Shown piece by piece: positions 1 to 64,000 of a DNA stretch of 64,000 nt; positions within the stretch are counted from its first letter, which is position 1, and each line of letters starts with the position of its first letter. This stretch comes from Candidatus Poseidoniia archaeon (GTDB taxonomy: Archaea; Thermoplasmatota; Poseidoniia; MGIII; CG-Epi1): NCBI GenBank assembly GCA_029936395.1, contig JAPYSW010000001.1, forward strand, positions 1,427-65,426, in the 5' to 3' direction. Under the pieces are notes generated by a model that was given only the letters and a program-made list of their open reading frames with translations, was not told where the DNA came from and ran no database searches. Position numbers and translations under genes: made by a program.

Positions 1-922
1 TATCAACATGAGGATGTATCTTATCTTCTTCAATCCACTTCATTAAATCTTTTCTTGCCCTGTTGAGAGTATCTAAATTTTTCCAACGTCCTAAATGTAT
101 ACCAAATACGCCTCGATTACTAGTCATCATTTTTAAAGGGTCGAATTTAGGAAAAGTCAACCAAGATTTGAAGCGATGCCAACTACTCCGTTTTTTACCA
201 GGAGCCATATCTGAAATACCAAATGAACAAACACGACCGCCTGAGCCCAAACACCTATATGATTTCATCAGATTTTCTCCACCTATAGGATCTAAAACTA
301 AATCTACACCTTTATTATCAGTCCAATCCATTATTTCAGCTAAAAAATTATTTCGATCAACTGGAAGAACACCTCGTTCTCTAACAAAATCATGCTTTTC
401 AGGTGAACAAGTACCAAATATTGTTTTGGCCCCTGCTATTTTTGCCAATTCTATAGAGGCTAAACCTATTCCTCCTGCAACACCATGAATTAGAATAGAT
501 TCATTCTTTTGTAAAGCTCCGGGATGAATTATCATCAAATAAGAAGTAAGATAAACGGCAGGAAAAGCTGCAGCGACTTCAAAAGAAATATTATCTGGGA
601 TTTTAAAGACACCATCTATTTTAGAAATTATATGAGTTGAATAACCTCCCTGAGACCCCGAACCTACTACCCTATCCCCAATTACATATTCTTCAACGTC
701 AGGTCCAATCTCATGAATGATTCCTGAAACTTCCATGCCAAGAGTAAATGGAGGTTTAGGAGCCCCAGGATATAGCCCCATACGGGAGAGAATATCTGCA
801 AAATTTATTCCAGCTTTAGATACACGAATACAAACTTCGCCAGGTCCTGGTATTGGTGTTGGTAATTCTTGAATTTCTAAATTTTCAGGACGCCCATATT
901 TTGTAACAACAACTGACTTCAT
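1..922 (-). CDS. Partial (3-prime-truncated by window edge) zinc-binding alcohol dehydrogenase / quinone oxidoreductase (MDR superfamily)
   Basis: Manual minus-strand translation from ATG at 922..920 gives MKSVVVTKYGRPENLEIQELPTPIPGPGEVCIRVSKAGINFADILSRMGLYPG... with no stops to position 1. The N-terminal pattern is typical of the GroES-like/Rossmann MDR family. The plus-strand ORF 63..488 is its shadow. Confidence 0.7.
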   Translation of the reverse strand, partial: MKSVVVTKYGRPENLEIQELPTPIPGPGEVCIRVSKAGINFADILSRMGLYPGAPKPPFTLGMEVSGIIHEIGPDVEEYVIGDRVVGSGSQGGYSTHIISKIDGVFKIPDNISFEVAAAFPAVYLTSYLMIIHPGALQKNESILIHGVAGGIGLASIELAKIAGAKTIFGTCSPEKHDFVRERGVLPVDRNNFLAEIMDWTDNKGVDLVLDPIGGENLMKSYRCLGSGGRVCSFGISDMAPGKKRSSWHRFKSWLTFPKFDPLKMMTSNRGVFGIHLGRWKNLDTLNRARKDLMKWIEEDKIHPHVD

Positions 923-2254
923 TTAATCATCCTCATAATAATCCAAACCAAGGTATGTAATGAGCGTCTCACCCATTAAATGACGAAGTGTGTTTTCTAA
1001 CTTAGCTTCTTGTGCAAATAAATCATGGACTGGATACAAATCTGGTTTACACATTGGTGATTTGAAATAGAAAGACAACCATTCCTGAATTCCATGCATT
1101 CCTGAACGTTTAGCTAAGTCTAAAAAAAGAGCTAAATCAAGTACTATTGGAGCTGCAAGTATAGAATCCCTACATAGAAAATCTACTTTAATCTGCATAG
1201 GATATCCCAACCATCCTTTGATATCAATATTATCCCATCCTTCTTTATTATCCCCTCGAGGCGGATAATAATTGATACGAACCTTATGATACAAATCCCC
1301 ATATAATTCAGGATACTTTTCAGGTTCAAGTATTTGTTCAAGAACTCCTAATTTTGAAACCTCTTTGGTCTTAAAAGATTCGGGATCATCCAGAACTTCA
1401 CCATCTCTATTACCTAGTATATTAGTTGAAAACCAGCCATCAATGCCTAATTTTCTGGCTTTAAAGCCAGGGGCGAGAATTGTTTTCATCAATGTCTGTC
1501 CAGTTTTGAAATCTTTACCTGCAATTGGTGTTTTCTCTTTGGCTGCTAATGAATACATTGCTGGAAAATCTACTGATAAATTTGGAGCACCATTAGCATA
1601 AGGTATTCCTTCCTTTAGCGCCGCATAGGCATAAAGAATTGAAGGTGCCATCGCTATATTATCATCATCTAGTGCATTTTCAAAAGACTCAAGGGAACCA
1701 TACACTGAATCGTGAGGCTCTTGATAAATCTCAGTACTACCACACCAAATCATAACGGCCCTATCTAACTTATTTTTTCCCTTAAAATCACGAATATCCT
1801 GCCTTAATGCATCTATTCTAGCCCTATGGCCCTTAACTGATTTAATGTGAGTTCCATCTAATTTCTTTACAAACTTCTTATCAAAAACTGCTTTCATTGG
1901 TTTAATAAGAGATAATTCTGGTTTAATCTGTTCCAGTAATTCTTTCTCAATAACTCCTGCATTTATGGCTGCTTCGTAACAATTATCATCGAAAATATCC
2001 CAACCTCCAAATACTAAATTATCTAATTTAGTCAAAGGTACAAAGTCTTTGATATTTACTTCCCGATTCTCATTTCGTTTTCCTAACCGTAATGAACCCA
2101 TTTGTGTTATTGAGCCAATTGGACTTGAAAAACCATTACGAATTGCTAATGTTCCAGCAATAAATGTAGTACTTACTGCACCTAAACCAGGCATAAGAAC
2201 ACCTAGACTACCATTGGAATCTTCTATTTTTGCAGGACTATCGATAACAGGCAT
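923..2254 (-). CDS. myo-inositol-1-phosphate synthase
   Basis: 443 aa. Conserved MIPS blocks are present (GWDI...NAGVIEKELLE, NGSPQN-like region, LSVDFPAMYSLAAKE...) and the length fits archaeal MIPS. Confidence 0.85.
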   Translation of the reverse strand: MPVIDSPAKIEDSNGSLGVLMPGLGAVSTTFIAGTLAIRNGFSSPIGSITQMGSLRLGKRNENREVNIKDFVPLTKLDNLVFGGWDIFDDNCYEAAINAGVIEKELLEQIKPELSLIKPMKAVFDKKFVKKLDGTHIKSVKGHRARIDALRQDIRDFKGKNKLDRAVMIWCGSTEIYQEPHDSVYGSLESFENALDDDNIAMAPSILYAYAALKEGIPYANGAPNLSVDFPAMYSLAAKEKTPIAGKDFKTGQTLMKTILAPGFKARKLGIDGWFSTNILGNRDGEVLDDPESFKTKEVSKLGVLEQILEPEKYPELYGDLYHKVRINYYPPRGDNKEGWDNIDIKGWLGYPMQIKVDFLCRDSILAAPIVLDLALFLDLAKRSGMHGIQEWLSFYFKSPMCKPDLYPVHDLFAQEAKLENTLRHLMGETLITYLGLDYYEDD

Positions 2255-2295
2255 AAGATAATTATTACATTAGGTGATTATATTAACAATTATAG

Positions 2296-3060
2296 TTATT
2301 CATAAATTACTGAAAGACATGTCAATGAACCATCTCCGGCTCTAAATTGTGACATCTCCATATAATGTAAATTAAGACCTTTCTCAATTAATATTTGTGA
2401 AGTTTTTTTATAACCCTTAGAAACCATTACATCATTCCCAAATGAAATTACATTTGTTCCGTATGCTTCTTCACTTGGCACTAAAAGAATTTCTATTCCT
2501 TCAGGAAAATCTGTCGATTTAAACCAACCCTCGGGAACAAGAAGGACACCAGGCATAGGTGAAGTACAAACTGAGATTAAATGAAGAGAACTTTTAGGAA
2601 CTTCAACAACATGTAAATCAAATCCTCTAAACTCAACAAAATCTTTCAAATTTTGAATGCCTTGTCTATTGGTACGGCTGCTATGGCCTACTAAAAATTT
2701 ATTTCCAAACTGAAATACATCGCCTCCGTCCATTCGCCCTCCCGAAGTCATGTATTCCAACTTTAGATCTCCTTCTAAAGCCTCGATGATAGCTCCTTTT
2801 TCACCTAACCGAGAATCATGGCCTGCATTTGTAATCAATGCAGAATCACCAGCTACAATTGCATGATCTTCAACAAAACAACAGTCAGGATAATCGGGAT
2901 GTGAATCTAATTCTCTAACTATTAATCCTAATTCTCTTAGCTTCGAAACATATGCTGAATGCTGTTCCTTTGCTTCTTCTAAATTAGTTGGCCCACTACC
3001 AAAAAAAGATGCTAAGGCTTTTTCATATGAGCTTGAAACTCCACGTACTATAGCCTTCAC
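2296..3060 (-). CDS. Guanidino-group-modifying enzyme superfamily protein (DDAH / amidinotransferase / arginine-deiminase-like)
   Basis: 254 aa. The C-terminal catalytic-Cys motif GSLTCLSV resembles DDAH GGxTCMS. Its start overlaps the upstream deoxyhypusine synthase stop by 4 nt. Confidence 0.65.
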   Translation of the reverse strand: MKAIVRGVSSSYEKALASFFGSGPTNLEEAKEQHSAYVSKLRELGLIVRELDSHPDYPDCCFVEDHAIVAGDSALITNAGHDSRLGEKGAIIEALEGDLKLEYMTSGGRMDGGDVFQFGNKFLVGHSSRTNRQGIQNLKDFVEFRGFDLHVVEVPKSSLHLISVCTSPMPGVLLVPEGWFKSTDFPEGIEILLVPSEEAYGTNVISFGNDVMVSKGYKKTSQILIEKGLNLHYMEMSQFRAGDGSLTCLSVIYE

Positions 3061-4031
3061 AATAAAGGCCCCAAAATCAATGGCAGCATGACTGTTGCGT
3101 CTCCTTCAACAGTTATTCGTCTTGCCTTAGGTTGTACTTTACCCCAAGAAACTGCTTCTCTAATTCTAGCACCACTGAGAGAACCATCCCACTCAGGAGC
3201 AGTAGTAACTTGAACGGCATAATCTAAACCCTCTCGAAATTGATTCCACCAAATTGTATGGTGTTTGGATATGCCTCCACCAACCATCAAAGCTCCGGTA
3301 CTTTCAGCTTCATGAACTATATCAGATAATTCATTTTCTTCGGCAAATAAATCTAAAGTGAAATCTCTATGATCTTGCCAAAATAACCACAATTGTGAAC
3401 CGACAGCCCCGTCAGTGGGACCTGGAACAAACACCTTAACATTCTTTCGAGCACAAGTTGCTAAAAAAGACTCAGAACCGTTTTTTTCTTCTGCTAAACG
3501 AAGACCTAATTCTCGCCATATCTTCCACGGAATCCAGCGGCTATCTTGTGCATATAATTCTGCTAAAATTGGCTGCATCCATTTTTCAATAGGAATACCA
3601 TAAGAATCATCTGGAACTAAAACATTTCCAAGTCGATTAACACCTTTCTCTCGTAATTTTTGGTCATCCATAGAAAAATCTCCATGATAATAATCTGCCA
3701 AAATTCGAGCTATATCGTGATCTAAAGTACCACAAGTAGTAACTACTACATCAATAAGGTCATTCTCTATTAATTGTCTGAGAAGACCTCTAGTCCCAGT
3801 TGCCATTATATCTGCTGGAAATGAAATGAATTTAGTACAATTTCCTTTTTGCATATCCTGAAGAATAGATGATGCTGTAGCTACTTTTGTTGCAACAAAA
3901 CCACCTGCTTCACTAAACTGAGAAATTAATTCAGATAATTTTGTATTTTTATCAATATGAATGTCTTTTACTGGTATTTTACGCATCCTTAACCGATCCA
4001 CAAGTACCACAAATATATTTGTTATTATCAA
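3057..4031 (-). CDS. dys: deoxyhypusine synthase
   Basis: 324 aa, a DHS family pattern throughout (NAD-binding Rossmann region, ...[24 protein letters not shown]...). The true start is probably the internal Met (MRKIPVKD, about 3986), which leaves only an 8-nt overlap with the gyrA stop. Confidence 0.85.
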
Positions 4032-6567
4032 GAACTAATTTACCTTCATCACACTCAGAACAAGGTATATCCTCATTAGGAGAGGGATCTACATTTCTTT
4101 CTTCATCATCTTCATCATGTAAAGCTACTGCTACAACTGTTTCATTATCATCAACGGCCATTACTTTGACACCTCTGCCTACTCTTGCAATCTGCCTTAT
4201 GCTTTCTATATGTGTACGAATTACTTTACCTGAAGATGTTGTAGCCAATATTTGGTTTGCTTGTCCTGGAGTAAAAGTAGCCACCACATTGCCACTCTTA
4301 GCATCAACTTTAATATTTTTAACTCCTTTAGCTCCTCTTTTCGTAAGACGATAGTTCTCAGCACTAGCTCTTTTCCCGTAACCTTTTTCAGTAATAGTTA
4401 ACAAAATATCCTCTTCAGTAACTAAAGTCATTCCTATAACTTCATCTTTATCTTTCAAACGCATGCCTATTACTCCCTGACCATTACGACCAACTATTCT
4501 AACATCACCTTCTGAAAAACGATTGGCCATTCCAAACTTAGTTGCAAGCATAATTTGACTGTCACCTTCTGAAATATTTACACCAATTAATTCATCATTT
4601 ACCTTAAGCGTAATGGCTCTAAAACCTTGATCCCGAGCCCAAGCTCTTTGAATCCTTGAAGAATATTCTTCTAAACGAGTTTTCTTAACTATACCATTTC
4701 GAGTTGCAAATAAGAAATAATGACCCTCTCCAGTTATATTAGCTACAGGTAACATACAAAGAACCTTTTCATCTTTCGATTGACGCCCCTCATCTAACTT
4801 TTGAAGAAGCTGAACCAATGGAGTTCCCTTGGAATAACGTGAAACATCAGGTATTTGCCAAGCTTTTAAGAAGTACATACTTCCAGCGGTCGTAAAGAAA
4901 AGTAAATGATCATGTGAGCCCATAGAATACAATTCAACTGGAAAGTCACCTTGTTTAGCCTTAATTCCAATTCTACCCTTACCGCCTCTGTGTTGAGCTT
5001 GGTATTCATCTAAATCAACTCGTTTGATATATCCCTCATGTGTTCTCATTACAACTACTTGTGAACGTGGAATCAAGTCTTCGGTAGCTAAATCACCATC
5101 AAAATCAGATATTAATGTTCTTCTTTGATCACCGTGTTTTTCATTTAATTGCGATAAATCTTCTTTGATAATCGCTAAAATCTTAGAATGATCGGCTAGA
5201 ATTAAATTTAATTCAGCCATTGTAGTTTTTAATTCATCTAACTCATTTTTTCTTTCTTCTGCATCTTGCCTTGATAATTGATACAACCGCATATCTGCTA
5301 TTGCCTTAGATTGTATTTCACTAAGTGAAAACGTTGTTTGAAGGCCTGCAATTACTGCATCTCTACCTGCTGAATCACGAATGAAGGCAATAACGTCATC
5401 CATCTGAGAAATTGCGAGTAAAAGCCCTTCCACTATGTGAGCTCTTTCTTGAGCCTTCTTCAAGCGATACTGCGTTCTTTTTGTTACTATTTCTTTACGA
5501 TGTTCGAGATATACTTCTAGTAACTCTATCAAGCCCATTCGCCTAGGCTGGCCTTTGACCAAGGCTACATTATTAATTGCAAAACTAGTTTCCAATACTG
5601 AATGTTTGTATAACTGATTTTCAACAATCATTGGGGCTGCATCACGTTTTAATTCAAAAACAACACGCATTTCAGTTTGATCAGATTCATCACGAATGTC
5701 TCTAATTCCTTCAATCTTTTTATCGCGTACCATTTTAGACACTTCTTCTAAAAGACGGTTTTTTTGAACCATGAAAGGAATTTCAGTTACTACAAGATAT
5801 TCATTCTTTTCAGTAGATTCATGCTTTACAGTACCTCGCAACTTAACTGAGCCCTGCCCTTTGCTATAAGCATCAAAAATACCCTTACGGCCCATAATAG
5901 TGCCACCCGTAGGGAAATCCGGACCAGGCAATACCTCCATTATCTCAGCCAACGATATTGATGGGTTGTCCATCAATAAGTTTAGAGCTTCAGATACTTC
6001 CGATAAATTATGAGGAGCCATGTTTGTAGCCATACCTACTGCAATTCCTGAAGATCCATTTACTAAGAGGCCAGGTAAAAGCCCTGGAAGAACTGTAGGC
6101 TCTTTCAATGAACCATCATAATTATCTCTAAAAGTCACTGTTTCTTCATCAAGATCCGATAAAACCGCATCTGCAATAGTTGCTAAACGAGATTCAGTAT
6201 AACGCATTGCTGCAGCCTTATCACCATCTATTGAACCAAAATTTCCTTGACCATCTACTAACGGATATCTCAAAGAAAAATCTTGAGCCATACGAACCAT
6301 TGTATCATAGATGGCTTGATCCCCATGAGGATGATACTTACCCATCGTATCTCCAACTATTCTTGCAGATTTTTTATATGGTGAACGAGATCCAGACCCC
6401 ATTTCTTTCATAGCATAAAGTACTCTACGATGTACTGGTTTTAGACCGTCACGAGCATCAGGAAGTGCACGCCCTACAATGACTGACATTGCATAATCCA
6501 AATAAGATTTACGCATCTCTTTTTCTAAGCTTACCTTCAAAATAGTGTCATTATTTTCAGTTGTCAA
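3979..6567 (-). CDS. gyrA: DNA gyrase subunit A, with a C-terminal acidic tail and zinc ribbon
   Basis: 862 aa. N-terminal GyrA hallmarks are present: MTTENND...[16 protein letters not shown], active-site region AAMRYTE, and a C-terminal beta-pinwheel repeat region. The last ~35 aa carry CSEC...CGTC. Confidence 0.9.
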
Positions 6568-6636
6568 TATTTAGCCTCAAATCTGTAGTTAATGTCATGA
6601 ATAAACCCCCTTAAAAGGGACTCCCCTGACAGACTT
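6568..6636. promoter_or_regulatory. Divergent intergenic promoter region between gyrA (minus) and the SPOUT-like gene (plus)
   Basis: A C-run followed by a TTAAA(A/C) element occurs twice (aaccccccttaaaaggg and cacccccccttaaac), plus TTTATT on the minus strand about 30 nt upstream of the gyrA ATG. These resemble BRE/TATA elements. Confidence 0.3.
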
Positions 6637-7161
6637 GTGGCACCCCCCTTAAACATTATAATTATAAACTCTAAAAATAATGAAGAGTTTAATGACAAAC
6701 ATCGACGATTAATCGCAAAAATAGCCCCTATTTGTATAGCCTATAATTTCCACTTGACATTAGTTAATTTTCAGATAAATAATAGTGCATTGAATTTTGC
6801 TAAAGAAATAGCGCCTGCAACTAGCATCGGAAGTGGCGGAGAAAAATTAATAACATTAGCAGAAAAAGGTAGACTCCAAATGACTAACTTGCCTATTACT
6901 AATAATTTTGGTAAACTAATAATTTGTACTTCAAAACCAAACCAAAAAAAGATTGTAGATATTAACCAAATTGCTAAGTTATCCAAAGAAATAAAAATTG
7001 CACTAATCTTTGGAACTGACGATCAAAGAAATAAAAATATTAATCGATTATTAGATAGCTCAGTGTATCACTGTGATGTGAGTAAGAAAAATATCAAGTT
7101 GGAAGTAGATACTGAAATTGGTGCAATTACAACCATCATTCATAAAATTAGAACAACTTAA
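6637..7161 (+). CDS. Putative SPOUT-class RNA methyltransferase (TrmH/aTrm56-like); GTG start
   Basis: 174 aa. It has an N-terminal hydrophobic strand (NIIIIN), a motif-2-like IALIFGTDDQ and a motif-3-like EIGAITTIIHKI. Assignment is by motif resemblance only. Confidence 0.35.
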   Translation: MAPPLNIIIINSKNNEEFNDKHRRLIAKIAPICIAYNFHLTLVNFQINNSALNFAKEIAPATSIGSGGEKLITLAEKGRLQMTNLPITNNFGKLIICTSKPNQKKIVDINQIAKLSKEIKIALIFGTDDQRNKNINRLLDSSVYHCDVSKKNIKLEVDTEIGAITTIIHKIRTT

Positions 7162-7825
7162 GAGCTTCTTCAATACGTCCTAACTCTATACCTGTACTTT
7201 GTTGACCACAAACGGCACCATTAGAAGAAGATACTACTCCAGCACCAACTAAAGGCATGCCAAAATTGACTGTACCCTCCATGACTGGAATGTCTAGTAT
7301 TTTTTCCATAATCACTCTTTCTTCATCTGAAATATCAGGATGACAAAGACCTCCTTTATTATTTATACATCCAATCATACCTAAAGTATCCATTTTATTC
7401 AAGGAAAGGGCCTTTATTTTTATACCTAAAACTTCTTCAGCTACTTTTATCGATCTTGGACTCAAGTTTTCATTACAAAAACCTCCGCTATCATTAACTA
7501 AGAAATTATTTCCGTTAGCATTGGACCGATCGGATAGTATACCAAATTTTAAATTATAACTATCTGAAAGCGATTCAAATTTTTCCACTTCGAGTGGATT
7601 TACTAAATTCGAAACTAAAATACCATGATTATTCATAGTTAACAAGGCCCCTAAGACACTACTGCCCCCTATTGTTATTACCTCACTTTGAGTATCTAAA
7701 GCTTCAGAAATAGCCTGCATATCATTTTCAGGTATTCCTGGAGGGATTAACGTTAAAGCGTCATTAGTAGCACAAAAAACCCCTGAATAAGGACTATTGA
7801 AAAGATTCTTTTGAATTAATGCCAT
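7148..7825 (-). CDS. eif6: translation initiation factor 6 (aIF6)
   Basis: 225 aa with a repeated pentein-like pattern (...GVFCATNDALTLIPPG..., ...GILVSNLVNP...). It sits in the conserved archaeal position next to L31e/L39e. Confidence 0.8.
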   Translation of the reverse strand: MALIQKNLFNSPYSGVFCATNDALTLIPPGIPENDMQAISEALDTQSEVITIGGSSVLGALLTMNNHGILVSNLVNPLEVEKFESLSDSYNLKFGILSDRSNANGNNFLVNDSGGFCNENLSPRSIKVAEEVLGIKIKALSLNKMDTLGMIGCINNKGGLCHPDISDEERVIMEKILDIPVMEGTVNFGMPLVGAGVVSSSNGAVCGQQSTGIELGRIEEALKLF

Positions 7826-7830
7826 AATGC

Positions 7831-8157
7831 CTATTCAGCAAGATGTACAATTACACTGCCATCTTCGAATTTTAAAGCTCTAACTCTAACTTTTGAAGGT
7901 GGTTTTTCGATTCCCTTAGACCATATATATTGATTTACTGGAGGGTCGATAAATAATTGCTTATCCTCACCACTTCCACTACGAGCGTCAGAAGATTTTC
8001 TCAAAACTTCACCATCTCTTTCAGGCTTCATATGTCTTGTAACAAAATCTTCAACAATACGCATAGCTACTGGAGCTCTTCGAGTGCGAGGTACCTTGTG
8101 TAATTTACGTAAAGGTATAGTGTACAATCTCTCCTGCATTAATTCATCATCTGCCAT
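7831..8157 (-). CDS. rpl31e: 50S ribosomal protein L31e
   Basis: 108 aa. ERLYTIPLRKLHKVPRTRRAPVAMRIVEDFVTRHMK is the characteristic L31e signature. Confidence 0.85.
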   Translation of the reverse strand: MADDELMQERLYTIPLRKLHKVPRTRRAPVAMRIVEDFVTRHMKPERDGEVLRKSSDARSGSGEDKQLFIDPPVNQYIWSKGIEKPPSKVRVRALKFEDGSVIVHLAE

Positions 8158-8163
8158 ATTTTA

Positions 8164-8319
8164 TCACCTATGTAGTTTACCACGGCGCCAAAAGTGACGT
8201 TTTGGATGGTTGGTAAATCTACGATTAGTTCTTTGAATAACCCAAGCTGGAACTCTGCGGTTACGCTTGACTAATTTATTCAAACGTAATTTCTTACCGT
8301 AAACTTTCCTACTTGACAT
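8164..8319 (-). CDS. rpl39e: 50S ribosomal protein L39e (short gene, not in the ORF track)
   Basis: Manual translation of the minus strand gives [51 protein letters not shown] (51 aa), a highly basic canonical L39e. Its ATG (8319..8317) shares one nucleotide with the S19e TAA stop (TAATG). Confidence 0.85.
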
Positions 8320-8807
8320 TAATATTTACTGAGTGAACTCATCTCCTTTTGTAAATTCTTCTTAACTGCAAATGCAGTATTGTCTAATATTGATTGTCCT
8401 TTAGGTGTTAAACCACGGCCACCTTGCTTTGATTTTACTATAAAACCTGCAATTTCAAGTTGTTGCATAATTGATCGAAGAATCTTACGACTTCCACCGA
8501 GACTTCTATTTGGCTTTGAACCTCTGTCACGAGATCCAGAATAATGTTTTGCCAAACGTTCAGTTCCGATTGGACCATTAACTCCAATCTTCCTCAATAC
8601 TGAAGCTGTGCGGTAATACCACCAATCAGGTTGGGTCGGTGCTTTTTCTTTGTGAACTGCAGTCTTTACAAAATTAGACCAATCAGGAGGTGAAATAGCG
8701 TCATCGCTCTTCAATGTGTTGGCAAGTGCGCCAACTAAATGTTCACCAGGTACGTCGTATTGTGTTGTCACGGGGATAAATCCTCTTACGGGGATGACGC
8801 GCCACAC
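8319..8807 (-). CDS. rps19e: 30S ribosomal protein S19e
   Basis: 162 aa. VKTAVHKE...[16 protein letters not shown]...[11 protein letters not shown]...[14 protein letters not shown] matches the S19e family. Confidence 0.85.
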
Positions 8808-8845
8808 GGACTATATTATAAACTTAAGCCTAATTGAAATATTAA

Positions 8846-9270
8846 TGGAAAGAATTGAAAAGTACCTTAAAAAACATAATACTATGACGATAGCTACGGT
8901 CGGTAAAAAAGGTATTTCTGCTGCTGCTGTATTTTATGCCGAAACAAAAAAATGCGATTATTTAGTCTTTGTTAGCAGTTCAAAGTCGGAACATATCGCA
9001 AATTCACTTGTTGAAAAAAGATGTGCAGTCACCATACAAAATGACGGACTAGATTGGGAAATTATTAAAGGACTCCAAATAAAAGGAAATGTAGAATTGG
9101 CAGATGAAAATGATTGGAATATTTACTTTGAGAAATTCCCATATATTAAAGATAATAAAACCCTTTCAAAATCTTTAGAAAAAGTAGATTTGTATAAGTT
9201 CACTTTTTCTTGGGCAAGACTAATCGATAATTCGAAAGGTTTTGGAAATCGTTTTGAAATTAATTATTAA
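8846..9270 (+). CDS. Pyridoxamine 5-prime-phosphate oxidase-like FMN-binding split-barrel protein
   Basis: The track ORF 8716..9270 overlaps S19e. I call the internal ATG at 8846 (MERIEKYLKKHNTMTIATVGKKG...AVFYAE...), which has the typical PNPOx-like N-terminus. Confidence 0.5.
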
Positions 9271-9271
9271 A

Positions 9272-9499
9272 TTAATCTGCAAAAAGACCATTATTATGGA
9301 AATACCAAATAAGAGATACAAAAATAATTATCAAAGTTCCGATTATAATAAAGCCTAACGTATTGCCTATAATTGGAAAAACAAACAAAACAAAAATACC
9401 TACGAAAAAAGTCCATAAAAGTAGATACAAAAGATAGACGTGTGGAGCTAATTCTGGATCTCTGGCGGCATCTAATGTGAATAAAAGTTTCCAATTCAT
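9272..9499 (-). CDS. Small hydrophobic membrane protein (two predicted TM helices)
   Basis: 75 aa. VYLLYLLLWTFFVGIFVLFVFPIIGNTLGFIIIGTLIIIFVSLIWYF is strongly hydrophobic. The overlapping alternative frame 9294..9494 is less protein-like. Confidence 0.3.
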   Translation of the reverse strand: MNWKLLFTLDAARDPELAPHVYLLYLLLWTFFVGIFVLFVFPIIGNTLGFIIIGTLIIIFVSLIWYFHNNGLFAD

Positions 9500-9519
9500 A
9501 AATTACTTAAAAGAATATA

Positions 9520-10707
9520 CTAATTATCTTTTGGGGTACGTATGGAATCTACAAAACCTTGATCTATTAGCCCTCTACCAACCAATGCCGTATAATTGGC
9601 TAATAAGATTACCACAATTCCTGAAACTATAACTATCAAATGTGAAAAAAAGCCGACATGTCTAATATCACTTACAAAAGAAGTGCCTTCTGAAGCAAGA
9701 AAGAAATTACTTGCCCCATAAGCTGCTGTAAAGGAAATTGCATACAAAATAACATTATGACGATTCATAAGATTTATTTTAGTGTTACTTTCTTTGCTTT
9801 GCCTTTTCTCTGAACGAAGTGTCTGGGCTGAAAGTGAATATATGACTAGCATAATTGTGAAAATCATAAATACTAAGTCGAATACAAAACTAGGTTGATT
9901 TTCTCGAGAATAAAGCATAACCCCTAAATGGTATGCTAAGAAACTCCAATAACCTATTGCAAAATAACCCGAAAAAACCGAAATCATAGGGTCTGACCAA
10001 TTCTTAGAATTCATTCTATTTAGGAAATAAAATGTTAAAGAACCTAGAATAATCAACATGCCAAACCAAAAAATCTTGAATGTAAGACTGAAAACGATGC
10101 CTTGTGATTCCAAAATAAGAAATATACAAAAACCAATTATCGCCCAAAAAGGTGGAGAAACTGCATTCATATATTTTCCAAAACTAGAACGATTTTTGCT
10201 ATTTACTTTTACCATCTTTTTAAGCGCAAATTCCTTGAATGGTACGCGCATCCACCAAGCTTGTGCAAACTGCCACAATATGAATATTATGACTAAAGCT
10301 AATGATAAAAAATAACGTATACTCTCCCCATATTTTGTAAATTCAAAAGAGTAATATATTATGAAGGATATCAATAAAGACAAACTCATGGGAATTAAAA
10401 GAATCTTTCGATAACTTCCAACTGAATAACCCTTTACAGATTCAAAACGCATTAAGAAAGCAGTGATTAGGTAGCCCCAAGAAAAGCCAAAACCCATAAC
10501 TAAAATCAAGTCAATGAATAGTTGATTTGAACTACGGCTGAAAACTCCCAAAGAAATCAGAAAAATTGACAAGGAAAACGCATGTGGTGCCGTTTTTCTA
10601 GAAAATATGATTTTGAGAATATCAATATTTGTAATTACTTTATGATTTTTAGATGCAGTACTTTCAGAACCTAGCAATTCATTTTCAGATTTAACTTCTT
10701 GTTCCAT
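9520..10707 (-). CDS. Polytopic integral membrane protein of unknown function
   Basis: 395 aa with roughly 10 hydrophobic segments and no recognised family motif. It overlaps the upstream Zn-ribbon gene by 17 nt. Confidence 0.5.
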   Translation of the reverse strand: MEQEVKSENELLGSESTASKNHKVITNIDILKIIFSRKTAPHAFSLSIFLISLGVFSRSSNQLFIDLILVMGFGFSWGYLITAFLMRFESVKGYSVGSYRKILLIPMSLSLLISFIIYYSFEFTKYGESIRYFLSLALVIIFILWQFAQAWWMRVPFKEFALKKMVKVNSKNRSSFGKYMNAVSPPFWAIIGFCIFLILESQGIVFSLTFKIFWFGMLIILGSLTFYFLNRMNSKNWSDPMISVFSGYFAIGYWSFLAYHLGVMLYSRENQPSFVFDLVFMIFTIMLVIYSLSAQTLRSEKRQSKESNTKINLMNRHNVILYAISFTAAYGASNFFLASEGTSFVSDIRHVGFFSHLIVIVSGIVVILLANYTALVGRGLIDQGFVDSIRTPKDN

Positions 10708-11317
10708 TGTACCGAGAGCCTCTTGAGCTAAATCTTTTTTCAGGTAAATAAAAGCATGTAATTCTTGATATCTCTAAAGCATATGCCATTTTTACTAACT
10801 TACCACCATGCAAGTTGATTGCTTTTATTCTTGTCATTTTACCTTCAATACGAACTGTATCACCTACTCGAAACTCTTCTTGGGATTCAAATTCTTGTTT
10901 AACAGAAATCGTAGATTCTCCGTCGTGTATTGCAAATCTAACTCGAGCATGTGTTGCCCTTTTAGCCCATACAATAGGATTATCCTGTGAGTAAGCTGAA
11001 GGTGGCCGTTTACCATCCAATTCAAGACCCGTAACCAAAATTAAGCCATCCGGATGAGGTCGAGTTTCTCCTACGCTAATCACAATTCCTCTATCTACAT
11101 TTATGAATCCATTTACGGTATTCTCTTCATTCGAAATGCGCAATCTTAACTCTAATGGAGGTTCTTCTTTAATCTCAGTTGGGCCAGTGAAGTTACATTC
11201 TAAACATGTAACAACTCCCTGGAAATTAAACCCTTTTTTAGAAGAAGTACGACTTTTTAGAACTTTATGTGGGCATTCTTCTCCGCAAATTTCACAAAAT
11301 ATCCAGATTTCTTCCAT
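10691..11317 (-). CDS. Zinc-ribbon-containing protein of unknown function
   Basis: 208 aa. The N-terminus has CEICGEEC...CLEC (a C4 zinc ribbon) followed by a beta-rich domain. Its start is coupled to the purH stop (1-nt overlap). Confidence 0.45.
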   Translation of the reverse strand: MEEIWIFCEICGEECPHKVLKSRTSSKKGFNFQGVVTCLECNFTGPTEIKEEPPLELRLRISNEENTVNGFINVDRGIVISVGETRPHPDGLILVTGLELDGKRPPSAYSQDNPIVWAKRATHARVRFAIHDGESTISVKQEFESQEEFRVGDTVRIEGKMTRIKAINLHGGKLVKMAYALEISRITCFYLPEKRFSSRGSRYNGTRS

Positions 11318-12873
11318 TAGTGCTTAAAATGCCTCATTCCTGTAAAGACCATCGTCATCCCATTTTCATTTGCAGCATCTATAACCTCTTGATCACGTAG
11401 TGAACCTCCGGGTTGAATAACTGCCGTGACTCCTGCTTTTGCAGCCTCATCAATTCCATCTCTAAATGGAAAAAAAGCATCTGAGGCCATAACTGTATTT
11501 TCTGCATTAGGAATGGATTTGAAGGTTGCAATTTTTACTGAATCTATACGAGACATTTGACCTGCCCCAATACCTACTGTACTTTTCTGCCGAGAAAAAA
11601 CTATAGCATTACTTTTAACATGCTTAACTATTCTCCAACCAAATTGTAATCCATCTAATTCCTCTTTAGTTGGACTACGCTCAGTCACAACTTTGCAATC
11701 AGAAATATCTATGGTGGCTTCATCTGATTCCTGCATAAGCCAGCCTTTGTCTAATGAACGTAAGCTAAAACTTCTCTCATAATTTTCAAGCGAACCTGTT
11801 TCTAGTACTCTTAAATTCTCTTTTGTAGATAAAATTTCACGTGCTTCGGGACTAAATGAGGGCGCTATAACTCCTTCTTTAAATGACAATATAATATTTT
11901 TTGATAATTCAACATCAACTTCACGATTTAAAGCTATAATTCCTCCAAACGAACTCATAGGATCTGTGCTTATTGCTAAGTTATAAGCATCTACTAAACT
12001 ATCTGCACTGGCTGCCCCACAAGGATTATTATGTTTTACAATAATAACTGTCGGATCTTCAAATTCAGTAACCATTGCTAAAGCTGCATCAAAGTCAAGA
12101 AGATTATTGTAACTTAACTGTTTTCCTTGTATTTGTTCCGAGTTTGAAACTGAAGGTGTTGTACTCAATAAGTCTGAATAAAAAATTGCTGATTGATGTG
12201 GATTCTCCCCATACCTTAACGGAGGACTTCCGATTCCAGTAACATGTAGTGAAGAAGGAAGGCCTTCTTGACCAAATCTAGACCCTAACTCAGACTGAAT
12301 CGTGGCATCATATTCAGCAGTGTGACGAAAAGCTTTCAATGCTAAATCTTGTCTTTGTAACAAATTAAGACCACCTTGCTTGATTTCATCAACAACCCAC
12401 TCATAATCATCCGTATCTGTAACAACTGCGACTCTAGAATGATTCTTAGCTGCCGCCCTTAGTAAACTTGGCCCGCCGATGTCTATCTGTTCAATAAGCG
12501 AATCCAAATCTAAATTTTTAGATATTGCTTCCCTAAATGGATATAAATTACAAATTACCATATCAAAAATCCCAATATTATGTTCTTCGACTTCGTTGAT
12601 ATCTTCCTCTCTAGCAAGAATACCTCCAAAAATTAAAGGATGAAGTGTTTTGACACGCCCACCCATCATTTCTGGGAAAAGTGTAACTGAATCTACTGAA
12701 GTTACATTTATCTCTGCATCCGAAATTACTTGCGAGGTTCCACCGGTTGATACTATTTCAATATCTAATTTATTTAATTCTTTTGCTAAATCCACAATAT
12801 TTGTTTTATCACTAACACTGATTAAAACACGAGATACTTGTCTTCTCTTCATATTATCTGAACTATTTGCCAT
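11317..12873 (-). CDS. purH: bifunctional AICAR transformylase / IMP cyclohydrolase
   Basis: 518 aa. It has an MGS-like N-terminal domain (RVLISVSDKTNIVDLAKEL...STGGTS) and an AICARFT C-terminus ending ...TAVIQPGGSLRDQEVIDAANENGMTMVFTGMRHFKH. Confidence 0.9.
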   Translation of the reverse strand: MANSSDNMKRRQVSRVLISVSDKTNIVDLAKELNKLDIEIVSTGGTSQVISDAEINVTSVDSVTLFPEMMGGRVKTLHPLIFGGILAREEDINEVEEHNIGIFDMVICNLYPFREAISKNLDLDSLIEQIDIGGPSLLRAAAKNHSRVAVVTDTDDYEWVVDEIKQGGLNLLQRQDLALKAFRHTAEYDATIQSELGSRFGQEGLPSSLHVTGIGSPPLRYGENPHQSAIFYSDLLSTTPSVSNSEQIQGKQLSYNNLLDFDAALAMVTEFEDPTVIIVKHNNPCGAASADSLVDAYNLAISTDPMSSFGGIIALNREVDVELSKNIILSFKEGVIAPSFSPEAREILSTKENLRVLETGSLENYERSFSLRSLDKGWLMQESDEATIDISDCKVVTERSPTKEELDGLQFGWRIVKHVKSNAIVFSRQKSTVGIGAGQMSRIDSVKIATFKSIPNAENTVMASDAFFPFRDGIDEAAKAGVTAVIQPGGSLRDQEVIDAANENGMTMVFTGMRHFKH

Positions 12874-12888
12874 TTAATACCAAAAAAA

Positions 12889-13557
12889 TTAGGTACTATC
12901 TGGGAGTTTCTTAAGAAAAGCTCCCGGAAGTTCTTTAACAAGATAAACTGTAGTTCCTGCCTTCATTATTGCACAATCTGCTTCTTCAGCAGCCCTTACA
13001 TCAACTAACAATACTATTGGTTTACCAATTATGTGACGGCCAGCCTCCAAAGCATTTAATCTAGTACTTGAAAGATGAACCATATTTCGATCACCTGGAT
13101 ACAATCCATGTTCAAGGTATTCAGTTGAATCTTCTTGAGAACAAGCAAAGTAAAGATGTTCAGGATTCGTATCAGTTGGCAAATCCAATTCTAATTCTAA
13201 AGTGTGAGCATAAGTTGCTCTGAGTCTGCCATTTTTCAATTGGTATCTGCCTTTAGGATCGGTCTCAACAACCCCTTGTAAATGTTTAGTTTCAAGATAA
13301 TGGAAATGACGTTTCTGTGACTTGACCGCATCAATAAATTCTGAAGCTTCAATCCAGCCTTGTTTATCCATCTCAAGATCAAATCTATCTGGAAAATGGC
13401 GCAATACACCAGCCATTACTCGTCCAAACTGATCTAAATGTCTTGGGGACATTACTAAAACTCCTTCCTCTCCGCTTAATGGGCATTTTTCACCCCTGAA
13501 AAAGCCATGTCCATACTTAACTTCCTCTTTCAAAGGAACTGTTGGATTTCTACGCAT
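12889..13557 (-). CDS. kptA: RNA 2-prime-phosphotransferase (Tpt1/KptA family)
   Basis: 222 aa. VMAGVLRHFPDRFDLEMDKQGWIEASEF, DPKGRYQLKNGRLRATYAHT and HGLYPG...MVHLS match Tpt1 motifs. The real start is possibly the internal Met. Confidence 0.8.
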   Translation of the reverse strand: MRRNPTVPLKEEVKYGHGFFRGEKCPLSGEEGVLVMSPRHLDQFGRVMAGVLRHFPDRFDLEMDKQGWIEASEFIDAVKSQKRHFHYLETKHLQGVVETDPKGRYQLKNGRLRATYAHTLELELDLPTDTNPEHLYFACSQEDSTEYLEHGLYPGDRNMVHLSSTRLNALEAGRHIIGKPIVLLVDVRAAEEADCAIMKAGTTVYLVKELPGAFLKKLPDST

Positions 13558-13602
13558 GTGCAGCCATTACAACGGGTCTGTATAATATTAGTTCTGATAC
13601 TA

Positions 13603-15228
13603 CTATTTCCGCTGAAAAGTTGTTTGAACTGAACTTGTGTTTGAAGAATCAATTATGTTAGAGCCTGCTAATTCTTCACTAGTTGGTACATCTATTTCTA
13701 TCCTACCTTCTGAAAAAAGATCATGCATTTTTTGTTCTTTATCTTTACTACTCCAAAAAGCTGCTTCATCTCTACTTCCTTTGCTAACAAAAATAAAAAC
13801 GTTACCAGGTCTATTACGGCCCGTCCGACCTCGCCTTTGTATCAGCCGTATAGCTGATGAAACCGGTTCAAAGAATACTACGACATCGGTAGAAGGTATA
13901 TCTAAACCCTCTTCACCAACTGAGGTTGCAACCAAAATATTGAATTCATCGTTCTTAAATTTATCTAATATTTCCTTCTGTTGCTTCTGTGTCATACCCT
14001 TATCTCCTACACGAGAGCCTTGACCAACAAAACGAATCGGTTTGGCCCCCTGTATCTTTTCTAAATGTTCAACAATTAATGTTGCTGTATGTCTTATTTC
14101 TGCAAATATAATAAAACGAGAAGAACCTGAATGTATCTGGACTTCAATTAATTCAAGTAAACGGTCTAATTTTGGATGATCGGTAGGATTAGATTTAGCA
14201 ATTTTCTGAGCTATCTTCCAATCTGAATTCGATGCTAACCACTTATTAGCTCGACTACCTTTCTTCTTATTTTTAGCATCTTTCTCTATTCGCGAAGTAT
14301 AATCTAAGAATTGAAGCATACCTTGTGTTTCAACCGTCAGAATAGCATGTGCAACTTTCATTGCCATTGCTTGAGTCGTCATCATAGTAAATGTTTGAGG
14401 AGGTGTATTTGGTTTAGTTTTGATATAAGTCATTTGTAATCTTCTCCCAGCTTCTATCAACATCGTAGTTGACACTTTTCGAGGTCTGTCTATGGCGCCT
14501 TGTTTGTACAATTTACCACAAAGATAATCTTGTAATTTTCTTAATTGATTTGCAATATCTATAACACTGAGTGGCATCTCTACTCGAATCCATCGCGTTT
14601 TGATTGGTTGAATATAGGATATCACATCCGGATCAGTACCATCTCTATTTTCCACTGCTGAAAGACCCAAATCACGACATAAACGAATAATCTCTGGTTT
14701 AGAACTGCCTGGTGAAGCAGTCATACCTACTGCTAAGTGATTACTAGAAACTGATGAATAATGGCGACCAATTGAAACATATGCATAATTCCCAACTGCT
14801 CGGTGTGCTTCATCAAAGATTACAAGTGAAAAATTCTTGAGATTCATGCGCTCATTTTCTATATCTTTTGAAACTACCTGAGGTGTTGATACAATGATTT
14901 TAGAAGATTTCCACAGAGGTTTACGAATATTAGGTGCAATCGCCCCTGTAAAAAGATTAACATCTACCTCTAAAAATTTATTAAGGAAATCTGAATGTTG
15001 TTGAGCTAATGGTTTTGTAGGTGCCATCAAAAGAATTTGACCTTTCTCTAATCGTTCTAAAATCACTCTTAGAGCTATAACTGTTTTACCCATACCTGTT
15101 GGTAGAATTACAAGTGTTGATTGTTCTAAACAAGCTTGTGAAATATTTGCCTGATATTCTCTGTCTTCTAAAGAGCCATCTTTCAAAAATTTGTGATTAA
15201 AAACCTTCATTATTGAGGTCCAATCCAC
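13603..15228 (-). CDS. Hef/FANCM-like SF2 helicase (helicase domains only, no nuclease domain)
   Basis: 541 aa with Walker A LPTGMGKT, DEAH box FDEAHRAVG and helicase motif VI QRRGRTGR. Confidence 0.8.
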   Translation of the reverse strand: MDWTSIMKVFNHKFLKDGSLEDREYQANISQACLEQSTLVILPTGMGKTVIALRVILERLEKGQILLMAPTKPLAQQHSDFLNKFLEVDVNLFTGAIAPNIRKPLWKSSKIIVSTPQVVSKDIENERMNLKNFSLVIFDEAHRAVGNYAYVSIGRHYSSVSSNHLAVGMTASPGSSKPEIIRLCRDLGLSAVENRDGTDPDVISYIQPIKTRWIRVEMPLSVIDIANQLRKLQDYLCGKLYKQGAIDRPRKVSTTMLIEAGRRLQMTYIKTKPNTPPQTFTMMTTQAMAMKVAHAILTVETQGMLQFLDYTSRIEKDAKNKKKGSRANKWLASNSDWKIAQKIAKSNPTDHPKLDRLLELIEVQIHSGSSRFIIFAEIRHTATLIVEHLEKIQGAKPIRFVGQGSRVGDKGMTQKQQKEILDKFKNDEFNILVATSVGEEGLDIPSTDVVVFFEPVSSAIRLIQRRGRTGRNRPGNVFIFVSKGSRDEAAFWSSKDKEQKMHDLFSEGRIEIDVPTSEELAGSNIIDSSNTSSVQTTFQRK

Positions 15229-16193
15229 CCTTTACGATAAAAATAAAATAGCATGAGTGTTGCAAAACTAATCATCGCTAAAATAATTTGATTGAAATTA
15301 AAATTAGAACCAACGTTCATACCTGCAACACCTGCAATAAGCGAAAGAGGAAGCATAATTGAACCAATTACAGTGAGTGTCGTCATTACCTCACTCAATC
15401 TTGCATTTGATTCACTTAATTTAACGGACACTTGGGAAAGATAAGTATCACGAGTTGAAGCAGCTCCCGAAGAATAATTTTCTACCTTTATTACTAAACC
15501 TTTGATAACATCTGCTAAATCACGGAAGTAAAGATAATTATCTTCCGAGATAAATTCTTCATCAGGACGCATTAATCTATTCACTATATTCTGAAGAGGA
15601 ATAACCGATTTTTGAATTTCTCGAATATCTTGTTTAATTTGGTGAAGTGATTCAAGCAACTTAGGATATTCCATTTTTGGATCAAAAACTCTATCTTCCA
15701 AATCATCTAATTTATCACTATAATTTGAGATTATATCCATCCAATCATCAGCTACTGAATCTAATAATTCATAAAGTAAGAATTCAGGTCCTTTCTCAAG
15801 CCTTTTCTGGCGCCTTATAGAACGATATCTATCTCTAAAACGTTCAATAGAAGGAAGAACCGTATTTCGAACAGTAACTAATAATTTATCAGTTAAAAAT
15901 ACGAGCAAATATTCAGTATCGAGTTCTGAATCTGCATCACGAGCTTTCAAAACAACAAAACGATGAGTTTCATAATGTTCAGCCCTATCTACTGGATCTG
16001 CAAAACAATCTTCAACTGCAAGGGGGTGAAAATGTAAATTATTTAGCATAAACTGCTTTTCAGCTTCGCCAGGATCCAAAATATCTAACCAACCACTTTT
16101 GATGTTTTCTAGTGCCGTTGCTAAATCATTTATTTTAATTGTTTTTTCACCGGATTTACCCGTTGAAGCTGTTAACAATCTGATAGTCGACAC
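15210..16193 (-). CDS. corA: CorA-family magnesium/cobalt transporter
   Basis: 327 aa. It has a cytoplasmic N-domain, two C-terminal TM helices and the GMN signature (GVAGMNVG). Confidence 0.8.
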   Translation of the reverse strand: MSTIRLLTASTGKSGEKTIKINDLATALENIKSGWLDILDPGEAEKQFMLNNLHFHPLAVEDCFADPVDRAEHYETHRFVVLKARDADSELDTEYLLVFLTDKLLVTVRNTVLPSIERFRDRYRSIRRQKRLEKGPEFLLYELLDSVADDWMDIISNYSDKLDDLEDRVFDPKMEYPKLLESLHQIKQDIREIQKSVIPLQNIVNRLMRPDEEFISEDNYLYFRDLADVIKGLVIKVENYSSGAASTRDTYLSQVSVKLSESNARLSEVMTTLTVIGSIMLPLSLIAGVAGMNVGSNFNFNQIILAMISFATLMLFYFYRKGWIGPQ

Positions 16194-16253
16194 AATCTTT
16201 CGATTTAGACTGCATTTAAACTATCTTCGGTTTTACACGATTAATTTTCTACT

Positions 16254-18515
16254 TTAAGATTTCTTTGGAGATTTCTTACGTAGTGTTTCAATCAACTTAC
16301 TGGCAGTACCTTGACGGCCACCAGATAACTCACCATAATTTGCTACGTTTACTAAATTACAAGCATCAGCCTCTTCAAGCTTTGCTTTCGTAGCTAAATT
16401 CTTAATAAAATTAATTTGTTTAGGACTTGGTGCCTTAGGGACTGAATCGGTTTTATCACGTAATAATCCTATTAGTTGACTTGCAGTTCCTGCTTTCCCT
16501 CCAGATAATTCTTCAAATTTAGAAACATCTACTAAATTACATGCTGACTTTTCGTTGAGTTCTAATGACTCAGCAAGACTTTGAGCATAGGATAACTGTT
16601 TAGCAGATGCAGGAAGTGGGATGTCTTCAGTTTCTTTTTGAAGACTGTCTATAACTTCTCCTATTCTTTCACCACTCATTGTCTGTGGATCTTCTTTACC
16701 TATTACTTTTTCTAATTCTGAATCTGATACTAATGATGCCAATCTGATATAATAATCTAACTGACGTTTAGTAGGTGTCTCTTTCTTTTTCGATATAGCT
16801 TTCTCATGGAGCAGTTTAAACGAATTAACAAAACCGTCCCATACTGTGGCTCCATTTTGTTGACCTGTTTCTATTTGGTCTAACTCAACTTCCATTGTTG
16901 AAGTAAATGAAGGTGAAAATAAACTAATTTTTTCATCTTTAGATTCATAAAAAGGAATAACTTCATCACAAAGCAGTATGCCTTGATCAGTTGGCTTAAG
17001 TCTGCCTTTATTGTCACTACAATATTTACGATCTAATAATTTTTTTATTGTCGCAGCATAAGTTGAAGGACGCCCTATTCCTTCAGACTTCATTAAAGCT
17101 ACAAGACCGTGTTGTGTATAACGTGCAGGTGGTTTTGTCTTATCTTCAATAAATCTAGGATTATCTTCATTCGCATCTAATTTTATAGATTGACCCTCTA
17201 CTATTTCTGGTTTAGGGGGTGCAACGGCTGGAGCTTTTTGTATAGCTTCAAATGCGGATTCCCATCCTGAAGTTACTCTCCACTTTGTATCTCCATCTAA
17301 AGGTCTTTCAAAAGTCTCTAATTGTGTTTGTAGCTTCATACTGGTCCATTCTGAATCAATCATTTGGCTTGCAATAAATCTTGACCAAATAAGACGATAA
17401 AGGCGAACTTGAGATTCATCTAAACCACCGGGCAATTCCGTGAGGGGAGCTGTAGGTCGTATAGCTTCGTGAGCATCTTGAATACCTGATTTAGGTTTTC
17501 CTCCACCAACGCCTTTGCCGACTAAATCCTTCCCCCACTTTGAGGTTATTTTTTCTTGTGCTTTTTCACGTGAAGAGGAACTTGTTCTTGTAGAATCTGT
17601 TCTCATATAGGTTATGTGACCAGCTTCATAGAGACCTTGAGCAACCCGCATAGTGTTACTTGGCCTCCAATTATACTTACTTCCGGCAGCCTGAAGTAAA
17701 GTATCGGTTGTGAAAGGGGCCTTAGGGCGGCGTTTGTAATTATTAAGTGATAATTTTGAAACTAGAAGCTGCTTCTCGAATTTTAAACTATCATATGCCT
17801 TATTAGCTAATTCTGTACTATTTGTTCTATGTATATCTATTTTCCCTTTCTCATCCTTCCATACTAAAGAATCATCTTTATCATGAAATCGGACTCTAAA
17901 ATCTATTCCTGAGGCTAAAGCTTGAACAGCCCAGTAAGGCGTTGCTACAAATTTCTGAATATCTTTTTCTTTATTAACTACAAAAGCCAAAGCTGGAGTT
18001 TGTACTCGACCCATTGAACTAAGACCCCACGATCTAGCAAATCTTGAAGTTCGATATCCTATCAAACGATCCATGAAACGTCGAACTTTAGCAGCATCAA
18101 CCAGATTCATGTCTACAGTACCGGCCTCGTCTAAAGCCTCACGGATTGCAGTCTTAGTAATTTCATTAAAAGTTATTCTTTTTATTTCTTTAAATTCAGA
18201 AAATAATTCACTAAGTCTCCATGCTATAAACTCACCTTCTCTATCCGGATCAGTAGCTATCAACACTCTTTTAACTTTTTTACTACGCGCATCAGAAAGA
18301 ATTTTCTTAACATTTCTCTCAGCTCTTTCTGTCCAACTCCAAGGAGGATCAGGTAAATTAGACTCAGTGTGACTCCATAAAGCCTTACTTCCATCTTTAC
18401 CTTTATTTGGCAAATCTTGAATATGGCCATTAGAAGCCCTAACCAAGATATTCTTACCTAAATATTTCTGAATTGTTTTGGCTTTGGCACCAGACTCTAC
18501 TACTACTAAATCCAT
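16254..18515 (-). CDS. topA: DNA topoisomerase I (type IA) with tandem C-terminal HhH modules
   Basis: It has a Toprim start (MDLVVVESGAKAK), a Tyr active-site region and a conserved topo IA core. The C-terminus carries two repeated modules ACNLV(D/N)V...ELSGG..GTAS.LI. The track ORF extends to 18605, but the upstream extension is unlikely to be real. Confidence 0.85.
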   Translation of the reverse strand: MDLVVVESGAKAKTIQKYLGKNILVRASNGHIQDLPNKGKDGSKALWSHTESNLPDPPWSWTERAERNVKKILSDARSKKVKRVLIATDPDREGEFIAWRLSELFSEFKEIKRITFNEITKTAIREALDEAGTVDMNLVDAAKVRRFMDRLIGYRTSRFARSWGLSSMGRVQTPALAFVVNKEKDIQKFVATPYWAVQALASGIDFRVRFHDKDDSLVWKDEKGKIDIHRTNSTELANKAYDSLKFEKQLLVSKLSLNNYKRRPKAPFTTDTLLQAAGSKYNWRPSNTMRVAQGLYEAGHITYMRTDSTRTSSSSREKAQEKITSKWGKDLVGKGVGGGKPKSGIQDAHEAIRPTAPLTELPGGLDESQVRLYRLIWSRFIASQMIDSEWTSMKLQTQLETFERPLDGDTKWRVTSGWESAFEAIQKAPAVAPPKPEIVEGQSIKLDANEDNPRFIEDKTKPPARYTQHGLVALMKSEGIGRPSTYAATIKKLLDRKYCSDNKGRLKPTDQGILLCDEVIPFYESKDEKISLFSPSFTSTMEVELDQIETGQQNGATVWDGFVNSFKLLHEKAISKKKETPTKRQLDYYIRLASLVSDSELEKVIGKEDPQTMSGERIGEVIDSLQKETEDIPLPASAKQLSYAQSLAESLELNEKSACNLVDVSKFEELSGGKAGTASQLIGLLRDKTDSVPKAPSPKQINFIKNLATKAKLEEADACNLVNVANYGELSGGRQGTASKLIETLRKKSPKKS

Positions 18516-18675
18516 TAAAGGACCGCCAGAAAGGTAGAATAAATATCTTTTTCTAAGGTGTAAAAGTAGCGGGGCCCTAAGGGCCCCGAACTGAGATAGG
18601 TACAAACTAATAAAATTATTTAGGTTTTAGAATAGCATATCAAACATTAAAAAAGAACCATTATAAGAGCCTAAT

Positions 18676-19059
18676 ATGATATTCGAAAAATTGAAAACCG
18701 AAAACGTTAGAATTGCACTAATCGGAGCGTCCAATGATAAACAAAAATTCGGTAATCAAATATATCTTGACCTAAGGTCGAAAGGTTATGATATATTACC
18801 AATAAATCCAAAAGAAAAAATTATTGAAGGTGATAAAGCATACGCGGAATTGAATAAAATGGACGATATGCCCGATATTGTGAACTTTGTTGTGCCACCA
18901 AACATTGCTATGAAAGTTGCAAAAGAAGCTGTAGAACTTGGAATTGAATATCTTTGGTTTCAACCTGGCTCTGAAAGTCCAGAATTAGAAAATTGGCTAA
19001 AAAATACAAACGGAATAAAATACCTAATTAATTCCTGTATAATGGTAGATACTCTATAA
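18676..19059 (+). CDS. CoA-binding domain protein (YccU-like)
   Basis: 127 aa. VRIALIGASNDKQKFGNQIY...GYDILPINPKE is the CoA-binding Rossmann signature. Confidence 0.7.
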   Translation: MIFEKLKTENVRIALIGASNDKQKFGNQIYLDLRSKGYDILPINPKEKIIEGDKAYAELNKMDDMPDIVNFVVPPNIAMKVAKEAVELGIEYLWFQPGSESPELENWLKNTNGIKYLINSCIMVDTL

Positions 19060-21774
19060 TTAAGAAATTAGCTTCTTAATTTCATTTAAGGCTTCCGAAA
19101 TTTTATCTGGTGAACAAGCACCTTGGGCATATGACTCTTTACCGCCACCACTACCTCCAACCGAAGATAATGCTAATTTGAGAAGTTTACCACAGTCTTG
19201 ATTGATTGAATCTGATTTTGCAAGAATTATCGTGCCTCTTTCACCTTTAAAACAACCTATTGCTGCCAATGTATCTTTCTTAGATGTAATTTGACGAACT
19301 AACTTTTGAACCTCACCAAAATCAGTTTCACCCATATCTTGTGAATAAAATACCAAATCCCCCATCTTTTCACCCTCTAAATCAGATGATTTTAATTCAG
19401 CTAGTTCGTTTTCGAGGGATGAAACTCGATTTCTAAGTTCTTTCCATTCTTTAACGAATTTTTGGGCTGCATGAGGTGCTTGATCTACAGGTACACCAAG
19501 CTCTTCGGCTGTATCTTCTAACAAAGCTCTTTCCTCTTGAGAGGCTTTAATTGCATCGGGACCTGCTGAGAATTCTATTCTTTCCACACCATCCTGTACC
19601 CGCTCTGTCCTCAAAACCTTGACGGCGATAACCTGAGAAGTAGAATGTACGTGAGTACCGGCACAAGCTTGAGCATCGATACCAGGTATTTCGACTACTC
19701 TAACATTTCTATATTTTGGAGCCCCACCTTGATATAATGTATCTCCATACTTACTATCTGCTTCTTCCCTACTATAAAACTCAGTATTAACGGGATGATT
19801 CCCTATTATTAGCTCATTAACTTTCGATTCTATTTTCTCGATAACTTCCCGCGTAATTCGTTTATGATGAGTGATATCTAATCTTGCTCTGTCAGGATAT
19901 TTAGACGTCCCAGCTTGCCATATGTGTGTTCCAAGGATTTTTCTGGATGCTGCGCCAATAAGATGAGTCGCTGTATGATGCCTACTTAATCCAGAACGAT
20001 GTAAATCATCAACTACTCCGGTGATAACAGTTCCAACTGGAGGCAGTGGGCCTTCTAAACTATGAACTACTACATCACCTACTTTCTTAGCATTAATCAT
20101 TTTGCTCTTGTTATTACCCCATTCAATGATCCCTATATCGCTTAATTGGCCACCACCTTCGGGATAAAATAAAGTATTTTCTAAGCAAACTTTATTAGAA
20201 GAAGAGTGTAATACTTTAGAGGTAAAGGTACGTTTCGCCATATCTTCATAAAAATCTAAATTGGTAGGCTTAATATCTATAAACTTTAAATTCTTTTCTT
20301 TTGCCTTTACATCACCTTGGTGCCTATCTGCCACCATGGCGAGAAAACCATCTGGAACGGTAATTGAATGGCCTTGGGCTTCAGCAAACTCACTTACAAC
20401 TGAAGGTGGTAATCCTTGTGAATCATAAAGCTCTAATAATTTATCTTGATTTATACCTCCTGAATCTAATGCCCGCTTAACTGTGCGTCTACCTCGTTCT
20501 AGTGTTTTATTAAAACGCATCATCTCTAAATCAATCATGTCAATTATATGGATTTTATTAGTTTTAAGTTCAGGATATGTTTTAGAGAAATTATCTATAT
20601 GGTGAGAAACTAAATCCGGCAATATTTCTGAAATGCCTAAATCTCTCAATAATAATACCGTTCTTCGAAGAATCATACGCGCCAGATAACCTGCTTTAAC
20701 ATTACTTGGAACTATTCCATCACTAAACATAAAAACTAAAGATCTACAATGGTCTATTATGGCGAAAATTTTTTCCAACGGTTCAATAATTGAAGTAAAC
20801 TCAGAAAGAGATAGCCTATGACCTAATACATTTAATCTATCAAGAACCTTTTGTCTTAACTCAGTTAAATCTGAACCATAATCTATTGATAAAACACCAC
20901 AAAGTTTAGCATTTTCAGTAATAAGCGAACTGGCATTTTCTAGTGTTTTTTCAAGATTAGTGCTCCGGGTCAAAAAGGACACTGCTTCCGGGAAAACTGC
21001 TTCGTAAATAGTTGAAGTCCCTTGAGAAGCCCAAACTAATCTTTCAAGACCATATCCCGTATCAACTATAGATCGAGACATTCTTCTAAATTTTATTCCT
21101 TTAAGTTCGATATCACCCTCAGGATCTTCTTCGAGGTCCATGAATACGAGGGTCGCCAACTCAAGACCACCTGCCAGAACTTCAAGTGCTTCACCTCCAT
21201 TTCCACCTCCAACCCATGGATTTTCTTTATACGTTATTTTGGAGCCGTCTAAACCAAGACTAGTGTACAGCTCATGACAAAGTTCAACTGTGTGATTCTG
21301 CCAATATATTTCTTCTTGTTCACTATTAAATGCATGATGAGCCATCATTTCAAATGTAGTTAAATGGCGGCCACTTCGCCCTACTGATTCCAAATCATTA
21401 AGACGTATACATGGTTGAGAGATAGTTAAGGGATTTGCTGGAGGTTTCGAAGAACCATTAGTAACATGTGGCTGAAAAACTGCAATCGAAGCTATTGACA
21501 AGTAAATATCATTACGCCAACGCGCAACTACTGAAGCCCTATCCACTCTTGTATGGCCTTTTTTCTCAAAAAAAGTTAAAAACGCCTCACGGGCCTCATC
21601 TAAATTCATTGGTTTAGAAAAAAGAGGTTGACCAATGAAAGAATACTCTACACACGGAGCATCACCGCAAAGCTCAACTTCTACAGTTGACCAAAAGAAA
21701 CATTTACACCTAGAGCATTTCTGCCTAGTAAAACCGGAGTCATGAAAGAAACTTAAGGAAAGACCGTCACCCAC
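19060..21774 (-). CDS. alaS: alanine--tRNA ligase (archaeal type)
   Basis: 904 aa. The archaeal N-terminus has GFTRQKCSRCKCFFWS, then a class II core, an editing-domain HxxxH region (HTATHLIG) and a C-terminal DHHA1-like region. Confidence 0.9.
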   Translation of the reverse strand: MGDGLSLSFFHDSGFTRQKCSRCKCFFWSTVEVELCGDAPCVEYSFIGQPLFSKPMNLDEAREAFLTFFEKKGHTRVDRASVVARWRNDIYLSIASIAVFQPHVTNGSSKPPANPLTISQPCIRLNDLESVGRSGRHLTTFEMMAHHAFNSEQEEIYWQNHTVELCHELYTSLGLDGSKITYKENPWVGGGNGGEALEVLAGGLELATLVFMDLEEDPEGDIELKGIKFRRMSRSIVDTGYGLERLVWASQGTSTIYEAVFPEAVSFLTRSTNLEKTLENASSLITENAKLCGVLSIDYGSDLTELRQKVLDRLNVLGHRLSLSEFTSIIEPLEKIFAIIDHCRSLVFMFSDGIVPSNVKAGYLARMILRRTVLLLRDLGISEILPDLVSHHIDNFSKTYPELKTNKIHIIDMIDLEMMRFNKTLERGRRTVKRALDSGGINQDKLLELYDSQGLPPSVVSEFAEAQGHSITVPDGFLAMVADRHQGDVKAKEKNLKFIDIKPTNLDFYEDMAKRTFTSKVLHSSSNKVCLENTLFYPEGGGQLSDIGIIEWGNNKSKMINAKKVGDVVVHSLEGPLPPVGTVITGVVDDLHRSGLSRHHTATHLIGAASRKILGTHIWQAGTSKYPDRARLDITHHKRITREVIEKIESKVNELIIGNHPVNTEFYSREEADSKYGDTLYQGGAPKYRNVRVVEIPGIDAQACAGTHVHSTSQVIAVKVLRTERVQDGVERIEFSAGPDAIKASQEERALLEDTAEELGVPVDQAPHAAQKFVKEWKELRNRVSSLENELAELKSSDLEGEKMGDLVFYSQDMGETDFGEVQKLVRQITSKKDTLAAIGCFKGERGTIILAKSDSINQDCGKLLKLALSSVGGSGGGKESYAQGACSPDKISEALNEIKKLIS

Positions 21775-21851
21775 AGGATGACATAGAGTGGGAACTTAAA
21801 AACTGCCGAAGGCATAACCATTAATGATGGTTTGACAAATGAGGGAACTAT

Positions 21852-24188
21852 ATGGCGTCAAATGAAGCTCACAAATCATACGTTTCGGCAAGTACAATCT
21901 TACCTGAAATAACCACGCAAGGGATAATTCTAGCTATTGTTTTAGGGATGTTATTAACTGCTGCAAATGTTTACTTGGGCCTCTATGTAGGTATGACTGT
22001 TAGCGCCTCAATACCTGCAGCTGTAATTTCAATGGCAGTTCTAAGAAGCCTAGCTAAGGCAAATATATCTAAAGGAACGAATATTCTAGAAAATAATTGG
22101 GTTCAAACTGCAGTCTCCTCAGGGGAGTCTTTAGCAGCAGGTGTGATTTTTACATTACCTGCACTTTTAGTAATGAACCAAACCAGTAATGGGGAGGTAG
22201 GATGGGCTGAATTTCCTTATCTTGAAACTGTTGTTATCGCCTTAGTTGGAGGCACAATAGGTGTACTTTTTTCAATAAGCTTAAGAAGGATTTTTATTGT
22301 TAAAGAAGAATTGCCATATCCTGAAGGTGTAGCCTGTGCTGAAGTTTTAGTTGCTGGGGAAAAAGGCGGATCACAAGTAATGCCTGTTTTTGTTGGTATT
22401 GCTTTTGGAGCATTATACAAAATGTTTTCTTCATTAATGGTAACTGTAGATAATTCAGTTAAACAAGTTAGTATTGGCCTTTGGGAACATGGTTGGCAAA
22501 GTTTTTACACACTGGGGGGGAAACTCAATGAATCTGCTGCATACGCTAAGTCTAAGACTACTTTTTACTTAGGTGCTGAATTATCACCAGCTTTACTTGG
22601 TGTTGGATATATTGTAGGGCCAGCTATAGCTAGTTTCGTATTTTTTGGAGGTCTCTTAGGAGCTATTGTAATAATGCCAATTGCCAGTGCATTGCTTAAT
22701 CCTACTGATGCATTCATAGAACAAATTACTACTGCTGCAATGAATGGTGAGGTCATTAATTATGGAGATTATGCAAATCATATTAATGGTCGAAGAAGAA
22801 TGGTTGGTGTTGGAACTATGCTAGTTGGTGGATTGTACACACTAGTTATTATGCGAGAGTCTTTAATGAAAGGCATTACTGAAATGATTGAAGCTACAAA
22901 ATCTACAGTATCTACAAAAAATGGGACACTAAGAACCGATGAAGACTTACCTGCCAAATCAATAGCTATAACTAGTGCAGTAATGGCAATTCCTATGTTT
23001 TTTATGGTATGGATTATTTCAGGATTATTATTACCTGCCATATTATCATTAATTATTATTTTTACAGCTGGATTTCTATTTGCTGCCGTAGCCGGATACA
23101 TGGCCGGGATAGTTGGCAGTAGCAATAATCCACTATCTGGCGTTACAATAATTGTAGTGATTTTGACTGCCACGATTTTTGCATTACTAAACAGTCTAGT
23201 TTATGGTGGAGAACGTACTCAAGAATTGCAAGTTGCAGTTATTGGAGTCGCTGCATTCGTAGCTTGTGCTGGGGCCATATCTGGAGATAATTTACAAGAC
23301 CTAAAAACGGGATATATATTGGGTGCAACTCCTTGGAAACAGCAAATTGGACAAATCGTAGGTATAGCTGCAGGTGCCTTAGTAATTCCTCTTGTTTTAA
23401 ATTTATTATCTGATCAAATTTTGAATGGAGATTTAGAAGCACCGCAAGCCTTTCTGATGGCTAGTATAACTAATGGGATTCTTGGTGGAGGAATGGATTG
23501 GTCCATGGTTTACATGGGTGCTGGAATTGCCTTTTGTCTTATAGCTCTTAGGCATCCTGAACATTACATCAATATTCTTATCTGCGCATATGTCTTATTT
23601 TTAATCGGAGGATTTTTAGAAGAAGCTATTCCTGCATTTTTATTCTCTGGAAGTTTATTAATTGCAGCTGCACAAGGATGGATTAAAGAAAAAGGCGGCC
23701 TAAACATCTCCATAATGGCTGTAGCAGTAGGAATGTATCTCAGCTTAAAAATGACAATACCTATTTTTGTTGGAGGAATGATAAAAATGTATATAGACGG
23801 TAAATTTGATAAACCTCTAAAGAAAATAAGACCTGAATTGTACAAAGAAGGGGAAGAAGAATTATTGGCTGAAGAAAAAGAGAAGTTACATGGGCCTGGT
23901 ATTTTATTCGCTTCTGGTTTAATTGCGGGTGAGGCAATTATGGGAATTGGCTTGGCTGGAATGGCTGTTTCGGGAATTTATCTAGGAATTACAAATAACC
24001 CTTCAATTTATCCTGGCCTACTCGCTTTCAGTTTTGGAGCAATGATTATGGCAACATTTAGCTTAAGACAAATGAAAGATGACGATTTTGGCAAAGTTGA
24101 AGAATGGAATTTTAATGAAGACATACAAGAAGCTGAAATGATAGAAGATATTCCAAAAAGGAAAACTAGAAAAAAGACAAAAAAATAA
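21852..24188 (+). CDS. OPT-family oligopeptide transporter
   Basis: 778 aa with about 16 TM segments. The N-terminal LPEITTQGIILAIVLGMLLTAANVYLGLYVGMTVSASIPAAVISMA is the OPT signature. Confidence 0.85.
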   Translation: MASNEAHKSYVSASTILPEITTQGIILAIVLGMLLTAANVYLGLYVGMTVSASIPAAVISMAVLRSLAKANISKGTNILENNWVQTAVSSGESLAAGVIFTLPALLVMNQTSNGEVGWAEFPYLETVVIALVGGTIGVLFSISLRRIFIVKEELPYPEGVACAEVLVAGEKGGSQVMPVFVGIAFGALYKMFSSLMVTVDNSVKQVSIGLWEHGWQSFYTLGGKLNESAAYAKSKTTFYLGAELSPALLGVGYIVGPAIASFVFFGGLLGAIVIMPIASALLNPTDAFIEQITTAAMNGEVINYGDYANHINGRRRMVGVGTMLVGGLYTLVIMRESLMKGITEMIEATKSTVSTKNGTLRTDEDLPAKSIAITSAVMAIPMFFMVWIISGLLLPAILSLIIIFTAGFLFAAVAGYMAGIVGSSNNPLSGVTIIVVILTATIFALLNSLVYGGERTQELQVAVIGVAAFVACAGAISGDNLQDLKTGYILGATPWKQQIGQIVGIAAGALVIPLVLNLLSDQILNGDLEAPQAFLMASITNGILGGGMDWSMVYMGAGIAFCLIALRHPEHYINILICAYVLFLIGGFLEEAIPAFLFSGSLLIAAAQGWIKEKGGLNISIMAVAVGMYLSLKMTIPIFVGGMIKMYIDGKFDKPLKKIRPELYKEGEEELLAEEKEKLHGPGILFASGLIAGEAIMGIGLAGMAVSGIYLGITNNPSIYPGLLAFSFGAMIMATFSLRQMKDDDFGKVEEWNFNEDIQEAEMIEDIPKRKTRKKTKK

Positions 24189-24204
24189 TAGTGAGATTTA
24201 AAGA

Positions 24205-24771
24205 TTGGTTGAAAGAAATTTTGTAGTAATTGGCCATCGAGCGCATACGACCGCAGATTGGAAATTAGATGACCTATGTGGTGGTGCTGGAAGACTTGAT
24301 GTTCTTGTAAGATGTGTTACTGCTTCTCTTTGGAAATCTCATGGAATAAGAAAAGATACCGATGTTTGGCTAATTCTCAATGGCCCTCCAAATGCTCCGA
24401 TAACCGTTCATTTTAGTGGCGAAAAAATACGTTATCTTAACCCAGATGAACGTTCAACGGCAGCCCTAATTCGTAATGGATTAATCAAATATAAAAAACA
24501 GACTAAGGCCTTGGAAACCAGCCCCGGAATAACTATGGAAAAAATAGGGTTAGAAGAAATTTTGATGAGGCTACCTAGACCGGTGCTTTTGAATGAAAAT
24601 GGAGAAGATAAAATCAATAATTCAGGTACATTTATACTTGGAGATGATAAAGACCCCACTAAAACTGAAATGGAAATATTAGATAAATTACCTAAAATAA
24701 ATTTAGGAAAAGAAAGTTTGCTTAGTTCAGCCTGCATAACATTAATACATCATCGCCTAGACGAAAAATAG
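24205..24771 (+). CDS. trmY: tRNA (pseudouridine54-N1)-methyltransferase TrmY
   Basis: 188 aa. CGGAGRLDVLVRCVTASLW.SHGIRKD...NPDERSTAALIRNGL matches the archaeal TrmY/DUF358 SPOUT family. Confidence 0.8.
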   Translation: MVERNFVVIGHRAHTTADWKLDDLCGGAGRLDVLVRCVTASLWKSHGIRKDTDVWLILNGPPNAPITVHFSGEKIRYLNPDERSTAALIRNGLIKYKKQTKALETSPGITMEKIGLEEILMRLPRPVLLNENGEDKINNSGTFILGDDKDPTKTEMEILDKLPKINLGKESLLSSACITLIHHRLDEK

Positions 24772-24772
24772 C

Positions 24773-25729
24773 ATGGAAGCTATAATTCTAGTAGGGGGAT
24801 TTGGGACCAGACTTAGACCCTTAACTCATACAGTTCCAAAACCATTACTTCCTCTAGCAAATATCCCAATGGTAGAGCGTATGATTCGGAATTTACCTGA
24901 AGTGTTTGACACTGCCATTTTAGCAGTCAATTATGGTTTAAAAGATATGAAAGAATATTTTAAAGGAAGGGACGTCGGAAAGAAAGTTGTACTTGTTCCA
25001 GAAGATGAACCATTAGGGACTGGAGGTGCAATGCGAAACTGCATTGATTATGTTACAGGTACTACTGCAGTATTCAATGGAGATATAGTAAGTTCTATAG
25101 ACTTAAATAAAATGTTAGAACAACATATAAGAACCAAAGCTAAAGGAACGCTTGCATTATGGAAAGTTGCAGATCCAAACCGATTTGGTGTTGTTGAATT
25201 TAAAAATGGAGAAATATTGCAATTTCAGGAGAAGCCCGAGAAAGGGACCGAATTATCAAACCTAATTAATGCTGGAACCTATCTATTGGAACCTGAAATA
25301 TTAGAGATGATACCTCCCAAACAAAAAATTTCTATTGAAAGAGAAATATATCCTAAAGTTGCCGGAGAGGGGTTACATGGTTTTCCGTTTGAAGGATACT
25401 TTATCGATGCTGGAACACCGGAATCCTATCTTGAAGCAAATTTCAAATCAATCGGAAATAATGGAACTGCAGCCCACACTGGAGCAAATATACGAGGCTC
25501 TGTCATGATACACGAAAATGCAAAATTAGAACATTGTATCATTGGGCCCAAGGCAATTATTGGACCTAATGTTAAGCTTGAGAAATGTATAATTAGAAAC
25601 TCGGTGATTCTTTCTGATGTCAATGGCTATGGTAGTGTTGTAGAAGAAAGCATTATAGGGCCAAACATAAAATTTGAAGAGGATGTGAACCGAAGTTTAA
25701 TATCCCCTAAAGGTCAAATAACATTTTAG
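24773..25729 (+). CDS. Sugar-phosphate nucleotidyltransferase with C-terminal left-handed beta-helix (GDP-mannose/NDP-sugar pyrophosphorylase-like)
   Basis: 318 aa. It has the N-terminal signature MEAIILVGGFGTRLRPLT and C-terminal hexapeptide repeats. Confidence 0.8.
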   Translation: MEAIILVGGFGTRLRPLTHTVPKPLLPLANIPMVERMIRNLPEVFDTAILAVNYGLKDMKEYFKGRDVGKKVVLVPEDEPLGTGGAMRNCIDYVTGTTAVFNGDIVSSIDLNKMLEQHIRTKAKGTLALWKVADPNRFGVVEFKNGEILQFQEKPEKGTELSNLINAGTYLLEPEILEMIPPKQKISIEREIYPKVAGEGLHGFPFEGYFIDAGTPESYLEANFKSIGNNGTAAHTGANIRGSVMIHENAKLEHCIIGPKAIIGPNVKLEKCIIRNSVILSDVNGYGSVVEESIIGPNIKFEEDVNRSLISPKGQITF

Positions 25730-25736
25730 ATTAATT

Positions 25737-26378
25737 ATGCCACTTAAAATTATTCAAATCCCAGTTGGACCATTGGTAATGAATGCTACACTAGTAATGG
25801 ATATAGAAAGTAAAGAAACTATATTTTTTGATCCAGGTGATGAAATTGAAAATATATTAAAAGTTGCTAAATCTGAAAACATGAATATTGTTAGACTAAT
25901 AGCAACTCACTGTCATGTGGATCATATTGCTGGAGCAAAACTTGCAATTGAAAAATTGAGATTGCCTCTTGAAATATGTCCTTTAGGAAAAGAAATGCTC
26001 GGAAGCGTAGGTCCAATTGCTGCAGCGTTCGGATATATAGCCTCTGAAATCAAAGAAGGTGGATATCTTAATGAAGGAGATATTGTAAACATTGGTGAAA
26101 CTAAATTTCGTATTTTACATTGTCCCGGACATAGCCCCGATTCACTCTGTTTTTACACAGATGGAGTTTTGATAGGAGGTGATGTTATCTTTAAAGGTAG
26201 TCTGGGAAGAACTGATTTACCTGGCGGGAATACTGAACAATTAATGAATTCTATTACTGAAAAAATCTATTTATTACCTGACGAAACCACTATTTATTCA
26301 GGACATGGCCCTAAAACCATATTAGGAATAGAAAAGAAACAAAATCCTTATCTTAATGGGACATTGAGACTAGCATAG
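25737..26378 (+). CDS. Metallo-beta-lactamase-fold hydrolase (glyoxalase II-like)
   Basis: 213 aa with the HCHVDHIAG (HxHxDH) motif, and downstream His/Asp ligands. Confidence 0.7.
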   Translation: MPLKIIQIPVGPLVMNATLVMDIESKETIFFDPGDEIENILKVAKSENMNIVRLIATHCHVDHIAGAKLAIEKLRLPLEICPLGKEMLGSVGPIAAAFGYIASEIKEGGYLNEGDIVNIGETKFRILHCPGHSPDSLCFYTDGVLIGGDVIFKGSLGRTDLPGGNTEQLMNSITEKIYLLPDETTIYSGHGPKTILGIEKKQNPYLNGTLRLA

Positions 26379-26412
26379 TAATGTTTATATCGATTTCATA
26401 ATTAAGGTAAAA

Positions 26413-27900
26413 TTGATGAGCTATGAGAAATATAATGAAAAAGTAAAAAAAATCTCAGAATCCATCAAATTAAATAAGAAATTAATTACTACAAATCGGA
26501 AAGGACATAATTACAGAGATTTGAAATTTAAAAAGAATCAAAACCGAATTGATACTGGAAATCTAACAAATATACTTTCAATAGATGGCAAATATATTGA
26601 TTGTGAATCTGCAGTAACTATAGGTAAAGTGAACCGGGCAACAATTCCAAGGAAAAAAATAATCCCCTCTCTACCAGAAGGAGATAATTTTACAGTAGGG
26701 GGATGTCTTGCTGGATTAGGTTTAGGATCAAGTTCATACATTCATGGTTTTTTTAATGATAATGTAATCGATTTTGATATTGTCCTAGGCAACGGCGAGA
26801 TAATGAAAAATGTTTCAAAGTTGAAAAATCCTGATCTATATTATGGAATCGGAGGAACTTACGGCACGATGGGGATTATCACAAGGGTCAAAACAAAATT
26901 AGTTTCCTGTGAAAAATATGTTAAAGTAAATTACTTTCATTATGACTCATTCGAGAACTTCTATGAAGAATTTCAAAGAAAAATTAAGAAGAAGAATGAC
27001 GACTTCATTGAAGCTTTTCAGAATAAAAAAGAAGATTATACTATCGTAACTGCAAATTTTATCAGCGATGTAAATCCTAATGATGTTTCAGTCATAAAAG
27101 ATAAAGATATTTTAAAACAGCGTCACATGTGTATTTATGCACAAATCGCAAAGAAAAAGAAATCGAGTTATTTGAGATTACTGGACTACTTAGAACGATA
27201 TAGTTATTCTGCTTTTTGGGGACATTATCTATACTCTCCTTATAAGATTAGAGATTATATTTATGCTGGATTGATGTATTCACTGATACCTAAGAAAATA
27301 TTAGACGCATCTCCAGGCCATGGGAAGTATAATATTTCTAAATATTTTCATGCTGCCAATCGTATAGTTGGAGATTATACTAGAGATGAATACGTTATTG
27401 CTACAGATATTGGAGTGCCACTATCAAAATTAAAAGGTGCGATAGATTTAGCAGATGAAATGACAGGGACATACCCTCGCTGGTTATGCCCAATAATAGA
27501 CAATCATAATCCGGAAAAAATATTTTGTACAAGAAAGACTGATATTTGTAAAGATGATATCATTATTGATTTAGGAATATACGGAATTAAAAACACCAAT
27601 AACAAGTCAAAGAGAATAAATCAAGCATTTGAAAAATTTTCTTTTGATAACGGTATTTTCAAAGGTTTTTTTTCTACTTGTTATTTTACTTATGATGATT
27701 TTTGGAAACAATTTGATAAACAAAAATATGAAAATATTAGGAAAAAATATCATGCTGATAAGAACTTTATGGATATATATGATAAGATAAACTATCGAAA
27801 TAAAGTAAAAAACGGAAATTTAAGAAGCAAACTATTCACTTTCTTTGGAAAGAAATACTTGAGACAAATTAATAAAAATAAGGATACATTAATTAAATAA
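26413..27900 (+). CDS. DHCR24/Diminuto-like FAD-linked oxidoreductase
   Basis: 495 aa. TVGGCLAGLGLGSSSYIHGFF...IVLGNGE...PDLYYGIGGTYGTMGIITRVKTKLV...KYVKVNY aligns block-for-block with the delta24-sterol reductase FAD-binding region. The gene is very Lys/Asn/Tyr/Ile-rich. Confidence 0.55.
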   Translation: MMSYEKYNEKVKKISESIKLNKKLITTNRKGHNYRDLKFKKNQNRIDTGNLTNILSIDGKYIDCESAVTIGKVNRATIPRKKIIPSLPEGDNFTVGGCLAGLGLGSSSYIHGFFNDNVIDFDIVLGNGEIMKNVSKLKNPDLYYGIGGTYGTMGIITRVKTKLVSCEKYVKVNYFHYDSFENFYEEFQRKIKKKNDDFIEAFQNKKEDYTIVTANFISDVNPNDVSVIKDKDILKQRHMCIYAQIAKKKKSSYLRLLDYLERYSYSAFWGHYLYSPYKIRDYIYAGLMYSLIPKKILDASPGHGKYNISKYFHAANRIVGDYTRDEYVIATDIGVPLSKLKGAIDLADEMTGTYPRWLCPIIDNHNPEKIFCTRKTDICKDDIIIDLGIYGIKNTNNKSKRINQAFEKFSFDNGIFKGFFSTCYFTYDDFWKQFDKQKYENIRKKYHADKNFMDIYDKINYRNKVKNGNLRSKLFTFFGKKYLRQINKNKDTLIK

Positions 27901-27903
27901 GAT

Positions 27904-28512
27904 ATGAAAACATTAATAGTAGGAAATAGGCCACTAAATAGTAATATAATTGATTTAGCAAAGGATAAACTCGTAATTGCAGCAGATGGAGGGGCTGATC
28001 GATTATTAAAACACAATATTATGCCTGATTACATAATTGGAGATTTAGATTCGATATCTGATAAAAATGCGACAAAACTAGAAGAATGGATTGTTTCAAA
28101 TAAAAATATTCAAAAAACAGATTTAGAAAAAGCAGTTGATTATGCAATTGAAAAGGGTTCAACTGATATTCAGATAGTTGGATGGTCTGGTGGTAGAATA
28201 GACCATACCTTGGCAGCATTAGGTTTAGTATTTAACTCTAAAATTAGTCTTATTGATGAACACTTTACAATACAAGCTATTCTCGATTCAAAACAAATAG
28301 AAGGTGCTGAGAATACCTTATTTTCACTCATTGCAATGCCTGAGGCTCGCGTTAGCGTTACAGGAGCAAGATGGAATCTTCAACATGAAAAATTAACCAT
28401 GGGAGGGAGAGGCGTGCATAATGAAATAGGACCTACCGGAACTGTAACTATCGATTGTCATAGCGGAAATCTACTACTAATTCAAGGTAATTTTGTATTG
28501 CCTCACGATTGA
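27904..28512 (+). CDS. thiamine pyrophosphokinase
   Basis: 202 aa. ...LVIAADGGADRL...PDYIIGDLDSIS is the TPK catalytic signature, with a C-terminal thiamin-binding beta-domain. Confidence 0.75.
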   Translation: MKTLIVGNRPLNSNIIDLAKDKLVIAADGGADRLLKHNIMPDYIIGDLDSISDKNATKLEEWIVSNKNIQKTDLEKAVDYAIEKGSTDIQIVGWSGGRIDHTLAALGLVFNSKISLIDEHFTIQAILDSKQIEGAENTLFSLIAMPEARVSVTGARWNLQHEKLTMGGRGVHNEIGPTGTVTIDCHSGNLLLIQGNFVLPHD

Positions 28513-29942
28513 CTATTTTCTATCTCAGAAACTAGAAAAGTCATTAAGGCTGAACCAAGAAGTGCAGATACAAATACCTCAAGATTGGCTAGGTCAACCT
28601 CATTAACGGGATTTGTCAGATAATCTATTCCAGTTTGTAAATCTGAAGTGTAAGTACCATAAATCACTACTGAAAGCAATCCAAAAATAGATCCGGCCAA
28701 ACCTCCATTGGCGGTAACTCTATTAGATAAGGATAAGAAAATCGGAAGTACTGTCGCTGCTGCAAACAAATCGGCCACCAAAAAAATTCTGAAAACACTT
28801 AATGCATCTTCGGAATAATACCATGCCAATATAATTGCAATTGGAGCTATAGCAATTACGCCATATCGGGTCTGTTGGATATCAAACTTAGAATCTGTTA
28901 AATCTCTAGAAACCACGGCAATAACTGCATTTTGAAGTGTATCTATACTAGAACAAACTAAAGCTACACCGAGAACTAATAACATAGCCAATATTGGTTC
29001 TGGGTAATCATGAATTAGTTCAAAAAATGCAATAGAAGGATCAATAATAGCCCCTCGACCAGCAGTGACTGTCCCTAAAAAACCAAATAGTAATACTGCA
29101 ATAAAACAAAGAACTGAGGCCATAATTGCCCCTTTCTGTAAAGCTTTATCATCTTTTGAAGCCCAAGTGCGCTGCCAATTACCCTGTGAAAACATTTCTG
29201 CAGCAGTTATTGCTAATACCAGTGCTAAACCTGCTTTAAATGTTGAATAATCACTAATACTTCCATGGTGCCATCCTGATTCAATATCTTCGGGAGTGTA
29301 GGCTCTAGCATCATCAATGGAACTACCAATACCTTCATTGAGAATAAGTAAAATAATACAAATTATCAACCAAATTATGAATAATGACTGTATGCGATCA
29401 GTCTTAATTGAAACAGGTAGACCACCAATTACTGTGTAAAAAGTTGTAACGACTGCAACACAAACTATAGGAACTAAAAAATCAATTCCCGATAAAAATT
29501 CAACGGCACGTCCAATTGCAATATACTCTGCAAACATAAATGTAAACATATAAATTATAGAAATTATACCTACATAAATTTGCATTGGGCGACCCATTTT
29601 CTGACGAACAAAATCTGCAAGAGTCACACCATCGGGAGTTAATCTACGAATTATAGGACCTAAATAAGCTAATAAAAGAAATGGAGTGGCTGAAGATAAA
29701 GCATACCCAAATACATCATAGAATCCACCATAATACCCAACTTCTGAAGGGCTAAAGAGAATCCATATCCCCATCCCAGAAGCAAACAAACTAAGTCCAA
29801 TCATTATCCAATTTTGACTACCGCGAGCTGATAAAAAATAGTCATTATCTAATTCATTTTCTGAAGACTCTCGATAACCTAGCCAAGCAAAAAAAGCTAA
29901 TGAACTGAACAATAAGATATAAGCAATACTTGAAGATATCAT
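28503..29942 (-). CDS. Sodium:solute symporter family transporter (ThiV-like candidate)
   Basis: 479 aa with about 13 TM segments and SSS topology. It is co-oriented with, and 4-nt overlapped by, the upstream ThiR-like gene. Confidence 0.75.
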   Translation of the reverse strand: MISSSIAYILLFSSLAFFAWLGYRESSENELDNDYFLSARGSQNWIMIGLSLFASGMGIWILFSPSEVGYYGGFYDVFGYALSSATPFLLLAYLGPIIRRLTPDGVTLADFVRQKMGRPMQIYVGIISIIYMFTFMFAEYIAIGRAVEFLSGIDFLVPIVCVAVVTTFYTVIGGLPVSIKTDRIQSLFIIWLIICIILLILNEGIGSSIDDARAYTPEDIESGWHHGSISDYSTFKAGLALVLAITAAEMFSQGNWQRTWASKDDKALQKGAIMASVLCFIAVLLFGFLGTVTAGRGAIIDPSIAFFELIHDYPEPILAMLLVLGVALVCSSIDTLQNAVIAVVSRDLTDSKFDIQQTRYGVIAIAPIAIILAWYYSEDALSVFRIFLVADLFAAATVLPIFLSLSNRVTANGGLAGSIFGLLSVVIYGTYTSDLQTGIDYLTNPVNEVDLANLEVFVSALLGSALMTFLVSEIENSQS

Positions 29943-30775
29943 GCCATAACTTCCATGGACTGGCCTAAATTTTCAACAATTTTACAAACCCTTTCATGAT
30001 TCTTTCCAATAATGTATAAAGAAGGTTCGAAACCATAACCACCTTCATCTATCAAAGCTTCAGCTTCTGTTGATTCCTTATGAACTGATAACTTTTCTCC
30101 AACTCTTTCTAACTTAGCAGATACAATCTGCAATTTTTCTAATATATCTGAAACAATAGAATCCCATCTAAGATTGATTATTACTAATATTTTTGAATCA
30201 AACTTTCGCAATTCTAATAATAAATTTGACAAATGAAAAGACCCCCCAAATTTTGCTGAAGAAAGTGGGCGAGCCTGACCTCCAATAGGCGTTAAACGAC
30301 CTGGAAAAGCTGCAACATCTGATACTTCAACAGCTTCATTTGTTGCTATCGCAATATTCACTCTTACTTGTGGAGAAAGTAAAGGAATTACTCTTGCCAA
30401 GCGTTTTCGCATATCTGTAATCTTAACCAAGGTCCTTTCACGACTACCCTGAACTGGAAAATTTATATTCAATTCATGATTATCAACTTGAATTGATAAT
30501 TTCCAAGATGAGGCATCACCTTCTTTGAGAATCTCGGCTAATGATTTTGCAGCTACTTGCAAGTCACTTTCAATTGGTTCTTTGTAACGTGTTGGTAATG
30601 TATGTAAATAATTACCAGCCATTACTTGACTAACTCCTAAAGCATTACCAAGACGTGATTGAGTCCAACCATCTTCAGCAAGTATTCTACAAGAACGGCC
30701 TCTTAATTCTTTGAATAAACTACTAGTCAATTCTACTGGCATCATATTAATCAGTTCTAAAATATAATAAGCCAT
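29939..30775 (-). CDS. thiR: ThiR-like transcriptional regulator (N-terminal HTH plus ThiN thiamine-phosphate-synthase-like domain)
   Basis: 278 aa. An HTH (SQSRLGNALGVSQVMAGNYL) is followed by a ThiN-like domain (...AKFGGSFHLSNLL..., ...EPSLYIIG...). Confidence 0.65.
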   Translation of the reverse strand: MAYYILELINMMPVELTSSLFKELRGRSCRILAEDGWTQSRLGNALGVSQVMAGNYLHTLPTRYKEPIESDLQVAAKSLAEILKEGDASSWKLSIQVDNHELNINFPVQGSRERTLVKITDMRKRLARVIPLLSPQVRVNIAIATNEAVEVSDVAAFPGRLTPIGGQARPLSSAKFGGSFHLSNLLLELRKFDSKILVIINLRWDSIVSDILEKLQIVSAKLERVGEKLSVHKESTEAEALIDEGGYGFEPSLYIIGKNHERVCKIVENLGQSMEVMA

Positions 30776-30812
30776 TTATAAAATTTATGTAAGCCTTTTA
30801 GCAAGGGGTCTA

Positions 30813-32153
30813 ATGAACTTTGGTTTAAAGAGGTTAAATTTGGCAAAAAATATACCAGTATCAAAAAAAATATTAGAAGAGATATTTGATGAAACCGGAT
30901 TCGATCAAAATAATTTATCCATCCGTGAAACAAATCGTTTAGCTACAATTATAAGTAAAAAAAGCAATATTGAATTCATTAGAATGGAAATGGGAATTCC
31001 AAACATACCTCCTTCTAATATTGCTAAAGAAGCTGAAAAAGAAGCTATTGACAAAGGAATGCAAGGCTTCTATCCACCCTTTGATGGAATTCCCGAACTA
31101 AAATTTGCAGGAAGTGAATTTGTTAAAGCCTTTTTAGATATAAATGTAGGTCCTGAGAATGTAATTCCAACATGTGGTTCATTACAAGGAGGGTATATTT
31201 CGCAAGCCCTAGCTGGAAATATGTACCCGGGAAAAGACACTATTTTATATTTGGACCCTACCTTTCCAGTAACAAGATATCAAGCTAAATTCTTAGGATT
31301 GAACAGTAAAGGCATTGAACTATACGATAATAGGGGTGACGAATTAATTAAAGCCATTAATGAAAAAGTTGAAAATGGCAATATAGGAGGTATTCTTTGG
31401 TCATCTCCAAATAACCCTAGTTGGTCTTGCCTAACTGAAAGTGAATTAGAAGGTATTGCCGATATTTGTGACAATAATAATATATTAGCAATTGAAGATT
31501 TAGCATATTTAGGAATGGACTTTAGAAAAGATTATTCACAACCTCATCAAAAACCATATATCCCTACAATTGGAAAATTTGGAACAAAGTGGGTAACCTT
31601 AATTTCAGCCTCCAAAGCGTTTTCATTACCAGGGCCAAGATGTGGACTTGCAATTATTTCTCCGAAGTTAGATAAAATGGAATTTCAGGGGCTCGAAGAT
31701 TTTTGTGGTAGAAAACGATTTGGACATGCCTTTTCTTTGGGTGGATTGTATGTCACTACATCAGGAGTTAGCCATACTGCTCAATTTGCTTTAGCTAAAA
31801 TACTGAAAGCATCTACTGATGGGGAATTCAATTTTGTTAAGATTACTAGCGAATATGGAGAAAGAGCCAAGCATGTCAGAAAGCTTTTCTTAAAATATGG
31901 TTTCAAACAAGTTTACAAAAAAGATATGGATGAAACTGTTGGTGATGGCTTCTACCTAACTATGTCTTATCCAAATTTTGATGGAAATAATTTAATGCTA
32001 GAATTGATGAGATATGGAATTTCAACAATTACTCTAAAATCGACCGGTTCAAATAGACATGAGGGGTTGCGAATTTGTATTTCTTTTGTAGATTTGAAGG
32101 ATATGCCACTTCTAGAAGAGAAATTAAAACGATTTATGGAGACTAATACTTGA
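30813..32153 (+). CDS. PLP-dependent aminotransferase, class I/II fold
   Basis: 446 aa with the PLP-lysine region ISASKAFSLPGPRCGLAI. Confidence 0.7.
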   Translation: MNFGLKRLNLAKNIPVSKKILEEIFDETGFDQNNLSIRETNRLATIISKKSNIEFIRMEMGIPNIPPSNIAKEAEKEAIDKGMQGFYPPFDGIPELKFAGSEFVKAFLDINVGPENVIPTCGSLQGGYISQALAGNMYPGKDTILYLDPTFPVTRYQAKFLGLNSKGIELYDNRGDELIKAINEKVENGNIGGILWSSPNNPSWSCLTESELEGIADICDNNNILAIEDLAYLGMDFRKDYSQPHQKPYIPTIGKFGTKWVTLISASKAFSLPGPRCGLAIISPKLDKMEFQGLEDFCGRKRFGHAFSLGGLYVTTSGVSHTAQFALAKILKASTDGEFNFVKITSEYGERAKHVRKLFLKYGFKQVYKKDMDETVGDGFYLTMSYPNFDGNNLMLELMRYGISTITLKSTGSNRHEGLRICISFVDLKDMPLLEEKLKRFMETNT

Positions 32154-33169
32154 AAACAAACAATATTAATTTTGATGACTTGACTTTTACATTTACAGAA
32201 ACGCGTTCAATGTATGTTACAAAGTGTAAACGAGGTGACAATTGGAATACTGGAGAATTGGTTCCTTATGGAAATATCTCAATATCTCCGGCTTCAACTG
32301 TATTAAATTATGGACAGGGGTTATTTGAAGGAATGAAGGCCTACAAGACCGATGGTGGCCGAATTTTGTTATTCAGACCTGAAAAAAATGCCGAGAGAGC
32401 TGCAAAGGGGTGTCTTCGATTGTCCATGCCTGAAATACCAAAAAATGTTTTTATGGATGCTGTGAAAAAAATAGTCAAAGACAATTCAGATTATATCCCA
32501 CCTACGGAAAAAGGAGCATTGTACATAAGACCTATTATTTTTGGATCGGCTGAGGGACTTGGAGTAGCCCCTTCAACTGAATATACCTTTATTATCTATT
32601 GTTCGCCAGTTGGACCTTATTTTAAAGGAGGTTTATCACCTATAAAACTAATAGTTTCAACCGATTATCACAGAGCACCTCTCAAGGGAACTGGAGGTGT
32701 GAAAGCCATAGGGAATTATGTCCCTGGAATGTTACCAAGTGGCAACGCCAAAAAGATGGGATTTGCTGAAATAATATACTTGGATGCAGCTGAAGAAAAA
32801 TACGTGGAAGAAGTAGGGGCTGCTAACTTTTTTGCAATTAAGGATGGGAATATTATAACTCCTGAATTAACGGGCTCTATTCTTCCCGGTATAACTAGAG
32901 ATTCAGTAATACGCATAGCTAAAGAAAAATTAGGAATGAATATAGAAGAAAGACGAATAAGTATTGATGAAGTTATGGAGGCCGATGAAGTATTTTGTGC
33001 AGGTACTGCTGCAATAATCTCTCCAATAGGGTCAATAAAGTATAATAATAAAGAACACATATTCTCAAATGGAGATGTTGGAAATATTACAAGAAAACTA
33101 TACGATATTTTAACAGGTATCCAATTTGGTACAGATAGTGATCCTTTCGATTGGATACTAGAGCTATAA
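32150..33169 (+). CDS. ilvE: branched-chain amino acid aminotransferase (fold type IV)
   Basis: 339 aa. YGQGLFEGMKAY, ...GGVKAIGNY... and ...EVFCAGTAA... are BCAT signatures. Confidence 0.85.
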   Translation: MKTNNINFDDLTFTFTETRSMYVTKCKRGDNWNTGELVPYGNISISPASTVLNYGQGLFEGMKAYKTDGGRILLFRPEKNAERAAKGCLRLSMPEIPKNVFMDAVKKIVKDNSDYIPPTEKGALYIRPIIFGSAEGLGVAPSTEYTFIIYCSPVGPYFKGGLSPIKLIVSTDYHRAPLKGTGGVKAIGNYVPGMLPSGNAKKMGFAEIIYLDAAEEKYVEEVGAANFFAIKDGNIITPELTGSILPGITRDSVIRIAKEKLGMNIEERRISIDEVMEADEVFCAGTAAIISPIGSIKYNNKEHIFSNGDVGNITRKLYDILTGIQFGTDSDPFDWILEL

Positions 33170-33195
33170 CGTAATTTATACCCCCTGACAATAGT

Positions 33196-34509
33196 TTGGA
33201 TAGCATGAAAGCCCTCATAAATGAATTATCCAATAAAATTAAGACAAGAAATGCGCAAATTGGCATTATTGGAATGGGGTATGTTGGTATTCCCTTAGGA
33301 TTAGAATTCGTAAAATCTGGATTCTCAGTAACTGGATTTGATAAAGATAAAAAACGCGTAGATGACCTTAATGACGGAAAACAAATAATGAAACATATTT
33401 CTTCGGATTTAATGACTGAATTTATTAGTGAAGACAAAGGAAAAGCTACAGCTGATTTTACCAAAATAAAAAATATGGATTGCCTAATTATTTGCGTTCC
33501 AACTCCTCTTGATGAACATGAACAGCCAGACATGACTTATATTGAAAGTGCAACTAATGAAATATCAAGAAATTTATCTAAAGGTCAACTAATCATCCTT
33601 GAATCCACTACATATCCTGGAACCACAAGAGAAATAATAAAACCACTACTTGAAAAAACAGGATTGAAGACTGGAGATGATTTTTTCCTAGCTTACTCTC
33701 CTGAAAGGGAAGATCCGGGAAATAAAAAATTTAGTGTATCTAAAATACCTAAAGTAATAGGCGGATATACTGATAACTGCTTACAATTAACAAGTGAACT
33801 TTATGAAACAATTGTATCTGAAACTGTAAAAGTTAGTTCGATGGAGGCTGCTGAATCTACAAAACTTATGGAAAATATTTTCAGAGCTGTAAATATTGCA
33901 ATGGTTAATGAATTAAAACTAATTTTAGATAGGATGGGAGTAAATATTTGGGAAGTTATTGATGCAGCAAAAACAAAGCCTTTTGGATTTATGCCATTTT
34001 ATCCCGGACCAGGTATGGGAGGACATTGCATACCTATTGATCCATTTTATCTTTCATGGAAAGCGAAGGAATTTAATACTGAAGCTCGATTTATCGAATT
34101 AGCAGGTGAGATTAACCGGAAAATGACGGAACATATAGCTCACAGAGTTGGAAAAGCTTTGAATGATGATAAGAAAAGTATCAATGGAAGTAAAATACTT
34201 GTAGTGGGTCTGGCATATAAAAAAGATATTGACGACATAAGAGAATCACCTGCAATTAAGATTATAGATTTATTGACTTATAAAGGAGCAAATATGGACT
34301 ATCATGATCAATTTGTAAAAACATTTAGAGATTTGAAAAGTATTGATTTAACTGCTGATAATATTAAGGAATATGATGCAGTCCTAATTACTACAGATCA
34401 TACTAAAACGAACTATGACTTAATCGGGAAATATGCCTCATTAATAGTAGACACACGTAATGTTATGTCCCATGTGGAAGAACCAAAAGCTAGAATCGTA
34501 ATGGCTTAG
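33196..34509 (+). CDS. UDP-sugar/nucleotide-sugar 6-dehydrogenase (UDP-glucose/GDP-mannose dehydrogenase family)
   Basis: 437 aa with the Rossmann IGIIGMGYVGIP and the catalytic Cys region GFMPFYPGPGMGGHCIPIDP. Confidence 0.85.
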   Translation: MDSMKALINELSNKIKTRNAQIGIIGMGYVGIPLGLEFVKSGFSVTGFDKDKKRVDDLNDGKQIMKHISSDLMTEFISEDKGKATADFTKIKNMDCLIICVPTPLDEHEQPDMTYIESATNEISRNLSKGQLIILESTTYPGTTREIIKPLLEKTGLKTGDDFFLAYSPEREDPGNKKFSVSKIPKVIGGYTDNCLQLTSELYETIVSETVKVSSMEAAESTKLMENIFRAVNIAMVNELKLILDRMGVNIWEVIDAAKTKPFGFMPFYPGPGMGGHCIPIDPFYLSWKAKEFNTEARFIELAGEINRKMTEHIAHRVGKALNDDKKSINGSKILVVGLAYKKDIDDIRESPAIKIIDLLTYKGANMDYHDQFVKTFRDLKSIDLTADNIKEYDAVLITTDHTKTNYDLIGKYASLIVDTRNVMSHVEEPKARIVMA

Positions 34510-34511
34510 GA

Positions 34512-35432
34512 ATGGATAAATATCAAAATATACGTAATAATATTATAGATAGATATAGTTGTTTAGTTGATGATGAAAAGAAATTTGCAGATTCAATTAA
34601 TATACCCCTGAAACAATCTTTTAGAGTTAATACATTAAAAGAAAAGAAAAAAACGGTGATAAACAAATTAAAGGAATATGATTCTAACATAAAGACTACC
34701 AAATGGAATGATAATGCCCATATTTCAGAACTAAATAATTTGGGTAGTAGTTTAGAACATTTTGTTGGTCAAATATATATCCAAGAGCTTACTTCGATGA
34801 TTCCACCATTAATAGTTAAAGATTTAATTAAGGATATTAAAATCATAGATTGTTGTGCAGCCCCTGGTTCGAAGACAACACAAATAGCAGCTATGATGGA
34901 AAATAAAGGCCATATTATTGCAAATGATGCTAGACATGCCCGATTAAAGTCATTGAGGGGGAATCTTGACAGACTTGGAGTTACAAACACTTCTGTAACA
35001 CTAAGAGATTTTAAATCATTTCCAAACACAAGTGCAGACTTATATTTTGTTGATGCACCATGTAGCTCAGAAGGCACGATTCGTAAAAAAAATGCAGTGG
35101 CCCGAACTTGGAAAGAAAGGGATTATCTTAGATTTAACAAACTTCAAAATGGATTATTAAGCAAAGCCTGTGAAATGGCACCCTCAGGAAGCACAATTGT
35201 CTACTCGACTTGTACGTTTTCTCCTGATGAAAATGAAAAGGTAGTTAGCGAAACCTTAGACAAGTATGATCTAAAAATGAAAACTATCAGTATCGAAAAC
35301 CTAAGAAGTGAATCTGGAATAACTGAATGGAATAATGAGAGCTATAATTCAGAAGTGAAAAAATGCATGAGAGTATGGCCGCATCATAATGACACTGATG
35401 CCTTCTTTATAGCTAGGATGGAAAAATATTGA
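34512..35432 (+). CDS. NOL1/NOP2/Sun-family RNA (cytosine-C5) methyltransferase
   Basis: 306 aa with a SAM site (DCCAAPGSKTT) and the two catalytic cysteine motifs (DAPCSSEG, STCTFSPDENE). Confidence 0.85.
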   Translation: MDKYQNIRNNIIDRYSCLVDDEKKFADSINIPLKQSFRVNTLKEKKKTVINKLKEYDSNIKTTKWNDNAHISELNNLGSSLEHFVGQIYIQELTSMIPPLIVKDLIKDIKIIDCCAAPGSKTTQIAAMMENKGHIIANDARHARLKSLRGNLDRLGVTNTSVTLRDFKSFPNTSADLYFVDAPCSSEGTIRKKNAVARTWKERDYLRFNKLQNGLLSKACEMAPSGSTIVYSTCTFSPDENEKVVSETLDKYDLKMKTISIENLRSESGITEWNNESYNSEVKKCMRVWPHHNDTDAFFIARMEKY

Positions 35433-35878
35433 AGCAATTAGAAGAAGTGAAAAAAAACTTGCTTTTAGAGTACTGTCTCGAACGCTTTGGAATAAATCCT
35501 GAAATTTGGGAGGGATATATTTGGTATTCCGGATCAAAAAATAAAATATATCTAGCAAATACTCTAGAATTGGAAAGAATTATTCCAGAAAGTAAGGGCA
35601 TTTGTATTTTCAGACTTGATAAAAGCCCTAAGCCAACAACCAATTTCCTCCAACTTTTTGGAAGATATATTACTAGAAATTACGTAGAACTTGATAATGA
35701 AAATACAAAGAAGTATTGTAGAGGTGAAGATTTAATCTTAGAAAATAATAAATCTATAATCCCTGGTTTTTTACTAATGACTAACAAGAATCGATTCTTA
35801 GGCTGTGGACATTGGAATGGTAAAATACTAAAGAATCAACTTCCGAAATCCAAATTTTGTAAGATAAACTTTCTTTGA
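35429..35878 (+). CDS. Small ORF with TTG start overlapping the Sun-MTase stop (TTGA); possibly a detached RsmF-like C-terminal domain
   Basis: 149 aa with no in-frame ATG for most of its length. Its position and size fit the C-terminal extension of RsmF/Sun enzymes. Confidence 0.35.
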   Translation: MKQLEEVKKNLLLEYCLERFGINPEIWEGYIWYSGSKNKIYLANTLELERIIPESKGICIFRLDKSPKPTTNFLQLFGRYITRNYVELDNENTKKYCRGEDLILENNKSIIPGFLLMTNKNRFLGCGHWNGKILKNQLPKSKFCKINFL

Positions 35879-35921
35879 TGCTGCCCATACCGCTTAATTA
35901 TTGGCTTTTACATGGTTAAAC

Positions 35922-38084
35922 ATGGGTCAAATGACCTTCGATTTCGAAGATGAAGATAATTCTCCTGAAGAGCCTCCAACTGAGGTTAATAAAGTAGTGA
36001 AAAAAAAAACCACAGAAAAAAATATAACTGAATTAGAAAAAAAAAAAGAATCGGAGAAAGAAAAAATAATCGAAGAGCCTCCGATTGAAGTGAAGAAGAT
36101 AGAAAGAAAGGAACGTAAAAAGAAACCTAAAACTAAGGCGCATCAACTCGCAAAAGAACAACGAGATATTCCCGTTTCAGAATTCTTTGAACAGAACAGA
36201 CATATTCTAGGATTTGATAATCCTACTCATTCGTTGATTACGGCTGTTAAAGAAGGAGTGGACAATAGTTTAGATGCATGTGAACAGGCTGGATTTCTAC
36301 CTGAATTAAAAATAGAAATTGGTAATTTAGGAAAAAATGAATTAAGTATTGCAATTGAGGATAATGGCCCTGGAATTATTGAAGAGAATGTACCAAACGT
36401 TTTTGGACGACTTCTGTATGGTTCTCGTTTCGGAAGTGGGAAGCAATCTCGTGGACAACAAGGTATCGGAATCTCAGCCGCTATAATGTATGGTCAATTA
36501 ACAACAGGCCGATCTGCAATTATTAGTACTAGAATATCAAAAGAGCATTTGGCAAATCGAATAACTATGAAGCTAGATACCAGAAAGAACAGAGGTAATA
36601 TTGAGCGAACTGAAGATTTTGTCTGGAAAAATGATACTGAAGAGCCTAATGAGGATGGCCTTTATCCTGAAAAGTACCACGGAACTAGAGTGGAATTTGC
36701 AATCAAAGGAAGATATCGTGAGGCTAGACCCTCCGTTTTAGAGTATCTCAAGTCTACTGCTATTGTAAATCCTCATGCTAAAATAATTTTCAAAAATCCT
36801 GAAGATAAAGTTTTCTTGTTTGATAGAGTAAGTCATGAACTTCCTAAATTACCAACTGAAGGTGTCAAACCTCATCCACATGGAGTTGAATTAGGCCAAT
36901 TAATGCGTATGGCTCATCATAGTTCTGAGCATCAAATGGGAAATTTCCTCCGTAAAGATTTCTCATCAATGGGAACTAAAAGTATAAGTGATGTTTTGAA
37001 AAAAACAAGATTAGCACCCTTAGTTAGGCCACAAGATACGACTCGAGTTGAAGTTAAAAAATTAATAGAAGCATTCAAAGTAACATCGATAAGAACACCA
37101 ACAAGTGGAGTCTTGGTACCCATAGGGCCTAAATTAATAAAGTTAGGATTAAAACAAGTTTTAGAAGAATATAGGCCTGACTTTTACACACTACCTATTA
37201 GCAGAACGCCCTCTGTTTTTTCAGGTACTCCTTTCTTAGTTGAAGTCGGAATGGTTTATGGAGGGAACTTACCAAAAGATCAACCCGTACAAATTCTAAG
37301 ATTTGCAAATAGAGTTCCTTTGCTTTACCAGGCTGGAGGTTGTGCTATTACTAAAGCTATTCAAAATATCAATTGGAGGCTTTATGGACTTGATCAAAAA
37401 GGTGGAAAAGGTACGCCAAGTGGTCCTGCAATTATTCTAGTCCATGTAGCTTCAACAAATATACCCTTCACATCTGAGGCAAAAGAAGCAATTGCAGATA
37501 TAGAAGAGATTAAAAAAGAGATAAAACTAGCCTTGCGAAACAATGCTAAAACTCTTTCAAAACACCTTAAAAAACAAAAAAAACGAGCCAAAGTTAGTGA
37601 AAAATTTGATTTAGTTCAAAAAGTTTTACCAGCTATTGCTGAAAAAGCATCAAGTGTTGTAGGTAAACCAGTGCCGAATCTGGACAAAATAGTAGCAGCA
37701 ATAATGGATGTTGTTTGGATTGAAGAAAAAATAGAATTTGAAACTGATCAAATTAAAATAGAAATTAAGATTATTAATTATCGTTTAAGGTCAGCTAATT
37801 TCAAATTAAGAGTGGAAGTACCAGGCCATGAAATTACAGAAGAATTACCTAGACCTGGGAAAAAGGAAGGAAGTCATGTTATTTGGTCTGTAGGTTTACC
37901 AACCACCGAATCTGCAAAATATAAATTTGTGGTACCTCAAGGGAATCGAAGTAGTTTTGAAGGATTAGAGATATGGGTAGAAGGAATTGATTCCACAAAT
38001 ATAATCGGAGCTGAAAAATGGACTGGAGTGATTGATCCCGGAATAAATGAAGCCTTAGAAGCTGAAAAACAAGGACTTGGGTAA
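35922..38084 (+). CDS. top6B: DNA topoisomerase VI subunit B
   Basis: The Bergerat ATPase fold is present (GVDNSLDA, IEDNGPGI, GSRFGSGKQSRGQQGIGISAA), then H2TH, a transducer and a C-terminal Ig-like domain. The track ORF starts at TTG 35901; the ATG at 35922 is more likely. It has an N-terminal Lys/Glu-rich extension of about 90 aa. Confidence 0.85.
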   Translation: MGQMTFDFEDEDNSPEEPPTEVNKVVKKKTTEKNITELEKKKESEKEKIIEEPPIEVKKIERKERKKKPKTKAHQLAKEQRDIPVSEFFEQNRHILGFDNPTHSLITAVKEGVDNSLDACEQAGFLPELKIEIGNLGKNELSIAIEDNGPGIIEENVPNVFGRLLYGSRFGSGKQSRGQQGIGISAAIMYGQLTTGRSAIISTRISKEHLANRITMKLDTRKNRGNIERTEDFVWKNDTEEPNEDGLYPEKYHGTRVEFAIKGRYREARPSVLEYLKSTAIVNPHAKIIFKNPEDKVFLFDRVSHELPKLPTEGVKPHPHGVELGQLMRMAHHSSEHQMGNFLRKDFSSMGTKSISDVLKKTRLAPLVRPQDTTRVEVKKLIEAFKVTSIRTPTSGVLVPIGPKLIKLGLKQVLEEYRPDFYTLPISRTPSVFSGTPFLVEVGMVYGGNLPKDQPVQILRFANRVPLLYQAGGCAITKAIQNINWRLYGLDQKGGKGTPSGPAIILVHVASTNIPFTSEAKEAIADIEEIKKEIKLALRNNAKTLSKHLKKQKKRAKVSEKFDLVQKVLPAIAEKASSVVGKPVPNLDKIVAAIMDVVWIEEKIEFETDQIKIEIKIINYRLRSANFKLRVEVPGHEITEELPRPGKKEGSHVIWSVGLPTTESAKYKFVVPQGNRSSFEGLEIWVEGIDSTNIIGAEKWTGVIDPGINEALEAEKQGLG

Positions 38085-38086
38085 TT

Positions 38087-38671
38087 ATGAACTTGCCGAA
38101 CGGCATAAGAAAAAAAAGATCATTCTTAGAAATTAAAGAAAATAAGAATTGGATTACTTGGAACCCATATCATTCAAAATTATCTGCATATATATTGGCA
38201 AAGGGAGCATATTGGCCATTTACCAAAAAAAGCATTGTCTTATATTTAGGAGCTGCAGAAGGAACCACTATACGTTTTCTTAGCAATATTTGTTCTGATG
38301 GTCGAATTATTGGAGTAGATATCTCCCCTACTTCAATGGCTGAATTACTTCTTTTGGCTGAAGAAAAAAAAAATATTATCCCATTCTTAGGTGATGCGCA
38401 GCTTCCAAAATACTATCAGCCCCATGTTAATTCTCCAGAGATAATATACCAAGACATTGCTCAAGGTAATCAATTAGATATTTTTATAAGAAACTATACT
38501 TATTTTAAACCTAAATGTGGTTTTCTAATGCTTAAATCAAAATCCATTAAAGGAAATGATAACGAAATTATTGCTCAGTACAAAGAGAAATTAAAATCTA
38601 ATTTCAAAATTGTGGAATGTATTAATATTTCAAAATGGGCTAAGGGCCATAGAGCCTATTATGTCCAATAA
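38087..38671 (+). CDS. flpA: fibrillarin-like rRNA/tRNA 2-prime-O-methyltransferase
   Basis: 194 aa. VLYLGAAEGTTIRFLSNICSDGRIIGVDISPTSMAELLLLAEEKKNIIPFLGDAQ aligns with the fibrillarin SAM-binding core. Confidence 0.75.
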   Translation: MNLPNGIRKKRSFLEIKENKNWITWNPYHSKLSAYILAKGAYWPFTKKSIVLYLGAAEGTTIRFLSNICSDGRIIGVDISPTSMAELLLLAEEKKNIIPFLGDAQLPKYYQPHVNSPEIIYQDIAQGNQLDIFIRNYTYFKPKCGFLMLKSKSIKGNDNEIIAQYKEKLKSNFKIVECINISKWAKGHRAYYVQ

Positions 38672-38746
38672 TGGAGCCATCGGTGGGAATCGAACCCACG
38701 ACCTGCGCCTTACCAAGGCACCGCTATACCCCTTAGCCACGATGGC
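38672..38746 (-). tRNA. tRNA-Thr (anticodon GGU)
   Basis: Hand-folded cloverleaf with a perfect 7-bp acceptor (GCCATCG/CGATGGC), D-stem GCTA/TAGC, anticodon stem GTGCC/GGCGC with loop TTGGTAA, T-arm GTGGG-TTCGATT-CCCAC and an encoded CCA. Its 3-prime end abuts the flpA stop codon. Confidence 0.8.
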
Positions 38747-38782
38747 TCAAAAATGCGACTGAGGGGGGCTAAAAAGAGTTTA

Positions 38783-38803
38783 GCACAATTTGTGCCTATA
38801 ATA
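38783..38803. promoter_or_regulatory. Perfect inverted repeat GCACAA-T-TTGTGC immediately upstream of a TATA-like box (CCTATAATA)
   Basis: Seen directly in the sequence between the divergent tRNA-Thr and lhr genes, about 55-75 nt upstream of the lhr ATG. Confidence 0.35.
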
Positions 38804-38857
38804 CCCATAGCCTATTACACCCTATGCTATTCTGTGACAAACGGTTAATCAAAAATC

Positions 38858-41800
38858 ATGGTAACATACATAACTAATAGAAAAACTAAAGAAGAAGTTT
38901 TGAATGGTTTTGAACCTTTAATTCGAACTTGGTTTAATAACAAGTTTGATGATTTAACTCCGCCTCAGGCAATGGCAGTCCCATTAATAGAGAAAAATAA
39001 AAATGTCCTTGTTTCAAGTCCAACCGGGACTGGGAAAACCTTAACTGCATTTTTAAGTATTCTAAATAATTTTCTTAAACTCCACCGTGAAGATAATTTT
39101 GAAGATGGTGTCCATGCAATCTATATTTCACCGTTAAAAGCTCTCGCAAATGACATTGATCGAAATTTAAAACAACCTCTTGAAGAAATGATGGTATTGG
39201 CTAAAGAATTAGAAATAGACGTACCTGAAATTAAAGTAGCAGTTAGATCAGGTGATACGTCACTTAAAGAAAGAGCGCGGATGGTTAGGAAGCCACCACA
39301 TATCATAATTACTACTCCTGAAAGTTTAGGTCTTTTATTATCATCCAAAAAATTTAGAGACCATTTCAAAAGAACTAAATATATTATTTTAGATGAGATA
39401 CACGACTTAGCCAATAATAAGAGAGGCACACACCTATCACTTTCCGTTGAAAGATTGGCTCAGATTATCGATCGTGAACCTGTAAGAATAGGATTATCTG
39501 CAACTCAAGCACCTATTGAAGATATTGCGGGATTTCTAGGAGGGTACTACCAAGGGAAACCAAGGCATGTAAATATTGTAGATGTTAAGGAAAGAAAACA
39601 TTTAGACCTAAGGGTTCTTTGCCCTGTCGACGATCTTACTTTACATTCGACCGAAGTTATTAATTCGAAAATGTATGATCTTCTCGTGGATTTAATTAAA
39701 GATCACCGAACCACTTTAATTTTCACAAATACAAGAGCCGGAACTGAATCTATTTCATTACAACTTAAAGAAAGAGGAATCGAAAAATTAGCTGCACATC
39801 ACGGTTCATTATCAAAAGAAATGAGATTTGATGTTGAGAAAAAATTAAAAGGAGGAGAAATGGATGTCGTAATTTCTTCAACGAGTCTTGAATTGGGGAT
39901 AGATATTGGATATGTGGACTTAGTTGTTCAAATTGGATCCCCTAAATCTATTGCAAAAGGCCTACAACGTATTGGAAGATCTGGGCATGCTTTAAGAGCC
40001 ATATCAAAAGGTAGACTGGTTGTATTTGATTCCGACGATTTAATTGAATGTGCCGTTTTAGTTAGATCGGCTTATGCTGGAGAAATTGATCGTGTTTCAA
40101 TACCTGAAAAAGCTACTGATGTTTTAGCTCAGTCTATCATTGGAATGTCATTGGATAGAACATGGAATGTTGAGGAAATGTATAAACTCATAATTTCGGC
40201 ATACCCATATCGTAATTTATCTAAAAATGAATTTTTAGAAATATTGGATTTCTTGGGTGGAAATGCATTAGAAAAACACGGTGTTTATCCTAAAATTTGG
40301 TATGATAAAACTGTAGGTGAAATTGGAATAAAAAGAGGTTCACGTCAAATTTATAATATGAATATAGGTACCATTCCGCAGGAGATAAACTATGCAGTCG
40401 TCCTTGAAGGAAGAGGCGCCCAATTAGGGAACTTATCTGAAAAATTTGTTGAAAATCTATCCAAAAATGATATTTTTGTTCTGGGAGGGCGAACATATCA
40501 ATTTTTAGAATCGAATAGATCTACTGTGGTTGTAAAAGATGGACTTGGGAGAAAACCAACCGTACCTTCTTGGTCTGGAGAAATGTTACCGCGTTCTTTT
40601 GATTTATCTGAAGCTGTTGGAAGATTCAGAGGTGAAGTTGAGGAAAAATTAAAACTTACCGAAGAAGAAATTTATAGTTGGCTTGAAGATGAATTTAAAT
40701 TAGACAAAGGTGCTGCTAGAACTATAATCTCGCATTTAGATGAACAGAAGAAAATTTGTGGATTTATCCCTTCAGACAAAGATCTTATGGTTGAAGGATA
40801 TATCGATAATAGGGGACGGAATGGAGCAATATTCCATTTTCCTTTTGGTAGAAGAGTCAATGATGCTTTGGCAAGAGCATTTGCATTCCAACTAGGAAAC
40901 GAAATTGGAGGAAGTGTTAGGATTTCATTAAGTGATGATGCATTTTTATTAACATTTCCGACTAGATTGGCAATTGAAGGAATTGCTGACAGACTAATGC
41001 CAAAAAATTTAGAACCATTATTACGGAAATCTATTGCCAATACCGAAATCTTTGCACAAAGATTTAGACACTGTGCTAATCGTTCATTCATGGTTCTACG
41101 GAACTACAAAGGTAGAGAAATATCATTACCAAGGCAACAATTGAGAACCGCACAAGTTTTAGAAGCCATTAATGAAGTTGGTACTTTTCCTATGCTAGAA
41201 GAAGCATATCGTGAAGTATTACATGATGCTTTTGATTTAAAAAATGCACAAGTCATTATAGATGATATTGAAAATGGAAAAAGAAAGATTCATTACAGAA
41301 CTTATTCACCAGTTCCATCTCCCTTATCTCATAGTTTAATCCTATCTGGACTTAGTGATATTGTTCTAATGGAGGATCGTTCCGCCCTATTAAGGGAATT
41401 ACATTCTCAAGTATTAGGGAGAGTTCTTGAAGAAGGGGGTGGAGACAAACCTAGATTTGAAAAAGATATGATAGAAGGATACTTCAACGAAAAGAAACCT
41501 ATTATTGGAAGCAATGAAGGAGTAATTCAAGCGATAAAACAAATTGGTGGAATTTATCTATTAAATGATCAAGAAAAATCAATCTATCGCATGTCTGATA
41601 TGCCTACTACCGAAATACAAGAACTATGTAACTATATGATTGAAGAAAATATTGTAGAATCTGTATGGAATGGAAATAAGGATTCATTATTTGTTATGCC
41701 TGAAATGGTTCCATATTACAAGGCAATTTATGGTATTGATGAAAAATTATCAAAACAAGCTAAGAAAGTATATGACAAATTAGAAAAAGTAAAAGATATT

Positions 41801-44194
41801 AAATCAAAAAAAATCTGTGAAGAATTAGAACAAAACTATTTGGTTTGTAAAACTCCAAATGGAATTATAAGAAGAGATATCAAGACTACAATATCCTACG
41901 AAAAAGCATTAGATTGGGTAATTATCAAGCATTTGGGATTTACAGGTCCTAGATCTAAAGAGGACATTTCCTTAGAACTTAGATTGCCTGAAGAAATTAT
42001 TAATCAAACATTATACGAACTTGAAGAACAAGGCACAATACAAGGTGGAAACTTTATTTTAGGACGAAGTTCGCCACAATATCTCTTAGCTGAAGATATA
42101 ATCTACTTAGAAGCTCAAGCTTTAGGAAATATAGACGTAGTTCCAGAAAAAATATTAAGAGAATATATCGATCAAAAACTTTTCAAGAAATTTCCAAGTC
42201 TCCAAACTTTATTTGATCAACATAATGATGTTGCATCGCCTCGAACTGTTTTCCATAGATTAGAAAATCCTGATTTAGAAGAGTGGTGGGAATGGAGAGA
42301 CTCGGATGCAATATTACAAGGCCGATTTTCAGCCGGGAAATTGAGATACGTACCCGCCAATAGAGTTGGAATATATCAAGCTTTATTCAGAAGAGAAGCT
42401 GATGGAAAAATACAGAATTTAATTGTAGATATGTTAAAGAGAAGCCCACCTCTTTCAAAAAGCGAAATTACAAAAGAATTGGAAATAAAAACCGAATTAG
42501 TAGACGGGGCACTAAGAGCATTAGAAGAAAAACTCATGATTCATCGCTACAATAGACATAGAAATCCCTGGACAACACATAATCGTTATCGTCTTCTTAA
42601 TGAATATGAAGCACCTGAAAAACCAGAAAGAAAGTTAATGATTGATCAATTACGAAGCAATGGGCCTCTAACTTTTGCTGAATTAAGAAGAGAATGTGGA
42701 TTGCCACTAAATATAACTCGAAATATTTTAAATTCACTTCAAGAAGAGAATTTAATAGCGAAAATTGTAGTGGTTGGAGCCACCCGTCTCTTCACTTATT
42801 GTCTCAAAGAGGAAGTTGAACTCATTAAAAATACTATTGAGAAAAGAACTGTGCGAGTGACCTCATGGAGAGATCCAATCCTAACTCATATTAGAAGAGA
42901 AATGTATTCGTCATATGGTGAGGCATGGACTAATCCAATCATTTGTGGAGGAATGGTAGCCGGATATATGGAATCTTGGGCGATGTCAGGATTATTAGAT
43001 GTTAGAGAAGTAATTCTTGATGACGATACCCCAATTAGCGATTTCTTAGATGGTTTAGATGAATTTGCAACTTATCAAGAAAATTTCCACAGTAATATCA
43101 TAAGAGTAAAGGCTTTTGCTAGCACAAAAGTTGAAGATTTAGATGAAGATATTATAAACCAATTTGAACAGAAAGGGTACCAGAGAATACGGAATTGGTT
43201 AGTTAAAGGTCCAGTGATAAATAGAACATATCAAGAAAGGGAAATCTATGGATATTTACTGTGGAGACAATGTATACATCCTGAAAAAAGATACAATGAT
43301 GCCTCAATGGCATTCCGTGAAATGGGAGGAGTACGATCTGAATATGAATTATCATTAAGAATTCAGGGGCGTTTCTTTCATCCAAGAGATTATGGAAATG
43401 AAATGGAATTAGTTCAAGGAGTTATGATTCCAGGATACTCAACTTACTGCACCGTTAGAGATGCAATTATCTATCGTGATGCTCGAAATATGCCACCTGA
43501 ACCTGATGACCGAAGATTATTGGCCCTAGCTATTGATTCAAAAGGATTACCAAGAGAAGAATTATATCGTAGAAGTGGAATGGATCCTGATTCTTTCAAA
43601 CAATCTTTAGCTAGACTTTATCAATCTTTAAATTTAGTAAGAACTACAAGAGGAAACTATCGGACCTTACCAGTCAATCGAATCTATGAACCTGAAGAAG
43701 CAAAATTCAATGTTGTGAAAAGACTAATCATGTCATTCGGTATTGTTTCTGCTGAAGGGCTTGGAATGCTTTTGAAAGGTGAAATCCCAATGGCTGAACT
43801 TAGAAGTATTCTTCTAAGACTAGAATCTGAAGAAATTCTTGTTAAAGGATTTTTAAAAGAAGATAGTGATATACTCTATTGGATTCTAAAAAATGATCTA
43901 GAACATGTTAAAGGTCACTTATTTCAAGGAAGTTTCGTTCTAAATCAAGGCGACCGATTAGCCCATTATCTTAGTGAAGATGTTAAGCAAAAGTTTGGAT
44001 TAGGGGCATGTAATGTTATTTTTAGTTCAACGCGAATGACTGGAGCCTTTAAAATGTCAAAAAGAGGTAAGGATGTCACTATAACTGAATTTAAGGGAAC
44101 AAATCATGAGAGGCATGTTATCGAAGCATGGTGCCGTCAATGGAGACTCAATTTAGAATGGGAACTCAAAACTGATGAAAAGGTTGAAGTTTAA
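38858..44194 (+). CDS. lhr: Lhr-type large ATP-dependent helicase (long, bacterial-type, with a multi-winged-helix C-terminal region)
   Basis: 1778 aa. The Lhr-core N-terminus has Walker A SSPTGTGKT, DEIH (ILDEIHDLAN), motif VI (QRIGRSGH) and Lhr domain 4. The ~900-aa C-terminal extension has repeated WH-like segments. Confidence 0.85.
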   Translation: MVTYITNRKTKEEVLNGFEPLIRTWFNNKFDDLTPPQAMAVPLIEKNKNVLVSSPTGTGKTLTAFLSILNNFLKLHREDNFEDGVHAIYISPLKALANDIDRNLKQPLEEMMVLAKELEIDVPEIKVAVRSGDTSLKERARMVRKPPHIIITTPESLGLLLSSKKFRDHFKRTKYIILDEIHDLANNKRGTHLSLSVERLAQIIDREPVRIGLSATQAPIEDIAGFLGGYYQGKPRHVNIVDVKERKHLDLRVLCPVDDLTLHSTEVINSKMYDLLVDLIKDHRTTLIFTNTRAGTESISLQLKERGIEKLAAHHGSLSKEMRFDVEKKLKGGEMDVVISSTSLELGIDIGYVDLVVQIGSPKSIAKGLQRIGRSGHALRAISKGRLVVFDSDDLIECAVLVRSAYAGEIDRVSIPEKATDVLAQSIIGMSLDRTWNVEEMYKLIISAYPYRNLSKNEFLEILDFLGGNALEKHGVYPKIWYDKTVGEIGIKRGSRQIYNMNIGTIPQEINYAVVLEGRGAQLGNLSEKFVENLSKNDIFVLGGRTYQFLESNRSTVVVKDGLGRKPTVPSWSGEMLPRSFDLSEAVGRFRGEVEEKLKLTEEEIYSWLEDEFKLDKGAARTIISHLDEQKKICGFIPSDKDLMVEGYIDNRGRNGAIFHFPFGRRVNDALARAFAFQLGNEIGGSVRISLSDDAFLLTFPTRLAIEGIADRLMPKNLEPLLRKSIANTEIFAQRFRHCANRSFMVLRNYKGREISLPRQQLRTAQVLEAINEVGTFPMLEEAYREVLHDAFDLKNAQVIIDDIENGKRKIHYRTYSPVPSPLSHSLILSGLSDIVLMEDRSALLRELHSQVLGRVLEEGGGDKPRFEKDMIEGYFNEKKPIIGSNEGVIQAIKQIGGIYLLNDQEKSIYRMSDMPTTEIQELCNYMIEENIVESVWNGNKDSLFVMPEMVPYYKAIYGIDEKLSKQAKKVYDKLEKVKDIKSKKICEELEQNYLVCKTPNGIIRRDIKTTISYEKALDWVIIKHLGFTGPRSKEDISLELRLPEEIINQTLYELEEQGTIQGGNFILGRSSPQYLLAEDIIYLEAQALGNIDVVPEKILREYIDQKLFKKFPSLQTLFDQHNDVASPRTVFHRLENPDLEEWWEWRDSDAILQGRFSAGKLRYVPANRVGIYQALFRREADGKIQNLIVDMLKRSPPLSKSEITKELEIKTELVDGALRALEEKLMIHRYNRHRNPWTTHNRYRLLNEYEAPEKPERKLMIDQLRSNGPLTFAELRRECGLPLNITRNILNSLQEENLIAKIVVVGATRLFTYCLKEEVELIKNTIEKRTVRVTSWRDPILTHIRREMYSSYGEAWTNPIICGGMVAGYMESWAMSGLLDVREVILDDDTPISDFLDGLDEFATYQENFHSNIIRVKAFASTKVEDLDEDIINQFEQKGYQRIRNWLVKGPVINRTYQEREIYGYLLWRQCIHPEKRYNDASMAFREMGGVRSEYELSLRIQGRFFHPRDYGNEMELVQGVMIPGYSTYCTVRDAIIYRDARNMPPEPDDRRLLALAIDSKGLPREELYRRSGMDPDSFKQSLARLYQSLNLVRTTRGNYRTLPVNRIYEPEEAKFNVVKRLIMSFGIVSAEGLGMLLKGEIPMAELRSILLRLESEEILVKGFLKEDSDILYWILKNDLEHVKGHLFQGSFVLNQGDRLAHYLSEDVKQKFGLGACNVIFSSTRMTGAFKMSKRGKDVTITEFKGTNHERHVIEAWCRQWRLNLEWELKTDEKVEV

Positions 44195-45009
44195 GTAAAT
44201 TCTCTATACACCCTATCAGGTACTTTAGAATGAATATTATTTGCTTGTTTTTCGGTTATAATTCCCTCCTCTAAAGCTCTAATTGTCTTACGAGGAACTG
44301 ATTTTGGCCCCATTACAGCACCCGGTCTATTGGGATCATCCAAATAGTCTGTTTCCAACATAAAATCTGATTTTTGAACTGCTGCATAACGTATATTTGT
44401 TAAAGAAGTAGTCAATGATACGACTAAGCCATTCGGATCTTCTATCGAACCGGGACCTCCATAATGTTTTACCAAACGGTCTTTTGGAAAATTAGCCTTA
44501 GACGCAAGGGCTGCTAAATCTGCCATAACTTCAGGCGTACCAGTTTCAGTATGAAGTACAACTGAAGCGTCAACTTCTTTTGCCCGGGATAATGATTCAA
44601 ATAATACTTTATTAGATAATTCCCAAGTTTTGGGCTCGACTGTAAAATGGGGGCGGCCTAGTTCTCCCAAACCTACTATTTCATTCTCATCAACTAAATT
44701 TGTACAATGACTTACTGCCTCAATATATAATTCTGATGCCTCTAAGGGTGACTTAGAATCTAACAATTTCACTAGCGTTACGGGATGTGGAGATGCTACT
44801 ACTGCAACCTTAACACCAACCTCGCGGGCTTTTGAAGCTAAGGTTAGAGTTGTATTAACTTGTTCTTTAAAGTCTTCAAGCCTTACCCAAGCCTCATATG
44901 GCTTATGAACTAAAACCAATCGTGTTCCGCCGGCATTTAGAAAATCTTTAACTGCTAATTCCTTTCTACCCTCTGGATCCAAATGAAAATGATTGTCTGT
45001 GATTTCCAC
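44191..45009 (-). CDS. TatD-family metal-dependent hydrolase
   Basis: 272 aa with DNHFHLD (HxH), VGLGELG, LHTETG and LETDYLD motifs. Confidence 0.65.
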   Translation of the reverse strand: MEITDNHFHLDPEGRKELAVKDFLNAGGTRLVLVHKPYEAWVRLEDFKEQVNTTLTLASKAREVGVKVAVVASPHPVTLVKLLDSKSPLEASELYIEAVSHCTNLVDENEIVGLGELGRPHFTVEPKTWELSNKVLFESLSRAKEVDASVVLHTETGTPEVMADLAALASKANFPKDRLVKHYGGPGSIEDPNGLVVSLTTSLTNIRYAAVQKSDFMLETDYLDDPNRPGAVMGPKSVPRKTIRALEEGIITEKQANNIHSKVPDRVYREFT

Positions 45010-45095
45010 AAATAAGTAACTAGATGACTACGTATAGGCTTTACTAATTTGTCAGCATAATTTTTATATCATGTGTCTGTTAGAATAATAATAGT

Positions 45096-47189
45096 ATGGC
45101 CTCTCTAAGAACTTTCATGCTTTGGGCATTGATGATTAGTCTAAGCCTTGTCATGGGCTCAGCAAGCGCTGACGATGAATACGAATTTAGGTTTGATGAT
45201 CCGGTTAACGGAGAAGGGAATGTAGACCCTGATGATACAATTGATTTAAATGTATCTATTGAAAATTATTTAGATATTCAACATGAATTCGAATTATTCA
45301 TAACCAATGCTAATGATTTAGATAGTTCGGGACTAGATGTTTGGTGGAGCAGTGATGGACAAGATGATATTTCATCCGAATCTACTACACTACCTTCCGT
45401 TGAAGTTCCAGATGCTTCTGTAAGAGAAGGAATAACGGTTAGTGTTAGAGCTACGAGTACTGCACTCTATGGAACATATGATATTAATTTAAAATGCCGT
45501 GATAAAGACAATAGTGATCCTGAAGGAACGAAACAATTACAGACATTATCTGTAAGTGTTAATGAAAAAACTGGAGTCTCTTTAGGGGTAGCCGAAAGTG
45601 GAACTAATCAAGGCTCGGTAGATGTAGATAGTGAAACTACATATTTAATTCAAGTTAATAATGTTGGAAATAAAGAAGATACTATTAGTCTTTCATATTC
45701 TTTAAATGATTGGGATGCTGATTTTAATACGAATTCTATTACAATTCAGCCTTTCTCAAGCCAAAATGTAATTTTAACAATTGGAACTGATAGTAATGTT
45801 GAATATGGTGATAATGACGACATAACTATAATGGGAACTTCTGGAAATTCAGGAGATAAAAAAGATACTTTAGATTTAACGACCTATGTTAGAGTATTAT
45901 ATGGTCTAGACCTTACTGCCACGACCGTTACCAAAACGGGAGAGCCTGGAGAAAAAATAATTTTTAATTTTCAAATAATGAATAAATGGTCTGATAACGT
46001 AGATTTCGAAATAACAAAAAAAGAGTGGTATAGAGGATCCATAGACAATCCTCCACAAGGATGGACCTCTATTGATGGAACGGGACTATTGGATGCCTTT
46101 GAAGAAACAACAACCTCGAGTACTGAAAGCTTATCTGTTACAATATCTTCTAGCGCAGATGCTGGTGAAGTTATAACTATTATTGTAATTGCTAAAGTTA
46201 CAACTTGTCCAGCAATATTACTCGATACTTGTGCAATACAAACGGAAATTGAAGTACGTGTTGAAGGTAATTATAATATTAAACTGAAATTGCCTCAAAG
46301 TGATCAAATAAATTTAGATGCAGGAATATCCGTTAGTACTTCAAAATATGTAGAAGTTATTAACCATGCTAAAGTTAGTGATTACATTACAGTTACTGCA
46401 ACTTGGGAAATTGGAGGTAATGATTGGACTCTAGATATCCCTGAACCGTTTGTAGTTGATGCGGGAGGAAGTAGTATAGAAAAAGGAACTCCTGTATTTA
46501 TTAAAGTAAAAGCTCCGGAGAGTGCTATAGATAATACCGCTATTTTAAAAATTAGAGTTACATCTGGTGGAGATAATACAAAATATGATGAAGCAAGTAT
46601 AACATTTAGCGTTAACTCTGCTGCAAGCACTTCAGGGCCTGAAACTGAAAAATTAGACGAAGAGGGTGGCTTACCTATTGACCCTATTTGGTTAGTTTCA
46701 ATTGTTCTTATAATTGGTTTAGGAAGTGCTGCAGTCTTTGGTCTTCAACAAAGATCAAAAGGAGCCTTTGGAGGTTCTGAGGAAAATACGGATGATTTTA
46801 GTGATGAATGGGCAGGTATGGAAGGTGCTACTGGAGCACCTCAACCTATAGCTCCACCTCAACCTGTGGCTCCGCCTCCTGCACAACAAGCCCCTCTACA
46901 ACCTGTGGCTCCACCTCCTGCACAAACACCACAACCTGTAGCTCCACCTCCGGCTGAAGCTCCACCGAGTATGGCTGCAATTCCACAACCTGTAGCTCCA
47001 CCTCCTGTACAAGCACCTCCACAACCTGTAGCTCCACCTCCGGTCGCACCAACAATATTGACTGTTACAGTACCAGCAGGAGTCGTGGCTGGACAACAAA
47101 TACAAATTAAAGCCCCAACTGGACAATTAGTGAACGTAAAGGTTCCTGAAGGGTGTGGACCTGGTTCTCAATTTAAGATACAAATTTAA
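45096..47189 (+). CDS. Secreted acidic type-I membrane protein with a cytoplasmic Pro-rich PQPVAPPP repeat tail
   Basis: 697 aa with a signal peptide (MASLRTFMLWALMISLSLVMGSASA) and a large acidic Ig-like/beta-rich ectodomain. There is a single TM helix (IWLVSIVLIIGLGSAAVFGL), then 8 imperfect PQPVAPPP repeats, and it ends ...GCGPGSQFKIQI. Confidence 0.7.
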   Translation: MASLRTFMLWALMISLSLVMGSASADDEYEFRFDDPVNGEGNVDPDDTIDLNVSIENYLDIQHEFELFITNANDLDSSGLDVWWSSDGQDDISSESTTLPSVEVPDASVREGITVSVRATSTALYGTYDINLKCRDKDNSDPEGTKQLQTLSVSVNEKTGVSLGVAESGTNQGSVDVDSETTYLIQVNNVGNKEDTISLSYSLNDWDADFNTNSITIQPFSSQNVILTIGTDSNVEYGDNDDITIMGTSGNSGDKKDTLDLTTYVRVLYGLDLTATTVTKTGEPGEKIIFNFQIMNKWSDNVDFEITKKEWYRGSIDNPPQGWTSIDGTGLLDAFEETTTSSTESLSVTISSSADAGEVITIIVIAKVTTCPAILLDTCAIQTEIEVRVEGNYNIKLKLPQSDQINLDAGISVSTSKYVEVINHAKVSDYITVTATWEIGGNDWTLDIPEPFVVDAGGSSIEKGTPVFIKVKAPESAIDNTAILKIRVTSGGDNTKYDEASITFSVNSAASTSGPETEKLDEEGGLPIDPIWLVSIVLIIGLGSAAVFGLQQRSKGAFGGSEENTDDFSDEWAGMEGATGAPQPIAPPQPVAPPPAQQAPLQPVAPPPAQTPQPVAPPPAEAPPSMAAIPQPVAPPPVQAPPQPVAPPPVAPTILTVTVPAGVVAGQQIQIKAPTGQLVNVKVPEGCGPGSQFKIQI
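46839..47050 (+). repeat. Imperfect in-frame tandem DNA repeat (about 24-27 nt units) encoding PQPVAPPP(A/V)Q
   Basis: The units cctcaacctgtggctccacctcctgcacaa, ccacaacctgtagctccacctccggctgaa and similar recur about 8 times. This region produces the spurious minus-strand ORFs 46846..47055 and 46896..47126. Confidence 0.8.
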
Positions 47190-47265
47190 GCAGGCGTGGT
47201 CTAGTCTGGTATGACTAGGGGTTTCCAACCCCTCAACCTGGGTTCAAATCCCGGCGCCTGCACCA
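47190..47265 (+). tRNA. tRNA-Gly (anticodon UCC)
   Basis: Hand fold with acceptor GCAGGCG/CGCCTGC, anticodon stem AGGGG/CCCCT and loop TTTCCAA, T-arm CTGGG-TTCAAAT-CCCGG, discriminator A and an encoded CCA. It starts 1 nt after the stop of the upstream surface-protein gene. Confidence 0.75.
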
Positions 47266-47311
47266 AAGTTATGGTAAAAGAATTTATAACAGCACATATA
47301 ATTTAGGTAAT

Positions 47312-48370
47312 ATGAAATACTTGTCCATCTGGATTATGAGCATACTCCTTTTTTCAGGATGCTTAGACTTTCTTGATGAAGATAATGAAAATAGCGCACC
47401 GCTAGCTGTAATCAAAATTGAAGGGGATTCTCCTTTTGAACCTGATACTGACATTATATTTTCAGGTAAAGGAAGCAGTGATCCCGATAATGATGTTTTA
47501 GAATACTACTGGGATTTTGATCAAAGTGATGGTAAAGATGAAAATAAGATAGGACAAATTAATAATTATGGGGAAATTATTCACTACTATTCCATTGAAA
47601 AAACATACACCGTAACATTAACTGTTAGTGATGGAGATAAGACGACCTCAACCACAAAAAATATTAAAATTGAAAAAAATGCAAATGATATTAGGGCTGT
47701 AGTCAATACTGATGATGAGACTGAATCGGTAATGAATGGTGAAGAGCAAATAAGCTATACCTTCTCAGCTGCAGAATCAGAGTCTGAAAGTAGCATCATA
47801 AAATATGAATGGGATTTTTCCTATGACTCTTCAGAAGGTTTTACCGTTGATAAAGAATCATCAGATCCCGAAATTACTAGAGAATTTGATTCCGGATTAT
47901 ATATAATTAAAGTTAGAATTACCAATGAAATGGGAGAAAGTGATGAATCTAGTTATTCAGACGATATTGATTTGAAAATAAATTATGATTATAAAACTAC
48001 GAGAACTATAGATTCAGGACAACAAGAGCACATGTTCCAACTTTATGGATTGCCTGCAAGATATATTCGAGCAACATTAGAATATGAAAGTAATTCAGTA
48101 CATACAAAAGATTTAGATTTATATTTATACAATACTACACAAAATAGAAATCCGGATGATAGTGATGATGAACATGTAGACAGCAATACTACACACAATA
48201 ATGATGATATTGAGCAGATAAATATTATTGAATTAGACTATTATAACAGTACTGACCGTTCTTGGTTCGATGAATCTCATGAGTTAGGAGATTGGACTAT
48301 TGTCATCGATCACGAAAGAACCGGTTCATCCGAATATACTATTAGAATTGAAGTTATCTATTGGGAATAA
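47312..48370 (+). CDS. Secreted lipoprotein-like protein with PKD/Ig-like repeats (acidic)
   Basis: 352 aa. A signal peptide ends in LFSGC (lipobox-like), and two YYWDFDQSDG / YEWDFSYDSSEG motifs resemble PKD WDFGDG cores. Confidence 0.6.
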   Translation: MKYLSIWIMSILLFSGCLDFLDEDNENSAPLAVIKIEGDSPFEPDTDIIFSGKGSSDPDNDVLEYYWDFDQSDGKDENKIGQINNYGEIIHYYSIEKTYTVTLTVSDGDKTTSTTKNIKIEKNANDIRAVVNTDDETESVMNGEEQISYTFSAAESESESSIIKYEWDFSYDSSEGFTVDKESSDPEITREFDSGLYIIKVRITNEMGESDESSYSDDIDLKINYDYKTTRTIDSGQQEHMFQLYGLPARYIRATLEYESNSVHTKDLDLYLYNTTQNRNPDDSDDEHVDSNTTHNNDDIEQINIIELDYYNSTDRSWFDESHELGDWTIVIDHERTGSSEYTIRIEVIYWE

Positions 48371-48383
48371 TTGAGTAAATAAA

Positions 48384-48662
48384 GTGTTTGAAATTTTTAA
48401 GCCATGCCTGAATTGCAAATCTTTTGTTCTAAAACCCAAAACGGATTTGAAACTAAACTTAGATAATATTAGGAATGTTATTAAAGAAAACGGATTTATT
48501 ATAAAAGTATATACTGGTTCTTTATTATCTGTATTCAAAGAATGTAAAATAAATATTTATAGTTCAGGAAAAGTAGTTGCAATTACAAAAAATCACGAGC
48601 TAATTAAAAATATTAAAACCGAATTAAGCAGTATTTTATATCCTTACATACAATCTGATTAA
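48384..48662 (+). CDS. Hypothetical small protein
   Basis: 92 aa with no recognisable motif. It sits inside a tightly packed same-strand gene string. Confidence 0.3.
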   Translation: MFEIFKPCLNCKSFVLKPKTDLKLNLDNIRNVIKENGFIIKVYTGSLLSVFKECKINIYSSGKVVAITKNHELIKNIKTELSSILYPYIQSD

Positions 48663-48680
48663 ACATAAGAGTGGTAAAAA

Positions 48681-49688
48681 TTGAAATCTGAACCGTTTGT
48701 ATCTATTATAATTCCAACAACTGGAAAAGTGAAATTCATAAGAGGATTAGTCAAGAGTGTAATTGAATTAAACTACCCTAAAGATAAATTTGAGCTAATT
48801 CTCATTGGTGATAAAAATACTAATTTAATAGAAAAGCACTCTGAAATAGCTATTGAAAATGGAATAAATACAATATTAATTTTTGAACCAGTACCTGCAG
48901 GTCAAAAACGAAATATTGGAACTGAAAAAGCTAAGGGAGACTTAATTGCATTTACGGATGATGATACTATCTTAAGAGAAGATTGGATTAGAAATGCAGT
49001 AAAACATTTGAAACAAAATAAAGAATACGTAGGAGTAGGCGGACCTAATTTTACACCTAAACAAGGATTACCCTTTGCTAAGGCTGTCGGAAGAATTTTT
49101 GGTTCTAAATTTTTATTTTCATTTAGATATACGATAGGGCATGCTAAACCAAGAGAAATTGCTCATAATCCTACTTGTAATTATATTATCAAAAAAGATA
49201 TTGTTAATAAAATAAAATTTCATCGTAATCTTTGGCCTGGCGAAGATGTAGAATTTGACATTCGTGTTCTAAAAGCAGGACATAAAATTCTTTATTCGCC
49301 AGATGTGGTAGTGTGGCATCATCGTAGATCGCGCCCTAGTGCCTTTCTAAAACAAATGTTCAATTATGGTAAAACTAGAGCCCTAGTTACAAAAATGCAC
49401 CCTAGCAGTTTTGATATTAGATATTTTGCTTTTGTCTTTGCATTTATTTTCTTAATATCTCTTTATTTTATCTCATATAAAAAAATAGAATTATTTGACA
49501 TGACTCTTGATTTTAAGTTACCCTTGTTTTTGAATGGAGCCTACTTTGCCATATTGGGGTTAGCAGGCCTACTAGTAGGATACCAAACTAAAAATCTTAA
49601 ACAAACACTATATGCACCTTTAGTTTTATTCATTCAACATTTTGGATTTTCATTGGGACTTCTATATGGTTTTCTAATTAAACCATAA
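48681..49688 (+). CDS. Family 2 glycosyltransferase with C-terminal membrane anchor
   Basis: 335 aa. It has a GT-A N-terminus (SIIIPTTGK...), a DDD-like (FTDDDT) DxD motif and about 3 C-terminal TM helices. Confidence 0.8.
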   Translation: MKSEPFVSIIIPTTGKVKFIRGLVKSVIELNYPKDKFELILIGDKNTNLIEKHSEIAIENGINTILIFEPVPAGQKRNIGTEKAKGDLIAFTDDDTILREDWIRNAVKHLKQNKEYVGVGGPNFTPKQGLPFAKAVGRIFGSKFLFSFRYTIGHAKPREIAHNPTCNYIIKKDIVNKIKFHRNLWPGEDVEFDIRVLKAGHKILYSPDVVVWHHRRSRPSAFLKQMFNYGKTRALVTKMHPSSFDIRYFAFVFAFIFLISLYFISYKKIELFDMTLDFKLPLFLNGAYFAILGLAGLLVGYQTKNLKQTLYAPLVLFIQHFGFSLGLLYGFLIKP

Positions 49689-49723
49689 ACTAAAGCCTTT
49701 AGAAAGGGACTTTTTAGGAGATT

Positions 49724-50146
49724 GTGGATTTAGACTATGAAAAACTGCTTGAAAGAGCGAGAGAGGGATTGGAAGACGTTATGCAAAATGCAGAAAGATT
49801 TAGTCCACCAATTCCAGATATCATGCATGAAGGAAGTAAAAAAACAATAATACGTAATTTTTCGGAAATCGTAGATTCTCTAAGAAGAGATGAAACTCAT
49901 TTATACAAATTTCTTCTTCAAGAATTAGGCACGGCTGGCTCTGTAAATAATAGAAGATTAGTATTACAAGGAAGAGTTCCTGAGAAGAAAATTAAAGATA
50001 GAATAAAATCATATATTGAAACATTTGTGGTATGTCAGGAATGTAATCGGCCAGATACTTCGTTTTTACGTACTGGACGTACTTTGAATTTACATTGTGA
50101 AGCATGTGGTGCAAAAAGACCTATTAGGACTAATTTAATTGCTTAA
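49724..50146 (+). CDS. eif2b: translation initiation factor 2 subunit beta (aIF2-beta)
   Basis: 140 aa. YEKLLERA, ...LGTAGSV... and the C4 zinc ribbon CQECNRPDT...CEACGA are diagnostic. Confidence 0.85.
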   Translation: MDLDYEKLLERAREGLEDVMQNAERFSPPIPDIMHEGSKKTIIRNFSEIVDSLRRDETHLYKFLLQELGTAGSVNNRRLVLQGRVPEKKIKDRIKSYIETFVVCQECNRPDTSFLRTGRTLNLHCEACGAKRPIRTNLIA

Positions 50147-50191
50147 ACACTCAAACGCATATTCTTTATACACGCACAACCTAGATAAATA

Positions 50192-51748
50192 ATGAAAAAA
50201 ACACTGAGTTGGGCAATCGCATTCATTTTTGTCTTTATGTGTTTTAGTGGCTGTCTAGAAAATAATGACGATGATATTCCAAATAAGACACCTGAAGCCC
50301 GTATTCTAAAACCGGGACAAGGAAATGATTTTGAAGTAGGTGAATTTTTCACAATTGATGGATCCCTTTCTTCGGATCCTGATGGTGATGATTTACAATA
50401 TATGTGGACATTATCTGGATTAGGTAGTCCCATTGATTTAAGCAATCAAATGTCTGATTCAGTTATGGTAGACACGCCAGGAGATGATTTAGTTTTAACA
50501 TTAATGGTAAGTGATTCAGGAGGATTAACTAGTCACGATATTGTTGTAATAAATATTGAACCTGGAAATAGACCTCCTGTTGCATCAATAATTACGCCAT
50601 CTAATGGAGGCTCATATTCTAAAGGAAAAGAAGTTACTTTTAATGGAATGTCAAGTAGTGATGCTGACAATGATCCTTTAACATATGTTTGGGAATTAGG
50701 AGAGGCTGGTGAACCAACATATAAGGCATCTATTGAAAGCAAATTTTCTTTAGCCTTAGGGGAAGGAGACTGGAGCGTTATCTTAACCGTAACTGATCCA
50801 GATGGAGAAACAAACTTTGTTAAGCACTCTTTTTCCGTAACCGATTTACCACCCATAGCTATGATTACAGTAGATAAAACAACTGTTTTTACGGATGAAC
50901 TTATTCAATTTTCAGGAGAAGATTCTTATGATCCTGAAGGTGAAGCCTTAGATTTTCTCTGGAATTTTGGTGATAACAAGACCTCTTCATTGAAATCACC
51001 TCAGCACAGCTGGACTGAGGCTGGAATGTACCAAATTACTTTGACGGTAATGGCTGATGATCAGGAAGGTTATGATACTAAAAATATTGAAATAAAATCA
51101 CTAGGACCAATTGCTAAATTAGAATTTAAAGACGATGGCGGTACTACTGTTGAAAAAATTAGATCTAATGCAAATGTCACATTAGATGCAAGTGAATCTA
51201 GTGGACCTGATGGTGAAATTAAAGAATACAAGTGGGACTTCGGTGATGGTATAGAACGAACCACAAATGAATCTACTACAGAATATTCATGGTCTGCGGG
51301 TGGTTACTATAATGTAACACTAATAGTTACTGATGAAAATGATAAAACTGGAGAGATAACAAAACTTTTACAAGTAGTTCCAGAAGACTACTCTGATGAA
51401 GGTCAAGATGGCTCATTAGTAGCTCAAGATATTGAACAAAATTATAATTTAAATGTGGAAATCTTTGTATCTTTAATGGAAATTGAGTTTACAGAAATCA
51501 GTTGCATTGGAGTCAGTGGATCTCTTGACTATACCATTACTGTAATAGATTCTAACGGAAATGAAGTTGGAAATGACAATGGAAATATTGCTTGTGGTGA
51601 TGCTGGCGTTAGCTGGGACTTTAGTCTTGATTCTAACAATGAACAAATAGAACTAGGAGATTATCAAGCAAATATAGCTTTTACTAATTCAGGAACGCCA
51701 GTTCAAGCAAGTTGGAATTATAGATTTGCAGTTTTCTATGAATTTTAA
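50192..51748 (+). CDS. Secreted lipoprotein-like protein with multiple PKD domains
   Basis: 518 aa. It has a signal peptide with FSGC and at least four PKD-like modules with W(D/N)FGDG cores (WNFGDN, WDFGDG) and TVTD/LTVTD strands. Confidence 0.75.
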   Translation: MKKTLSWAIAFIFVFMCFSGCLENNDDDIPNKTPEARILKPGQGNDFEVGEFFTIDGSLSSDPDGDDLQYMWTLSGLGSPIDLSNQMSDSVMVDTPGDDLVLTLMVSDSGGLTSHDIVVINIEPGNRPPVASIITPSNGGSYSKGKEVTFNGMSSSDADNDPLTYVWELGEAGEPTYKASIESKFSLALGEGDWSVILTVTDPDGETNFVKHSFSVTDLPPIAMITVDKTTVFTDELIQFSGEDSYDPEGEALDFLWNFGDNKTSSLKSPQHSWTEAGMYQITLTVMADDQEGYDTKNIEIKSLGPIAKLEFKDDGGTTVEKIRSNANVTLDASESSGPDGEIKEYKWDFGDGIERTTNESTTEYSWSAGGYYNVTLIVTDENDKTGEITKLLQVVPEDYSDEGQDGSLVAQDIEQNYNLNVEIFVSLMEIEFTEISCIGVSGSLDYTITVIDSNGNEVGNDNGNIACGDAGVSWDFSLDSNNEQIELGDYQANIAFTNSGTPVQASWNYRFAVFYEF

Positions 51749-52431
51749 ATTTCGATAGAAAAAGAAATACTATTATTTTTTCTTTGGAGCAAATCACTAA
51801 GTTTTACTATTTTTGGATTAAAAATATCTAATTTTGTAGCCATTCCTTGAACATGCCCCTCACCTACTACAGCCACTATTCTAGTTATATTATTCTTTCT
51901 AAAAAGTCTAACAATATTAGTTGACATGTAAGTATCTCTTCTATCTATTAATTGATTTTTAATCGAAGGATAGCGTTCTGAAAATTCTTTTAATTCCTTA
52001 GAAAAATCTCCAGTTTGAATACTATCACTTAAACTGAAATCTCCTCCACCTACTAAAGAAAGTAAACCATCTCCAAATATCTGTCGAAATTCCAGCCAGG
52101 GCATATTTTTCCAAGCACCTCTTAATGTTAGCAATATTGGCTTATCAATCAAAGCTAAATTAGCTCCAATCGAACTAGCTACTTTACCTGCTACTAACAT
52201 CTCAGCACCTGGAGAGCTACCAAAACTTTCCCCTAAATATTGTTGAAAACGTGATAGAATTCTAACATAAAATGGCCCTCCAGTTGATTTCAAATTAGAC
52301 CTGAGAGCATGCCATCTTTGCTGATCTAACTCAATCGCGACTAAATCAGGATTGAATTCTCTTATGTATGCTTCAATAGGTGATGATAAATCAATTACAT
52401 GTGCAGTACCTATAATCATTAGTTCAGGCAT
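51745..52431 (-). CDS. TraB/GumN-family protein
   Basis: 228 aa. The N-terminus LMIIGTAHVIDLSSPIEAYIREFNPDLVAIELD matches the TraB family signature (GTAHVS...). Confidence 0.65.
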   Translation of the reverse strand: MPELMIIGTAHVIDLSSPIEAYIREFNPDLVAIELDQQRWHALRSNLKSTGGPFYVRILSRFQQYLGESFGSSPGAEMLVAGKVASSIGANLALIDKPILLTLRGAWKNMPWLEFRQIFGDGLLSLVGGGDFSLSDSIQTGDFSKELKEFSERYPSIKNQLIDRRDTYMSTNIVRLFRKNNITRIVAVVGEGHVQGMATKLDIFNPKIVKLSDLLQRKNNSISFSIEI

Positions 52432-52496
52432 AATCCGAGAAATACAGGTATCTAAAAGAGTTAACTTAATTAAATGACTTTATTATCTTTAAAATT

Positions 52497-52700
52497 ATGT
52501 TTAGTTCAAAAAGCGATGATACTGATTCCCCAGCAAAATGTCCCGGCTGCAGTAAAGATATAGGTGTAGACAATAATACCTACCGGTTTCAAGTTGTAGA
52601 TTTTACAGCTGAAACAAGTGGAAATCAACGATCAGCTGGAAGAGTTATTGCCGTATCATGCTCTAATTGTAAAAAAGTAATGGGTTTTGTTAACCAATAG
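52497..52700 (+). CDS. Small zinc-ribbon protein
   Basis: 67 aa with CPGC...CSNC. Confidence 0.4.
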   Translation: MFSSKSDDTDSPAKCPGCSKDIGVDNNTYRFQVVDFTAETSGNQRSAGRVIAVSCSNCKKVMGFVNQ

Positions 52701-53637
52701 AAAATATATCTAAGAATATAACCAAAAAGAAAAATGTAGCAACGGCCTCTAAAGTTGCTAAAATTATCGAACCTTTAGCTACAGTATGATAGCTAGGTTG
52801 TGAGTTGATTGGTAGAAAAATATAATGTACAACTATTTCTAAGATTAATAACCATCCTGTCCATATTAAAAGTTTATAATTCCATGGGAAAATTTCATAA
52901 AAACCTGAAAATAAAAGAGAACAGGCCCCTAATATAGTGAAAATCCATGAAAGGCGCATTGTATTCACTGCCCCAAACAAGGTCGCAAATGTTTCTATTC
53001 CGGAATTTCGGTCAAACTTTACATCAACTGCCATTGTTGGACAATAAAGAGCTAAAAGATAACAGAATATTGCAAAGAAATATAATCTTGGAAAATCAAA
53101 GATAGACTGATTTATTGACCAAGCTGATAATGGAATTAGAAAACCCAAACTCAAGCCATTGCTAGCTAAATCAAAACCTGGTTTAGTTTTAAAACGAAAA
53201 GGTTCAACATTATAGACAAACGAAATTACCGTAAGACCAACTATACAATAAAAAAATTCTGTATTAAATCTAATAGACATAAGCAAGCAAGAAATTTGTA
53301 AAAACCAAAAAAAATACCAAGTATTTCTAACACTAATTACTCCGCGAACTAATAAACTAAATTCTTTTCGAGGATTTTTTTTATCAAGTTCTAAATCACA
53401 AATATGATTTAAAATGAAAGTAGATGATATTAGAAATGCAATAATTACAAATCCATAGAAAAGATCAACCCCAAAAAGTTCCCCAGCTCCAACAACATAA
53501 CCTATGAAAAAAGGTGTAAAACCAACCATCCAGAATTCAAAACCAATGAATCTTAGCCAAGTTAATTGAGTAAATAACTTATTTGAAATTAGACGTGAAA
53601 AGAGTTGATTTGACATTTTTAAGACCGGATTCTTCAT
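52690..53637 (-). CDS. UbiA-family prenyltransferase (candidate digeranylgeranylglyceryl phosphate synthase)
   Basis: 315 aa with about 8 TM helices and an NxxxDxxxD motif (NHICDLELD). Confidence 0.7.
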   Translation of the reverse strand: MKNPVLKMSNQLFSRLISNKLFTQLTWLRFIGFEFWMVGFTPFFIGYVVGAGELFGVDLFYGFVIIAFLISSTFILNHICDLELDKKNPRKEFSLLVRGVISVRNTWYFFWFLQISCLLMSIRFNTEFFYCIVGLTVISFVYNVEPFRFKTKPGFDLASNGLSLGFLIPLSAWSINQSIFDFPRLYFFAIFCYLLALYCPTMAVDVKFDRNSGIETFATLFGAVNTMRLSWIFTILGACSLLFSGFYEIFPWNYKLLIWTGWLLILEIVVHYIFLPINSQPSYHTVAKGSIILATLEAVATFFFLVIFLDIFSIG

Positions 53638-53682
53638 TAGTTATGAGCCCAAGCTTAATAGCTTTAGCTGGGATGATAAAAT

Positions 53683-56687
<3,005 letters not shown>

Positions 56688-56755
56688 TTATATACAATTG
56701 GAAAGGGGGTTTTAAGTGTGCCCCACAAAAAGTTTTTTTATCGTCTATTAAAACC

Positions 56756-56763
56756 AAAAAAAA
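56756..56763 (-). terminator. Oligo-T tract (T8 on the minus strand) immediately after the peroxiredoxin stop
   Basis: The plus strand shows AAAAAAAA at 56756..56763, directly 3-prime of the minus-strand stop at 56764..56766. Archaeal intrinsic terminators are oligo-T runs. Confidence 0.4.
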
Positions 56764-57327
56764 TTACAAAGTTTTTCGCCCAGGTCTCCACCCTGCAGGG
56801 CATGCTTGACCAGACTGTAAAGCTTGTAATGTTCTAACTACTTCATCGATGCTTCTACCAATATATGGCGGGTTAATTGATAAGGATCGTAAATTACCTT
56901 CATCATCTATGATAAATGTACCTCGTAAAGCTAAACCTGCTTCATTGTCAAGAACACCGTAAGAGCTGGAAATTTTTAGGGAAGGATCGGCTAAAAGCGA
57001 ATATGATAATTTATCAATACCTCCCTTAGTACGAGGCTTTTCCATCCATGCTTTATGACTATTACGAGAATCGGTAGAGCAACCAATCAATACCACATTT
57101 GCTTTTTCAAAATCTTTGAAACGGCGATTAAAAGAATGTATTTCTGTCGGGCACAAACTTGAAAAATCTCGCGGGTAAAAGAAAAGAACCGTCCATTGCT
57201 TATCTGAAATTATTTTTACAAGTGATATTTTATCATATACTACCTTTTTTTTACGAGAATCATATTTTACAATATCGCCTTCAAACAAAGGCGCTGGTTT
57301 ACCTATTCTTAAAATTGATGATGTCAA
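56764..57327 (-). CDS. 2-Cys peroxiredoxin (AhpC/TSA family)
   Basis: 187 aa with the peroxidatic Cys motif (FFYPRDFSSLCPTE) and the resolving Cys near the C-terminus (GQACPAGWRPG). Confidence 0.85.
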   Translation of the reverse strand: MTSSILRIGKPAPLFEGDIVKYDSRKKKVVYDKISLVKIISDKQWTVLFFYPRDFSSLCPTEIHSFNRRFKDFEKANVVLIGCSTDSRNSHKAWMEKPRTKGGIDKLSYSLLADPSLKISSSYGVLDNEAGLALRGTFIIDDEGNLRSLSINPPYIGRSIDEVVRTLQALQSGQACPAGWRPGRKTL

Positions 57328-57423
57328 AACTAACTACCTATTGCCTATTTTAGCCAAAATGTATAAAGTTTTGCTCATTTAATTGGATACTATAAGTAGA
57401 AAAATAACGAATTATGGCCAAAA

Positions 57424-58485
57424 TTAATCAAAAAAAGAACTTACGGCAGCTATTACTGTAGAAACGTCTTCATTCGTTAATGCCGGATGTACTGGTAAAC
57501 TTATCGCCTTTTCAGTAAGCATTTGTGCTCTAGGGCATTCTGCCGAATACTGAGACATCGGTTCATAATTAAACAATAAAGTAGGGTAATAGATTCCCGA
57601 ACCGACTCCTTTATCTTGTAAATGTTTTCTTAATTTGTCTCTATTATCGCTCAATATAGTATATTGATGAAATACGTGCCCTCTTCGATTCTTAGGAACT
57701 TGAACATATTGTGATAAACTTTTATTATAAATCATAGCTATTTCGCGACGGCGCCTATTGAAGTCAGCCAATCTCCTCAATTGAACTCGACCTATTGCTG
57801 CAGAAATATCAGTCATTCTATAATTATAGCCAAACTCAGTATGTTGGTACTGAGCGCTCATACCATGAGCTCGTAAAATTCTACAACGATTGGCTAATTC
57901 TTTGTTATTAGTAGTAATCATACCTCCCTCTGAAGTAGTCATGTTCTTTGTTGGGTAAAAACTAAACCAGCCTGCATCTCCAAAACTTCCAGCCTTACCG
58001 CCCCAATCTTCAGCACAATGTGCTTGTGCCGAATCTTCGATTAAAACTAAATTGTTATCTTTAGCTATTTTAGAAATTTTAGGAATATCAACTAATTCGC
58101 CATATAAATGAACTGGGTGTATCGCTTTAGTTTTATCCGTAATTGCAGATTCGATCCCTTCGGGATTTAAGCAAAAACCATCTTTCTCAACATCAATAAA
58201 AATAGGCTTAGCTCCAACCATCATAACTACTGAAGCTGTAGCAAAGAAAGTAAAAGGTGTAGTAATTACCTCATCGCCAGGGCCTATATTATTTGCAATC
58301 ATAACCAAATGACCTGCTGTAGTTCCATTACTAGTAGCAACGGCATATTTTACGCCACACATTTCTGCAAATTCAGATTCAAATTTAGCGACTTCAGGAC
58401 CCTGCGCAATAATACCTGATTGTAGAACCTTATCAACTGCAGCTCTTTCTTCGGCACCTATCAAAGGATTAGCTATTGATATCAT
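57424..58485 (-). CDS. DegT/DnrJ/EryC1/StrS-family aminotransferase (nucleotide-sugar aminotransferase)
   Basis: 353 aa. The N-terminus IANPLIGAEERAAVDKVLQSG and the PLP-Lys region FSFYPTKNMTTSEGG are family hallmarks. Confidence 0.85.
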   Translation of the reverse strand: MISIANPLIGAEERAAVDKVLQSGIIAQGPEVAKFESEFAEMCGVKYAVATSNGTTAGHLVMIANNIGPGDEVITTPFTFFATASVVMMVGAKPIFIDVEKDGFCLNPEGIESAITDKTKAIHPVHLYGELVDIPKISKIAKDNNLVLIEDSAQAHCAEDWGGKAGSFGDAGWFSFYPTKNMTTSEGGMITTNNKELANRCRILRAHGMSAQYQHTEFGYNYRMTDISAAIGRVQLRRLADFNRRRREIAMIYNKSLSQYVQVPKNRRGHVFHQYTILSDNRDKLRKHLQDKGVGSGIYYPTLLFNYEPMSQYSAECPRAQMLTEKAISLPVHPALTNEDVSTVIAAVSSFFD

Positions 58486-58534
58486 TATTTATCCGATTGG
58501 AAAGGTATTAAAAACAGTGCCTGAATATTAATTT

Positions 58535-59131
58535 ATGTTTACAGATACAAACTGGAAAGCTGTCAGCGCTGAATTAATGGGTACTTTCTTCTTAGTTTTC
58601 TTTGGAGTAGCTTCCTTTATTTCGATGAGTGGAAATGATATGCTGCTTGAAGGAACTATTACTCTTGGACTCACATTATTTGTATTGGTCCATATTCTTG
58701 GACCAGTTTCAGGTTGTCATCTAAATCCAGTGATAACTCTTCCAACGTTTATTGCAGGTAAAATAAAACAAAATGATACTATTGCTTATATTGTAGCTCA
58801 AATTAGTGGAGCAACACTGGGTTTTATCTTGTTTAAAGAATTAAAACCTGAAACTAATTCTTCGGATATTGATATATTAATAATTGCATTAGTTGGAACT
58901 ACTTTTTTCGTAACATCACTTCTAACATCACAAGATCCGGCATCCATAGGTGCAACACTTTTTGTTGTTACTATTACCGCTTTTGGAGATGTGAATCCCG
59001 GTGTGAACTTGGGCCAAATGTTTGCATTCGCAATTGATGGAAATGCAATTTGGGCATTCTATGGAATTATAGGTTCACTAATAGGATGTGGCCTAGGATA
59101 TTCTCTAAAAGAGAATATTATAGACAATTAA
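58535..59131 (+). CDS. Short MIP/aquaporin-like channel with atypical NPV / NPG boxes
   Basis: 198 aa with 6 hydrophobic helices. SGCHLNPVIT stands in place of SGAHLNPAVT, and GDVNPGVNLG in place of the second NPA. Confidence 0.6.
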   Translation: MFTDTNWKAVSAELMGTFFLVFFGVASFISMSGNDMLLEGTITLGLTLFVLVHILGPVSGCHLNPVITLPTFIAGKIKQNDTIAYIVAQISGATLGFILFKELKPETNSSDIDILIIALVGTTFFVTSLLTSQDPASIGATLFVVTITAFGDVNPGVNLGQMFAFAIDGNAIWAFYGIIGSLIGCGLGYSLKENIIDN

Positions 59132-59135
59132 ATCA

Positions 59136-59546
59136 TTACAATAGTTGGGTTACTTCTTCAACTGAACGGAGTTCTTGGAAATATATTTGCTCAATCGAAT
59201 CATACATTTCTTCATCATCTTTAATCAGAGCTAATACAACCTCATAGCCTTCTGCTGCTTTTTGTTCTGTTTTAAGTGATTCGGTTAACATAATCTTGTA
59301 ATCAGTGGTATGTACTATCCCTGTAGAATCTCTATCAGTAACAGCTACGCCTCCTAGCTTAACTATAGCTGCCCTCACAGCATTAGCATGTGTGTGGGAT
59401 TCACTTGCTTCGTCATCAAAAAACGGTTTAAGATGAAGTCTGTTTATTCCCCTAATATAAGCGGAATAGTGTGAATAAAGTGCTGCTGCTCGCAATTCCC
59501 ATGCAAGTCCACCATTGAGTTTCTCAATTAATTCTGAGTGCGACAT
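59136..59546 (-). CDS. Ferritin-like / Dps-like four-helix-bundle protein
   Basis: 136 aa with the pattern LNGGLAWELRAAALYSHYSAYIRG...FFDDEASESHTHANAV and a conserved-Glu-rich second half (EQKAAEGYEV). Confidence 0.5.
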   Translation of the reverse strand: MSHSELIEKLNGGLAWELRAAALYSHYSAYIRGINRLHLKPFFDDEASESHTHANAVRAAIVKLGGVAVTDRDSTGIVHTTDYKIMLTESLKTEQKAAEGYEVVLALIKDDEEMYDSIEQIYFQELRSVEEVTQLL

Positions 59547-59584
59547 AAAAGAAGATAATTAGTCTGGTTAAAAAAACTTAACTT

Positions 59585-60061
59585 TTAACGTGATTGAACT
59601 GATAAAGTAGCTGTTTTGGCCATGATAATTTTTTGTTTCTCTTCAAATGACGGATTTTTAACAATTGAAGTTTCGAGATTAATATTCGAATAATCAAAAG
59701 AATTACCTGAAATTATTGATTCATCGGTGTCTACCATATCTGATAATTCTAAAGGTGGTTCACCAAAAGAAACCCAAGCAACCGATTTTGTGTTTACATC
59801 AATGCCTCCTATTTGAATTGCCTTTGAAATTTGTCTCTGAAAAGTTAAATACAGCAAAACTTCCGTCGATCTTTCTTTAGATAAATTATAATTGCCCTCA
59901 TGAGACTTATCTGCTAGAAATGCGGCCTGTTTAAGATGAAGTGAACCGCAAACACATTGTGGATTAATTAAAGCAAAATTCGGGCTGATGAGTAACTTAA
60001 GCTTCTCAATATCTTGTATGCGTAAACTACCACTACCTACTACTATTTCCACAAAACACAA
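59585..60061 (-). CDS. cgi121: KEOPS complex subunit Cgi121
   Basis: 158 aa. ...ALINPQ.VCGSLHL..AAFLA.......NLSKERSTEVLLYLTFQRQISKAIQIGG parallels the archaeal Cgi121 core (ILVRASGQRQIHEAIKIIG in M. jannaschii, recalled from memory). Confidence 0.6.
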   Translation of the reverse strand: MCFVEIVVGSGSLRIQDIEKLKLLISPNFALINPQCVCGSLHLKQAAFLADKSHEGNYNLSKERSTEVLLYLTFQRQISKAIQIGGIDVNTKSVAWVSFGEPPLELSDMVDTDESIISGNSFDYSNINLETSIVKNPSFEEKQKIIMAKTATLSVQSR

Positions 60062-60118
60062 TCGACAGAGCAGATTATATAATAGGTAGCGTGGTCATTT
60101 AACATAGGAGTAATTGAT

Positions 60119-60823
60119 ATGGGTCTTGAAAACGAAGAAAAATTTGCTCAAATAGAGAGCAGCCTAAGTCTAGAACAACAAAGATTAGAAAAACTTTGGG
60201 ATGCATATGAACAACAAGAAAAAGATTTGAATGCTGCATTGGATCGCATTAATTTCTTAGAAGCTGATATAGAAACAAAGCAAACTATGATTGCTTCTTT
60301 ACAAGAATTACTAGTGGAAAGAGACAACAAACTTCGTGATATGGAAATTGAAAGACAGAGGCAAGGTAAAGTTGAAGCTGAATATGAACCTCGAATTAAT
60401 GTAATGGAAGATACTATGAATGATCAAACTGAAAAGTATGATCGGCTTTTATCAATAACCCAAGAAATGGAAGATGAATTGGATCTTGCTAGAAAATCAT
60501 TACATGCAAGAGATAGCTGGTTTAATCTAAATGTTAGTAGCTTAGAATCAATATCTGAAGTTATCAAAGAATGGCGTAGCATTCAAGCCGGGAAGTTTCC
60601 AGCAGCTGGTAAGGCCAGTGGACCTGGAGGTGGAAAAGCAGAATTCATCGAATCGGTATCAAAGATTAAAGGACTAGGAACCATAAAAGCTGAGAACCTA
60701 TATGATTCTGGTTTCCATACTGTAGATGATTTAAAAGCTGCAAGTCTTGATGATGTTTCAAGCGTTATAGGATTTACGAAACTCAGTGCTAGTAAAGTAG
60801 TAACTGGGGTAAAAGATCTTTAG
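60119..60823 (+). CDS. Coiled-coil protein with C-terminal helix-hairpin-helix-like segment
   Basis: 234 aa. The N-terminal ~130 aa are heptad-rich and Glu/Lys/Leu-rich. The C-terminus has IKGLGTIKAENLYDSGFHTVDDL (an HhH-like GhG). Confidence 0.45.
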   Translation: MGLENEEKFAQIESSLSLEQQRLEKLWDAYEQQEKDLNAALDRINFLEADIETKQTMIASLQELLVERDNKLRDMEIERQRQGKVEAEYEPRINVMEDTMNDQTEKYDRLLSITQEMEDELDLARKSLHARDSWFNLNVSSLESISEVIKEWRSIQAGKFPAAGKASGPGGGKAEFIESVSKIKGLGTIKAENLYDSGFHTVDDLKAASLDDVSSVIGFTKLSASKVVTGVKDL

Positions 60824-61362
60824 ATTAGCAAAAAATTAGAAACTATTTTTTCATTTCTGACTTCTGGATGAAAAGATATCCCGTATATCTCTTTACTAAC
60901 ATGTTTAACAGCTTGAATGCAGCTTTCACTCTTAGCTAAAACTGAAAATTTGTCAGAATCTTGAACCGAATAGTTATGAAGATTATAGGCTTCAAAATTA
61001 CCATCAAACAATTTATTTGGTTCTAATGTCTTTACTTCAACCATTCCTATTTCCACATTATCAATTAATCCACTTATGCCAAATATGGAGGTTAAAATTT
61101 GCATACCTGAACAAATACCCAAAATTGGTCTTTCAAAATTTTTTAATAATGTGTCAAAAAAAGGTAACAAACTAATGTAGGCGAAATCTTGTAATGAAGT
61201 ACCACAAAGGATTACTCGGTTATACTTTGAAACTATTTCTTTACTACAATCCTCAAAATTTAGAATATCATGGTCATTATCACCTAATATCTCAGAAATT
61301 GGATAAACAAATTCTCTTTCACTTAACCTATTTTCACAAGTTGAAATCAAAAGTGTACTCAT
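60820..61362 (-). CDS. Class I glutamine amidotransferase (stand-alone GATase subunit)
   Basis: 180 aa with the catalytic Cys in GICSGMQ and the His-Glu pair in FHPEV. Confidence 0.75.
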   Translation of the reverse strand: MSTLLISTCENRLSEREFVYPISEILGDNDHDILNFEDCSKEIVSKYNRVILCGTSLQDFAYISLLPFFDTLLKNFERPILGICSGMQILTSIFGISGLIDNVEIGMVEVKTLEPNKLFDGNFEAYNLHNYSVQDSDKFSVLAKSESCIQAVKHVSKEIYGISFHPEVRNEKIVSNFLLI

Positions 61363-62033
61363 TCCAAAAAAGCCTCCTGGATTTCTAAGCGACCTGAAAA
61401 ATTAGAATAATGCTTTTGTGATTTCGTAATAATTATAGAGTTCGTGAATAAAGGGGCATTGACTACAAAAGATTCGATTTCACCACCCTCTCCTGCAGGG
61501 TTTATTCTATAACTCGATTCTAAAACTATCAAATGGTTTACACACTCTAAATTAATAGAACGACCTAACCAAGAGTCATCAAATGGTTCTGCCGCAACTC
61601 CAGTTATAATTGACTCTATATTGTTGAACAATAAATCTTGAAGAAGGGCTCTTTGGGGCCTTTGCCATAATGGATTAAAGCACCACAAGTCTAAATCATT
61701 GCAAATTTTTTGAATTCTTGTAGATTGATAAACCGATGCAAGAGCTCCTGTGACAATTCCATCTATTGAATGTTTAGAAACGGCTGATTCAATAATATCT
61801 CTTAAATCATCTAATTCTTCTTCTTTAACGCCACTTGTTTTCTTTATGATATGATTAATCTGCATGGATTCTGCCTGAAGTTTTGTCCATTCTATTGCAG
61901 GTGTGTGAAACATCCAACTATCTTCTTTCTTAGACTCTAATGTTAAAAGACAAGTAATCTCATGCTCTTCTGAAGCATATTGAAGAGCAAGATACGAATC
62001 TTTACCTCCTGAGAATAAAACCCCTACTTTCAT
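61359..62033 (-). CDS. PP-loop ATP pyrophosphatase of the Dph6/DUF71 type (candidate diphthine--ammonia ligase)
   Basis: 224 aa. The N-terminal MKVGVLFSGGKDS is the DUF71/Dph6 PP-loop, rather than the GuaA SGGVDS. The length matches archaeal Dph6, not GuaAB (about 305 aa). Confidence 0.6.
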   Translation of the reverse strand: MKVGVLFSGGKDSYLALQYASEEHEITCLLTLESKKEDSWMFHTPAIEWTKLQAESMQINHIIKKTSGVKEEELDDLRDIIESAVSKHSIDGIVTGALASVYQSTRIQKICNDLDLWCFNPLWQRPQRALLQDLLFNNIESIITGVAAEPFDDSWLGRSINLECVNHLIVLESSYRINPAGEGGEIESFVVNAPLFTNSIIITKSQKHYSNFSGRLEIQEAFLE

Positions 62034-62620
62034 CTATATTTCCTTTTAGCAATCAAATAAACTTCACTAGACTGCTTTCTAGAAGCTTCGGGAGATAATG
62101 TACGGACTGAACCAAACTCCTCTATGACTGCTTTACGGAATTCTTGGAAATCTGAACCTTCAAAAACTTTGACAACAAAGGCTTGAGCATTTCTTTCTGC
62201 GGCAATTTCTAAGGCTAAAGTTGATAACTCAACGGAACGTGCTTGATCAATTGAATAATTACCGGATAAATTTGGACTCATATCTGAAATTACAACATCA
62301 GCCTTTGGAATTAATTTTTGTAATTCTTCTCTAATCTCAATATCTCGAAGATCACCCTGAATAAATGTAGCTCTTGGGAGTGGTAAGATATGCTGAAGAT
62401 CAACTCCAACCAATTTACCTTCTTCCTCCATTAATTCTAAAGCTACTTGAGACCAACCACCCGGTGCGGCGCCCAAATCTAAGACGATGCTGCCTTTCTT
62501 GAAAATTTTACTTTTCTTCTGAATATCCATTAACTTGTATGCTGAACGTGCTCGATATCCTTCTCGCCTAGCTTTTCTTTGAAAGGCATCAGTGCGGCCT
62601 TGACGGCCTTGGCCTGGCAT
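62030..62620 (-). CDS. rrmJ: 23S rRNA (uridine-2-prime-O)-methyltransferase RrmJ/FtsJ
   Basis: 196 aa. RSAYKLMDIQKK...GSIVLDLGAAPGGWSQV and the DxSP catalytic region are present. Confidence 0.85.
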   Translation of the reverse strand: MPGQGRQGRTDAFQRKARREGYRARSAYKLMDIQKKSKIFKKGSIVLDLGAAPGGWSQVALELMEEEGKLVGVDLQHILPLPRATFIQGDLRDIEIREELQKLIPKADVVISDMSPNLSGNYSIDQARSVELSTLALEIAAERNAQAFVVKVFEGSDFQEFRKAVIEEFGSVRTLSPEASRKQSSEVYLIAKRKYR

Positions 62621-63565
62621 TTACCCTCCAGCCTTTTTGAGAGCCCATTCTGCAGCTTGACATATGTTTCGTTCGGCTCCAGTTTTAGTCCGATTACGTA
62701 TTATTTCTAAATGTGGTTTAACTAAAGCCGGTTTGTTAGAAGCGATGTATCCCAATGCCTTAACAACTTCGACATGAATATACCAATCATCATTCTTTAG
62801 AGCTTTAGCCAGTTTAGGAACTGCATGGTAAACTACCATTGCATTCTTACTTCCTATTCTTCCAATAGCTTTTGATGAAGCCTTTCTAAGCTCTGAAGAC
62901 TTACTTTCAATGCCTTTTATTAAACCTGGAATTGCTGGCTTCATTGCATCTGGATTTGAAAGTCCAAGAATTCCAATACAGTCTGCTGCTCTTTCTTTCA
63001 ACCGTTCTCCTGAATTAAATGCTTTTATTACTTCTGGGGCCAAAGATGCTGAAGGTCCCGGATATTTCTTAGCAAAATCTGTCAAAATTACTATTGAGTG
63101 ATAAACTACTCGCCAATCATCATCACTTAACGCTTTTTTTAATTCAGGCAATGCGGCCTTAGGTACTGTATTCAATATTTTCATTAATGACTCTTGAGTC
63201 TGATATCTGATATCTTTATCTTCATCACTTAATATTTCAAATAAATCTGCGATAGTGTCACTCTTTTGAGCATTAGATTTAAGTGAAAAACGAGTCCAAA
63301 TTTCTACTACTTTACTACGTACATTTGGATATGGACTGTCAAATGTTTGCTGCATTGCATCAAAAATTTCCTTATCTTTAGACGGTCTATGTTTACGTAA
63401 TTCCATTAAACCATCAATAATTGCTTCTTGAGTAGTACCTGGCTGCTTTGGAAGAACTCTTGTAAAAGAATTTATTATAGGATCTAACCATTTCTCATCA
63501 ATCTGAGCCTGAATTACAAGTGCTTTAACTGCAGCAGTTCTTTCAATTTCAGAACCACTCTCCAT
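62621..63565 (-). CDS. HEAT-repeat (PBS-lyase-like) protein; start placed at internal Met
   Basis: It has repeated ~30-aa alpha-helical HEAT-like units. The track ORF extends to 63775, but that N-terminus is low-complexity and overlaps the divergent gatD start, so I truncate to MESGSEIERT... (63565). Confidence 0.5.
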   Translation of the reverse strand: MESGSEIERTAAVKALVIQAQIDEKWLDPIINSFTRVLPKQPGTTQEAIIDGLMELRKHRPSKDKEIFDAMQQTFDSPYPNVRSKVVEIWTRFSLKSNAQKSDTIADLFEILSDEDKDIRYQTQESLMKILNTVPKAALPELKKALSDDDWRVVYHSIVILTDFAKKYPGPSASLAPEVIKAFNSGERLKERAADCIGILGLSNPDAMKPAIPGLIKGIESKSSELRKASSKAIGRIGSKNAMVVYHAVPKLAKALKNDDWYIHVEVVKALGYIASNKPALVKPHLEIIRNRTKTGAERNICQAAEWALKKAGG

Positions 63566-63724
63566 TTCCACCAAATTCTTTTCAATCTTTCTATCGGGTG
63601 AATTACCACTTACATCCTCAGTCCATTGACTTACACTTTCCTTAAGATTCTGCAATCTATCTCTTAAACCCACAAAAACCCATAGGGGATGTATAGTAAT
63701 AAACCTCCGCTTGAATGAAGGAAT

Positions 63725-64000
63725 ATGCCTACATCGGCGGAAAAGTTTATTCAAGACAACGGAGCTGAAGTTCATGATAAAGTTAGAATCGAAAACAAGA
63801 CCCTAACTTATGAAGGATTGATTCTACCTAAACATAAATTTTCAGGAGAACATATAATCATGATTAAGCTTGATAATGGTTATAATATTGGAGTGTCTAC
63901 TGAAAATGCAAAAATGACCATATTATCTAAAGCAAAACAAACGGATTATGAACTAACTAAAAAAATTAAAAACGATAAATTAAATAATATAACTATTTTA
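63725..64000 (+). CDS. gatD: Glutamyl-tRNA(Gln) amidotransferase subunit D (GatD), N-terminal fragment (runs off the window)
   Basis: Manual translation gives MPTSAEKFIQDNGAEVHDKVRIENKTLTYEGLILPKHKFSGEHIIMIKLDNGYNIGVSTENAK... The LKLDNGYNIGI block is the GatD N-terminal domain signature. Confidence 0.7.
   Translation, partial: MPTSAEKFIQDNGAEVHDKVRIENKTLTYEGLILPKHKFSGEHIIMIKLDNGYNIGVSTENAKMTILSKAKQTDYELTKKIKNDKLNNITIL

What the first reader, a model, noticed from the sequence alone, without database searches (positions are those of the whole stretch)
26413..27900. DHCR24/Diminuto-like FAD oxidoreductase in an archaeal context, compositionally more AT-rich than its neighbours
Residues about 90-180 align block by block with the FAD-binding region of eukaryotic delta24-sterol reductase (TVGG..G.G..SSS...G.F......VL..G...........DL.Y......GT.G......K.....KYVK). 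The N-terminal membrane anchor is missing. Archaea do not make sterols, so the substrate is unknown (an isoprenoid or quinone side-chain reduction is possible). The gene is extremely Lys/Asn/Ile/Tyr-rich and visibly lower in GC than the flanking genes, which hints at lateral acquisition. It sits in a tight same-strand string: TrmY, sugar nucleotidyltransferase, MBL hydrolase, this gene, TPK.
Basis: partly seen in the sequence, partly recalled or inferred. Interest (0 to 1): 0.5.

Follow-up and report, generated by a model that had tools for sequence, protein, structure and literature searches.

The report
Virus-related DHCR24-like reductase in marine archaea
A core gene of surface-ocean Marine Group III archaea encodes a relative of the eukaryotic sterol side-chain reductase DHCR24 whose closest kin sit on giant-virus-like DNA, and in one sister lineage the same chromosomal slot holds the usual archaeal isoprenoid-saturating enzyme instead, which suggests it saturates isoprenoid lipids or quinones.

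Summary
ORF 26416..27900 (+, 494 aa) is a full-length member of the broad DHCR24-like branch of VAO/PCMH flavoproteins. It has no transmembrane anchor and the lowest GC of 54 ORFs in the window.

GC3 is normal. The gene sits in conserved synteny in 57 Marine Group III (MGIII) loci, evolves in step with its flanks (r=0.89), and has dN/dS 0.12. It is therefore old and vertically inherited.

An ancient transfer is nevertheless supported. The MGIII proteins form a 100%-supported clade with two 58–59% identical proteins on AT-rich, giant-virus-like contigs. The MGIII protein also keeps the amino-acid composition of an AT-rich genome in every lineage examined.

Function is inferred, not shown. In one nested MGIII sublineage (7 loci) the same slot holds a geranylgeranyl-reductase-family gene instead, and the two are never found together. 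A MenA-like prenyltransferase lies two genes upstream in many lineages. A distant relative sits in an isoprenoid gene cluster.

The most likely role is saturation of an isoprenoid side-chain double bond at the membrane. I could not test whether DHCR24L-bearing genomes have a geranylgeranyl reductase elsewhere.

The parts
26416..27900 (+). DHCR24-like FAD oxidoreductase gene ('DHCR24L'), 494 aa plus stop. The TTG at 26413 is the mechanical ORF start.
   Evidence: ORF. Orthologs start at the ATG. Full-length similarity to DHCR24-family proteins. dN/dS 0.12.
26437..26805 (+). Core of the FAD-binding PCMH-type domain (residues 9-131 of the 495-aa ORF). It includes TVGG (94-97) and the conserved R29 and R35, which correspond to human R94 and R103.
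   Evidence: Pfam PF01565; invariant columns; residue mapping; pLDDT above 90 over most of this stretch.
26950..27792 (+). Substrate (cap) domain and the return to the FAD domain, residues about 180-460. It carries the DHCR24-specific motifs YPxW(L/I)CP, IDLGIYG, FWxxFDxxxYxxxRxKY and FMDIYDK. It also has a lineage-specific, poorly modelled insertion at about 265-311.
   Evidence: Alignments; model confidence; no Pfam model covers this stretch.
27814..27897 (+). C-terminal extension specific to the MGIII plus virus-like clade (LRSKLFTFFGKKYLRQINKNKDTLIK). It is a cationic amphipathic helix and a candidate peripheral membrane anchor.
   Evidence: Absent from human, Anaeramoeba and Legionella proteins but present in P0028. 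Hydrophobic moment 0.59 and net charge +5. Modelled as helix 470-488. Highly conserved. The membrane role is an inference.
26384..26408 (+). Candidate archaeal expression signals in the 37-bp spacer after the MBL gene: a TATA-like TTTATAT (26384-26390) and AAGGT (26404-26408).
   Evidence: Sequence. Conserved in the window's clade of MGIII loci. Function not tested.
25737..26378 (+). Upstream neighbour, an MBL-fold (GloB-like) hydrolase. It occupies the variable slot together with DHCR24L but is absent from some DHCR24L loci.
   Evidence: Pfam and NCBIfam. Missing in L015 and L071 and in all GGR loci.
27904..28512 (+). Downstream neighbour, thiamine diphosphokinase. It marks the fixed right border of the slot.
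   Evidence: TIGR01378, 135.8 bits against a cut-off of 76.4. Synteny.
24773..25729 (+). Sugar-1-phosphate nucleotidyltransferase. It marks the fixed left border of the slot.
   Evidence: Pfam NTP_transferase. Synteny.

Best explanation
The gene encodes a soluble or peripherally membrane-bound FAD flavoprotein of the DHCR24-like family. It is a core, vertically inherited, selectively maintained gene of low-GC (epipelagic-type) Marine Group III archaea.

Origin (inferred): an MGIII ancestor acquired it long ago from the gene pool of AT-rich giant viruses of marine protists, or from their hosts. Synonymous sites have since equilibrated to the host. The protein still has the Lys/Asn/Ile/Tyr/Phe-rich composition of the donor.

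Mechanism (inferred from family chemistry and context, not shown): like DHCR24, it uses FAD and a nicotinamide reductant to saturate a trisubstituted prenyl-type C=C. The substrate would not be a sterol side chain but an archaeal isoprenoid chain, either a membrane ether-lipid precursor or a prenylquinone side chain. The enzyme would be held at the membrane surface by its cationic C-terminal amphipathic helix. That is the job normally done by geranylgeranyl-reductase (GGR) family enzymes.
For: Family: full-length collinear matches to named DHCR24s and a VAO two-domain fold, pLDDT 80, pTM 0.83.

Vertical inheritance and function: found in about 20 GTDB species genomes, all MGIII. Synteny NTP-transferase-(MBL)-DHCR24L-TPK in 57 loci. 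Pairwise distances correlate with those of six flanking proteins, r=0.89. dN/dS is 0.12, against 0.11 and 0.16 for the neighbours.

Virus link:
- P0028 (59% identity, same C-terminal tail) lies on a 23% GC contig with a eukaryote-type protein-only RNase P, RNB, a sulfotransferase, PhyH and ORFans.
- That RNase P has 41% identical full-length relatives on two IMG/VR giant-virus MAG contigs.
- The Mimiviridae early-promoter octamer lies 43-152 nt upstream of 5 genes on that contig (p about 9e-4).
- P0030 (58% identity) lies beside a Ras/Arf GTPase and GAPDH among ORFans.
- The clade [MGIII+P0028+P0030] has 100% bootstrap, with the virus-like sequences outside MGIII.

Composition: FKNIY is 0.44, against 0.28 for the host proteome, 0.42 for the L043 proteome and 0.28±0.07 for the rest of the family. 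The same pattern holds in 13 of 13 MGIII loci, always with normal GC3, and also in a 40.6% GC lineage.

Function:
- In 7 loci of one nested sublineage the slot holds a GGR-family gene instead (TIGR02032, 224 bits against a cut-off of 159; Pfam GGR_cat). DHCR24L and GGR never co-occur in any locus held.
- In the same region, the SSF symporter is replaced by a thiamine ABC transporter, a swap that preserves function.
- A MenA-like UbiA prenyltransferase lies two genes upstream in at least 12 loci.
- The 31%-identical relative P0033 sits with a polyprenyl synthetase, HMG-CoA synthase pieces, a tocopherol cyclase and a double DHCR24-like gene.
- The nearest solved folds, cytokinin oxidase and DprE1, both act on prenylated substrates.
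Against: - No biochemical data exist for any member of this subfamily.
- I could not test whether DHCR24L-bearing genomes keep a GGR elsewhere. Only about 8-64 kb per genome was available, so 'replacement' may really be 'addition'.
- The region has several variable slots, so the shared position could be a coincidence.
- Human Y471, which is essential in DHCR24, is Phe in the whole clade, and N294 and K306 are not conserved.
- In the window itself no isoprenoid gene is nearby.
- Transfer direction rests on composition and on weakly supported paraphyly (67%).
- Three short native genes in the window also reach FKNIY 0.41-0.42, so the composition is extreme but not far outside the native range.
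- L043 carries no capsid or polymerase hallmark gene within the 20 kb I hold.
- All trees are neighbour-joining, and the deep placement within the family is unresolved.
Confidence: 0.5

Rival explanations
1. It is a true sterol delta-24 reductase. MGIII cells take up phytoplankton sterols (desmosterol, 24-methylene sterols) and reduce their side chains, as proposed for sterol reductases of intracellular bacteria and giant viruses.
For: Family membership and names given by sources. R94 and R103 equivalents are conserved. Its closest kin are in giant-virus and Legionella gene pools that exploit eukaryotic hosts. There is a precedent in a different family, sterol delta-7 reductase in Legionella, chlamydiae and Mimivirus (PMC2667531). 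MGIII are predicted to degrade and take up lipids (PMC8473941).
Against: It lies outside the eukaryote-type orthologous clade, which has 84% bootstrap support. It has no membrane anchor. Y471 is replaced by F. The positional alternation with GGR and the MenA-like neighbour point to endogenous isoprenoids. No sterol genes were seen, although only 64 kb was examined.
Confidence: 0.12
2. It is an oxidase or dehydrogenase of the VAO superfamily with an unrelated substrate (alcohol, amine or sugar-lactone oxidation). The DHCR24 resemblance would reflect only shared ancestry.
For: Most VAO-family enzymes are oxidative. Only the FAD domain has a Pfam model. Weak sub-threshold hits to DprE1 and GlcD. 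The lineage-specific insertion and tail may signal a new specificity.
Against: Similarity to DHCR24s spans the substrate domain at E 1e-43 to 2e-61. Similarity to oxidases stops at the FAD domain, at E about 1e-12. No FAD-oxidase_C or cytokinin-binding domain was found.
Confidence: 0.15
3. The shared slot with GGR is a coincidence. The NTP-transferase-TPK interval is a hot spot for gene turnover, and DHCR24L and GGR have unrelated roles.
For: At least three variable slots occur within 10 kb (UbiA present or absent, MBL present or absent, SSF or ABC transporter). The rest of the neighbourhood is functionally mixed housekeeping.
Against: Of all the genes that could land there, both occupants are flavoproteins whose families reduce prenyl-type C=C bonds. 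They are strictly mutually exclusive across 64 informative loci. The other swap in the region is like-for-like, a thiamine-linked transporter for a thiamine transporter.
Confidence: 0.3
4. The transfer went the other way: giant viruses, or whatever L043 is, captured the gene from MGIII archaea.
For: The virus-like copies are rare singletons, whereas the MGIII copies are abundant and diverse. MGIII monophyly has only 57% support, so a sister relationship is possible.
Against: The protein's composition fits an AT-rich proteome, not the MGIII proteome, in every lineage. The two virus-like sequences tend to be paraphyletic, with P0030+MGIII at 67%. The next relatives are again on virus-like or eukaryote-associated contigs and in Legionella, not in archaea. 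No other archaeal genome in GTDB yielded a relative.
Confidence: 0.2
5. Recent lateral acquisition by this genome, which is the first reader's reading of the low GC.
For: Lowest GC of 54 ORFs.
Against: Normal GC3. Conserved synteny in 57 loci that span the two deepest MGIII clades sampled. Distances track those of the flanks. dN/dS is 0.12. Conserved archaeal-type upstream signals.
Confidence: 0.02

Closest known systems
Eukaryotic delta(24)-sterol reductase DHCR24 / plant DWF1 (DIMINUTO)
   Same: Same VAO/PCMH two-domain architecture. Collinear over about 440 residues (24-28% identity, E 1e-43 to 5e-48). Shares C-terminal motifs (YPxWLCP, IDxGxYG, FWxxFDxxxY, IYDK). The equivalents of R94 and R103 are conserved.
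   Different: No N-terminal transmembrane anchor. An extra cationic C-terminal helix and an internal insertion. Phe replaces Tyr471. It falls outside the eukaryote-type clade. The host makes no known sterols, and the likely substrate is a non-sterol isoprenoid.
Bacterial DHCR24-like proteins (e.g. Legionella busanensis WP_115330483, annotated Delta(24)-sterol reductase)
   Same: Anchor-less, about 470 aa, full-length 29% identity (E 2e-61). They belong to the same poorly resolved non-eukaryotic radiation of the family. They are uncharacterised.
   Different: They lack the C-terminal tail and are separated from this subfamily by a gap in identity (34% or less, against 55% or more within the MGIII and virus-like clade).
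DHCR24-like genes on giant-virus-like metagenomic contigs (P0028 on L043; P0030; the ~900-aa tandem doubles P0039-P0042)
   Same: P0028 and P0030 are 58-59% identical with the same length. P0028 has the same tail and the same amino-acid composition. They form a 100%-bootstrap clade with MGIII.
   Different: Entirely different genomic context (23% GC, eukaryote-type genes, ORFans), and they are rare singletons. The tandem doubles are distant, at 25-30% identity.
Geranylgeranyl reductase family (archaeal digeranylgeranylglycerophospholipid reductase, MenJ, ChlP)
   Same: Proposed functional analogue: a flavoprotein that saturates prenyl C=C bonds of membrane lipids or quinones. It occupies the identical chromosomal slot in a nested MGIII sublineage.
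   Different: Unrelated fold (Rossmann-type, p-hydroxybenzoate-hydroxylase-like) with no sequence similarity. The analogy is inferred from position and chemistry only.
Cytokinin oxidase/dehydrogenase and DprE1 (nearest solved structures)
   Same: Best Foldseek matches (E 1e-14 to 6e-18, TM about 0.6). Both are VAO-fold enzymes that bind prenylated substrates.
   Different: Sequence similarity is limited to the FAD domain. They are oxidative enzymes, and cytokinin oxidase binds FAD covalently. They are not the same subfamily.

Membership tests
DHCR24/DWF1 family (broad, DHCR24-like) | FAD-binding PCMH-type domain (PF01565) | tested here: met
   E 1.4e-12, 47.9 bits against a cut-off of 26.4.
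DHCR24/DWF1 family (broad, DHCR24-like) | Collinear similarity through the C-terminal substrate domain to annotated DHCR24s, stronger than to any other VAO subfamily | tested here: met
   Query residues 5-460 align to Anaeramoeba DHCR24 (5e-48), eukaryote-type P0136 (1e-43) and Legionella (2e-61). 141 full-length hits at E<1e-30. Oxidases match only residues 93-208 at about 1e-12.
Eukaryote-type DHCR24 orthologs (sterol delta-24 reductase proper) | Placement inside the orthologous clade that contains animal and plant enzymes | tested here: not met
   The eukaryote-type clade (n=22, bootstrap 84) excludes the MGIII clade, which sits on its own long branch.
Eukaryote-type DHCR24 orthologs (sterol delta-24 reductase proper) | N-terminal transmembrane anchor | tested here: not met
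   The protein starts at the equivalent of human residue ~62. Maximum KD19 hydropathy is 0.96, against 1.99 for human.
Eukaryote-type DHCR24 orthologs (sterol delta-24 reductase proper) | Conservation of residues whose mutation causes desmosterolosis (R94, R103, E191, N294, K306, Y471; list from my own knowledge) | tested here: inconclusive
   R94 and R103 are conserved. E191 becomes D, which is also seen in some eukaryote-type sequences. Y471 becomes F in the whole clade. N294 and K306 are not conserved.
Eukaryote-type DHCR24 orthologs (sterol delta-24 reductase proper) | NADPH-dependent reduction of the sterol delta-24 bond; sterol substrate available in the organism | not testable with these tools
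GlcD-type FAD-linked oxidases | C-terminal FAD-oxidase_C domain and a score at family level | tested here: not met
   No PF02913 hit. TIGR00387 glcD scores 27 bits against a cut-off of 568.
Cytokinin dehydrogenase | Cytokinin-binding C-terminal domain; similarity beyond the FAD domain | tested here: not met
   No cytokinin-binding Pfam hit. The sequence match is confined to residues 93-208. Structural TM is only about 0.6.
VAO/PCMH flavoprotein superfamily | Two-domain fold (FAD-binding plus cap) | tested here: met
   AlphaFold model with pLDDT 80 and pTM 0.83. Foldseek probability 1.00 to CKX and DprE1 over about 480-520 aligned columns.
Recently transferred (compositionally foreign) gene | Deviant synonymous-site composition and patchy distribution among close relatives | tested here: not met
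   GC3 z is +0.66 in the window and -0.8 to +1.8 in 13 loci. Present in syntenic position in 57 loci.
Geranylgeranyl reductase family (as a member) | GGR catalytic domain / TIGR02032 | tested here: not met
   No such hit for the window protein. The L066 slot protein does meet it. Only functional analogy is proposed.

The most novel reading that the evidence does not exclude
Low-GC (epipelagic) Marine Group III archaea use a DHCR24-like flavoenzyme of giant-virus or eukaryote-associated origin, in place of the canonical geranylgeranyl reductase, to saturate their membrane isoprenoids or quinone side chains. This would be a non-orthologous displacement in core archaeal lipid chemistry that followed a virus-to-archaeon gene transfer. 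It could also help explain why MGII/MGIII lipids have escaped identification.
Probability: 0.2. Interest if true: 0.85.

Novelty: new variant of a known kind. Interest (0 to 1): 0.6.

Why it matters
The membrane lipids of the abundant planktonic archaea MGII and MGIII are an acknowledged unknown. These groups lack Tes and G1P dehydrogenase, and no known archaeal lipids are detected where they dominate (PMC8941075, PMC6962369, PMC8473941).

A conserved, selectively maintained enzyme that alternates in one chromosomal slot with the canonical isoprenoid saturase gives a concrete, testable candidate for unusual isoprenoid chemistry in this group.

Two further points matter. First, a eukaryote-type lipid enzyme shared at 58-59% identity between archaea and giant-virus-like genomes would be an unusual route of gene flow. 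Second, the case shows that a gene can be compositionally odd through its amino acids alone long after its codons have ameliorated. That is a caution against using raw GC as a signal of recent transfer.

Tried and rejected
1. The afdb50 fold library, which would have given named UniProt matches, was unavailable. I used PDB and BFVD instead. BFVD returned only generic VAO-fold giant-virus proteins at 10-15% identity and was uninformative about close kin.

The metagenome scan did the job instead.

3. The overall count of AAAATTGA in L043, L041 and L045 is not enriched. Only the positional test on L043 is suggestive.

4. The same octamer overlaps the window gene's start codon (26409-26416) but occurs in only 2 of 20 orthologous upstream regions. 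I reject it as a viral relic.

5. I considered P0035, a PhyH protein carrying the DHCR24L tail, as evidence for a PhyH link or a modular tail. Its PhyH part matches neither L043's PhyH nor anything else I hold. It sits on an 895-bp contig and is probably a chimera.

6. The deep placement of the MGIII clade within the DHCR24-like radiation could not be resolved with NJ (bootstraps below 50). No ML tree software was available.

7. The L043 505-aa ORFan has no relative in IMG/VR.

8. Literature searches found no report of a DHCR24-like gene in MGIII, of a giant-virus link, or of GGR presence or absence in MGII/III. The main MGIII genome paper is not in the library.
Full report
**1. The observation.**
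The window holds an open reading frame at 26413..27900 on the + strand. All orthologs begin MSYEKY, so the real start is the ATG at 26416, giving 494 aa. Pfam finds only a FAD_binding_4 domain (PF01565, residues 9-131, E 1.4e-12). NCBIfam gives only far sub-threshold hits to DprE1, GlcD and others.

The gene has the lowest GC (0.292 against a mean of 0.350, z -2.2) and the highest Phe+Lys+Asn+Ile+Tyr content (0.444, z +2.75). The deficit lies entirely in codon positions 1 and 2 (GC12 z -2.4). GC3 is ordinary (0.236 against 0.221, z +0.66).

The rest of the window is core archaeal housekeeping: deoxyhypusine synthase, aIF6, L31e, Topo VI-B, fibrillarin, AlaRS, Lhr and others.

**2. Family.**
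An exhaustive HMMER search of 1.84 billion representatives found 2460 relatives, 141 of them at E<1e-30, and most align over query residues ~5-460. Named members include:
- Legionella busanensis 'Delta(24)-sterol reductase';
- Anaeramoeba ignava 24-dehydrocholesterol reductase;
- several JGI 'delta24-sterol reductase' entries.

Direct BLASTP gives 2e-61, 5e-48 and 1e-43 to the Legionella, Anaeramoeba and eukaryote-type proteins respectively. All three alignments are collinear through the C-terminal domain.

A human DHCR24 sequence that I recalled from memory aligns at 45-50% identity, end to end, with the eukaryote-type hits. It is therefore a valid reference for the family. It aligns with the window protein from human residue ~62 to the end at 25% identity.

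By contrast, PDB sequences (cytokinin oxidases, DprE1) match only the FAD domain, at about 1e-12. There is no solved DHCR24.

An AlphaFold model (pLDDT 80, pTM 0.83) has the VAO two-domain fold. Its best structural matches are cytokinin oxidase and DprE1 (E down to 6e-18, TM ~0.6). The protein is DHCR24-like.

It is not an ortholog of the sterol enzyme, for four reasons:
- In an NJ tree of 154 sequences, the eukaryote-type enzymes including human form their own clade (n=22, bootstrap 84). The MGIII proteins form a separate long-branched clade (bootstrap 100) whose deep position is unresolved.
- The N-terminal anchor is absent (maximum hydropathy 0.96 against 1.99).
- Human R94 and R103 are conserved, but Y471 is Phe throughout the clade, and N294 and K306 are not conserved.
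- The clade has its own ~35-residue C-terminal extension, LRSKLFTFFGKKYL(R/K)QINKNK. It is a cationic amphipathic helix (hydrophobic moment 0.59, net charge +5) that is highly conserved. I read it, by inference, as a peripheral membrane anchor.

**3. Organism and inheritance.**
A scan of one genome per GTDB species returned about 20 genomes with 65-84% identical full-length copies. All are Marine Group III (Poseidoniia, Thermoplasmatota) MAGs or SAGs. The remaining hits were weak bacterial matches limited to the FAD domain, and no other archaea appeared.

In every locus with enough flank, the order AlaRS(-) / OPT / TrmY / NTP-transferase / MBL / DHCR24L / TPK / SSF(-) / ThiN(-) / aminotransferase is conserved. 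A metagenome scan anchored on TPK added 35 more loci with the gene in place.

Pairwise distances of DHCR24L correlate with those of six concatenated flanking proteins (r=0.89, slope 1.15). The deepest split in the flank tree (100% bootstrap) is recovered by the gene tree.

Against a 95% identical ortholog, dN/dS is 0.12, compared with 0.11 for MBL and 0.16 for TPK.

A TATA-like box and an AAGGT are conserved upstream in the window's clade.

The gene is therefore old, vertically inherited and functional in this lineage.

**4. An ancient transfer nevertheless.**
At 50% clustering the whole MGIII family collapses into one representative, and then identity drops to 34% or less. Within that cluster only two sequences are not from MGIII synteny.

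P0028 (59% identical, with the same tail) lies on a 26-kb contig, L043. That contig has these features:
- 23% GC;
- a eukaryote-type protein-only RNase P, an AMP-binding enzyme, a sulfotransferase, PhyH, RNB and many ORFans;
- an RNase P with 41% identical full-length relatives on two IMG/VR 'GVMAG' giant-virus contigs;
- the Mimiviridae early-promoter octamer AAAATTGA 43-152 nt upstream of five same-strand genes (binomial p ~9e-4; it ranks 2nd of 168 permuted octamers, and the shifted form AAATTGAA ranks 1st).

P0030 (58% identical) lies beside a Ras/Arf GTPase and GAPDH among ORFans.

In a focused tree, [MGIII+P0028+P0030] has 100% bootstrap. The two virus-like sequences fall outside MGIII (MGIII monophyly 57%) and tend to be paraphyletic (P0030+MGIII 67%).

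The next relatives are again not archaeal. They are ~900-aa tandem double proteins on contigs with PRA1, LRR and ORFan genes, Legionella, and P0033 (see section 5).

Composition gives a direction. The MGIII protein has 44% FKNIY and 16% GARP. That matches the L043 proteome (42% and 13%) and P0028 (44%). It does not match its host proteome (28% and 22%) or the rest of the family (28±7%; human 24%). The same anomaly, always with normal GC3, recurs in 13 of 13 MGIII loci. It persists in a 40.6% GC lineage.

The simplest reading is that an MGIII ancestor acquired the gene from an AT-rich giant-virus or host gene pool. Synonymous sites then ameliorated, while constrained amino-acid positions did not.

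Caveats:
- The trees are NJ only.
- The paraphyly is weakly supported.
- L043 shows no capsid or polymerase hallmark gene in the 20 kb I hold.
- Three short native genes in the window reach FKNIY 0.41-0.42.

**5. What it probably does.**
DHCR24 chemistry (established knowledge) is FAD-mediated, NADPH-driven saturation of the terminal trisubstituted C=C of the sterol side chain. That bond is chemically a prenyl unit. Four lines of circumstantial evidence suggest the MGIII enzyme does this on endogenous isoprenoids.

(a) In seven loci of one MGIII sublineage (L062, L065-L068, L072, L075; GC 41-44%) all flanks are conserved, but MBL and DHCR24L are missing. The NTP-transferase-TPK slot instead holds a 394-aa GGR-family flavoprotein. 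It scores 224 bits on TIGR02032 against a cut-off of 159, has the Pfam GGR_cat domain, and its best match is a full-length hit to the Thermoplasmatales digeranylgeranylglycerophospholipid reductase at E 1e-107.

GGR occurs in none of the 57 DHCR24L loci nor in the 64-kb window. The GGR lineage is monophyletic (100%), and its sister (100%) is the DHCR24L-bearing L074. It is nested within DHCR24L-bearing diversity under midpoint rooting. GGR is compositionally native there. So a single swap exchanged two unrelated flavoproteins whose families both reduce prenyl double bonds.

(b) The same region offers an internal control. The SSF symporter between TPK and ThiN is replaced in other lineages by a thiamine ABC transporter, whose binding protein scores 157 bits on TIGR01254 against a cut-off of 93. 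That swap preserves function.

(c) A MenA-like UbiA prenyltransferase occupies the TrmY-NTP-transferase slot in at least 12 loci, of both the GGR and DHCR24L types. It is absent from the window itself.

(d) The 31%-identical relative P0033 sits in a compact cluster with a polyprenyl synthetase, HMG-CoA synthase fragments, a tocopherol cyclase and a double DHCR24-like gene.

My best explanation is therefore a peripheral membrane flavoenzyme that saturates an isoprenoid chain of an ether-lipid precursor or a prenylquinone, acting as an analogue of GGR. Shown: family, fold, inheritance, selective constraint, the virus-linked clade and the mutually exclusive slot. Inferred: substrate, reductant, membrane binding, direction of transfer and functional equivalence with GGR.

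The key gap is that I could not examine whole MGIII genomes to see whether DHCR24L-bearing cells keep a GGR elsewhere.

**6. Comparison with what is known, and novelty.**
Databases already label relatives 'Delta24-sterol reductase', so the homology itself is not new. Phylogenomic studies treat DHCR24 as a eukaryotic invention recruited from bacterial FAD dehydrogenases, with occasional transfers to bacteria (PMC2817430; PMC8237579). The nearest precedent for sharing across such hosts involves a different family, sterol delta-7 reductase in Legionella, chlamydiae and Mimivirus (PMC2667531).

In the searchable literature I found no report of a DHCR24-like gene in MGIII, of its giant-virus kinship, or of its alternation with GGR.

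MGII and MGIII lipids are an open problem, which gives the hypothesis practical value.

I class this as a new variant of a known kind: an anchor-less, tail-bearing DHCR24-like subfamily fixed in an archaeal lineage. The finding is moderately to highly interesting, mainly because of the GGR swap and the virus link. Both need the decisive tests listed.

Noticed in passing
window 28503-29942 (-); L018 10104-13514; also L008, L016, L019, L079, L083, L089: The SSF-family symporter between TPK and ThiN is replaced in several MGIII lineages by a three-gene thiamine ABC transporter (ATPase, permease, and a TIGR01254 binding protein). This suggests the window's SSF gene is a transporter for thiamine or a thiamine precursor.
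   Followed up: partly
L001 5224-6330 (also L005, L009, L011, L012, L022, L064, L065, L069, L074, L075); the slot is empty in the window between 24771 and 24773: A 368-aa MenA-like UbiA prenyltransferase sits between TrmY and the NTP-transferase in many MGIII lineages but is absent from the window. Its matches to naphthoquinone phytyl/polyprenyl-transferases are sub-threshold.
   Followed up: partly
L045 1-8570 (Logan SRR12487029 contig): An AT-rich contig carries a compact isoprenoid cluster: an 888-aa tandem double DHCR24-like protein, a tocopherol cyclase, a second DHCR24-like gene (P0033), DUF829, HMG-CoA synthase split into 67-aa and 107-aa pieces, and a polyprenyl synthetase. Its origin (virus or eukaryote) is undetermined.
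   Followed up: partly
P0039-P0042, P0045; L041/L042: DHCR24-like proteins of about 900 aa consist of two tandem full-length copies. The N- and C-halves form separate clades, which points to an old duplication. P0040 lies among ORFans plus PRA1, LRR and glycosyltransferase genes on a GC3-rich (0.62) contig.
   Followed up: partly
P0035 (895-bp ENA contig): A 275-aa protein joins a PhyH-family N-terminal part, unrelated to anything I hold, to the last 50 residues of an MGIII DHCR24L (84% identical to L001). It is either an assembly chimera or a strain-level rearrangement.
   Followed up: partly
L043 8680-9618 (-) and 5173-6369 (+): On the giant-virus-like contig the DHCR24L copy is divergently adjacent to a PhyH-family dioxygenase and close to an AMP-binding (acyl-activating) enzyme and a sulfotransferase. 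This may be a lipid-modifying gene set.
   Followed up: no
window 26409-26416: The Mimiviridae early-promoter octamer AAAATTGA overlaps the start codon of the gene. It is present in only 2 of 20 orthologous upstream regions, so it is a coincidence.
   Followed up: yes
L089 2514-3957: In this MGIII locus the DHCR24L match is split into two pieces (2514-3407 and 3418-3957). This may be a frameshift, a pseudogene or a sequencing error.
   Followed up: no
window 6637-7161, 35429-35878, 38087-38671: Three short native genes (DUF531, the RsmF PUA-domain protein and fibrillarin) also have FKNIY of 0.41-0.42 and GC of about 0.30-0.31. High A+T-type amino-acid content is therefore not unique to the DHCR24L gene.
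   Followed up: no
window 38858-44194 (+): A very long (1778 aa) Lhr-type helicase has extra C-terminal regions that give only faint AlkZ-like and winged-helix hits.
   Followed up: no
window 38672-38746 (-) and 47190-47265 (+): tRNA-Thr(GGT) and tRNA-Gly(TCC) are the only RNA genes detected. No other Rfam family reaches its threshold.
   Followed up: yes

What the first reader, a model, noticed from the sequence alone, without database searches (positions are those of the whole stretch)
27904..30812. ThiR (HTH+ThiN) regulator, SSS-family transporter operon, convergent with thiamine pyrophosphokinase: a compact thiamine salvage module
The 278-aa protein at 29939..30775 combines an HTH with a ThiN-like domain (AKFGGSFHL). 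This is the architecture described for the archaeal thiamine regulator ThiR. Its stop overlaps by 4 nt the start of a 479-aa sodium:solute symporter family transporter. SSS members (ThiV) have been predicted to transport the HMP or thiamine moiety in archaea. The transporter gene ends 10 nt inside the convergent thiamine pyrophosphokinase gene. Regulator, uptake and TPP formation are thus packed into 2.9 kb, and no ThiC/ThiE de novo genes are visible here. This looks like a self-contained, ThiR-autoregulated salvage unit. The substrate of the SSS transporter is untested.
Basis: partly seen in the sequence, partly recalled or inferred. Interest (0 to 1): 0.55.

Follow-up and report, generated by a model that had tools for sequence, protein, structure and literature searches.

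The report
Protein-regulated thiamine uptake operon, marine archaeon
A marine Group III archaeon couples a thiamine-sensing repressor-type protein (ThiR) to a ThiV-family vitamin B1/precursor importer next to thiamine pyrophosphokinase; in sister archaea and bacteria the same transporter is controlled by a TPP riboswitch, so this is a known kind of salvage module in a new lineage with a different regulator.

Summary
All three genes exist, and all three domain calls pass curated thresholds (ThiN 99 bits, SSS 77 bits, TPK equivalog 136 vs 76 bits). The window comes from a Marine Group III (Poseidoniia) archaeon.

Corrections:
- The regulator starts 10 codons later than annotated: 29939..30745, 268 aa.
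- TPK is not in the regulator's operon. It is the last gene of a convergent, unrelated operon.
- The window shows no palindromic operator.

New evidence settles the transporter's family:
- It scores 164-205 bits against SAR11 ThiV, algal SSSP and Candida Dur31, and only 37-55 bits against PutP, PanF, OpuE and SiaT.
- It carries all three published ThiV/SSSP signature residues.
- Its relatives sit directly behind TPP riboswitches in at least 18 of 37 MGII-type archaeal loci and 14 of 20 bacterial loci.
- The window and the MGIII loci scanned have no riboswitch. There the regulator's stop overlaps the transporter's start by 4 nt (19 of 19 loci).
- In four relatives a ThiBPQ-like thiamine ABC importer occupies exactly that slot.

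The best reading is a ThiR-repressed thiV operon feeding TPK. The substrate is probably intact thiamine, with HMP not excluded. This is a new member of known kinds and of moderate interest, mainly because a protein regulator and a riboswitch control orthologous genes.

The parts
29939..30745 (-). thiR: 268-aa HTH + ThiN regulator (the longest ORF runs to 30775, but the true start is Met11)
   Evidence: ORF. All 17 aligned homologues start at MMPVEL. PF10120 scores 99 bits. The AF2 model has pLDDT 81. 37 genome loci are nearly all MGIII/Poseidoniia.
30596..30745 (-). N-terminal helix-turn-helix domain (residues 1-50), the most conserved part of the protein
   Evidence: AF2 predicts helices 4-24, 29-36 and 40-49 with pLDDT ~90. 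The profile matches the HipB Xre-type HTH at E=0.07-0.14 across helix2-turn-helix3. Pfam HTH_31 gives E=0.18. Top Foldseek matches are Xre/Cro HTH proteins, but all at E>=0.4. 46% of columns are invariant, against 24% in the ThiN part.
29972..30382 (-). ThiN-like ligand-binding domain (Pfam match), with conserved PGR and FGGSxH motifs
   Evidence: PF10120. PDB 2PHP E=4e-8 and 2PB9 E=5e-5. Foldseek TM 0.77 and 0.75 to these ThiN domains. The Arg and His are invariant in 42 homologues.
28503..29942 (-). thiV: ThiV/SSSP/Dur31-family Na+:thiamin/HMP symporter, translationally coupled to thiR
   Evidence: PF00474. BLASTP gives 164-205 bits to ThiV/SSSP/Dur31 and 37-55 bits to PutP/PanF/OpuE/SiaT, and the tree agrees. 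Signature residues Y80, E139 and F251-S252 are present. Relatives lie behind TPP riboswitches.
29939..29942 (-). ATGA overlap of the thiR stop and the thiV start (operon junction)
   Evidence: Coordinates. The -4 nt overlap holds in 19 of 19 related loci. The same overlap joins thiR to the ABC binding-protein gene in L012.
27904..28512 (+). Thiamine pyrophosphokinase (TPK), convergent with thiV; last gene of the operon 24773..28512
   Evidence: TIGR01378 135.8 bits against a 76.4 cut-off, plus PF04263 and PF04265. It lies 3 nt after the upstream FAD-binding gene. Adjacency to thiV holds in both clades even though the upstream partner differs.
30746..30812 (.). Divergent promoter spacer between thiR and the class I/II aminotransferase gene; presumed site of ThiR action
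   Evidence: Sequence. Alignment of 27 related spacers shows conserved blocks. No inverted repeat in the window. No TPP riboswitch at E<=10.
30787..30806 (-). Conserved box 1 (CCTTGCTAAAAGGCTTACAT), immediately upstream of the TATA-like element; candidate operator or BRE
   Evidence: Unique in the window at up to 3 mismatches. Nearly invariant core CCCTT..AAAAG.TTT in 27 loci. It forms a perfect 18-bp palindrome in L006 but not in the window.
30774..30783 (-). TATA-like element TTTTATAAAT, 29-38 nt upstream of the thiR ATG
   Evidence: Conserved TTTATAA column block. Its assignment as a TATA box is an inference from archaeal promoter architecture.
30746..30760 (-). Conserved box 2 (..AACTGATTAAT) abutting the start codon; Shine-Dalgarno-like GTGAT/CTGAT and/or an operator over the transcription start
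   Evidence: Consensus tAtAA.TGAtTAATA in 27 loci. Its function is not resolved.

Best explanation
This is a two-gene operon, thiR-thiV, in a Marine Group III archaeon, lying next to the gene for thiamine pyrophosphokinase. ThiV is a sodium-coupled importer of the thiamin/HMP symporter family. It brings in vitamin B1 (most likely intact thiamine), which TPK converts in one step to the cofactor TPP. ThiR is a DNA-binding protein whose C-terminal ThiN-like domain senses thiamine phosphates. When these are plentiful, ThiR binds the shared promoter upstream of thiR and shuts off both its own synthesis and that of the transporter. When they are scarce, it releases the DNA and uptake is induced. Shown here: gene identities, family membership of the transporter, operon structure, conservation, thiamine linkage of the transporter family through riboswitches, and absence of a riboswitch in this lineage. 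Inferred: repression by ThiR, its effector, the binding site, and the substrate (thiamine rather than HMP).
For: Regulator. The ThiN domain scores 99 bits and its fold has TM 0.77 to the MJ0236 ThiN domain. The N-terminus is a three-helix HTH and is the most conserved part of the protein. This HTH+ThiN architecture is the one that defines ThiR; that definition rests on my recollection of Rodionov 2017 and Hwang 2017, which are cited in PMC12029414 and PMC8305020. [quoted passage not shown]

Transporter. It is closest to SAR11 ThiV (192 bits), SSSP (164-205 bits) and Dur31 (178 bits), against 37-55 bits for PutP/PanF/OpuE/SiaT. All three signature residues are present (the signature comes from PMC11452348). 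TPP riboswitches at or above Rfam's gathering score end on the start codon of relatives in 18 of 37 MGII-type loci and 14 of 20 bacterial loci. Bacterial relatives sit among thiO, thiE, thiD and tenA.

Operon. The 4-nt stop/start overlap holds in 19 of 19 loci.

Functional equivalence. In L012, L019, L023 and L024 the same slot after thiR is filled by an ABC importer. Its binding protein passes the thiamine-SBP subfamily cut-off (167 vs 93.4 bits) and its 556-aa permease aligns end to end with ThiP.

TPK. It is an equivalog, and its adjacency survives rearrangement of its own upstream partner.

No riboswitch. None is found in the window, in 7 MGIII-type loci, or by motif in any of 37 genome loci.
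Against: No palindromic operator is detectable in the window's spacer. The palindrome seen in some relatives has a poorly conserved right arm, and the conserved blocks could be ordinary promoter or Shine-Dalgarno elements. Each line of evidence for the HTH is statistically weak on its own (E=0.07-0.4). The Arg and His needed for ThiN catalysis are conserved, so a catalytic role is not excluded by sequence. The whole ~10-gene neighbourhood is syntenic across MGIII, so TPK adjacency alone is weak evidence. TPK is transcribed from another operon and is probably not ThiR-controlled. The best-studied bacterial family member (SAR11 ThiV) is proposed to carry HMP, and SAR11 cannot use thiamine (PMC11452348). 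The genome outside 64 kb was not examined.
Confidence: 0.72

Rival explanations
1. The transporter imports the pyrimidine precursor HMP (or a related breakdown product), as proposed for SAR11 ThiV, and not intact thiamine. In that case the cell would need ThiD, a thiazole source and a TMP synthase encoded elsewhere, and TPK adjacency would be incidental or would serve a dephosphorylation/re-phosphorylation route.
For: SAR11 ThiV is linked to specific high-affinity HMP uptake (PMC11452348). Bacterial relatives of the window protein cluster with tenA, thiD and thiE, which are pyrimidine-salvage genes. The window protein scores slightly higher against ThiV (192 bits) than against the thiamin transporter Dur31 (178 bits).
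Against: The only thiamine enzyme kept beside thiV in two diverged archaeal clades is TPK, which acts on free thiamine. No thiD, thiE or thiM lies within +/-10 kb in any of 37 loci, judging by the recurrent neighbours. The slot is interchangeable with a ThiBPQ-like thiamine ABC system. The family includes a proven thiamin transporter (Dur31, PMC5997356).
Confidence: 0.22
2. The 268-aa protein is, or is also, a catalytically active ThiN-type thiamine-phosphate synthase whose N-terminal helices are not a regulator, so that the 'operon' couples precursor uptake to condensation.
For: The catalytic-type Arg (PGR) and His (FGGSxH) are invariant. There is no indel relative to the catalytic ThiDN domains of M. 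jannaschii and P. furiosus in the helix after the His. NCBI names one homologue 'thiamine-phosphate synthase family protein'.
Against: The N-terminal HTH is under stronger constraint than the ThiN part (46% vs 24% invariant columns) and aligns to the DNA-reading helices of HipB. By my recollection of the 2017 papers, ThiR regulators keep these same ligand-binding residues, and the H. volcanii ThiR was inactive as a synthase. No HMP-P kinase or thiazole kinase gene accompanies it.
Confidence: 0.1
3. The SSS protein is a proline-type (PutP-like) or other amino-acid symporter, and its position beside thiR and TPK is inherited gene order without functional meaning.
For: JGI calls homologues 'Na+/proline symporter'. 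The best NCBIfam equivalog hit is PutP, though at only 59 bits. In 25 of 37 MGII-type loci the gene upstream is a true P5C dehydrogenase at 743-755 bits. The whole neighbourhood is syntenic in MGIII.
Against: The ~120-nt gap between the P5C dehydrogenase gene and the transporter is a full-length TPP riboswitch. PutP/OpuE/PanF score only 37-55 bits against 164-205 bits for ThiV/SSSP/Dur31, and they lack the Tyr/Glu/Phe signature. The PutP equivalog score is far below its 515-bit cut-off.
Confidence: 0.03

Closest known systems
ThiR, the archaeal thiamine repressor (Haloferax volcanii; Metallosphaera yellowstonensis; predicted in Thermococci, e.g. P. furiosus PF0601)
   Same: N-terminal HTH plus C-terminal non-fused ThiN domain with conserved Arg/His ligand residues. 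It is encoded next to, and here co-transcribed with, a thiamine-related transporter. P. furiosus ThiR is listed for 'thiamin transport regulation' (PMC10746257).
   Different: It is found in Poseidoniia (Thermoplasmatota), a lineage I recall as outside the originally described ThiR range and within the phylum where archaeal TPP riboswitches occur. No palindromic operator was recognisable. The visible regulon is a single transporter, with no thi4/thiC. Sequence relationship to characterised ThiRs could not be measured because no reference sequences were available.
ThiV / SSSP / SSSQ(Dur31) sodium:solute symporters for HMP or thiamin (SAR11_0811; algal SSSP; Candida Dur31)
   Same: 30-32% identity over the full length. 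Same clade in the tree. The same three signature residues in TM2, TM3 and TM6. Orthologues and bacterial relatives are preceded by TPP riboswitches, as in SAR11 and fungi.
   Different: The window copy has no riboswitch and is instead translationally coupled to a protein regulator. Its enzyme neighbour is TPK, where the bacterial loci have thiD/thiE/tenA. Substrate untested.
TPP-riboswitch-controlled thiV of MGII-type archaea (loci L044-L116 found here)
   Same: Orthologous transporter (50-61% identity). In a few loci (L044, L045, L047, L056) an HTH-ThiN gene is also directly upstream.
   Different: Regulation is by an RNA aptamer that ends on the start codon. The usual upstream gene is P5C dehydrogenase. 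TPK is not adjacent.
ThiBPQ thiamine ABC importer
   Same: In four MGIII relatives it occupies exactly the position of thiV after thiR, with the same 4-nt overlap and before the same TPK gene. This implies the same physiological role.
   Different: It is an unrelated transporter class (primary active, binding-protein dependent). It is not present in this window. The components pass only the subfamily cut-off (binding protein), not the equivalog cut-offs.
Thiamine pyrophosphokinase (THI80 / bacterial ThiN-TPK, TIGR01378)
   Same: Both Pfam domains are present and the equivalog score is above the cut-off.
   Different: Nothing unusual. It is simply the last gene of an otherwise unrelated operon.

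Membership tests
ThiR (HTH-ThiN thiamine regulator) | N-terminal helix-turn-helix DNA-binding domain | tested here: met
   AF2 gives a three-helix bundle with pLDDT ~90. The profile aligns helix2-turn-helix3 to HipB (GWTQSxLGxALGVSQVMAGNY vs GWTQSELAKKIGIKQATISNF) at E=0.07-0.14. Pfam HTH_31 E=0.18. Top Foldseek matches are almost all Xre/Cro HTH proteins, but at E>=0.4. The lines of evidence agree, though each is sub-threshold on its own.
ThiR (HTH-ThiN thiamine regulator) | C-terminal ThiN domain not fused to ThiD | tested here: met
   PF10120 99.2 bits at residues 132-268, with no Phos_pyr_kin domain. Foldseek TM 0.77 to 2PHP and 0.75 to 2PB9.
ThiR (HTH-ThiN thiamine regulator) | Conserved thiamine-phosphate-binding residues (the Arg and His of ThiN) | tested here: met
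   PGR and FG(G/A)SxH are invariant in 42 homologues and aligned to the same motifs in 2PHP and 2PB9. The 21-residue spacing matches the R320/H341 pair, which I recall from Hayashi 2014 (from memory).
ThiR (HTH-ThiN thiamine regulator) | Loss of the catalytic Met / shortened helix that separates ThiR from active ThiDN (Hwang 2017) | not testable with these tools
   Neither 2017 paper is held, and no H. volcanii ThiR or ThiDN sequences were obtainable. The only observation is that there is no indel relative to ThiDN in the helix after the His.
ThiR (HTH-ThiN thiamine regulator) | Palindromic operator upstream of regulated thiamine genes | tested here: inconclusive
   No inverted repeat in window 30700..30870. 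Two strongly conserved boxes flank a TATA-like element in 27 loci. An 18-24 bp palindrome occurs in some relatives (L006), but its right arm is not conserved. No second target promoter was available for comparison.
ThiR (HTH-ThiN thiamine regulator) | Genomic linkage to thiamine biosynthesis or transport genes | tested here: met
   Co-transcribed with thiV (4-nt overlap, 19 of 19 loci) or with ThiBPQ-like genes. TPK is adjacent.
ThiR (HTH-ThiN thiamine regulator) | Thiamine-phosphate-dependent DNA binding and repression | not testable with these tools
   Requires EMSA or footprinting, or expression data.
ThiV/SSSP/Dur31 thiamin-HMP symporters | Sodium:solute symporter (SSF) fold | tested here: met
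   PF00474 77 bits over the full length and TIGR00813 92 bits. The subfamily profile matches SGLT, vSGLT, DUR3 and SiaT structures.
ThiV/SSSP/Dur31 thiamin-HMP symporters | Closer to ThiV/SSSP/Dur31 than to PutP, OpuE, PanF or SiaT | tested here: met
   BLASTP gives 164-205 bits (E 1e-48 to 5e-63) against 37-55 bits. The NJ tree places it inside the ThiV/SSSP/Dur31 clade. PutP and PanF equivalog scores are far below their cut-offs.
ThiV/SSSP/Dur31 thiamin-HMP symporters | Signature residues: Tyr in TM2 (SiaT 78 region), acidic residue in TM3 (139), Phe plus His/polar in TM6 (254) (PMC11452348) | tested here: met
   The window has VFGY80AL, FAE139Y and F251-S252-QGNWQR, shared with all ThiV/SSSP/Dur31 references and absent from PutP/OpuE/PanF/SiaT.
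ThiV/SSSP/Dur31 thiamin-HMP symporters | TPP-riboswitch control of the gene | tested here: not met
   No TPP riboswitch in the window at gathering score or at E<=10 across 27500..31500. The feature is met in relatives: 18 of 37 MGII-type and 14 of 20 bacterial loci. This is a regulatory feature typical of the family and does not define the protein.
ThiV/SSSP/Dur31 thiamin-HMP symporters | Transport of thiamin or HMP | not testable with these tools
   Needs uptake assays.
Thiamine pyrophosphokinase (TIGR01378) | Catalytic and B1-binding domains; equivalog score | tested here: met
   PF04263 90 bits, PF04265 31 bits, and TIGR01378 135.8 bits against a 76.4 cut-off.
ThiBPQ (in relatives L012, L019, L023, L024 only) | Thiamine-type binding protein, double-domain ThiP permease, ThiQ ATPase | tested here: inconclusive
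   The binding protein passes the TIGR01254 subfamily cut-off (157-167 vs 93.4 bits) but not the thiB equivalog (76-88 vs 317). The permease aligns end to end with ThiP but below cut-off (95 vs 679). The ATPase is generic.

The most novel reading that the evidence does not exclude
Within one archaeal class (Poseidoniia), a protein regulator (ThiR) has taken over control of the orthologous thiV gene from a TPP riboswitch. Extant lineages show every stage: riboswitch only (most MGII-type loci), an HTH-ThiN gene followed by riboswitch and thiV (L044, L045), an HTH-ThiN gene followed directly by thiV (L047, L056), and a fused thiR-thiV operon (MGIII, this window). In some MGIII genomes ThiV has additionally been exchanged in place for ThiBPQ. 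This would be a naturally documented replacement of an RNA sensor by a protein sensor of the same metabolite, and it would mark these abundant marine archaea as dedicated vitamin B1 scavengers.
Probability: 0.45. Interest if true: 0.6.

Novelty: new member of a known kind. Interest (0 to 1): 0.45.

Why it matters
Marine Group II and III archaea are among the most abundant heterotrophs in the ocean, and vitamin B1 and its precursors are scarce and traded there. I found no paper describing how these archaea obtain B1. This locus indicates that they import a thiamine-family compound through a ThiV-type symporter, or through ThiBPQ in some genomes, and activate it with TPK. It also extends ThiR to Poseidoniia and shows TPP riboswitches on the orthologous gene in MGII-type relatives. 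That gives a clean comparative system in which the same gene is controlled by an RNA sensor in one lineage and a protein sensor in the next. For annotation, it means the many 'Na+/proline symporter' calls for this protein family are wrong.

Tried and rejected
- The two primary ThiR papers (10.1128/JB.00743-16 / PMC5287396 and PMC5350279) are not held. Published operator motifs and the catalytic-Met criterion could therefore not be applied.
- The AFDB50 fold library was unavailable.
- The fold search of the isolated N-domain gave no significant match (best E=0.4). I use it only as weak supporting evidence.
- Inverted-repeat search in the window spacer found none.
- A positional dyad-conservation scan over 27+7 aligned spacers found only AT-rich pentamer repeats. 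The recurrent dyad CTAAAC-N3-GTTTAG lies over the aminotransferase ribosome-binding site and is degenerate in the window's lineage, so it does not qualify as a ThiR operator.
- Box 1 has no second copy in the 64-kb window, so no regulon could be built.
- I looked for an independent TPK promoter in the distant clade to compare motifs, but TPK again overlaps an upstream gene.
- The proline-transporter idea was raised by the P5C dehydrogenase neighbour and rejected once the spacer proved to be a TPP riboswitch.
- My first regex for riboswitch motifs was mis-specified and found nothing even in positives. It was corrected.
- PDB searches for the two unknown genes downstream of MGII thiV gave nothing.
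- Literature searches for thiamine metabolism in MGII, MGIII or Poseidoniales returned nothing specific.


Full report
**Observation**

Profile searches confirm all three domain calls above curated thresholds:
- PF10120 ThiN: 99.2 bits
- PF00474 SSF: 77 bits
- PF04263 plus PF04265, with the TIGR01378 thiamine diphosphokinase equivalog at 135.8 bits against a cut-off of 76.4

The 4-nt and 10-nt overlaps follow from the coordinates. They are conserved in 19 of 19 and 13 of 13 related loci that could be evaluated.

One correction is needed. Every homologue starts at the second in-frame Met pair (MMPVEL...), so the gene is 29939..30745 and the protein is 268 aa.

**Source organism and context**

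The regulator has an identical copy in a 'Methanobacteriota archaeon' MAG. Its 37 genomic relatives are almost all Marine Group III or other Poseidoniia MAGs. G+C is about 35%.

The gene order UDP-glucose dehydrogenase <- class IV aminotransferase <- class I/II aminotransferase | thiR -> SSS -> | <- TPK <- FAD-binding protein <- MBL hydrolase <- nucleotidyltransferase holds across these loci. Adjacency alone is therefore weak evidence of function.

In a diverged clade (48-50% regulator identity, G+C >60%) the flanks change, but thiR-SSS-TPK stay together.

TPK is never the first gene of its transcription unit. In the window it follows a FAD-binding gene by 3 nt. In the diverged clade it overlaps a different, 394-aa gene. 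TPK is thus a conserved neighbour and not a member of the thiR operon.

**The regulator**

AlphaFold (42-sequence alignment, mean pLDDT 81) predicts four elements in order: an N-terminal three-helix bundle, a long helix, a beta-hairpin, and an alpha/beta domain.

The C-terminal domain superposes on the two solved ThiN domains, MJ0236 (TM 0.77) and P. furiosus (TM 0.75). It keeps the PGR and FGGSxH motifs that align with theirs.

Evidence for the N-terminal HTH:
- The N-terminal profile aligns its second and third helices to the Xre-type HTH of HipB, at E=0.07-0.14 for five distinct HipB sequences.
- Pfam HTH_31 is seen at E=0.18.
- A fold search of the isolated domain returns almost only Xre/Cro repressors, but at non-significant E-values.
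- The HTH segment is the most conserved part of the protein: 46% invariant columns against 24% in the ThiN part. A DNA-reading head would be expected to behave this way.

HTH plus unfused ThiN is the architecture of ThiR. Here I rely on my recollection of Rodionov et al. 2017 and Hwang et al. 2017, which other held papers cite for this role. The originals are not in the library. I therefore could not apply the criterion that separates inactive ThiR from active ThiDN.

**The transporter**

This is where the evidence moved furthest.
- NCBIfam places the protein far below every equivalog cut-off: PutP 59 vs 515 bits, PanF 41 vs 328 bits.
- An exhaustive search of 1.84 billion representatives found only 172 relatives at E<=1e-30. 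They include proteins from an actinobacterial MAG, a chromerid alga and zygomycete fungi.
- Fetching 80 metagenomic loci encoding relatives gave three tiers by identity to the window protein. Tier 1 is 78-92% (MGIII, always with thiR, and with TPK wherever the contig extends far enough). Tier 2 is 50-61% (G+C 0.37-0.58, MGII-like). Tier 3 is 33-40% (high G+C, bacterial).

In tier 2 the usual upstream gene is a genuine P5C dehydrogenase (743-755 bits), which raised a proline-transport rival. But the ~120-nt spacer between the two genes contains the hallmark CTGAGA ... ACCTGATCTGGGTAATGCCAGCG motifs. Rfam confirms full-length TPP riboswitches at or above the gathering score, each ending on the transporter's start codon:
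- 18 of 37 tier-2 loci
- 14 of 20 tier-3 loci scanned

A motif count raises tier 2 to 21 of 37. Bacterial relatives lie among thiO, thiE, a thiE-thiD fusion and tenA.

**Family membership of the transporter**

The literature defines a family of SSS symporters for HMP or thiamin. It comprises SAR11 ThiV, algal and oomycete SSSP, and Candida Dur31/SSSQ. These are typically riboswitch-controlled and have signature residues in TM2, TM3 and TM6 (PMC11452348, PMC5997356).

I used the reference sequences in that paper's supplement.
- The window protein scores 164-205 bits against ThiV, SSSP and Dur31, and only 37-55 bits against PutP, OpuE, PanF and SiaT.
- It falls inside the ThiV/SSSP/Dur31 clade in a neighbour-joining tree.
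- It has all three signatures: GY80AL, E139 and F251-S252-QGNWQR. The proline, pantothenate and sialate carriers lack them.

The gene can be called thiV.

**Regulation in this lineage**

The window has no TPP riboswitch, at gathering score or at E<=10 over 27500..31500. None is found in 146 kb of MGIII-type loci either, nor by motif in any of the 37 genome loci. Instead, thiV is fused to thiR by an ATGA overlap.

Some MGII-type loci show other arrangements:
- L044 and L045: an HTH-ThiN gene, then a riboswitch, then thiV.
- L047 and L056: an HTH-ThiN gene directly followed by thiV, with no riboswitch.

So orthologous transporter genes in sister lineages are governed by an RNA sensor, a protein sensor, or possibly both.

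**An independent clue to function**

In four MGIII relatives (L012, L019, L023, L024) thiV is absent from the slot. It is replaced, with the same 4-nt overlap to thiR in L012 and before the same TPK gene, by a three-gene ABC importer. Its binding protein passes the thiamine-binding subfamily cut-off (157-167 vs 93.4 bits). Its 556-aa double permease aligns end to end with ThiP. This in-place exchange argues that ThiV and the ThiBPQ-like system do the same job. Together with the TPK neighbour, it favours intact thiamine as the substrate here. HMP remains possible, because it is the substrate proposed for SAR11 ThiV.

**Operator**

The true spacer (30746..30812) contains three elements:
- a strongly conserved 20-nt box (30787..30806)
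- a TATA-like TTTTATAAAT (30774..30783)
- a conserved box abutting the ATG (30746..30760)

The window contains no inverted repeat. A perfect 18-bp palindrome overlapping box 1 exists in L006, but its right arm varies among relatives. A positional dyad scan found nothing conserved that could not be promoter or Shine-Dalgarno sequence. Autoregulation by ThiR at this promoter is thus an inference from architecture and family precedent, not something shown here.

**Verdict**

As a system it is a new member of known kinds (ThiR, ThiV, TPK) in a lineage where I found no prior description. The more interesting point lies outside the window: the same gene is riboswitch-controlled in MGII-type archaea and in bacteria, and ThiR-coupled in MGIII. 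The main unknowns are the substrate (thiamine or HMP), whether the ThiN domain is purely a sensor, the operator, and the rest of the genome's thiamine gene content.

Noticed in passing
L066:3911-4012, L044:712-813, L064:3904-4006, and 15 further MGII-type loci: Full-length TPP riboswitches ending on the thiV start codon in MGII-type (Poseidoniales-like) archaeal contigs. The aptamer's 3' end covers the GGAGG ribosome-binding site, which suggests translational control. By my recollection, archaeal TPP riboswitches were described only for Thermoplasmatales.
   Followed up: partly
L044:1-813; L045:1134-2113; L047:3038-3917; L056:3110-3998: A divergent HTH-ThiN (ThiR-like) gene, 23-29% identical to the window protein, sits directly upstream of thiV in some MGII-type loci. 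In L044 and L045 a TPP riboswitch lies between the two genes. In L047 and L056 it does not. These look like possible intermediates in a regulator exchange.
   Followed up: partly
L099:5423-7230; L046:2826-4618; opposite strand in L066:5438-7328: Two conserved genes (~190-200 aa and ~410 aa) lie immediately downstream of riboswitch-controlled thiV in several MGII-type loci, with 3-4 nt gaps. They have no Pfam, NCBIfam or PDB match. They could be unknown thiamine-salvage functions, but their orientation is not constant.
   Followed up: partly
L066:2195-3874; L104:2165-3877, and about 23 other tier-2 loci: A P5C (L-glutamate gamma-semialdehyde) dehydrogenase gene is conserved directly upstream of the riboswitch-thiV unit in MGII-type contigs, and a PAP2-family phosphatase-like gene often follows it. 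The reason for this linkage is unknown. A phosphatase could release thiamine from its phosphates before uptake, but that is speculation.
   Followed up: no
L082:1315-1424 and L082:3768-3863: One bacterial contig carries two TPP riboswitches, one before the thiV homologue and one before a ThiO-like FAD oxidoreductase, with a ThiE-like gene between them.
   Followed up: no
window 30813-30842: The start of the class I/II aminotransferase gene is ambiguous. The longest ORF starts at ATG 30813, but most relatives start at a TTG equivalent to about 30840, preceded by a GAGG Shine-Dalgarno (30827-30830). In many relatives a CTAAAC-N3-GTTTAG palindrome overlaps this ribosome-binding site. It is degenerate in the window.
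   Followed up: partly
window 26413-27900: A 495-aa FAD_binding_4 protein has only weak DprE1/GlcD-like similarity. It lies in the lowest-G+C stretch of the window (0.305), is conserved immediately upstream of TPK in MGIII, and is absent from the diverged clade. Function unknown.
   Followed up: no
P0249 (Vitrella brassicaformis), P0251 (Dimargaris); Eukaryotic proteins from a chromerid alga and zygomycete fungi are among the closest non-Poseidoniia relatives of the window transporter. This fits the ThiV/SSSP/Dur31 family spanning all three domains.
   Followed up: partly
window 38858-44194: A very long ORF (1778 aa) on the + strand, next to tRNA-Thr (38672-38746). Not examined.
   Followed up: no
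public annotations of P0133, P0161, P0182, P0213, P0219 and P0001, P0025: Homologues of thiV are named 'Na+/proline symporter' by JGI. Homologues of thiR are named 'fused transcriptional regulator/phosphomethylpyrimidine kinase' or 'thiamine-phosphate synthase family protein', and the NCBI copy uses the 278-aa start. These names are misleading in the light of the results here.
   Followed up: yes

Follow-up and report, generated by a model that had tools for sequence, protein, structure and literature searches.

The last step of diphthamide biosynthesis is written as an ammonia-dependent reaction (EC 6.3.1.14), and where this ammonia originates in vivo has been a question ever since the discovery of Dph6. 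The present locus, from a Candidatus Poseidoniia archaeon, raises the question of whether glutamine may be that source, as the gene for a PP-loop ATPase of the Dph6 type overlaps the gene for a stand-alone class I glutamine amidotransferase (GATase). We analysed the two genes within a stretch of 64,000 nucleotides, hereafter called the window, and followed them into other archaeal genomes.

Arrangement of the gene pair

The two minus-strand reading frames of 180 and 224 aa were recovered exactly at the positions and with the motifs given in a preliminary description of this DNA (Table 1). The translation of the 224-aa protein contains the N-terminal PP-loop sequence MKVGVLFSGGKDS with its SGGKDS motif, while that of the 180-aa protein contains GICSGMQ and FHPE. 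The 4-nt overlap that had been reported between the genes was confirmed by directly reading the junction sequence, ...GGAGGcttttttggaATGAgt. This ATGA overlap may be taken as a signature of translational coupling of dph6 and the GATase gene, and the GGAGG sequence upstream of the GATase ATG would have a Shine-Dalgarno function. On its other side, dph6 overlaps by 4 nt with an rrmJ/rlmE gene, which lies upstream in the same direction. A six-frame scan of the 64-kb window detected no further PP-loop (SGGxDS) or GATase (GxCxGxQ or HPE) motifs. The counts of sigma-70 promoter and terminator sites did not exceed those of shuffled controls, and such a scan is uninformative for an archaeon.

Table 1. 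Positions of the gene pair, its motifs and other features in the window
Feature	Position	Strand	Description
dph6	61359..62033	minus	224-aa PP-loop ATP pyrophosphatase, assigned as diphthine amidating enzyme (DUF71/COG2102)
PP-loop SGGKDS of dph6	61995-62012		
Class I (triad) GATase	60820..61362	minus	180 aa, predicted glutaminase subunit
GATase triad codon, Cys84	61111-61113		
GATase triad codon, His165	60868-60870		
GATase triad codon, Glu167	60862-60864		
ATGA overlap	61359..61362	minus	dph6 stop TGA and GATase start ATG, 4 nt in common
GGAGG	61373..61377	minus	Shine-Dalgarno-like; within the dph6 3' end, 10 nt ahead of the GATase start codon
rrmJ/rlmE-type	62030..62620	minus	rRNA 2'-O-methyltransferase; Pfam FtsJ, E 1.6e-51
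purH	11317-12873		

Assignment of the 224-aa protein to Dph6

The 224-aa protein matched the Pfam family PF01902 with an E value of 9e-57 over residues 1-220 of 224, and scored 261.5 bits against the NCBIfam model TIGR03679 (Dph6_archaeal), well within membership at a cut-off of 197.3. The models of the DUF71 paralogues remained under their cut-offs (PAB0415_fam, 49.7 vs 250; TTX_0299, 28.7 vs 250). Furthermore, the protein aligned over its full length with the Pyrococcus Dph6 crystal structures PF0828 (3RJZ, E 1e-44) and PH1257 (2D13), and it shares with stand-alone Dph6 (EC 6.3.1.14) the same PP-loop and the GEGGE motif. The residues listed for Dph6 are S44, Y45, E78, Y103, Q104, A149, E183, E186 and E188 in PF0828 numbering (PMC3541065), and eight of these nine are identical in the alignment to 3RJZ, with Y45 replaced by W.

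No match to GMP_synt_C or NAD_synthase was detected in the protein by the Pfam search, and it falls outside GuaAB, carrying SGGKDS rather than SGGVDS, lacking GMP_synt_C and being only 224 aa long. The Dph6-type assignment of the preliminary description was borne out by the HMM comparison, and a GuaAA plus GuaAB pair, which it had disfavoured, is likewise disfavoured for the PP-loop protein by this lack of GMP_synt_C and NAD_synthase matches and by the end-to-end alignment with Dph6. Judged by its sequence, the 224-aa PP-loop protein belongs with the true Dph6 enzymes of archaea. The partnered or fused Dph6 proteins from other phyla scored 267-289 bits with TIGR03679, and the PAB0415 and TTX_0299 models were far under their cut-offs for these proteins as well.

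Identity of the amidotransferase and the GMP synthase alternative

The 180-aa protein matched PF00117 (Pfam) with an E value of 3.5e-13 and 50.1 bits, against a gathering threshold of 22.8, and has the alpha/beta fold of GATase1. Its closest folds are amidotransferase subunits that donate ammonia, with GuaAA and PabA among the best structural matches. None of the 84 unfused orthologues departs from the triad of C84, H165 and E167 or from the GxCxGxQ elbow, and 77 of 82 fusions with Dph6 keep them too; without catalysis, such conservation would be difficult to account for. From the triad and the fold together, the GATase appears to be competent for catalysis.

The best NCBIfam and PDB matches of the 180-aa protein are GuaAA subunits, to which it is closest in sequence, and the JGI annotation reads GMP synthase. 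The protein might therefore be the GuaAA of the organism itself, located beside dph6 by accident or serving both GuaAB and Dph6. Indeed, purH is present in the window, and an organism that makes purines needs the glutaminase of a GMP synthase; no other GATase was found in the 64 kb of the window or in a further 10 kb past its left end on the 184-kb contig, and neither guaA nor guaAB was found in the window and about 16 kb of its flanks. However, the scores with the GuaAA equivalog models are far too low for membership (NF001975, 70.1 vs 198; TIGR00888, 63.5 vs 172.15), and the GATase domains of the fusions are likewise under these cut-offs at 55-97 bits. The alignment to GuaAA is also confined to residues 75-177, while the N-terminal third carries invariant residues specific to this family, which also has its own invariant HPEVRN motif. 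In addition, the protein is nearer to the GuaAA of Pyrococcus (60 bits) than to that of Thermoplasma (37 bits), which belongs to the same phylum, and a motif scan detected no guaAB near the pair at any of the fetched loci. With the adjacency of its orthologues to dph6 and their fusion to Dph6 in Methanothrix and DPANN, both described below, also speaking against it, we consider a GuaAA role for this protein improbable.

Conservation of the pair across archaea

A scan of GTDB species genomes seeded with the GATase yielded 80 loci, 78 of which were informative. In every one of these 78, which come from different species and were found by way of the GATase alone, dph6 precedes the GATase gene immediately or at close range and in the same orientation; this adjacency is far beyond chance. 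The loci belong to Poseidoniia, Bathyarchaeia, Woesearchaeota and other DPANN lineages, including Nanoarchaeota and Nanohalarchaeota. The 4-nt overlap of dph6 and the GATase gene recurs in most of the 80 loci, across phyla, and when all 80 were compared, Dph6 and the GATase were the only gene families that the lineages share.

The rrmJ gene immediately precedes dph6 at 24 of the 80 loci (22 at 80-94% identity, and locus L038 at 62%), and in none of those from Bathyarchaeia or DPANN. It is thus a Poseidoniia-specific operon context, outside the conserved dph6-GATase pair. The surroundings of the pair in Poseidoniia are translation-related, with rrmJ and Cgi121.

When metagenomic loci were seeded with Dph6 instead, a class I GATase partner was present in 10 of 67 and absent within 4 kb in the other 57, and some of the unpartnered Dph6 proteins, for example that of locus L157, are close relatives of partnered ones. 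The class I GATase partner is therefore dispensable for Dph6 in general and is not universal. The presence of the partner tracks the Dph6 tree, with 8 state changes among 164 partnered and 51 unpartnered sequences, and five Dph6 positions (Q108, C118, N120, P150 and P179) set the partnered proteins apart from the unpartnered ones.

Natural fusions of Dph6 and the GATase

The search for Dph6 homologues was swamped by close Poseidoniia relatives, and the fusions were obtained from a HMMER search with a GATase profile, in which Dph6-GATase fusions accounted for 7 of the best 150 matches. A further set of at least 120 fusions, 388-689 aa long, was then recovered with a profile derived from these seven. 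The hosts include Methanothrix, Micrarchaeota, Aenigmarchaeota and Woesearchaeota, and the PP-loop domain precedes the GATase domain, with linkers of 18-67 aa in the 82 aligned fusions. Frameshifts or gene-calling artefacts were ruled out as their origin by these linkers, by the many independent assemblies and lineages, and by contigs of up to 3.0 Mb. For P0276, one of the fusions, the structure predicted by AlphaFold is confident as one body (pLDDT 94.5, pTM 0.92), which indicates a defined packing between the domains. In fold, one domain of the model corresponds to the Dph6 crystal structures (TM 0.94) and the other to GuaAA-type GATases.

The catalytic Cys is kept in 77 of the 82 fusions and is replaced by Gly in the remaining five (for example, P0487), which rules out a conventional glutaminase function of the domain in that subclade. 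The retention of a domain that has lost its nucleophile would suit a Dph6 partner that supplies no ammonia, acting as a structural or regulatory subunit, as a docking module for EF-2, or as a gamma-glutamyl or C26-type hydrolase with some other target; weak matches to Peptidase_C26, and the many archaea in which a stand-alone Dph6 works without a partner, could be read in the same sense. Such a role is nevertheless decidedly improbable, given the triad and elbow conserved in the unfused orthologues and most fusions and the ammonia-donating subunits that are nearest in fold. It is also opposed by the independent fusion of an unrelated glutaminase class to Dph6: the GAT-II domain, within AsnB, was fused to Dph6 in 7 of the 67 independently sampled Dph6-seeded loci. 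The occurrence of this second class on Dph6 suggests that one and the same requirement was answered convergently.

A probable glutamine-hydrolysing diphthamide synthetase

From the TIGR03679 assignment, the GuaAA scores below cut-off, the conserved pair and the fusions, it is quite likely that the products of the gene pair form a diphthamide synthetase of two subunits that hydrolyses glutamine, on the same plan as the two-subunit GMP synthase. These same lines of sequence evidence bear out the reading preferred in the preliminary description, namely a glutamine-dependent Dph6 with a dedicated glutaminase partner. In the reaction, which is proposed by analogy with the PP-loop amidotransferases, Dph6 would consume ATP and adenylate the diphthine carboxylate on the elongation factor aEF-2, while the 180-aa GATase would dock on Dph6 and hydrolyse glutamine through Cys84, His165 and Glu167. 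The nascent ammonia would then pass from the GATase to the active site of Dph6 and attack the acyl-adenylate, affording diphthamide, AMP and PPi. The ATGA overlap would couple translation so that both subunits are made together; other lineages carry both modules on a single polypeptide. We infer that the unfused proteins form a complex, that ammonia is transferred within it, that the reaction depends on glutamine, and that EF-2 is the substrate. Since the pair or the fusion is found in many archaeal lineages, these archaea probably take the final diphthamide nitrogen from glutamine and not from free ammonia.

It might be argued that the target of amidation is not diphthine on EF-2 but, for example, a corrinoid carboxylate, as has been proposed for the DUF71-B12 subgroup. 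The pair is, however, present in the DPANN lineages Woesearchaeota, Nanoarchaeota and Nanohalarchaeota, whose genomes are generally small and whose biosynthetic capacity is limited; across the 80 loci the pair has no conserved B12 gene beside it, and its neighbours in Poseidoniia have the translation-related character noted above. More than one function is known in the DUF71 family (PMC3541065), and the fusion gene adjoins a CobQ/CbiA-type gene on one 3.0-Mb Methanothrix-type contig, but every partnered or fused protein scores above the cut-off of the Dph6 equivalog model and retains the residues of the Dph6/EF-2 interface modelled in PMC3541065, which leaves another substrate very unlikely. 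A role in B12 salvage, as the CobQ-like neighbour at this single Methanothrix locus might suggest, was rejected on account of the Dph6 equivalog scores and the lack of a conserved B12 gene.

Relation to known systems

The proposed synthetase resembles the archaeal GMP synthetase (GuaAA and GuaAB, as in M. jannaschii and in P. horikoshii, PH1346/1WL8) in combining a class I GATase of about 180-190 aa with a PP-loop ATP pyrophosphatase that would adenylate its substrate before the attack of ammonia, and in occurring as separate subunits or as a fusion in different lineages. Unlike in GMP synthetase, the PP-loop partner is Dph6 (DUF71) and not GuaAB, without the GMP_synt_C dimerisation domain, and the substrate would be a protein side chain, the diphthine on aEF-2, in place of XMP. 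The order of the domains in the fusions, PP-loop and then GATase, is the reverse of that in bacterial GuaA, and the GATase itself differs from GuaAA in the equivalog scores and invariant motifs given above. The 224-aa protein is orthologous over its whole length to stand-alone Dph6 (PF0828/PH1257), and the same ATP-dependent amidation via an adenylate is expected of it. Whereas the known Dph6 is described as ammonia-using, here a class I glutaminase is fused or, by the signature of the overlap, translationally coupled to it.

Other ammonia sources have been considered for Dph6. The yeast enzyme has C-terminal RidA (YjgF) domains, which are essential and only a suspected source of ammonia (PMC3585130). 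Fusions of AsnB (GAT-II plus Asn_synthase) with DUF71 occur in some archaea and were proposed to supply ammonia to Dph6 (de Crecy-Lagard et al. 2012, PMC3541065). This is the architecture of the 7 Dph6-seeded loci with a GAT-II domain described above. It resembles the present case in that Dph6 bears a glutamine amidotransferase module; however, that module is an Ntn-type class II GATase, in contrast to the class I triad GATase found here, and it is N-terminal and accompanied by a second PP-loop domain, unlike in the class I fusions. The notion of a glutamine-fed Dph6 in the preliminary description is therefore not wholly new, as the class II GATase/AsnB fusion had been proposed in 2012, and it is the class I partner that gains support from our analysis. 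PMC3541065 makes no mention of a class I partner or of a Dph6-GATase fusion, and we found no published description of a class I GATase-dependent diphthamide synthetase.

We regard it as reasonably likely that a dedicated class I glutaminase, docked on or fused to Dph6, constitutes a widespread and unrecognised enzyme with a new activity of the EC 6.3.5 type that acts on a protein substrate. If so, the enzyme would be present in Methanothrix and in the major uncultured groups Poseidoniia (MGII/III), Bathyarchaeia and several DPANN phyla, and a protein-modifying member would be added to the PP-loop amidotransferases. The ammonia generators built into Dph6 would then number at least three, each of independent evolutionary origin: the RidA domains, the class II GATase of the AsnB type and the class I GATase. 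The coupled or fused class I glutaminase offers a concrete and testable source of ammonia for a large part of the Archaea, and the answer would cover abundant ocean plankton living at nanomolar ammonium. The annotation could be corrected as well, since the subunit is now labelled as a hypothetical protein or as GMP synthase, and the fusions plainly as diphthine--ammonia ligase. Finally, the natural fusions are convenient objects for structural work on the path of ammonia to a protein-bound adenylate.

Identity of the overlapping dph6 and amidotransferase genes

The window stems from a Marine Group III / Poseidoniia archaeon. Its right end carries four co-directional minus-strand genes (see the table), of which rrmJ, dph6 and the class I glutamine amidotransferase (GATase) gene are chained by 4-nt overlaps. 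At the dph6/GATase junction (GGAGGcttttttggaATGAgt), the TGA that ends dph6 overlaps the ATG that starts the GATase gene, and 10 nt ahead of this ATG there is a GGAGG resembling a Shine-Dalgarno element. The ORF list and the junction read bear out the coordinates, lengths and motifs that the preliminary description had given for both genes. The identical four-gene arrangement was found on a 122-kb JGI contig, the left end of the window is identical on the 184-kb NCBI contig JAPOGN010000044.1, and the NCBI entry CXT75_00315, named 'hypothetical protein', is an identical protein.

The preliminary description had favoured a glutaminase partner of Dph6 over a split GMP synthase (GuaAA plus GuaAB). 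The 224-aa protein is indeed Dph6 and not GuaAB, because PF01902 matches it along its whole length (E 9e-57), its score with the NCBIfam equivalog model for archaeal Dph6 (261.5 bits) clears the cut-off (197.3), and it gave no GMP_synt_C or NAD_synthase signal; it also fell far under the cut-offs of the NCBIfam DUF71 paralogue models. The Pyrococcus Dph6 structures 3RJZ and 2D13 align with it end to end (E 1e-44). Nine conserved Dph6 residues have been described, eight of them (S44, Y45, E78, Y103, Q104, A149, E183 and E186) at the modelled PF0828/EF-2 interface, with E188 as the ninth (de Crecy-Lagard et al. 2012, PMC3541065). In the alignment to the Pyrococcus structures, eight of the nine are identical, and Y45 is replaced by W.

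The 180-aa protein is a class I GATase (PF00117, 50 bits, cut-off 22.8), and its AlphaFold model, built with 55 homologues, was confident (pLDDT 90.4). The Cys-His-Glu triad is invariant in 84/84 GATases of the family, in which E17, F18, P21, D59, H129 and an HPEVRN motif are family-specific and invariant or nearly so. Databases name this subunit 'hypothetical protein' or 'GMP synthase'. GuaAA models were its best specific matches, yet scored far under their cut-offs (70 versus 198 and 63.5 versus 172), and in the PDB it aligned to GuaAA subunits over residues 75-177 only (E 2.4e-15). Service as the GuaAA of GMP synthase, or dual use by GMP synthase and Dph6, is unlikely: the organism needs a GMP synthase, since it encodes purH, but besides missing the GuaAA cut-offs the GATase is orthologous to domains fused to Dph6, and it is closer to Pyrococcus GuaAA (60 bits) than to Thermoplasma GuaAA (37 bits).

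Conservation and distribution of the gene pair

With the GATase-family alignment as query, we searched GTDB, each species being represented by a single genome, and kept the best 80 loci. By record title these came from Poseidoniia (including MGIII and one Thalassarchaeaceae (MGII) genome), Woesearchaeota, Nanoarchaeota, Nanohalarchaeota and Bathyarchaeia, with a few labelled Methanosarcinales or Halobacteriota. As shown by tblastn, 78 of them have a Dph6 homologue upstream of the GATase and on its strand, and in the remaining two the GATase stands at a contig end. ORF-level parsing gave the -4 nt overlap for most loci of every lineage, with gaps of 2-54 nt in a few and of 0.2-1.7 kb in four, two of which have unrelated genes inserted between dph6 and GATase. 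When all ORFs of the 80 loci were clustered, Dph6 and GATase were the sole families shared between lineages. Other neighbours are lineage-specific, with rrmJ, Cgi121 and the HEAT protein confined to about 24 Poseidoniia loci. The rrmJ-dph6-GATase order, a chain of translation-apparatus modifiers, is restricted to Poseidoniia and related Thermoplasmata (24/80 GTDB loci).

Pyrococcus Dph6 served as the seed for a metagenome scan, which gave 80 Dph6 loci, 67 with enough flanking sequence. A class I GATase was present in 10 of these 67, always directly downstream and in one (L161) as a fusion, and is not a universal partner of Dph6. Seven further loci (about 10%; L103, L116, L117, L119, L120, L139 and L145) encode N-terminal AsnB (GAT-II plus Asn_synthase)-Dph6 fusions of the architecture reported in PMC3541065, and the rest have stand-alone Dph6. 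The Dph6 of locus L152 has a 170-aa N-terminal extension with no Pfam match.

In a neighbour-joining tree of 230 Dph6 proteins, the partnered state was strongly clustered, requiring 8 parsimony changes for 164 partnered versus 51 unpartnered proteins. Q108, C118, N120, P150 and P179 of Dph6, the last just before the GEGGE motif, separate the two classes; this fits co-adaptation, though common descent could also account for it. The Dph6 equivalog cut-off is passed by all three kinds of protein, whether partnered, unpartnered or fused, so that by this measure the partnered genes are Dph6 orthologues and not a differently functioning paralogue.

Natural Dph6-GATase fusions

The GATase profile was run exhaustively (HMMER) against 1.84 billion representative proteins and matched 206 clusters at E<=1e-30. 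Among the 150 best matches are seven of 411-470 aa, all consisting of an N-terminal Dph6 and a C-terminal GATase (Pfam), and the best 120 matches to a profile built from the fusions were all fusions (388-689 aa). Many of the hosts are Methanothrix, whose fusions NCBI names plainly 'diphthine--ammonia ligase'; others are Micrarchaeota, Aenigmarchaeota and Woesearchaeota. Several fusions come from long contigs (maximum 3.0 Mb). Frameshift read-through of overlapping genes is ruled out as their origin by the linkers, 18-67 aa long in 82 aligned fusions. The AlphaFold model of one fusion (P0276, built with the 82 fusion sequences) formed a single body with pLDDT 94.5 and pTM 0.92, implying that its two modelled domains are placed relative to each other with confidence. 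In structural superposition, the N-domain fits PH1257/PF0828 (TM 0.94), whose counterparts for the C-domain are GuaAA-type GATases.

In 5/82 fusions (P0474, P0483, P0485, P0486 and P0487, the last encoded on a 790-kb contig), Gly replaces the catalytic Cys (GIGSG versus GICAG/GICSG), with His and Glu kept. The GATase domain of this subclade may be an inactivated pseudo-glutaminase, retained for another reason. The exchange would suit a non-glutaminase role of the GATase partner in general, but the triad is otherwise invariant, which makes such a role quite improbable. A 689-aa NCBI protein (P0496, 6.6-kb contig) joins Dph6 and a class I GATase to a C-terminal class I SAM-dependent methyltransferase (Methyltransf_11/25/31) that does not have the Dph5 fold.

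B12 salvage has been linked to a DUF71 subgroup. On a 3.0-Mb Methanothrix-type contig (L165, 6408-7925), the fusion gene is preceded, at a distance of 75 nt, by a gene for a CobQ/CobB-type corrinoid amidase-synthase (CbiA/GATase_3); we judged this arrangement coincidental, since B12 genes are not conserved around the pair at other loci. Action on another substrate such as corrinoids, to which this CobQ-like neighbour of one Methanothrix fusion could point, is very improbable, as the Dph6 signatures are intact.

Predicted glutamine-dependent diphthamide synthesis

In PP-loop amidotransferases, a carboxyl or oxo group is adenylated by the PP-loop subunit and receives ammonia from a class I glutaminase, which as a rule works only within the complex. 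Dph6 and the GATase have this anatomy, as in the two-subunit GMP synthetase. By this analogy, they probably constitute a glutamine-hydrolysing diphthamide synthetase, with the predicted reaction ATP + diphthine-aEF-2 + glutamine + H2O -> AMP + PPi + diphthamide-aEF-2 + glutamate. The unfused proteins would form a complex, require glutamine and transfer ammonia from GATase to Dph6, and the ATGA overlap would lead to joint production of both subunits. We regard this as a sound and directly testable comparative-genomic prediction.

The ammonia source for Dph6 was previously proposed to vary, with AsnB/GAT-II fusions and eukaryotic RidA domains pointed to (PMC3541065); class I GATases, whether as partner or in fusion, go unmentioned in that paper, as does Methanosaeta/Methanothrix. 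The yeast RidA domains were essential, and ammonia generation was suggested for them (Uthman et al. 2013, PMC3585130). A full-text literature search for a glutamine amidotransferase or glutaminase tied to Dph6, diphthamide or DUF71 gave only PMC3541065 as relevant. The class I pairing and fusion thus appear to be new, while GAT-II supply to Dph6 had already been proposed there.

Other genes in and beside the window

Features in and beside the window
Feature	Position	Strand	Basis or remark
Deoxyhypusine synthase	3057-3986	-	Pfam DS, parent contig annotation
GyrA	3979-6567	-	
395-aa ORF	9520-10707	-	no Pfam match at E<=1e-8
Type IA topoisomerase	16254-18605	-	
Topo VI B subunit	35901-38084	+	
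Lhr-type helicase, 1778 aa	38858-44194		ORF in window; long C-terminal extension
697-aa ORF	45096-47189	+	no Pfam match at E<=1e-8
GyrB	54765-56678	-	
Cgi121 (KEOPS)	59585-60061		near rrmJ-dph6-GATase chain
Class I GATase, 180 aa	60820-61362	-	ORF list
dph6, 224-aa PP-loop protein	61359-62033	-	ORF list
RrmJ/FtsJ rRNA methyltransferase (rrmJ/rlmE, 23S rRNA U2552 2'-O-methyltransferase type)	62030-62620	-	
HEAT-repeat protein	62621-63775	-	ORF list
Type IB topoisomerase	L001 96-1220		Top1B_N_bact + Topoisom_I; just past right end of window

Deoxyhypusine synthase modifies aIF5A, so that besides Dph6 the window encodes another enzyme that modifies a translation factor. The region is also dense in topoisomerase genes.
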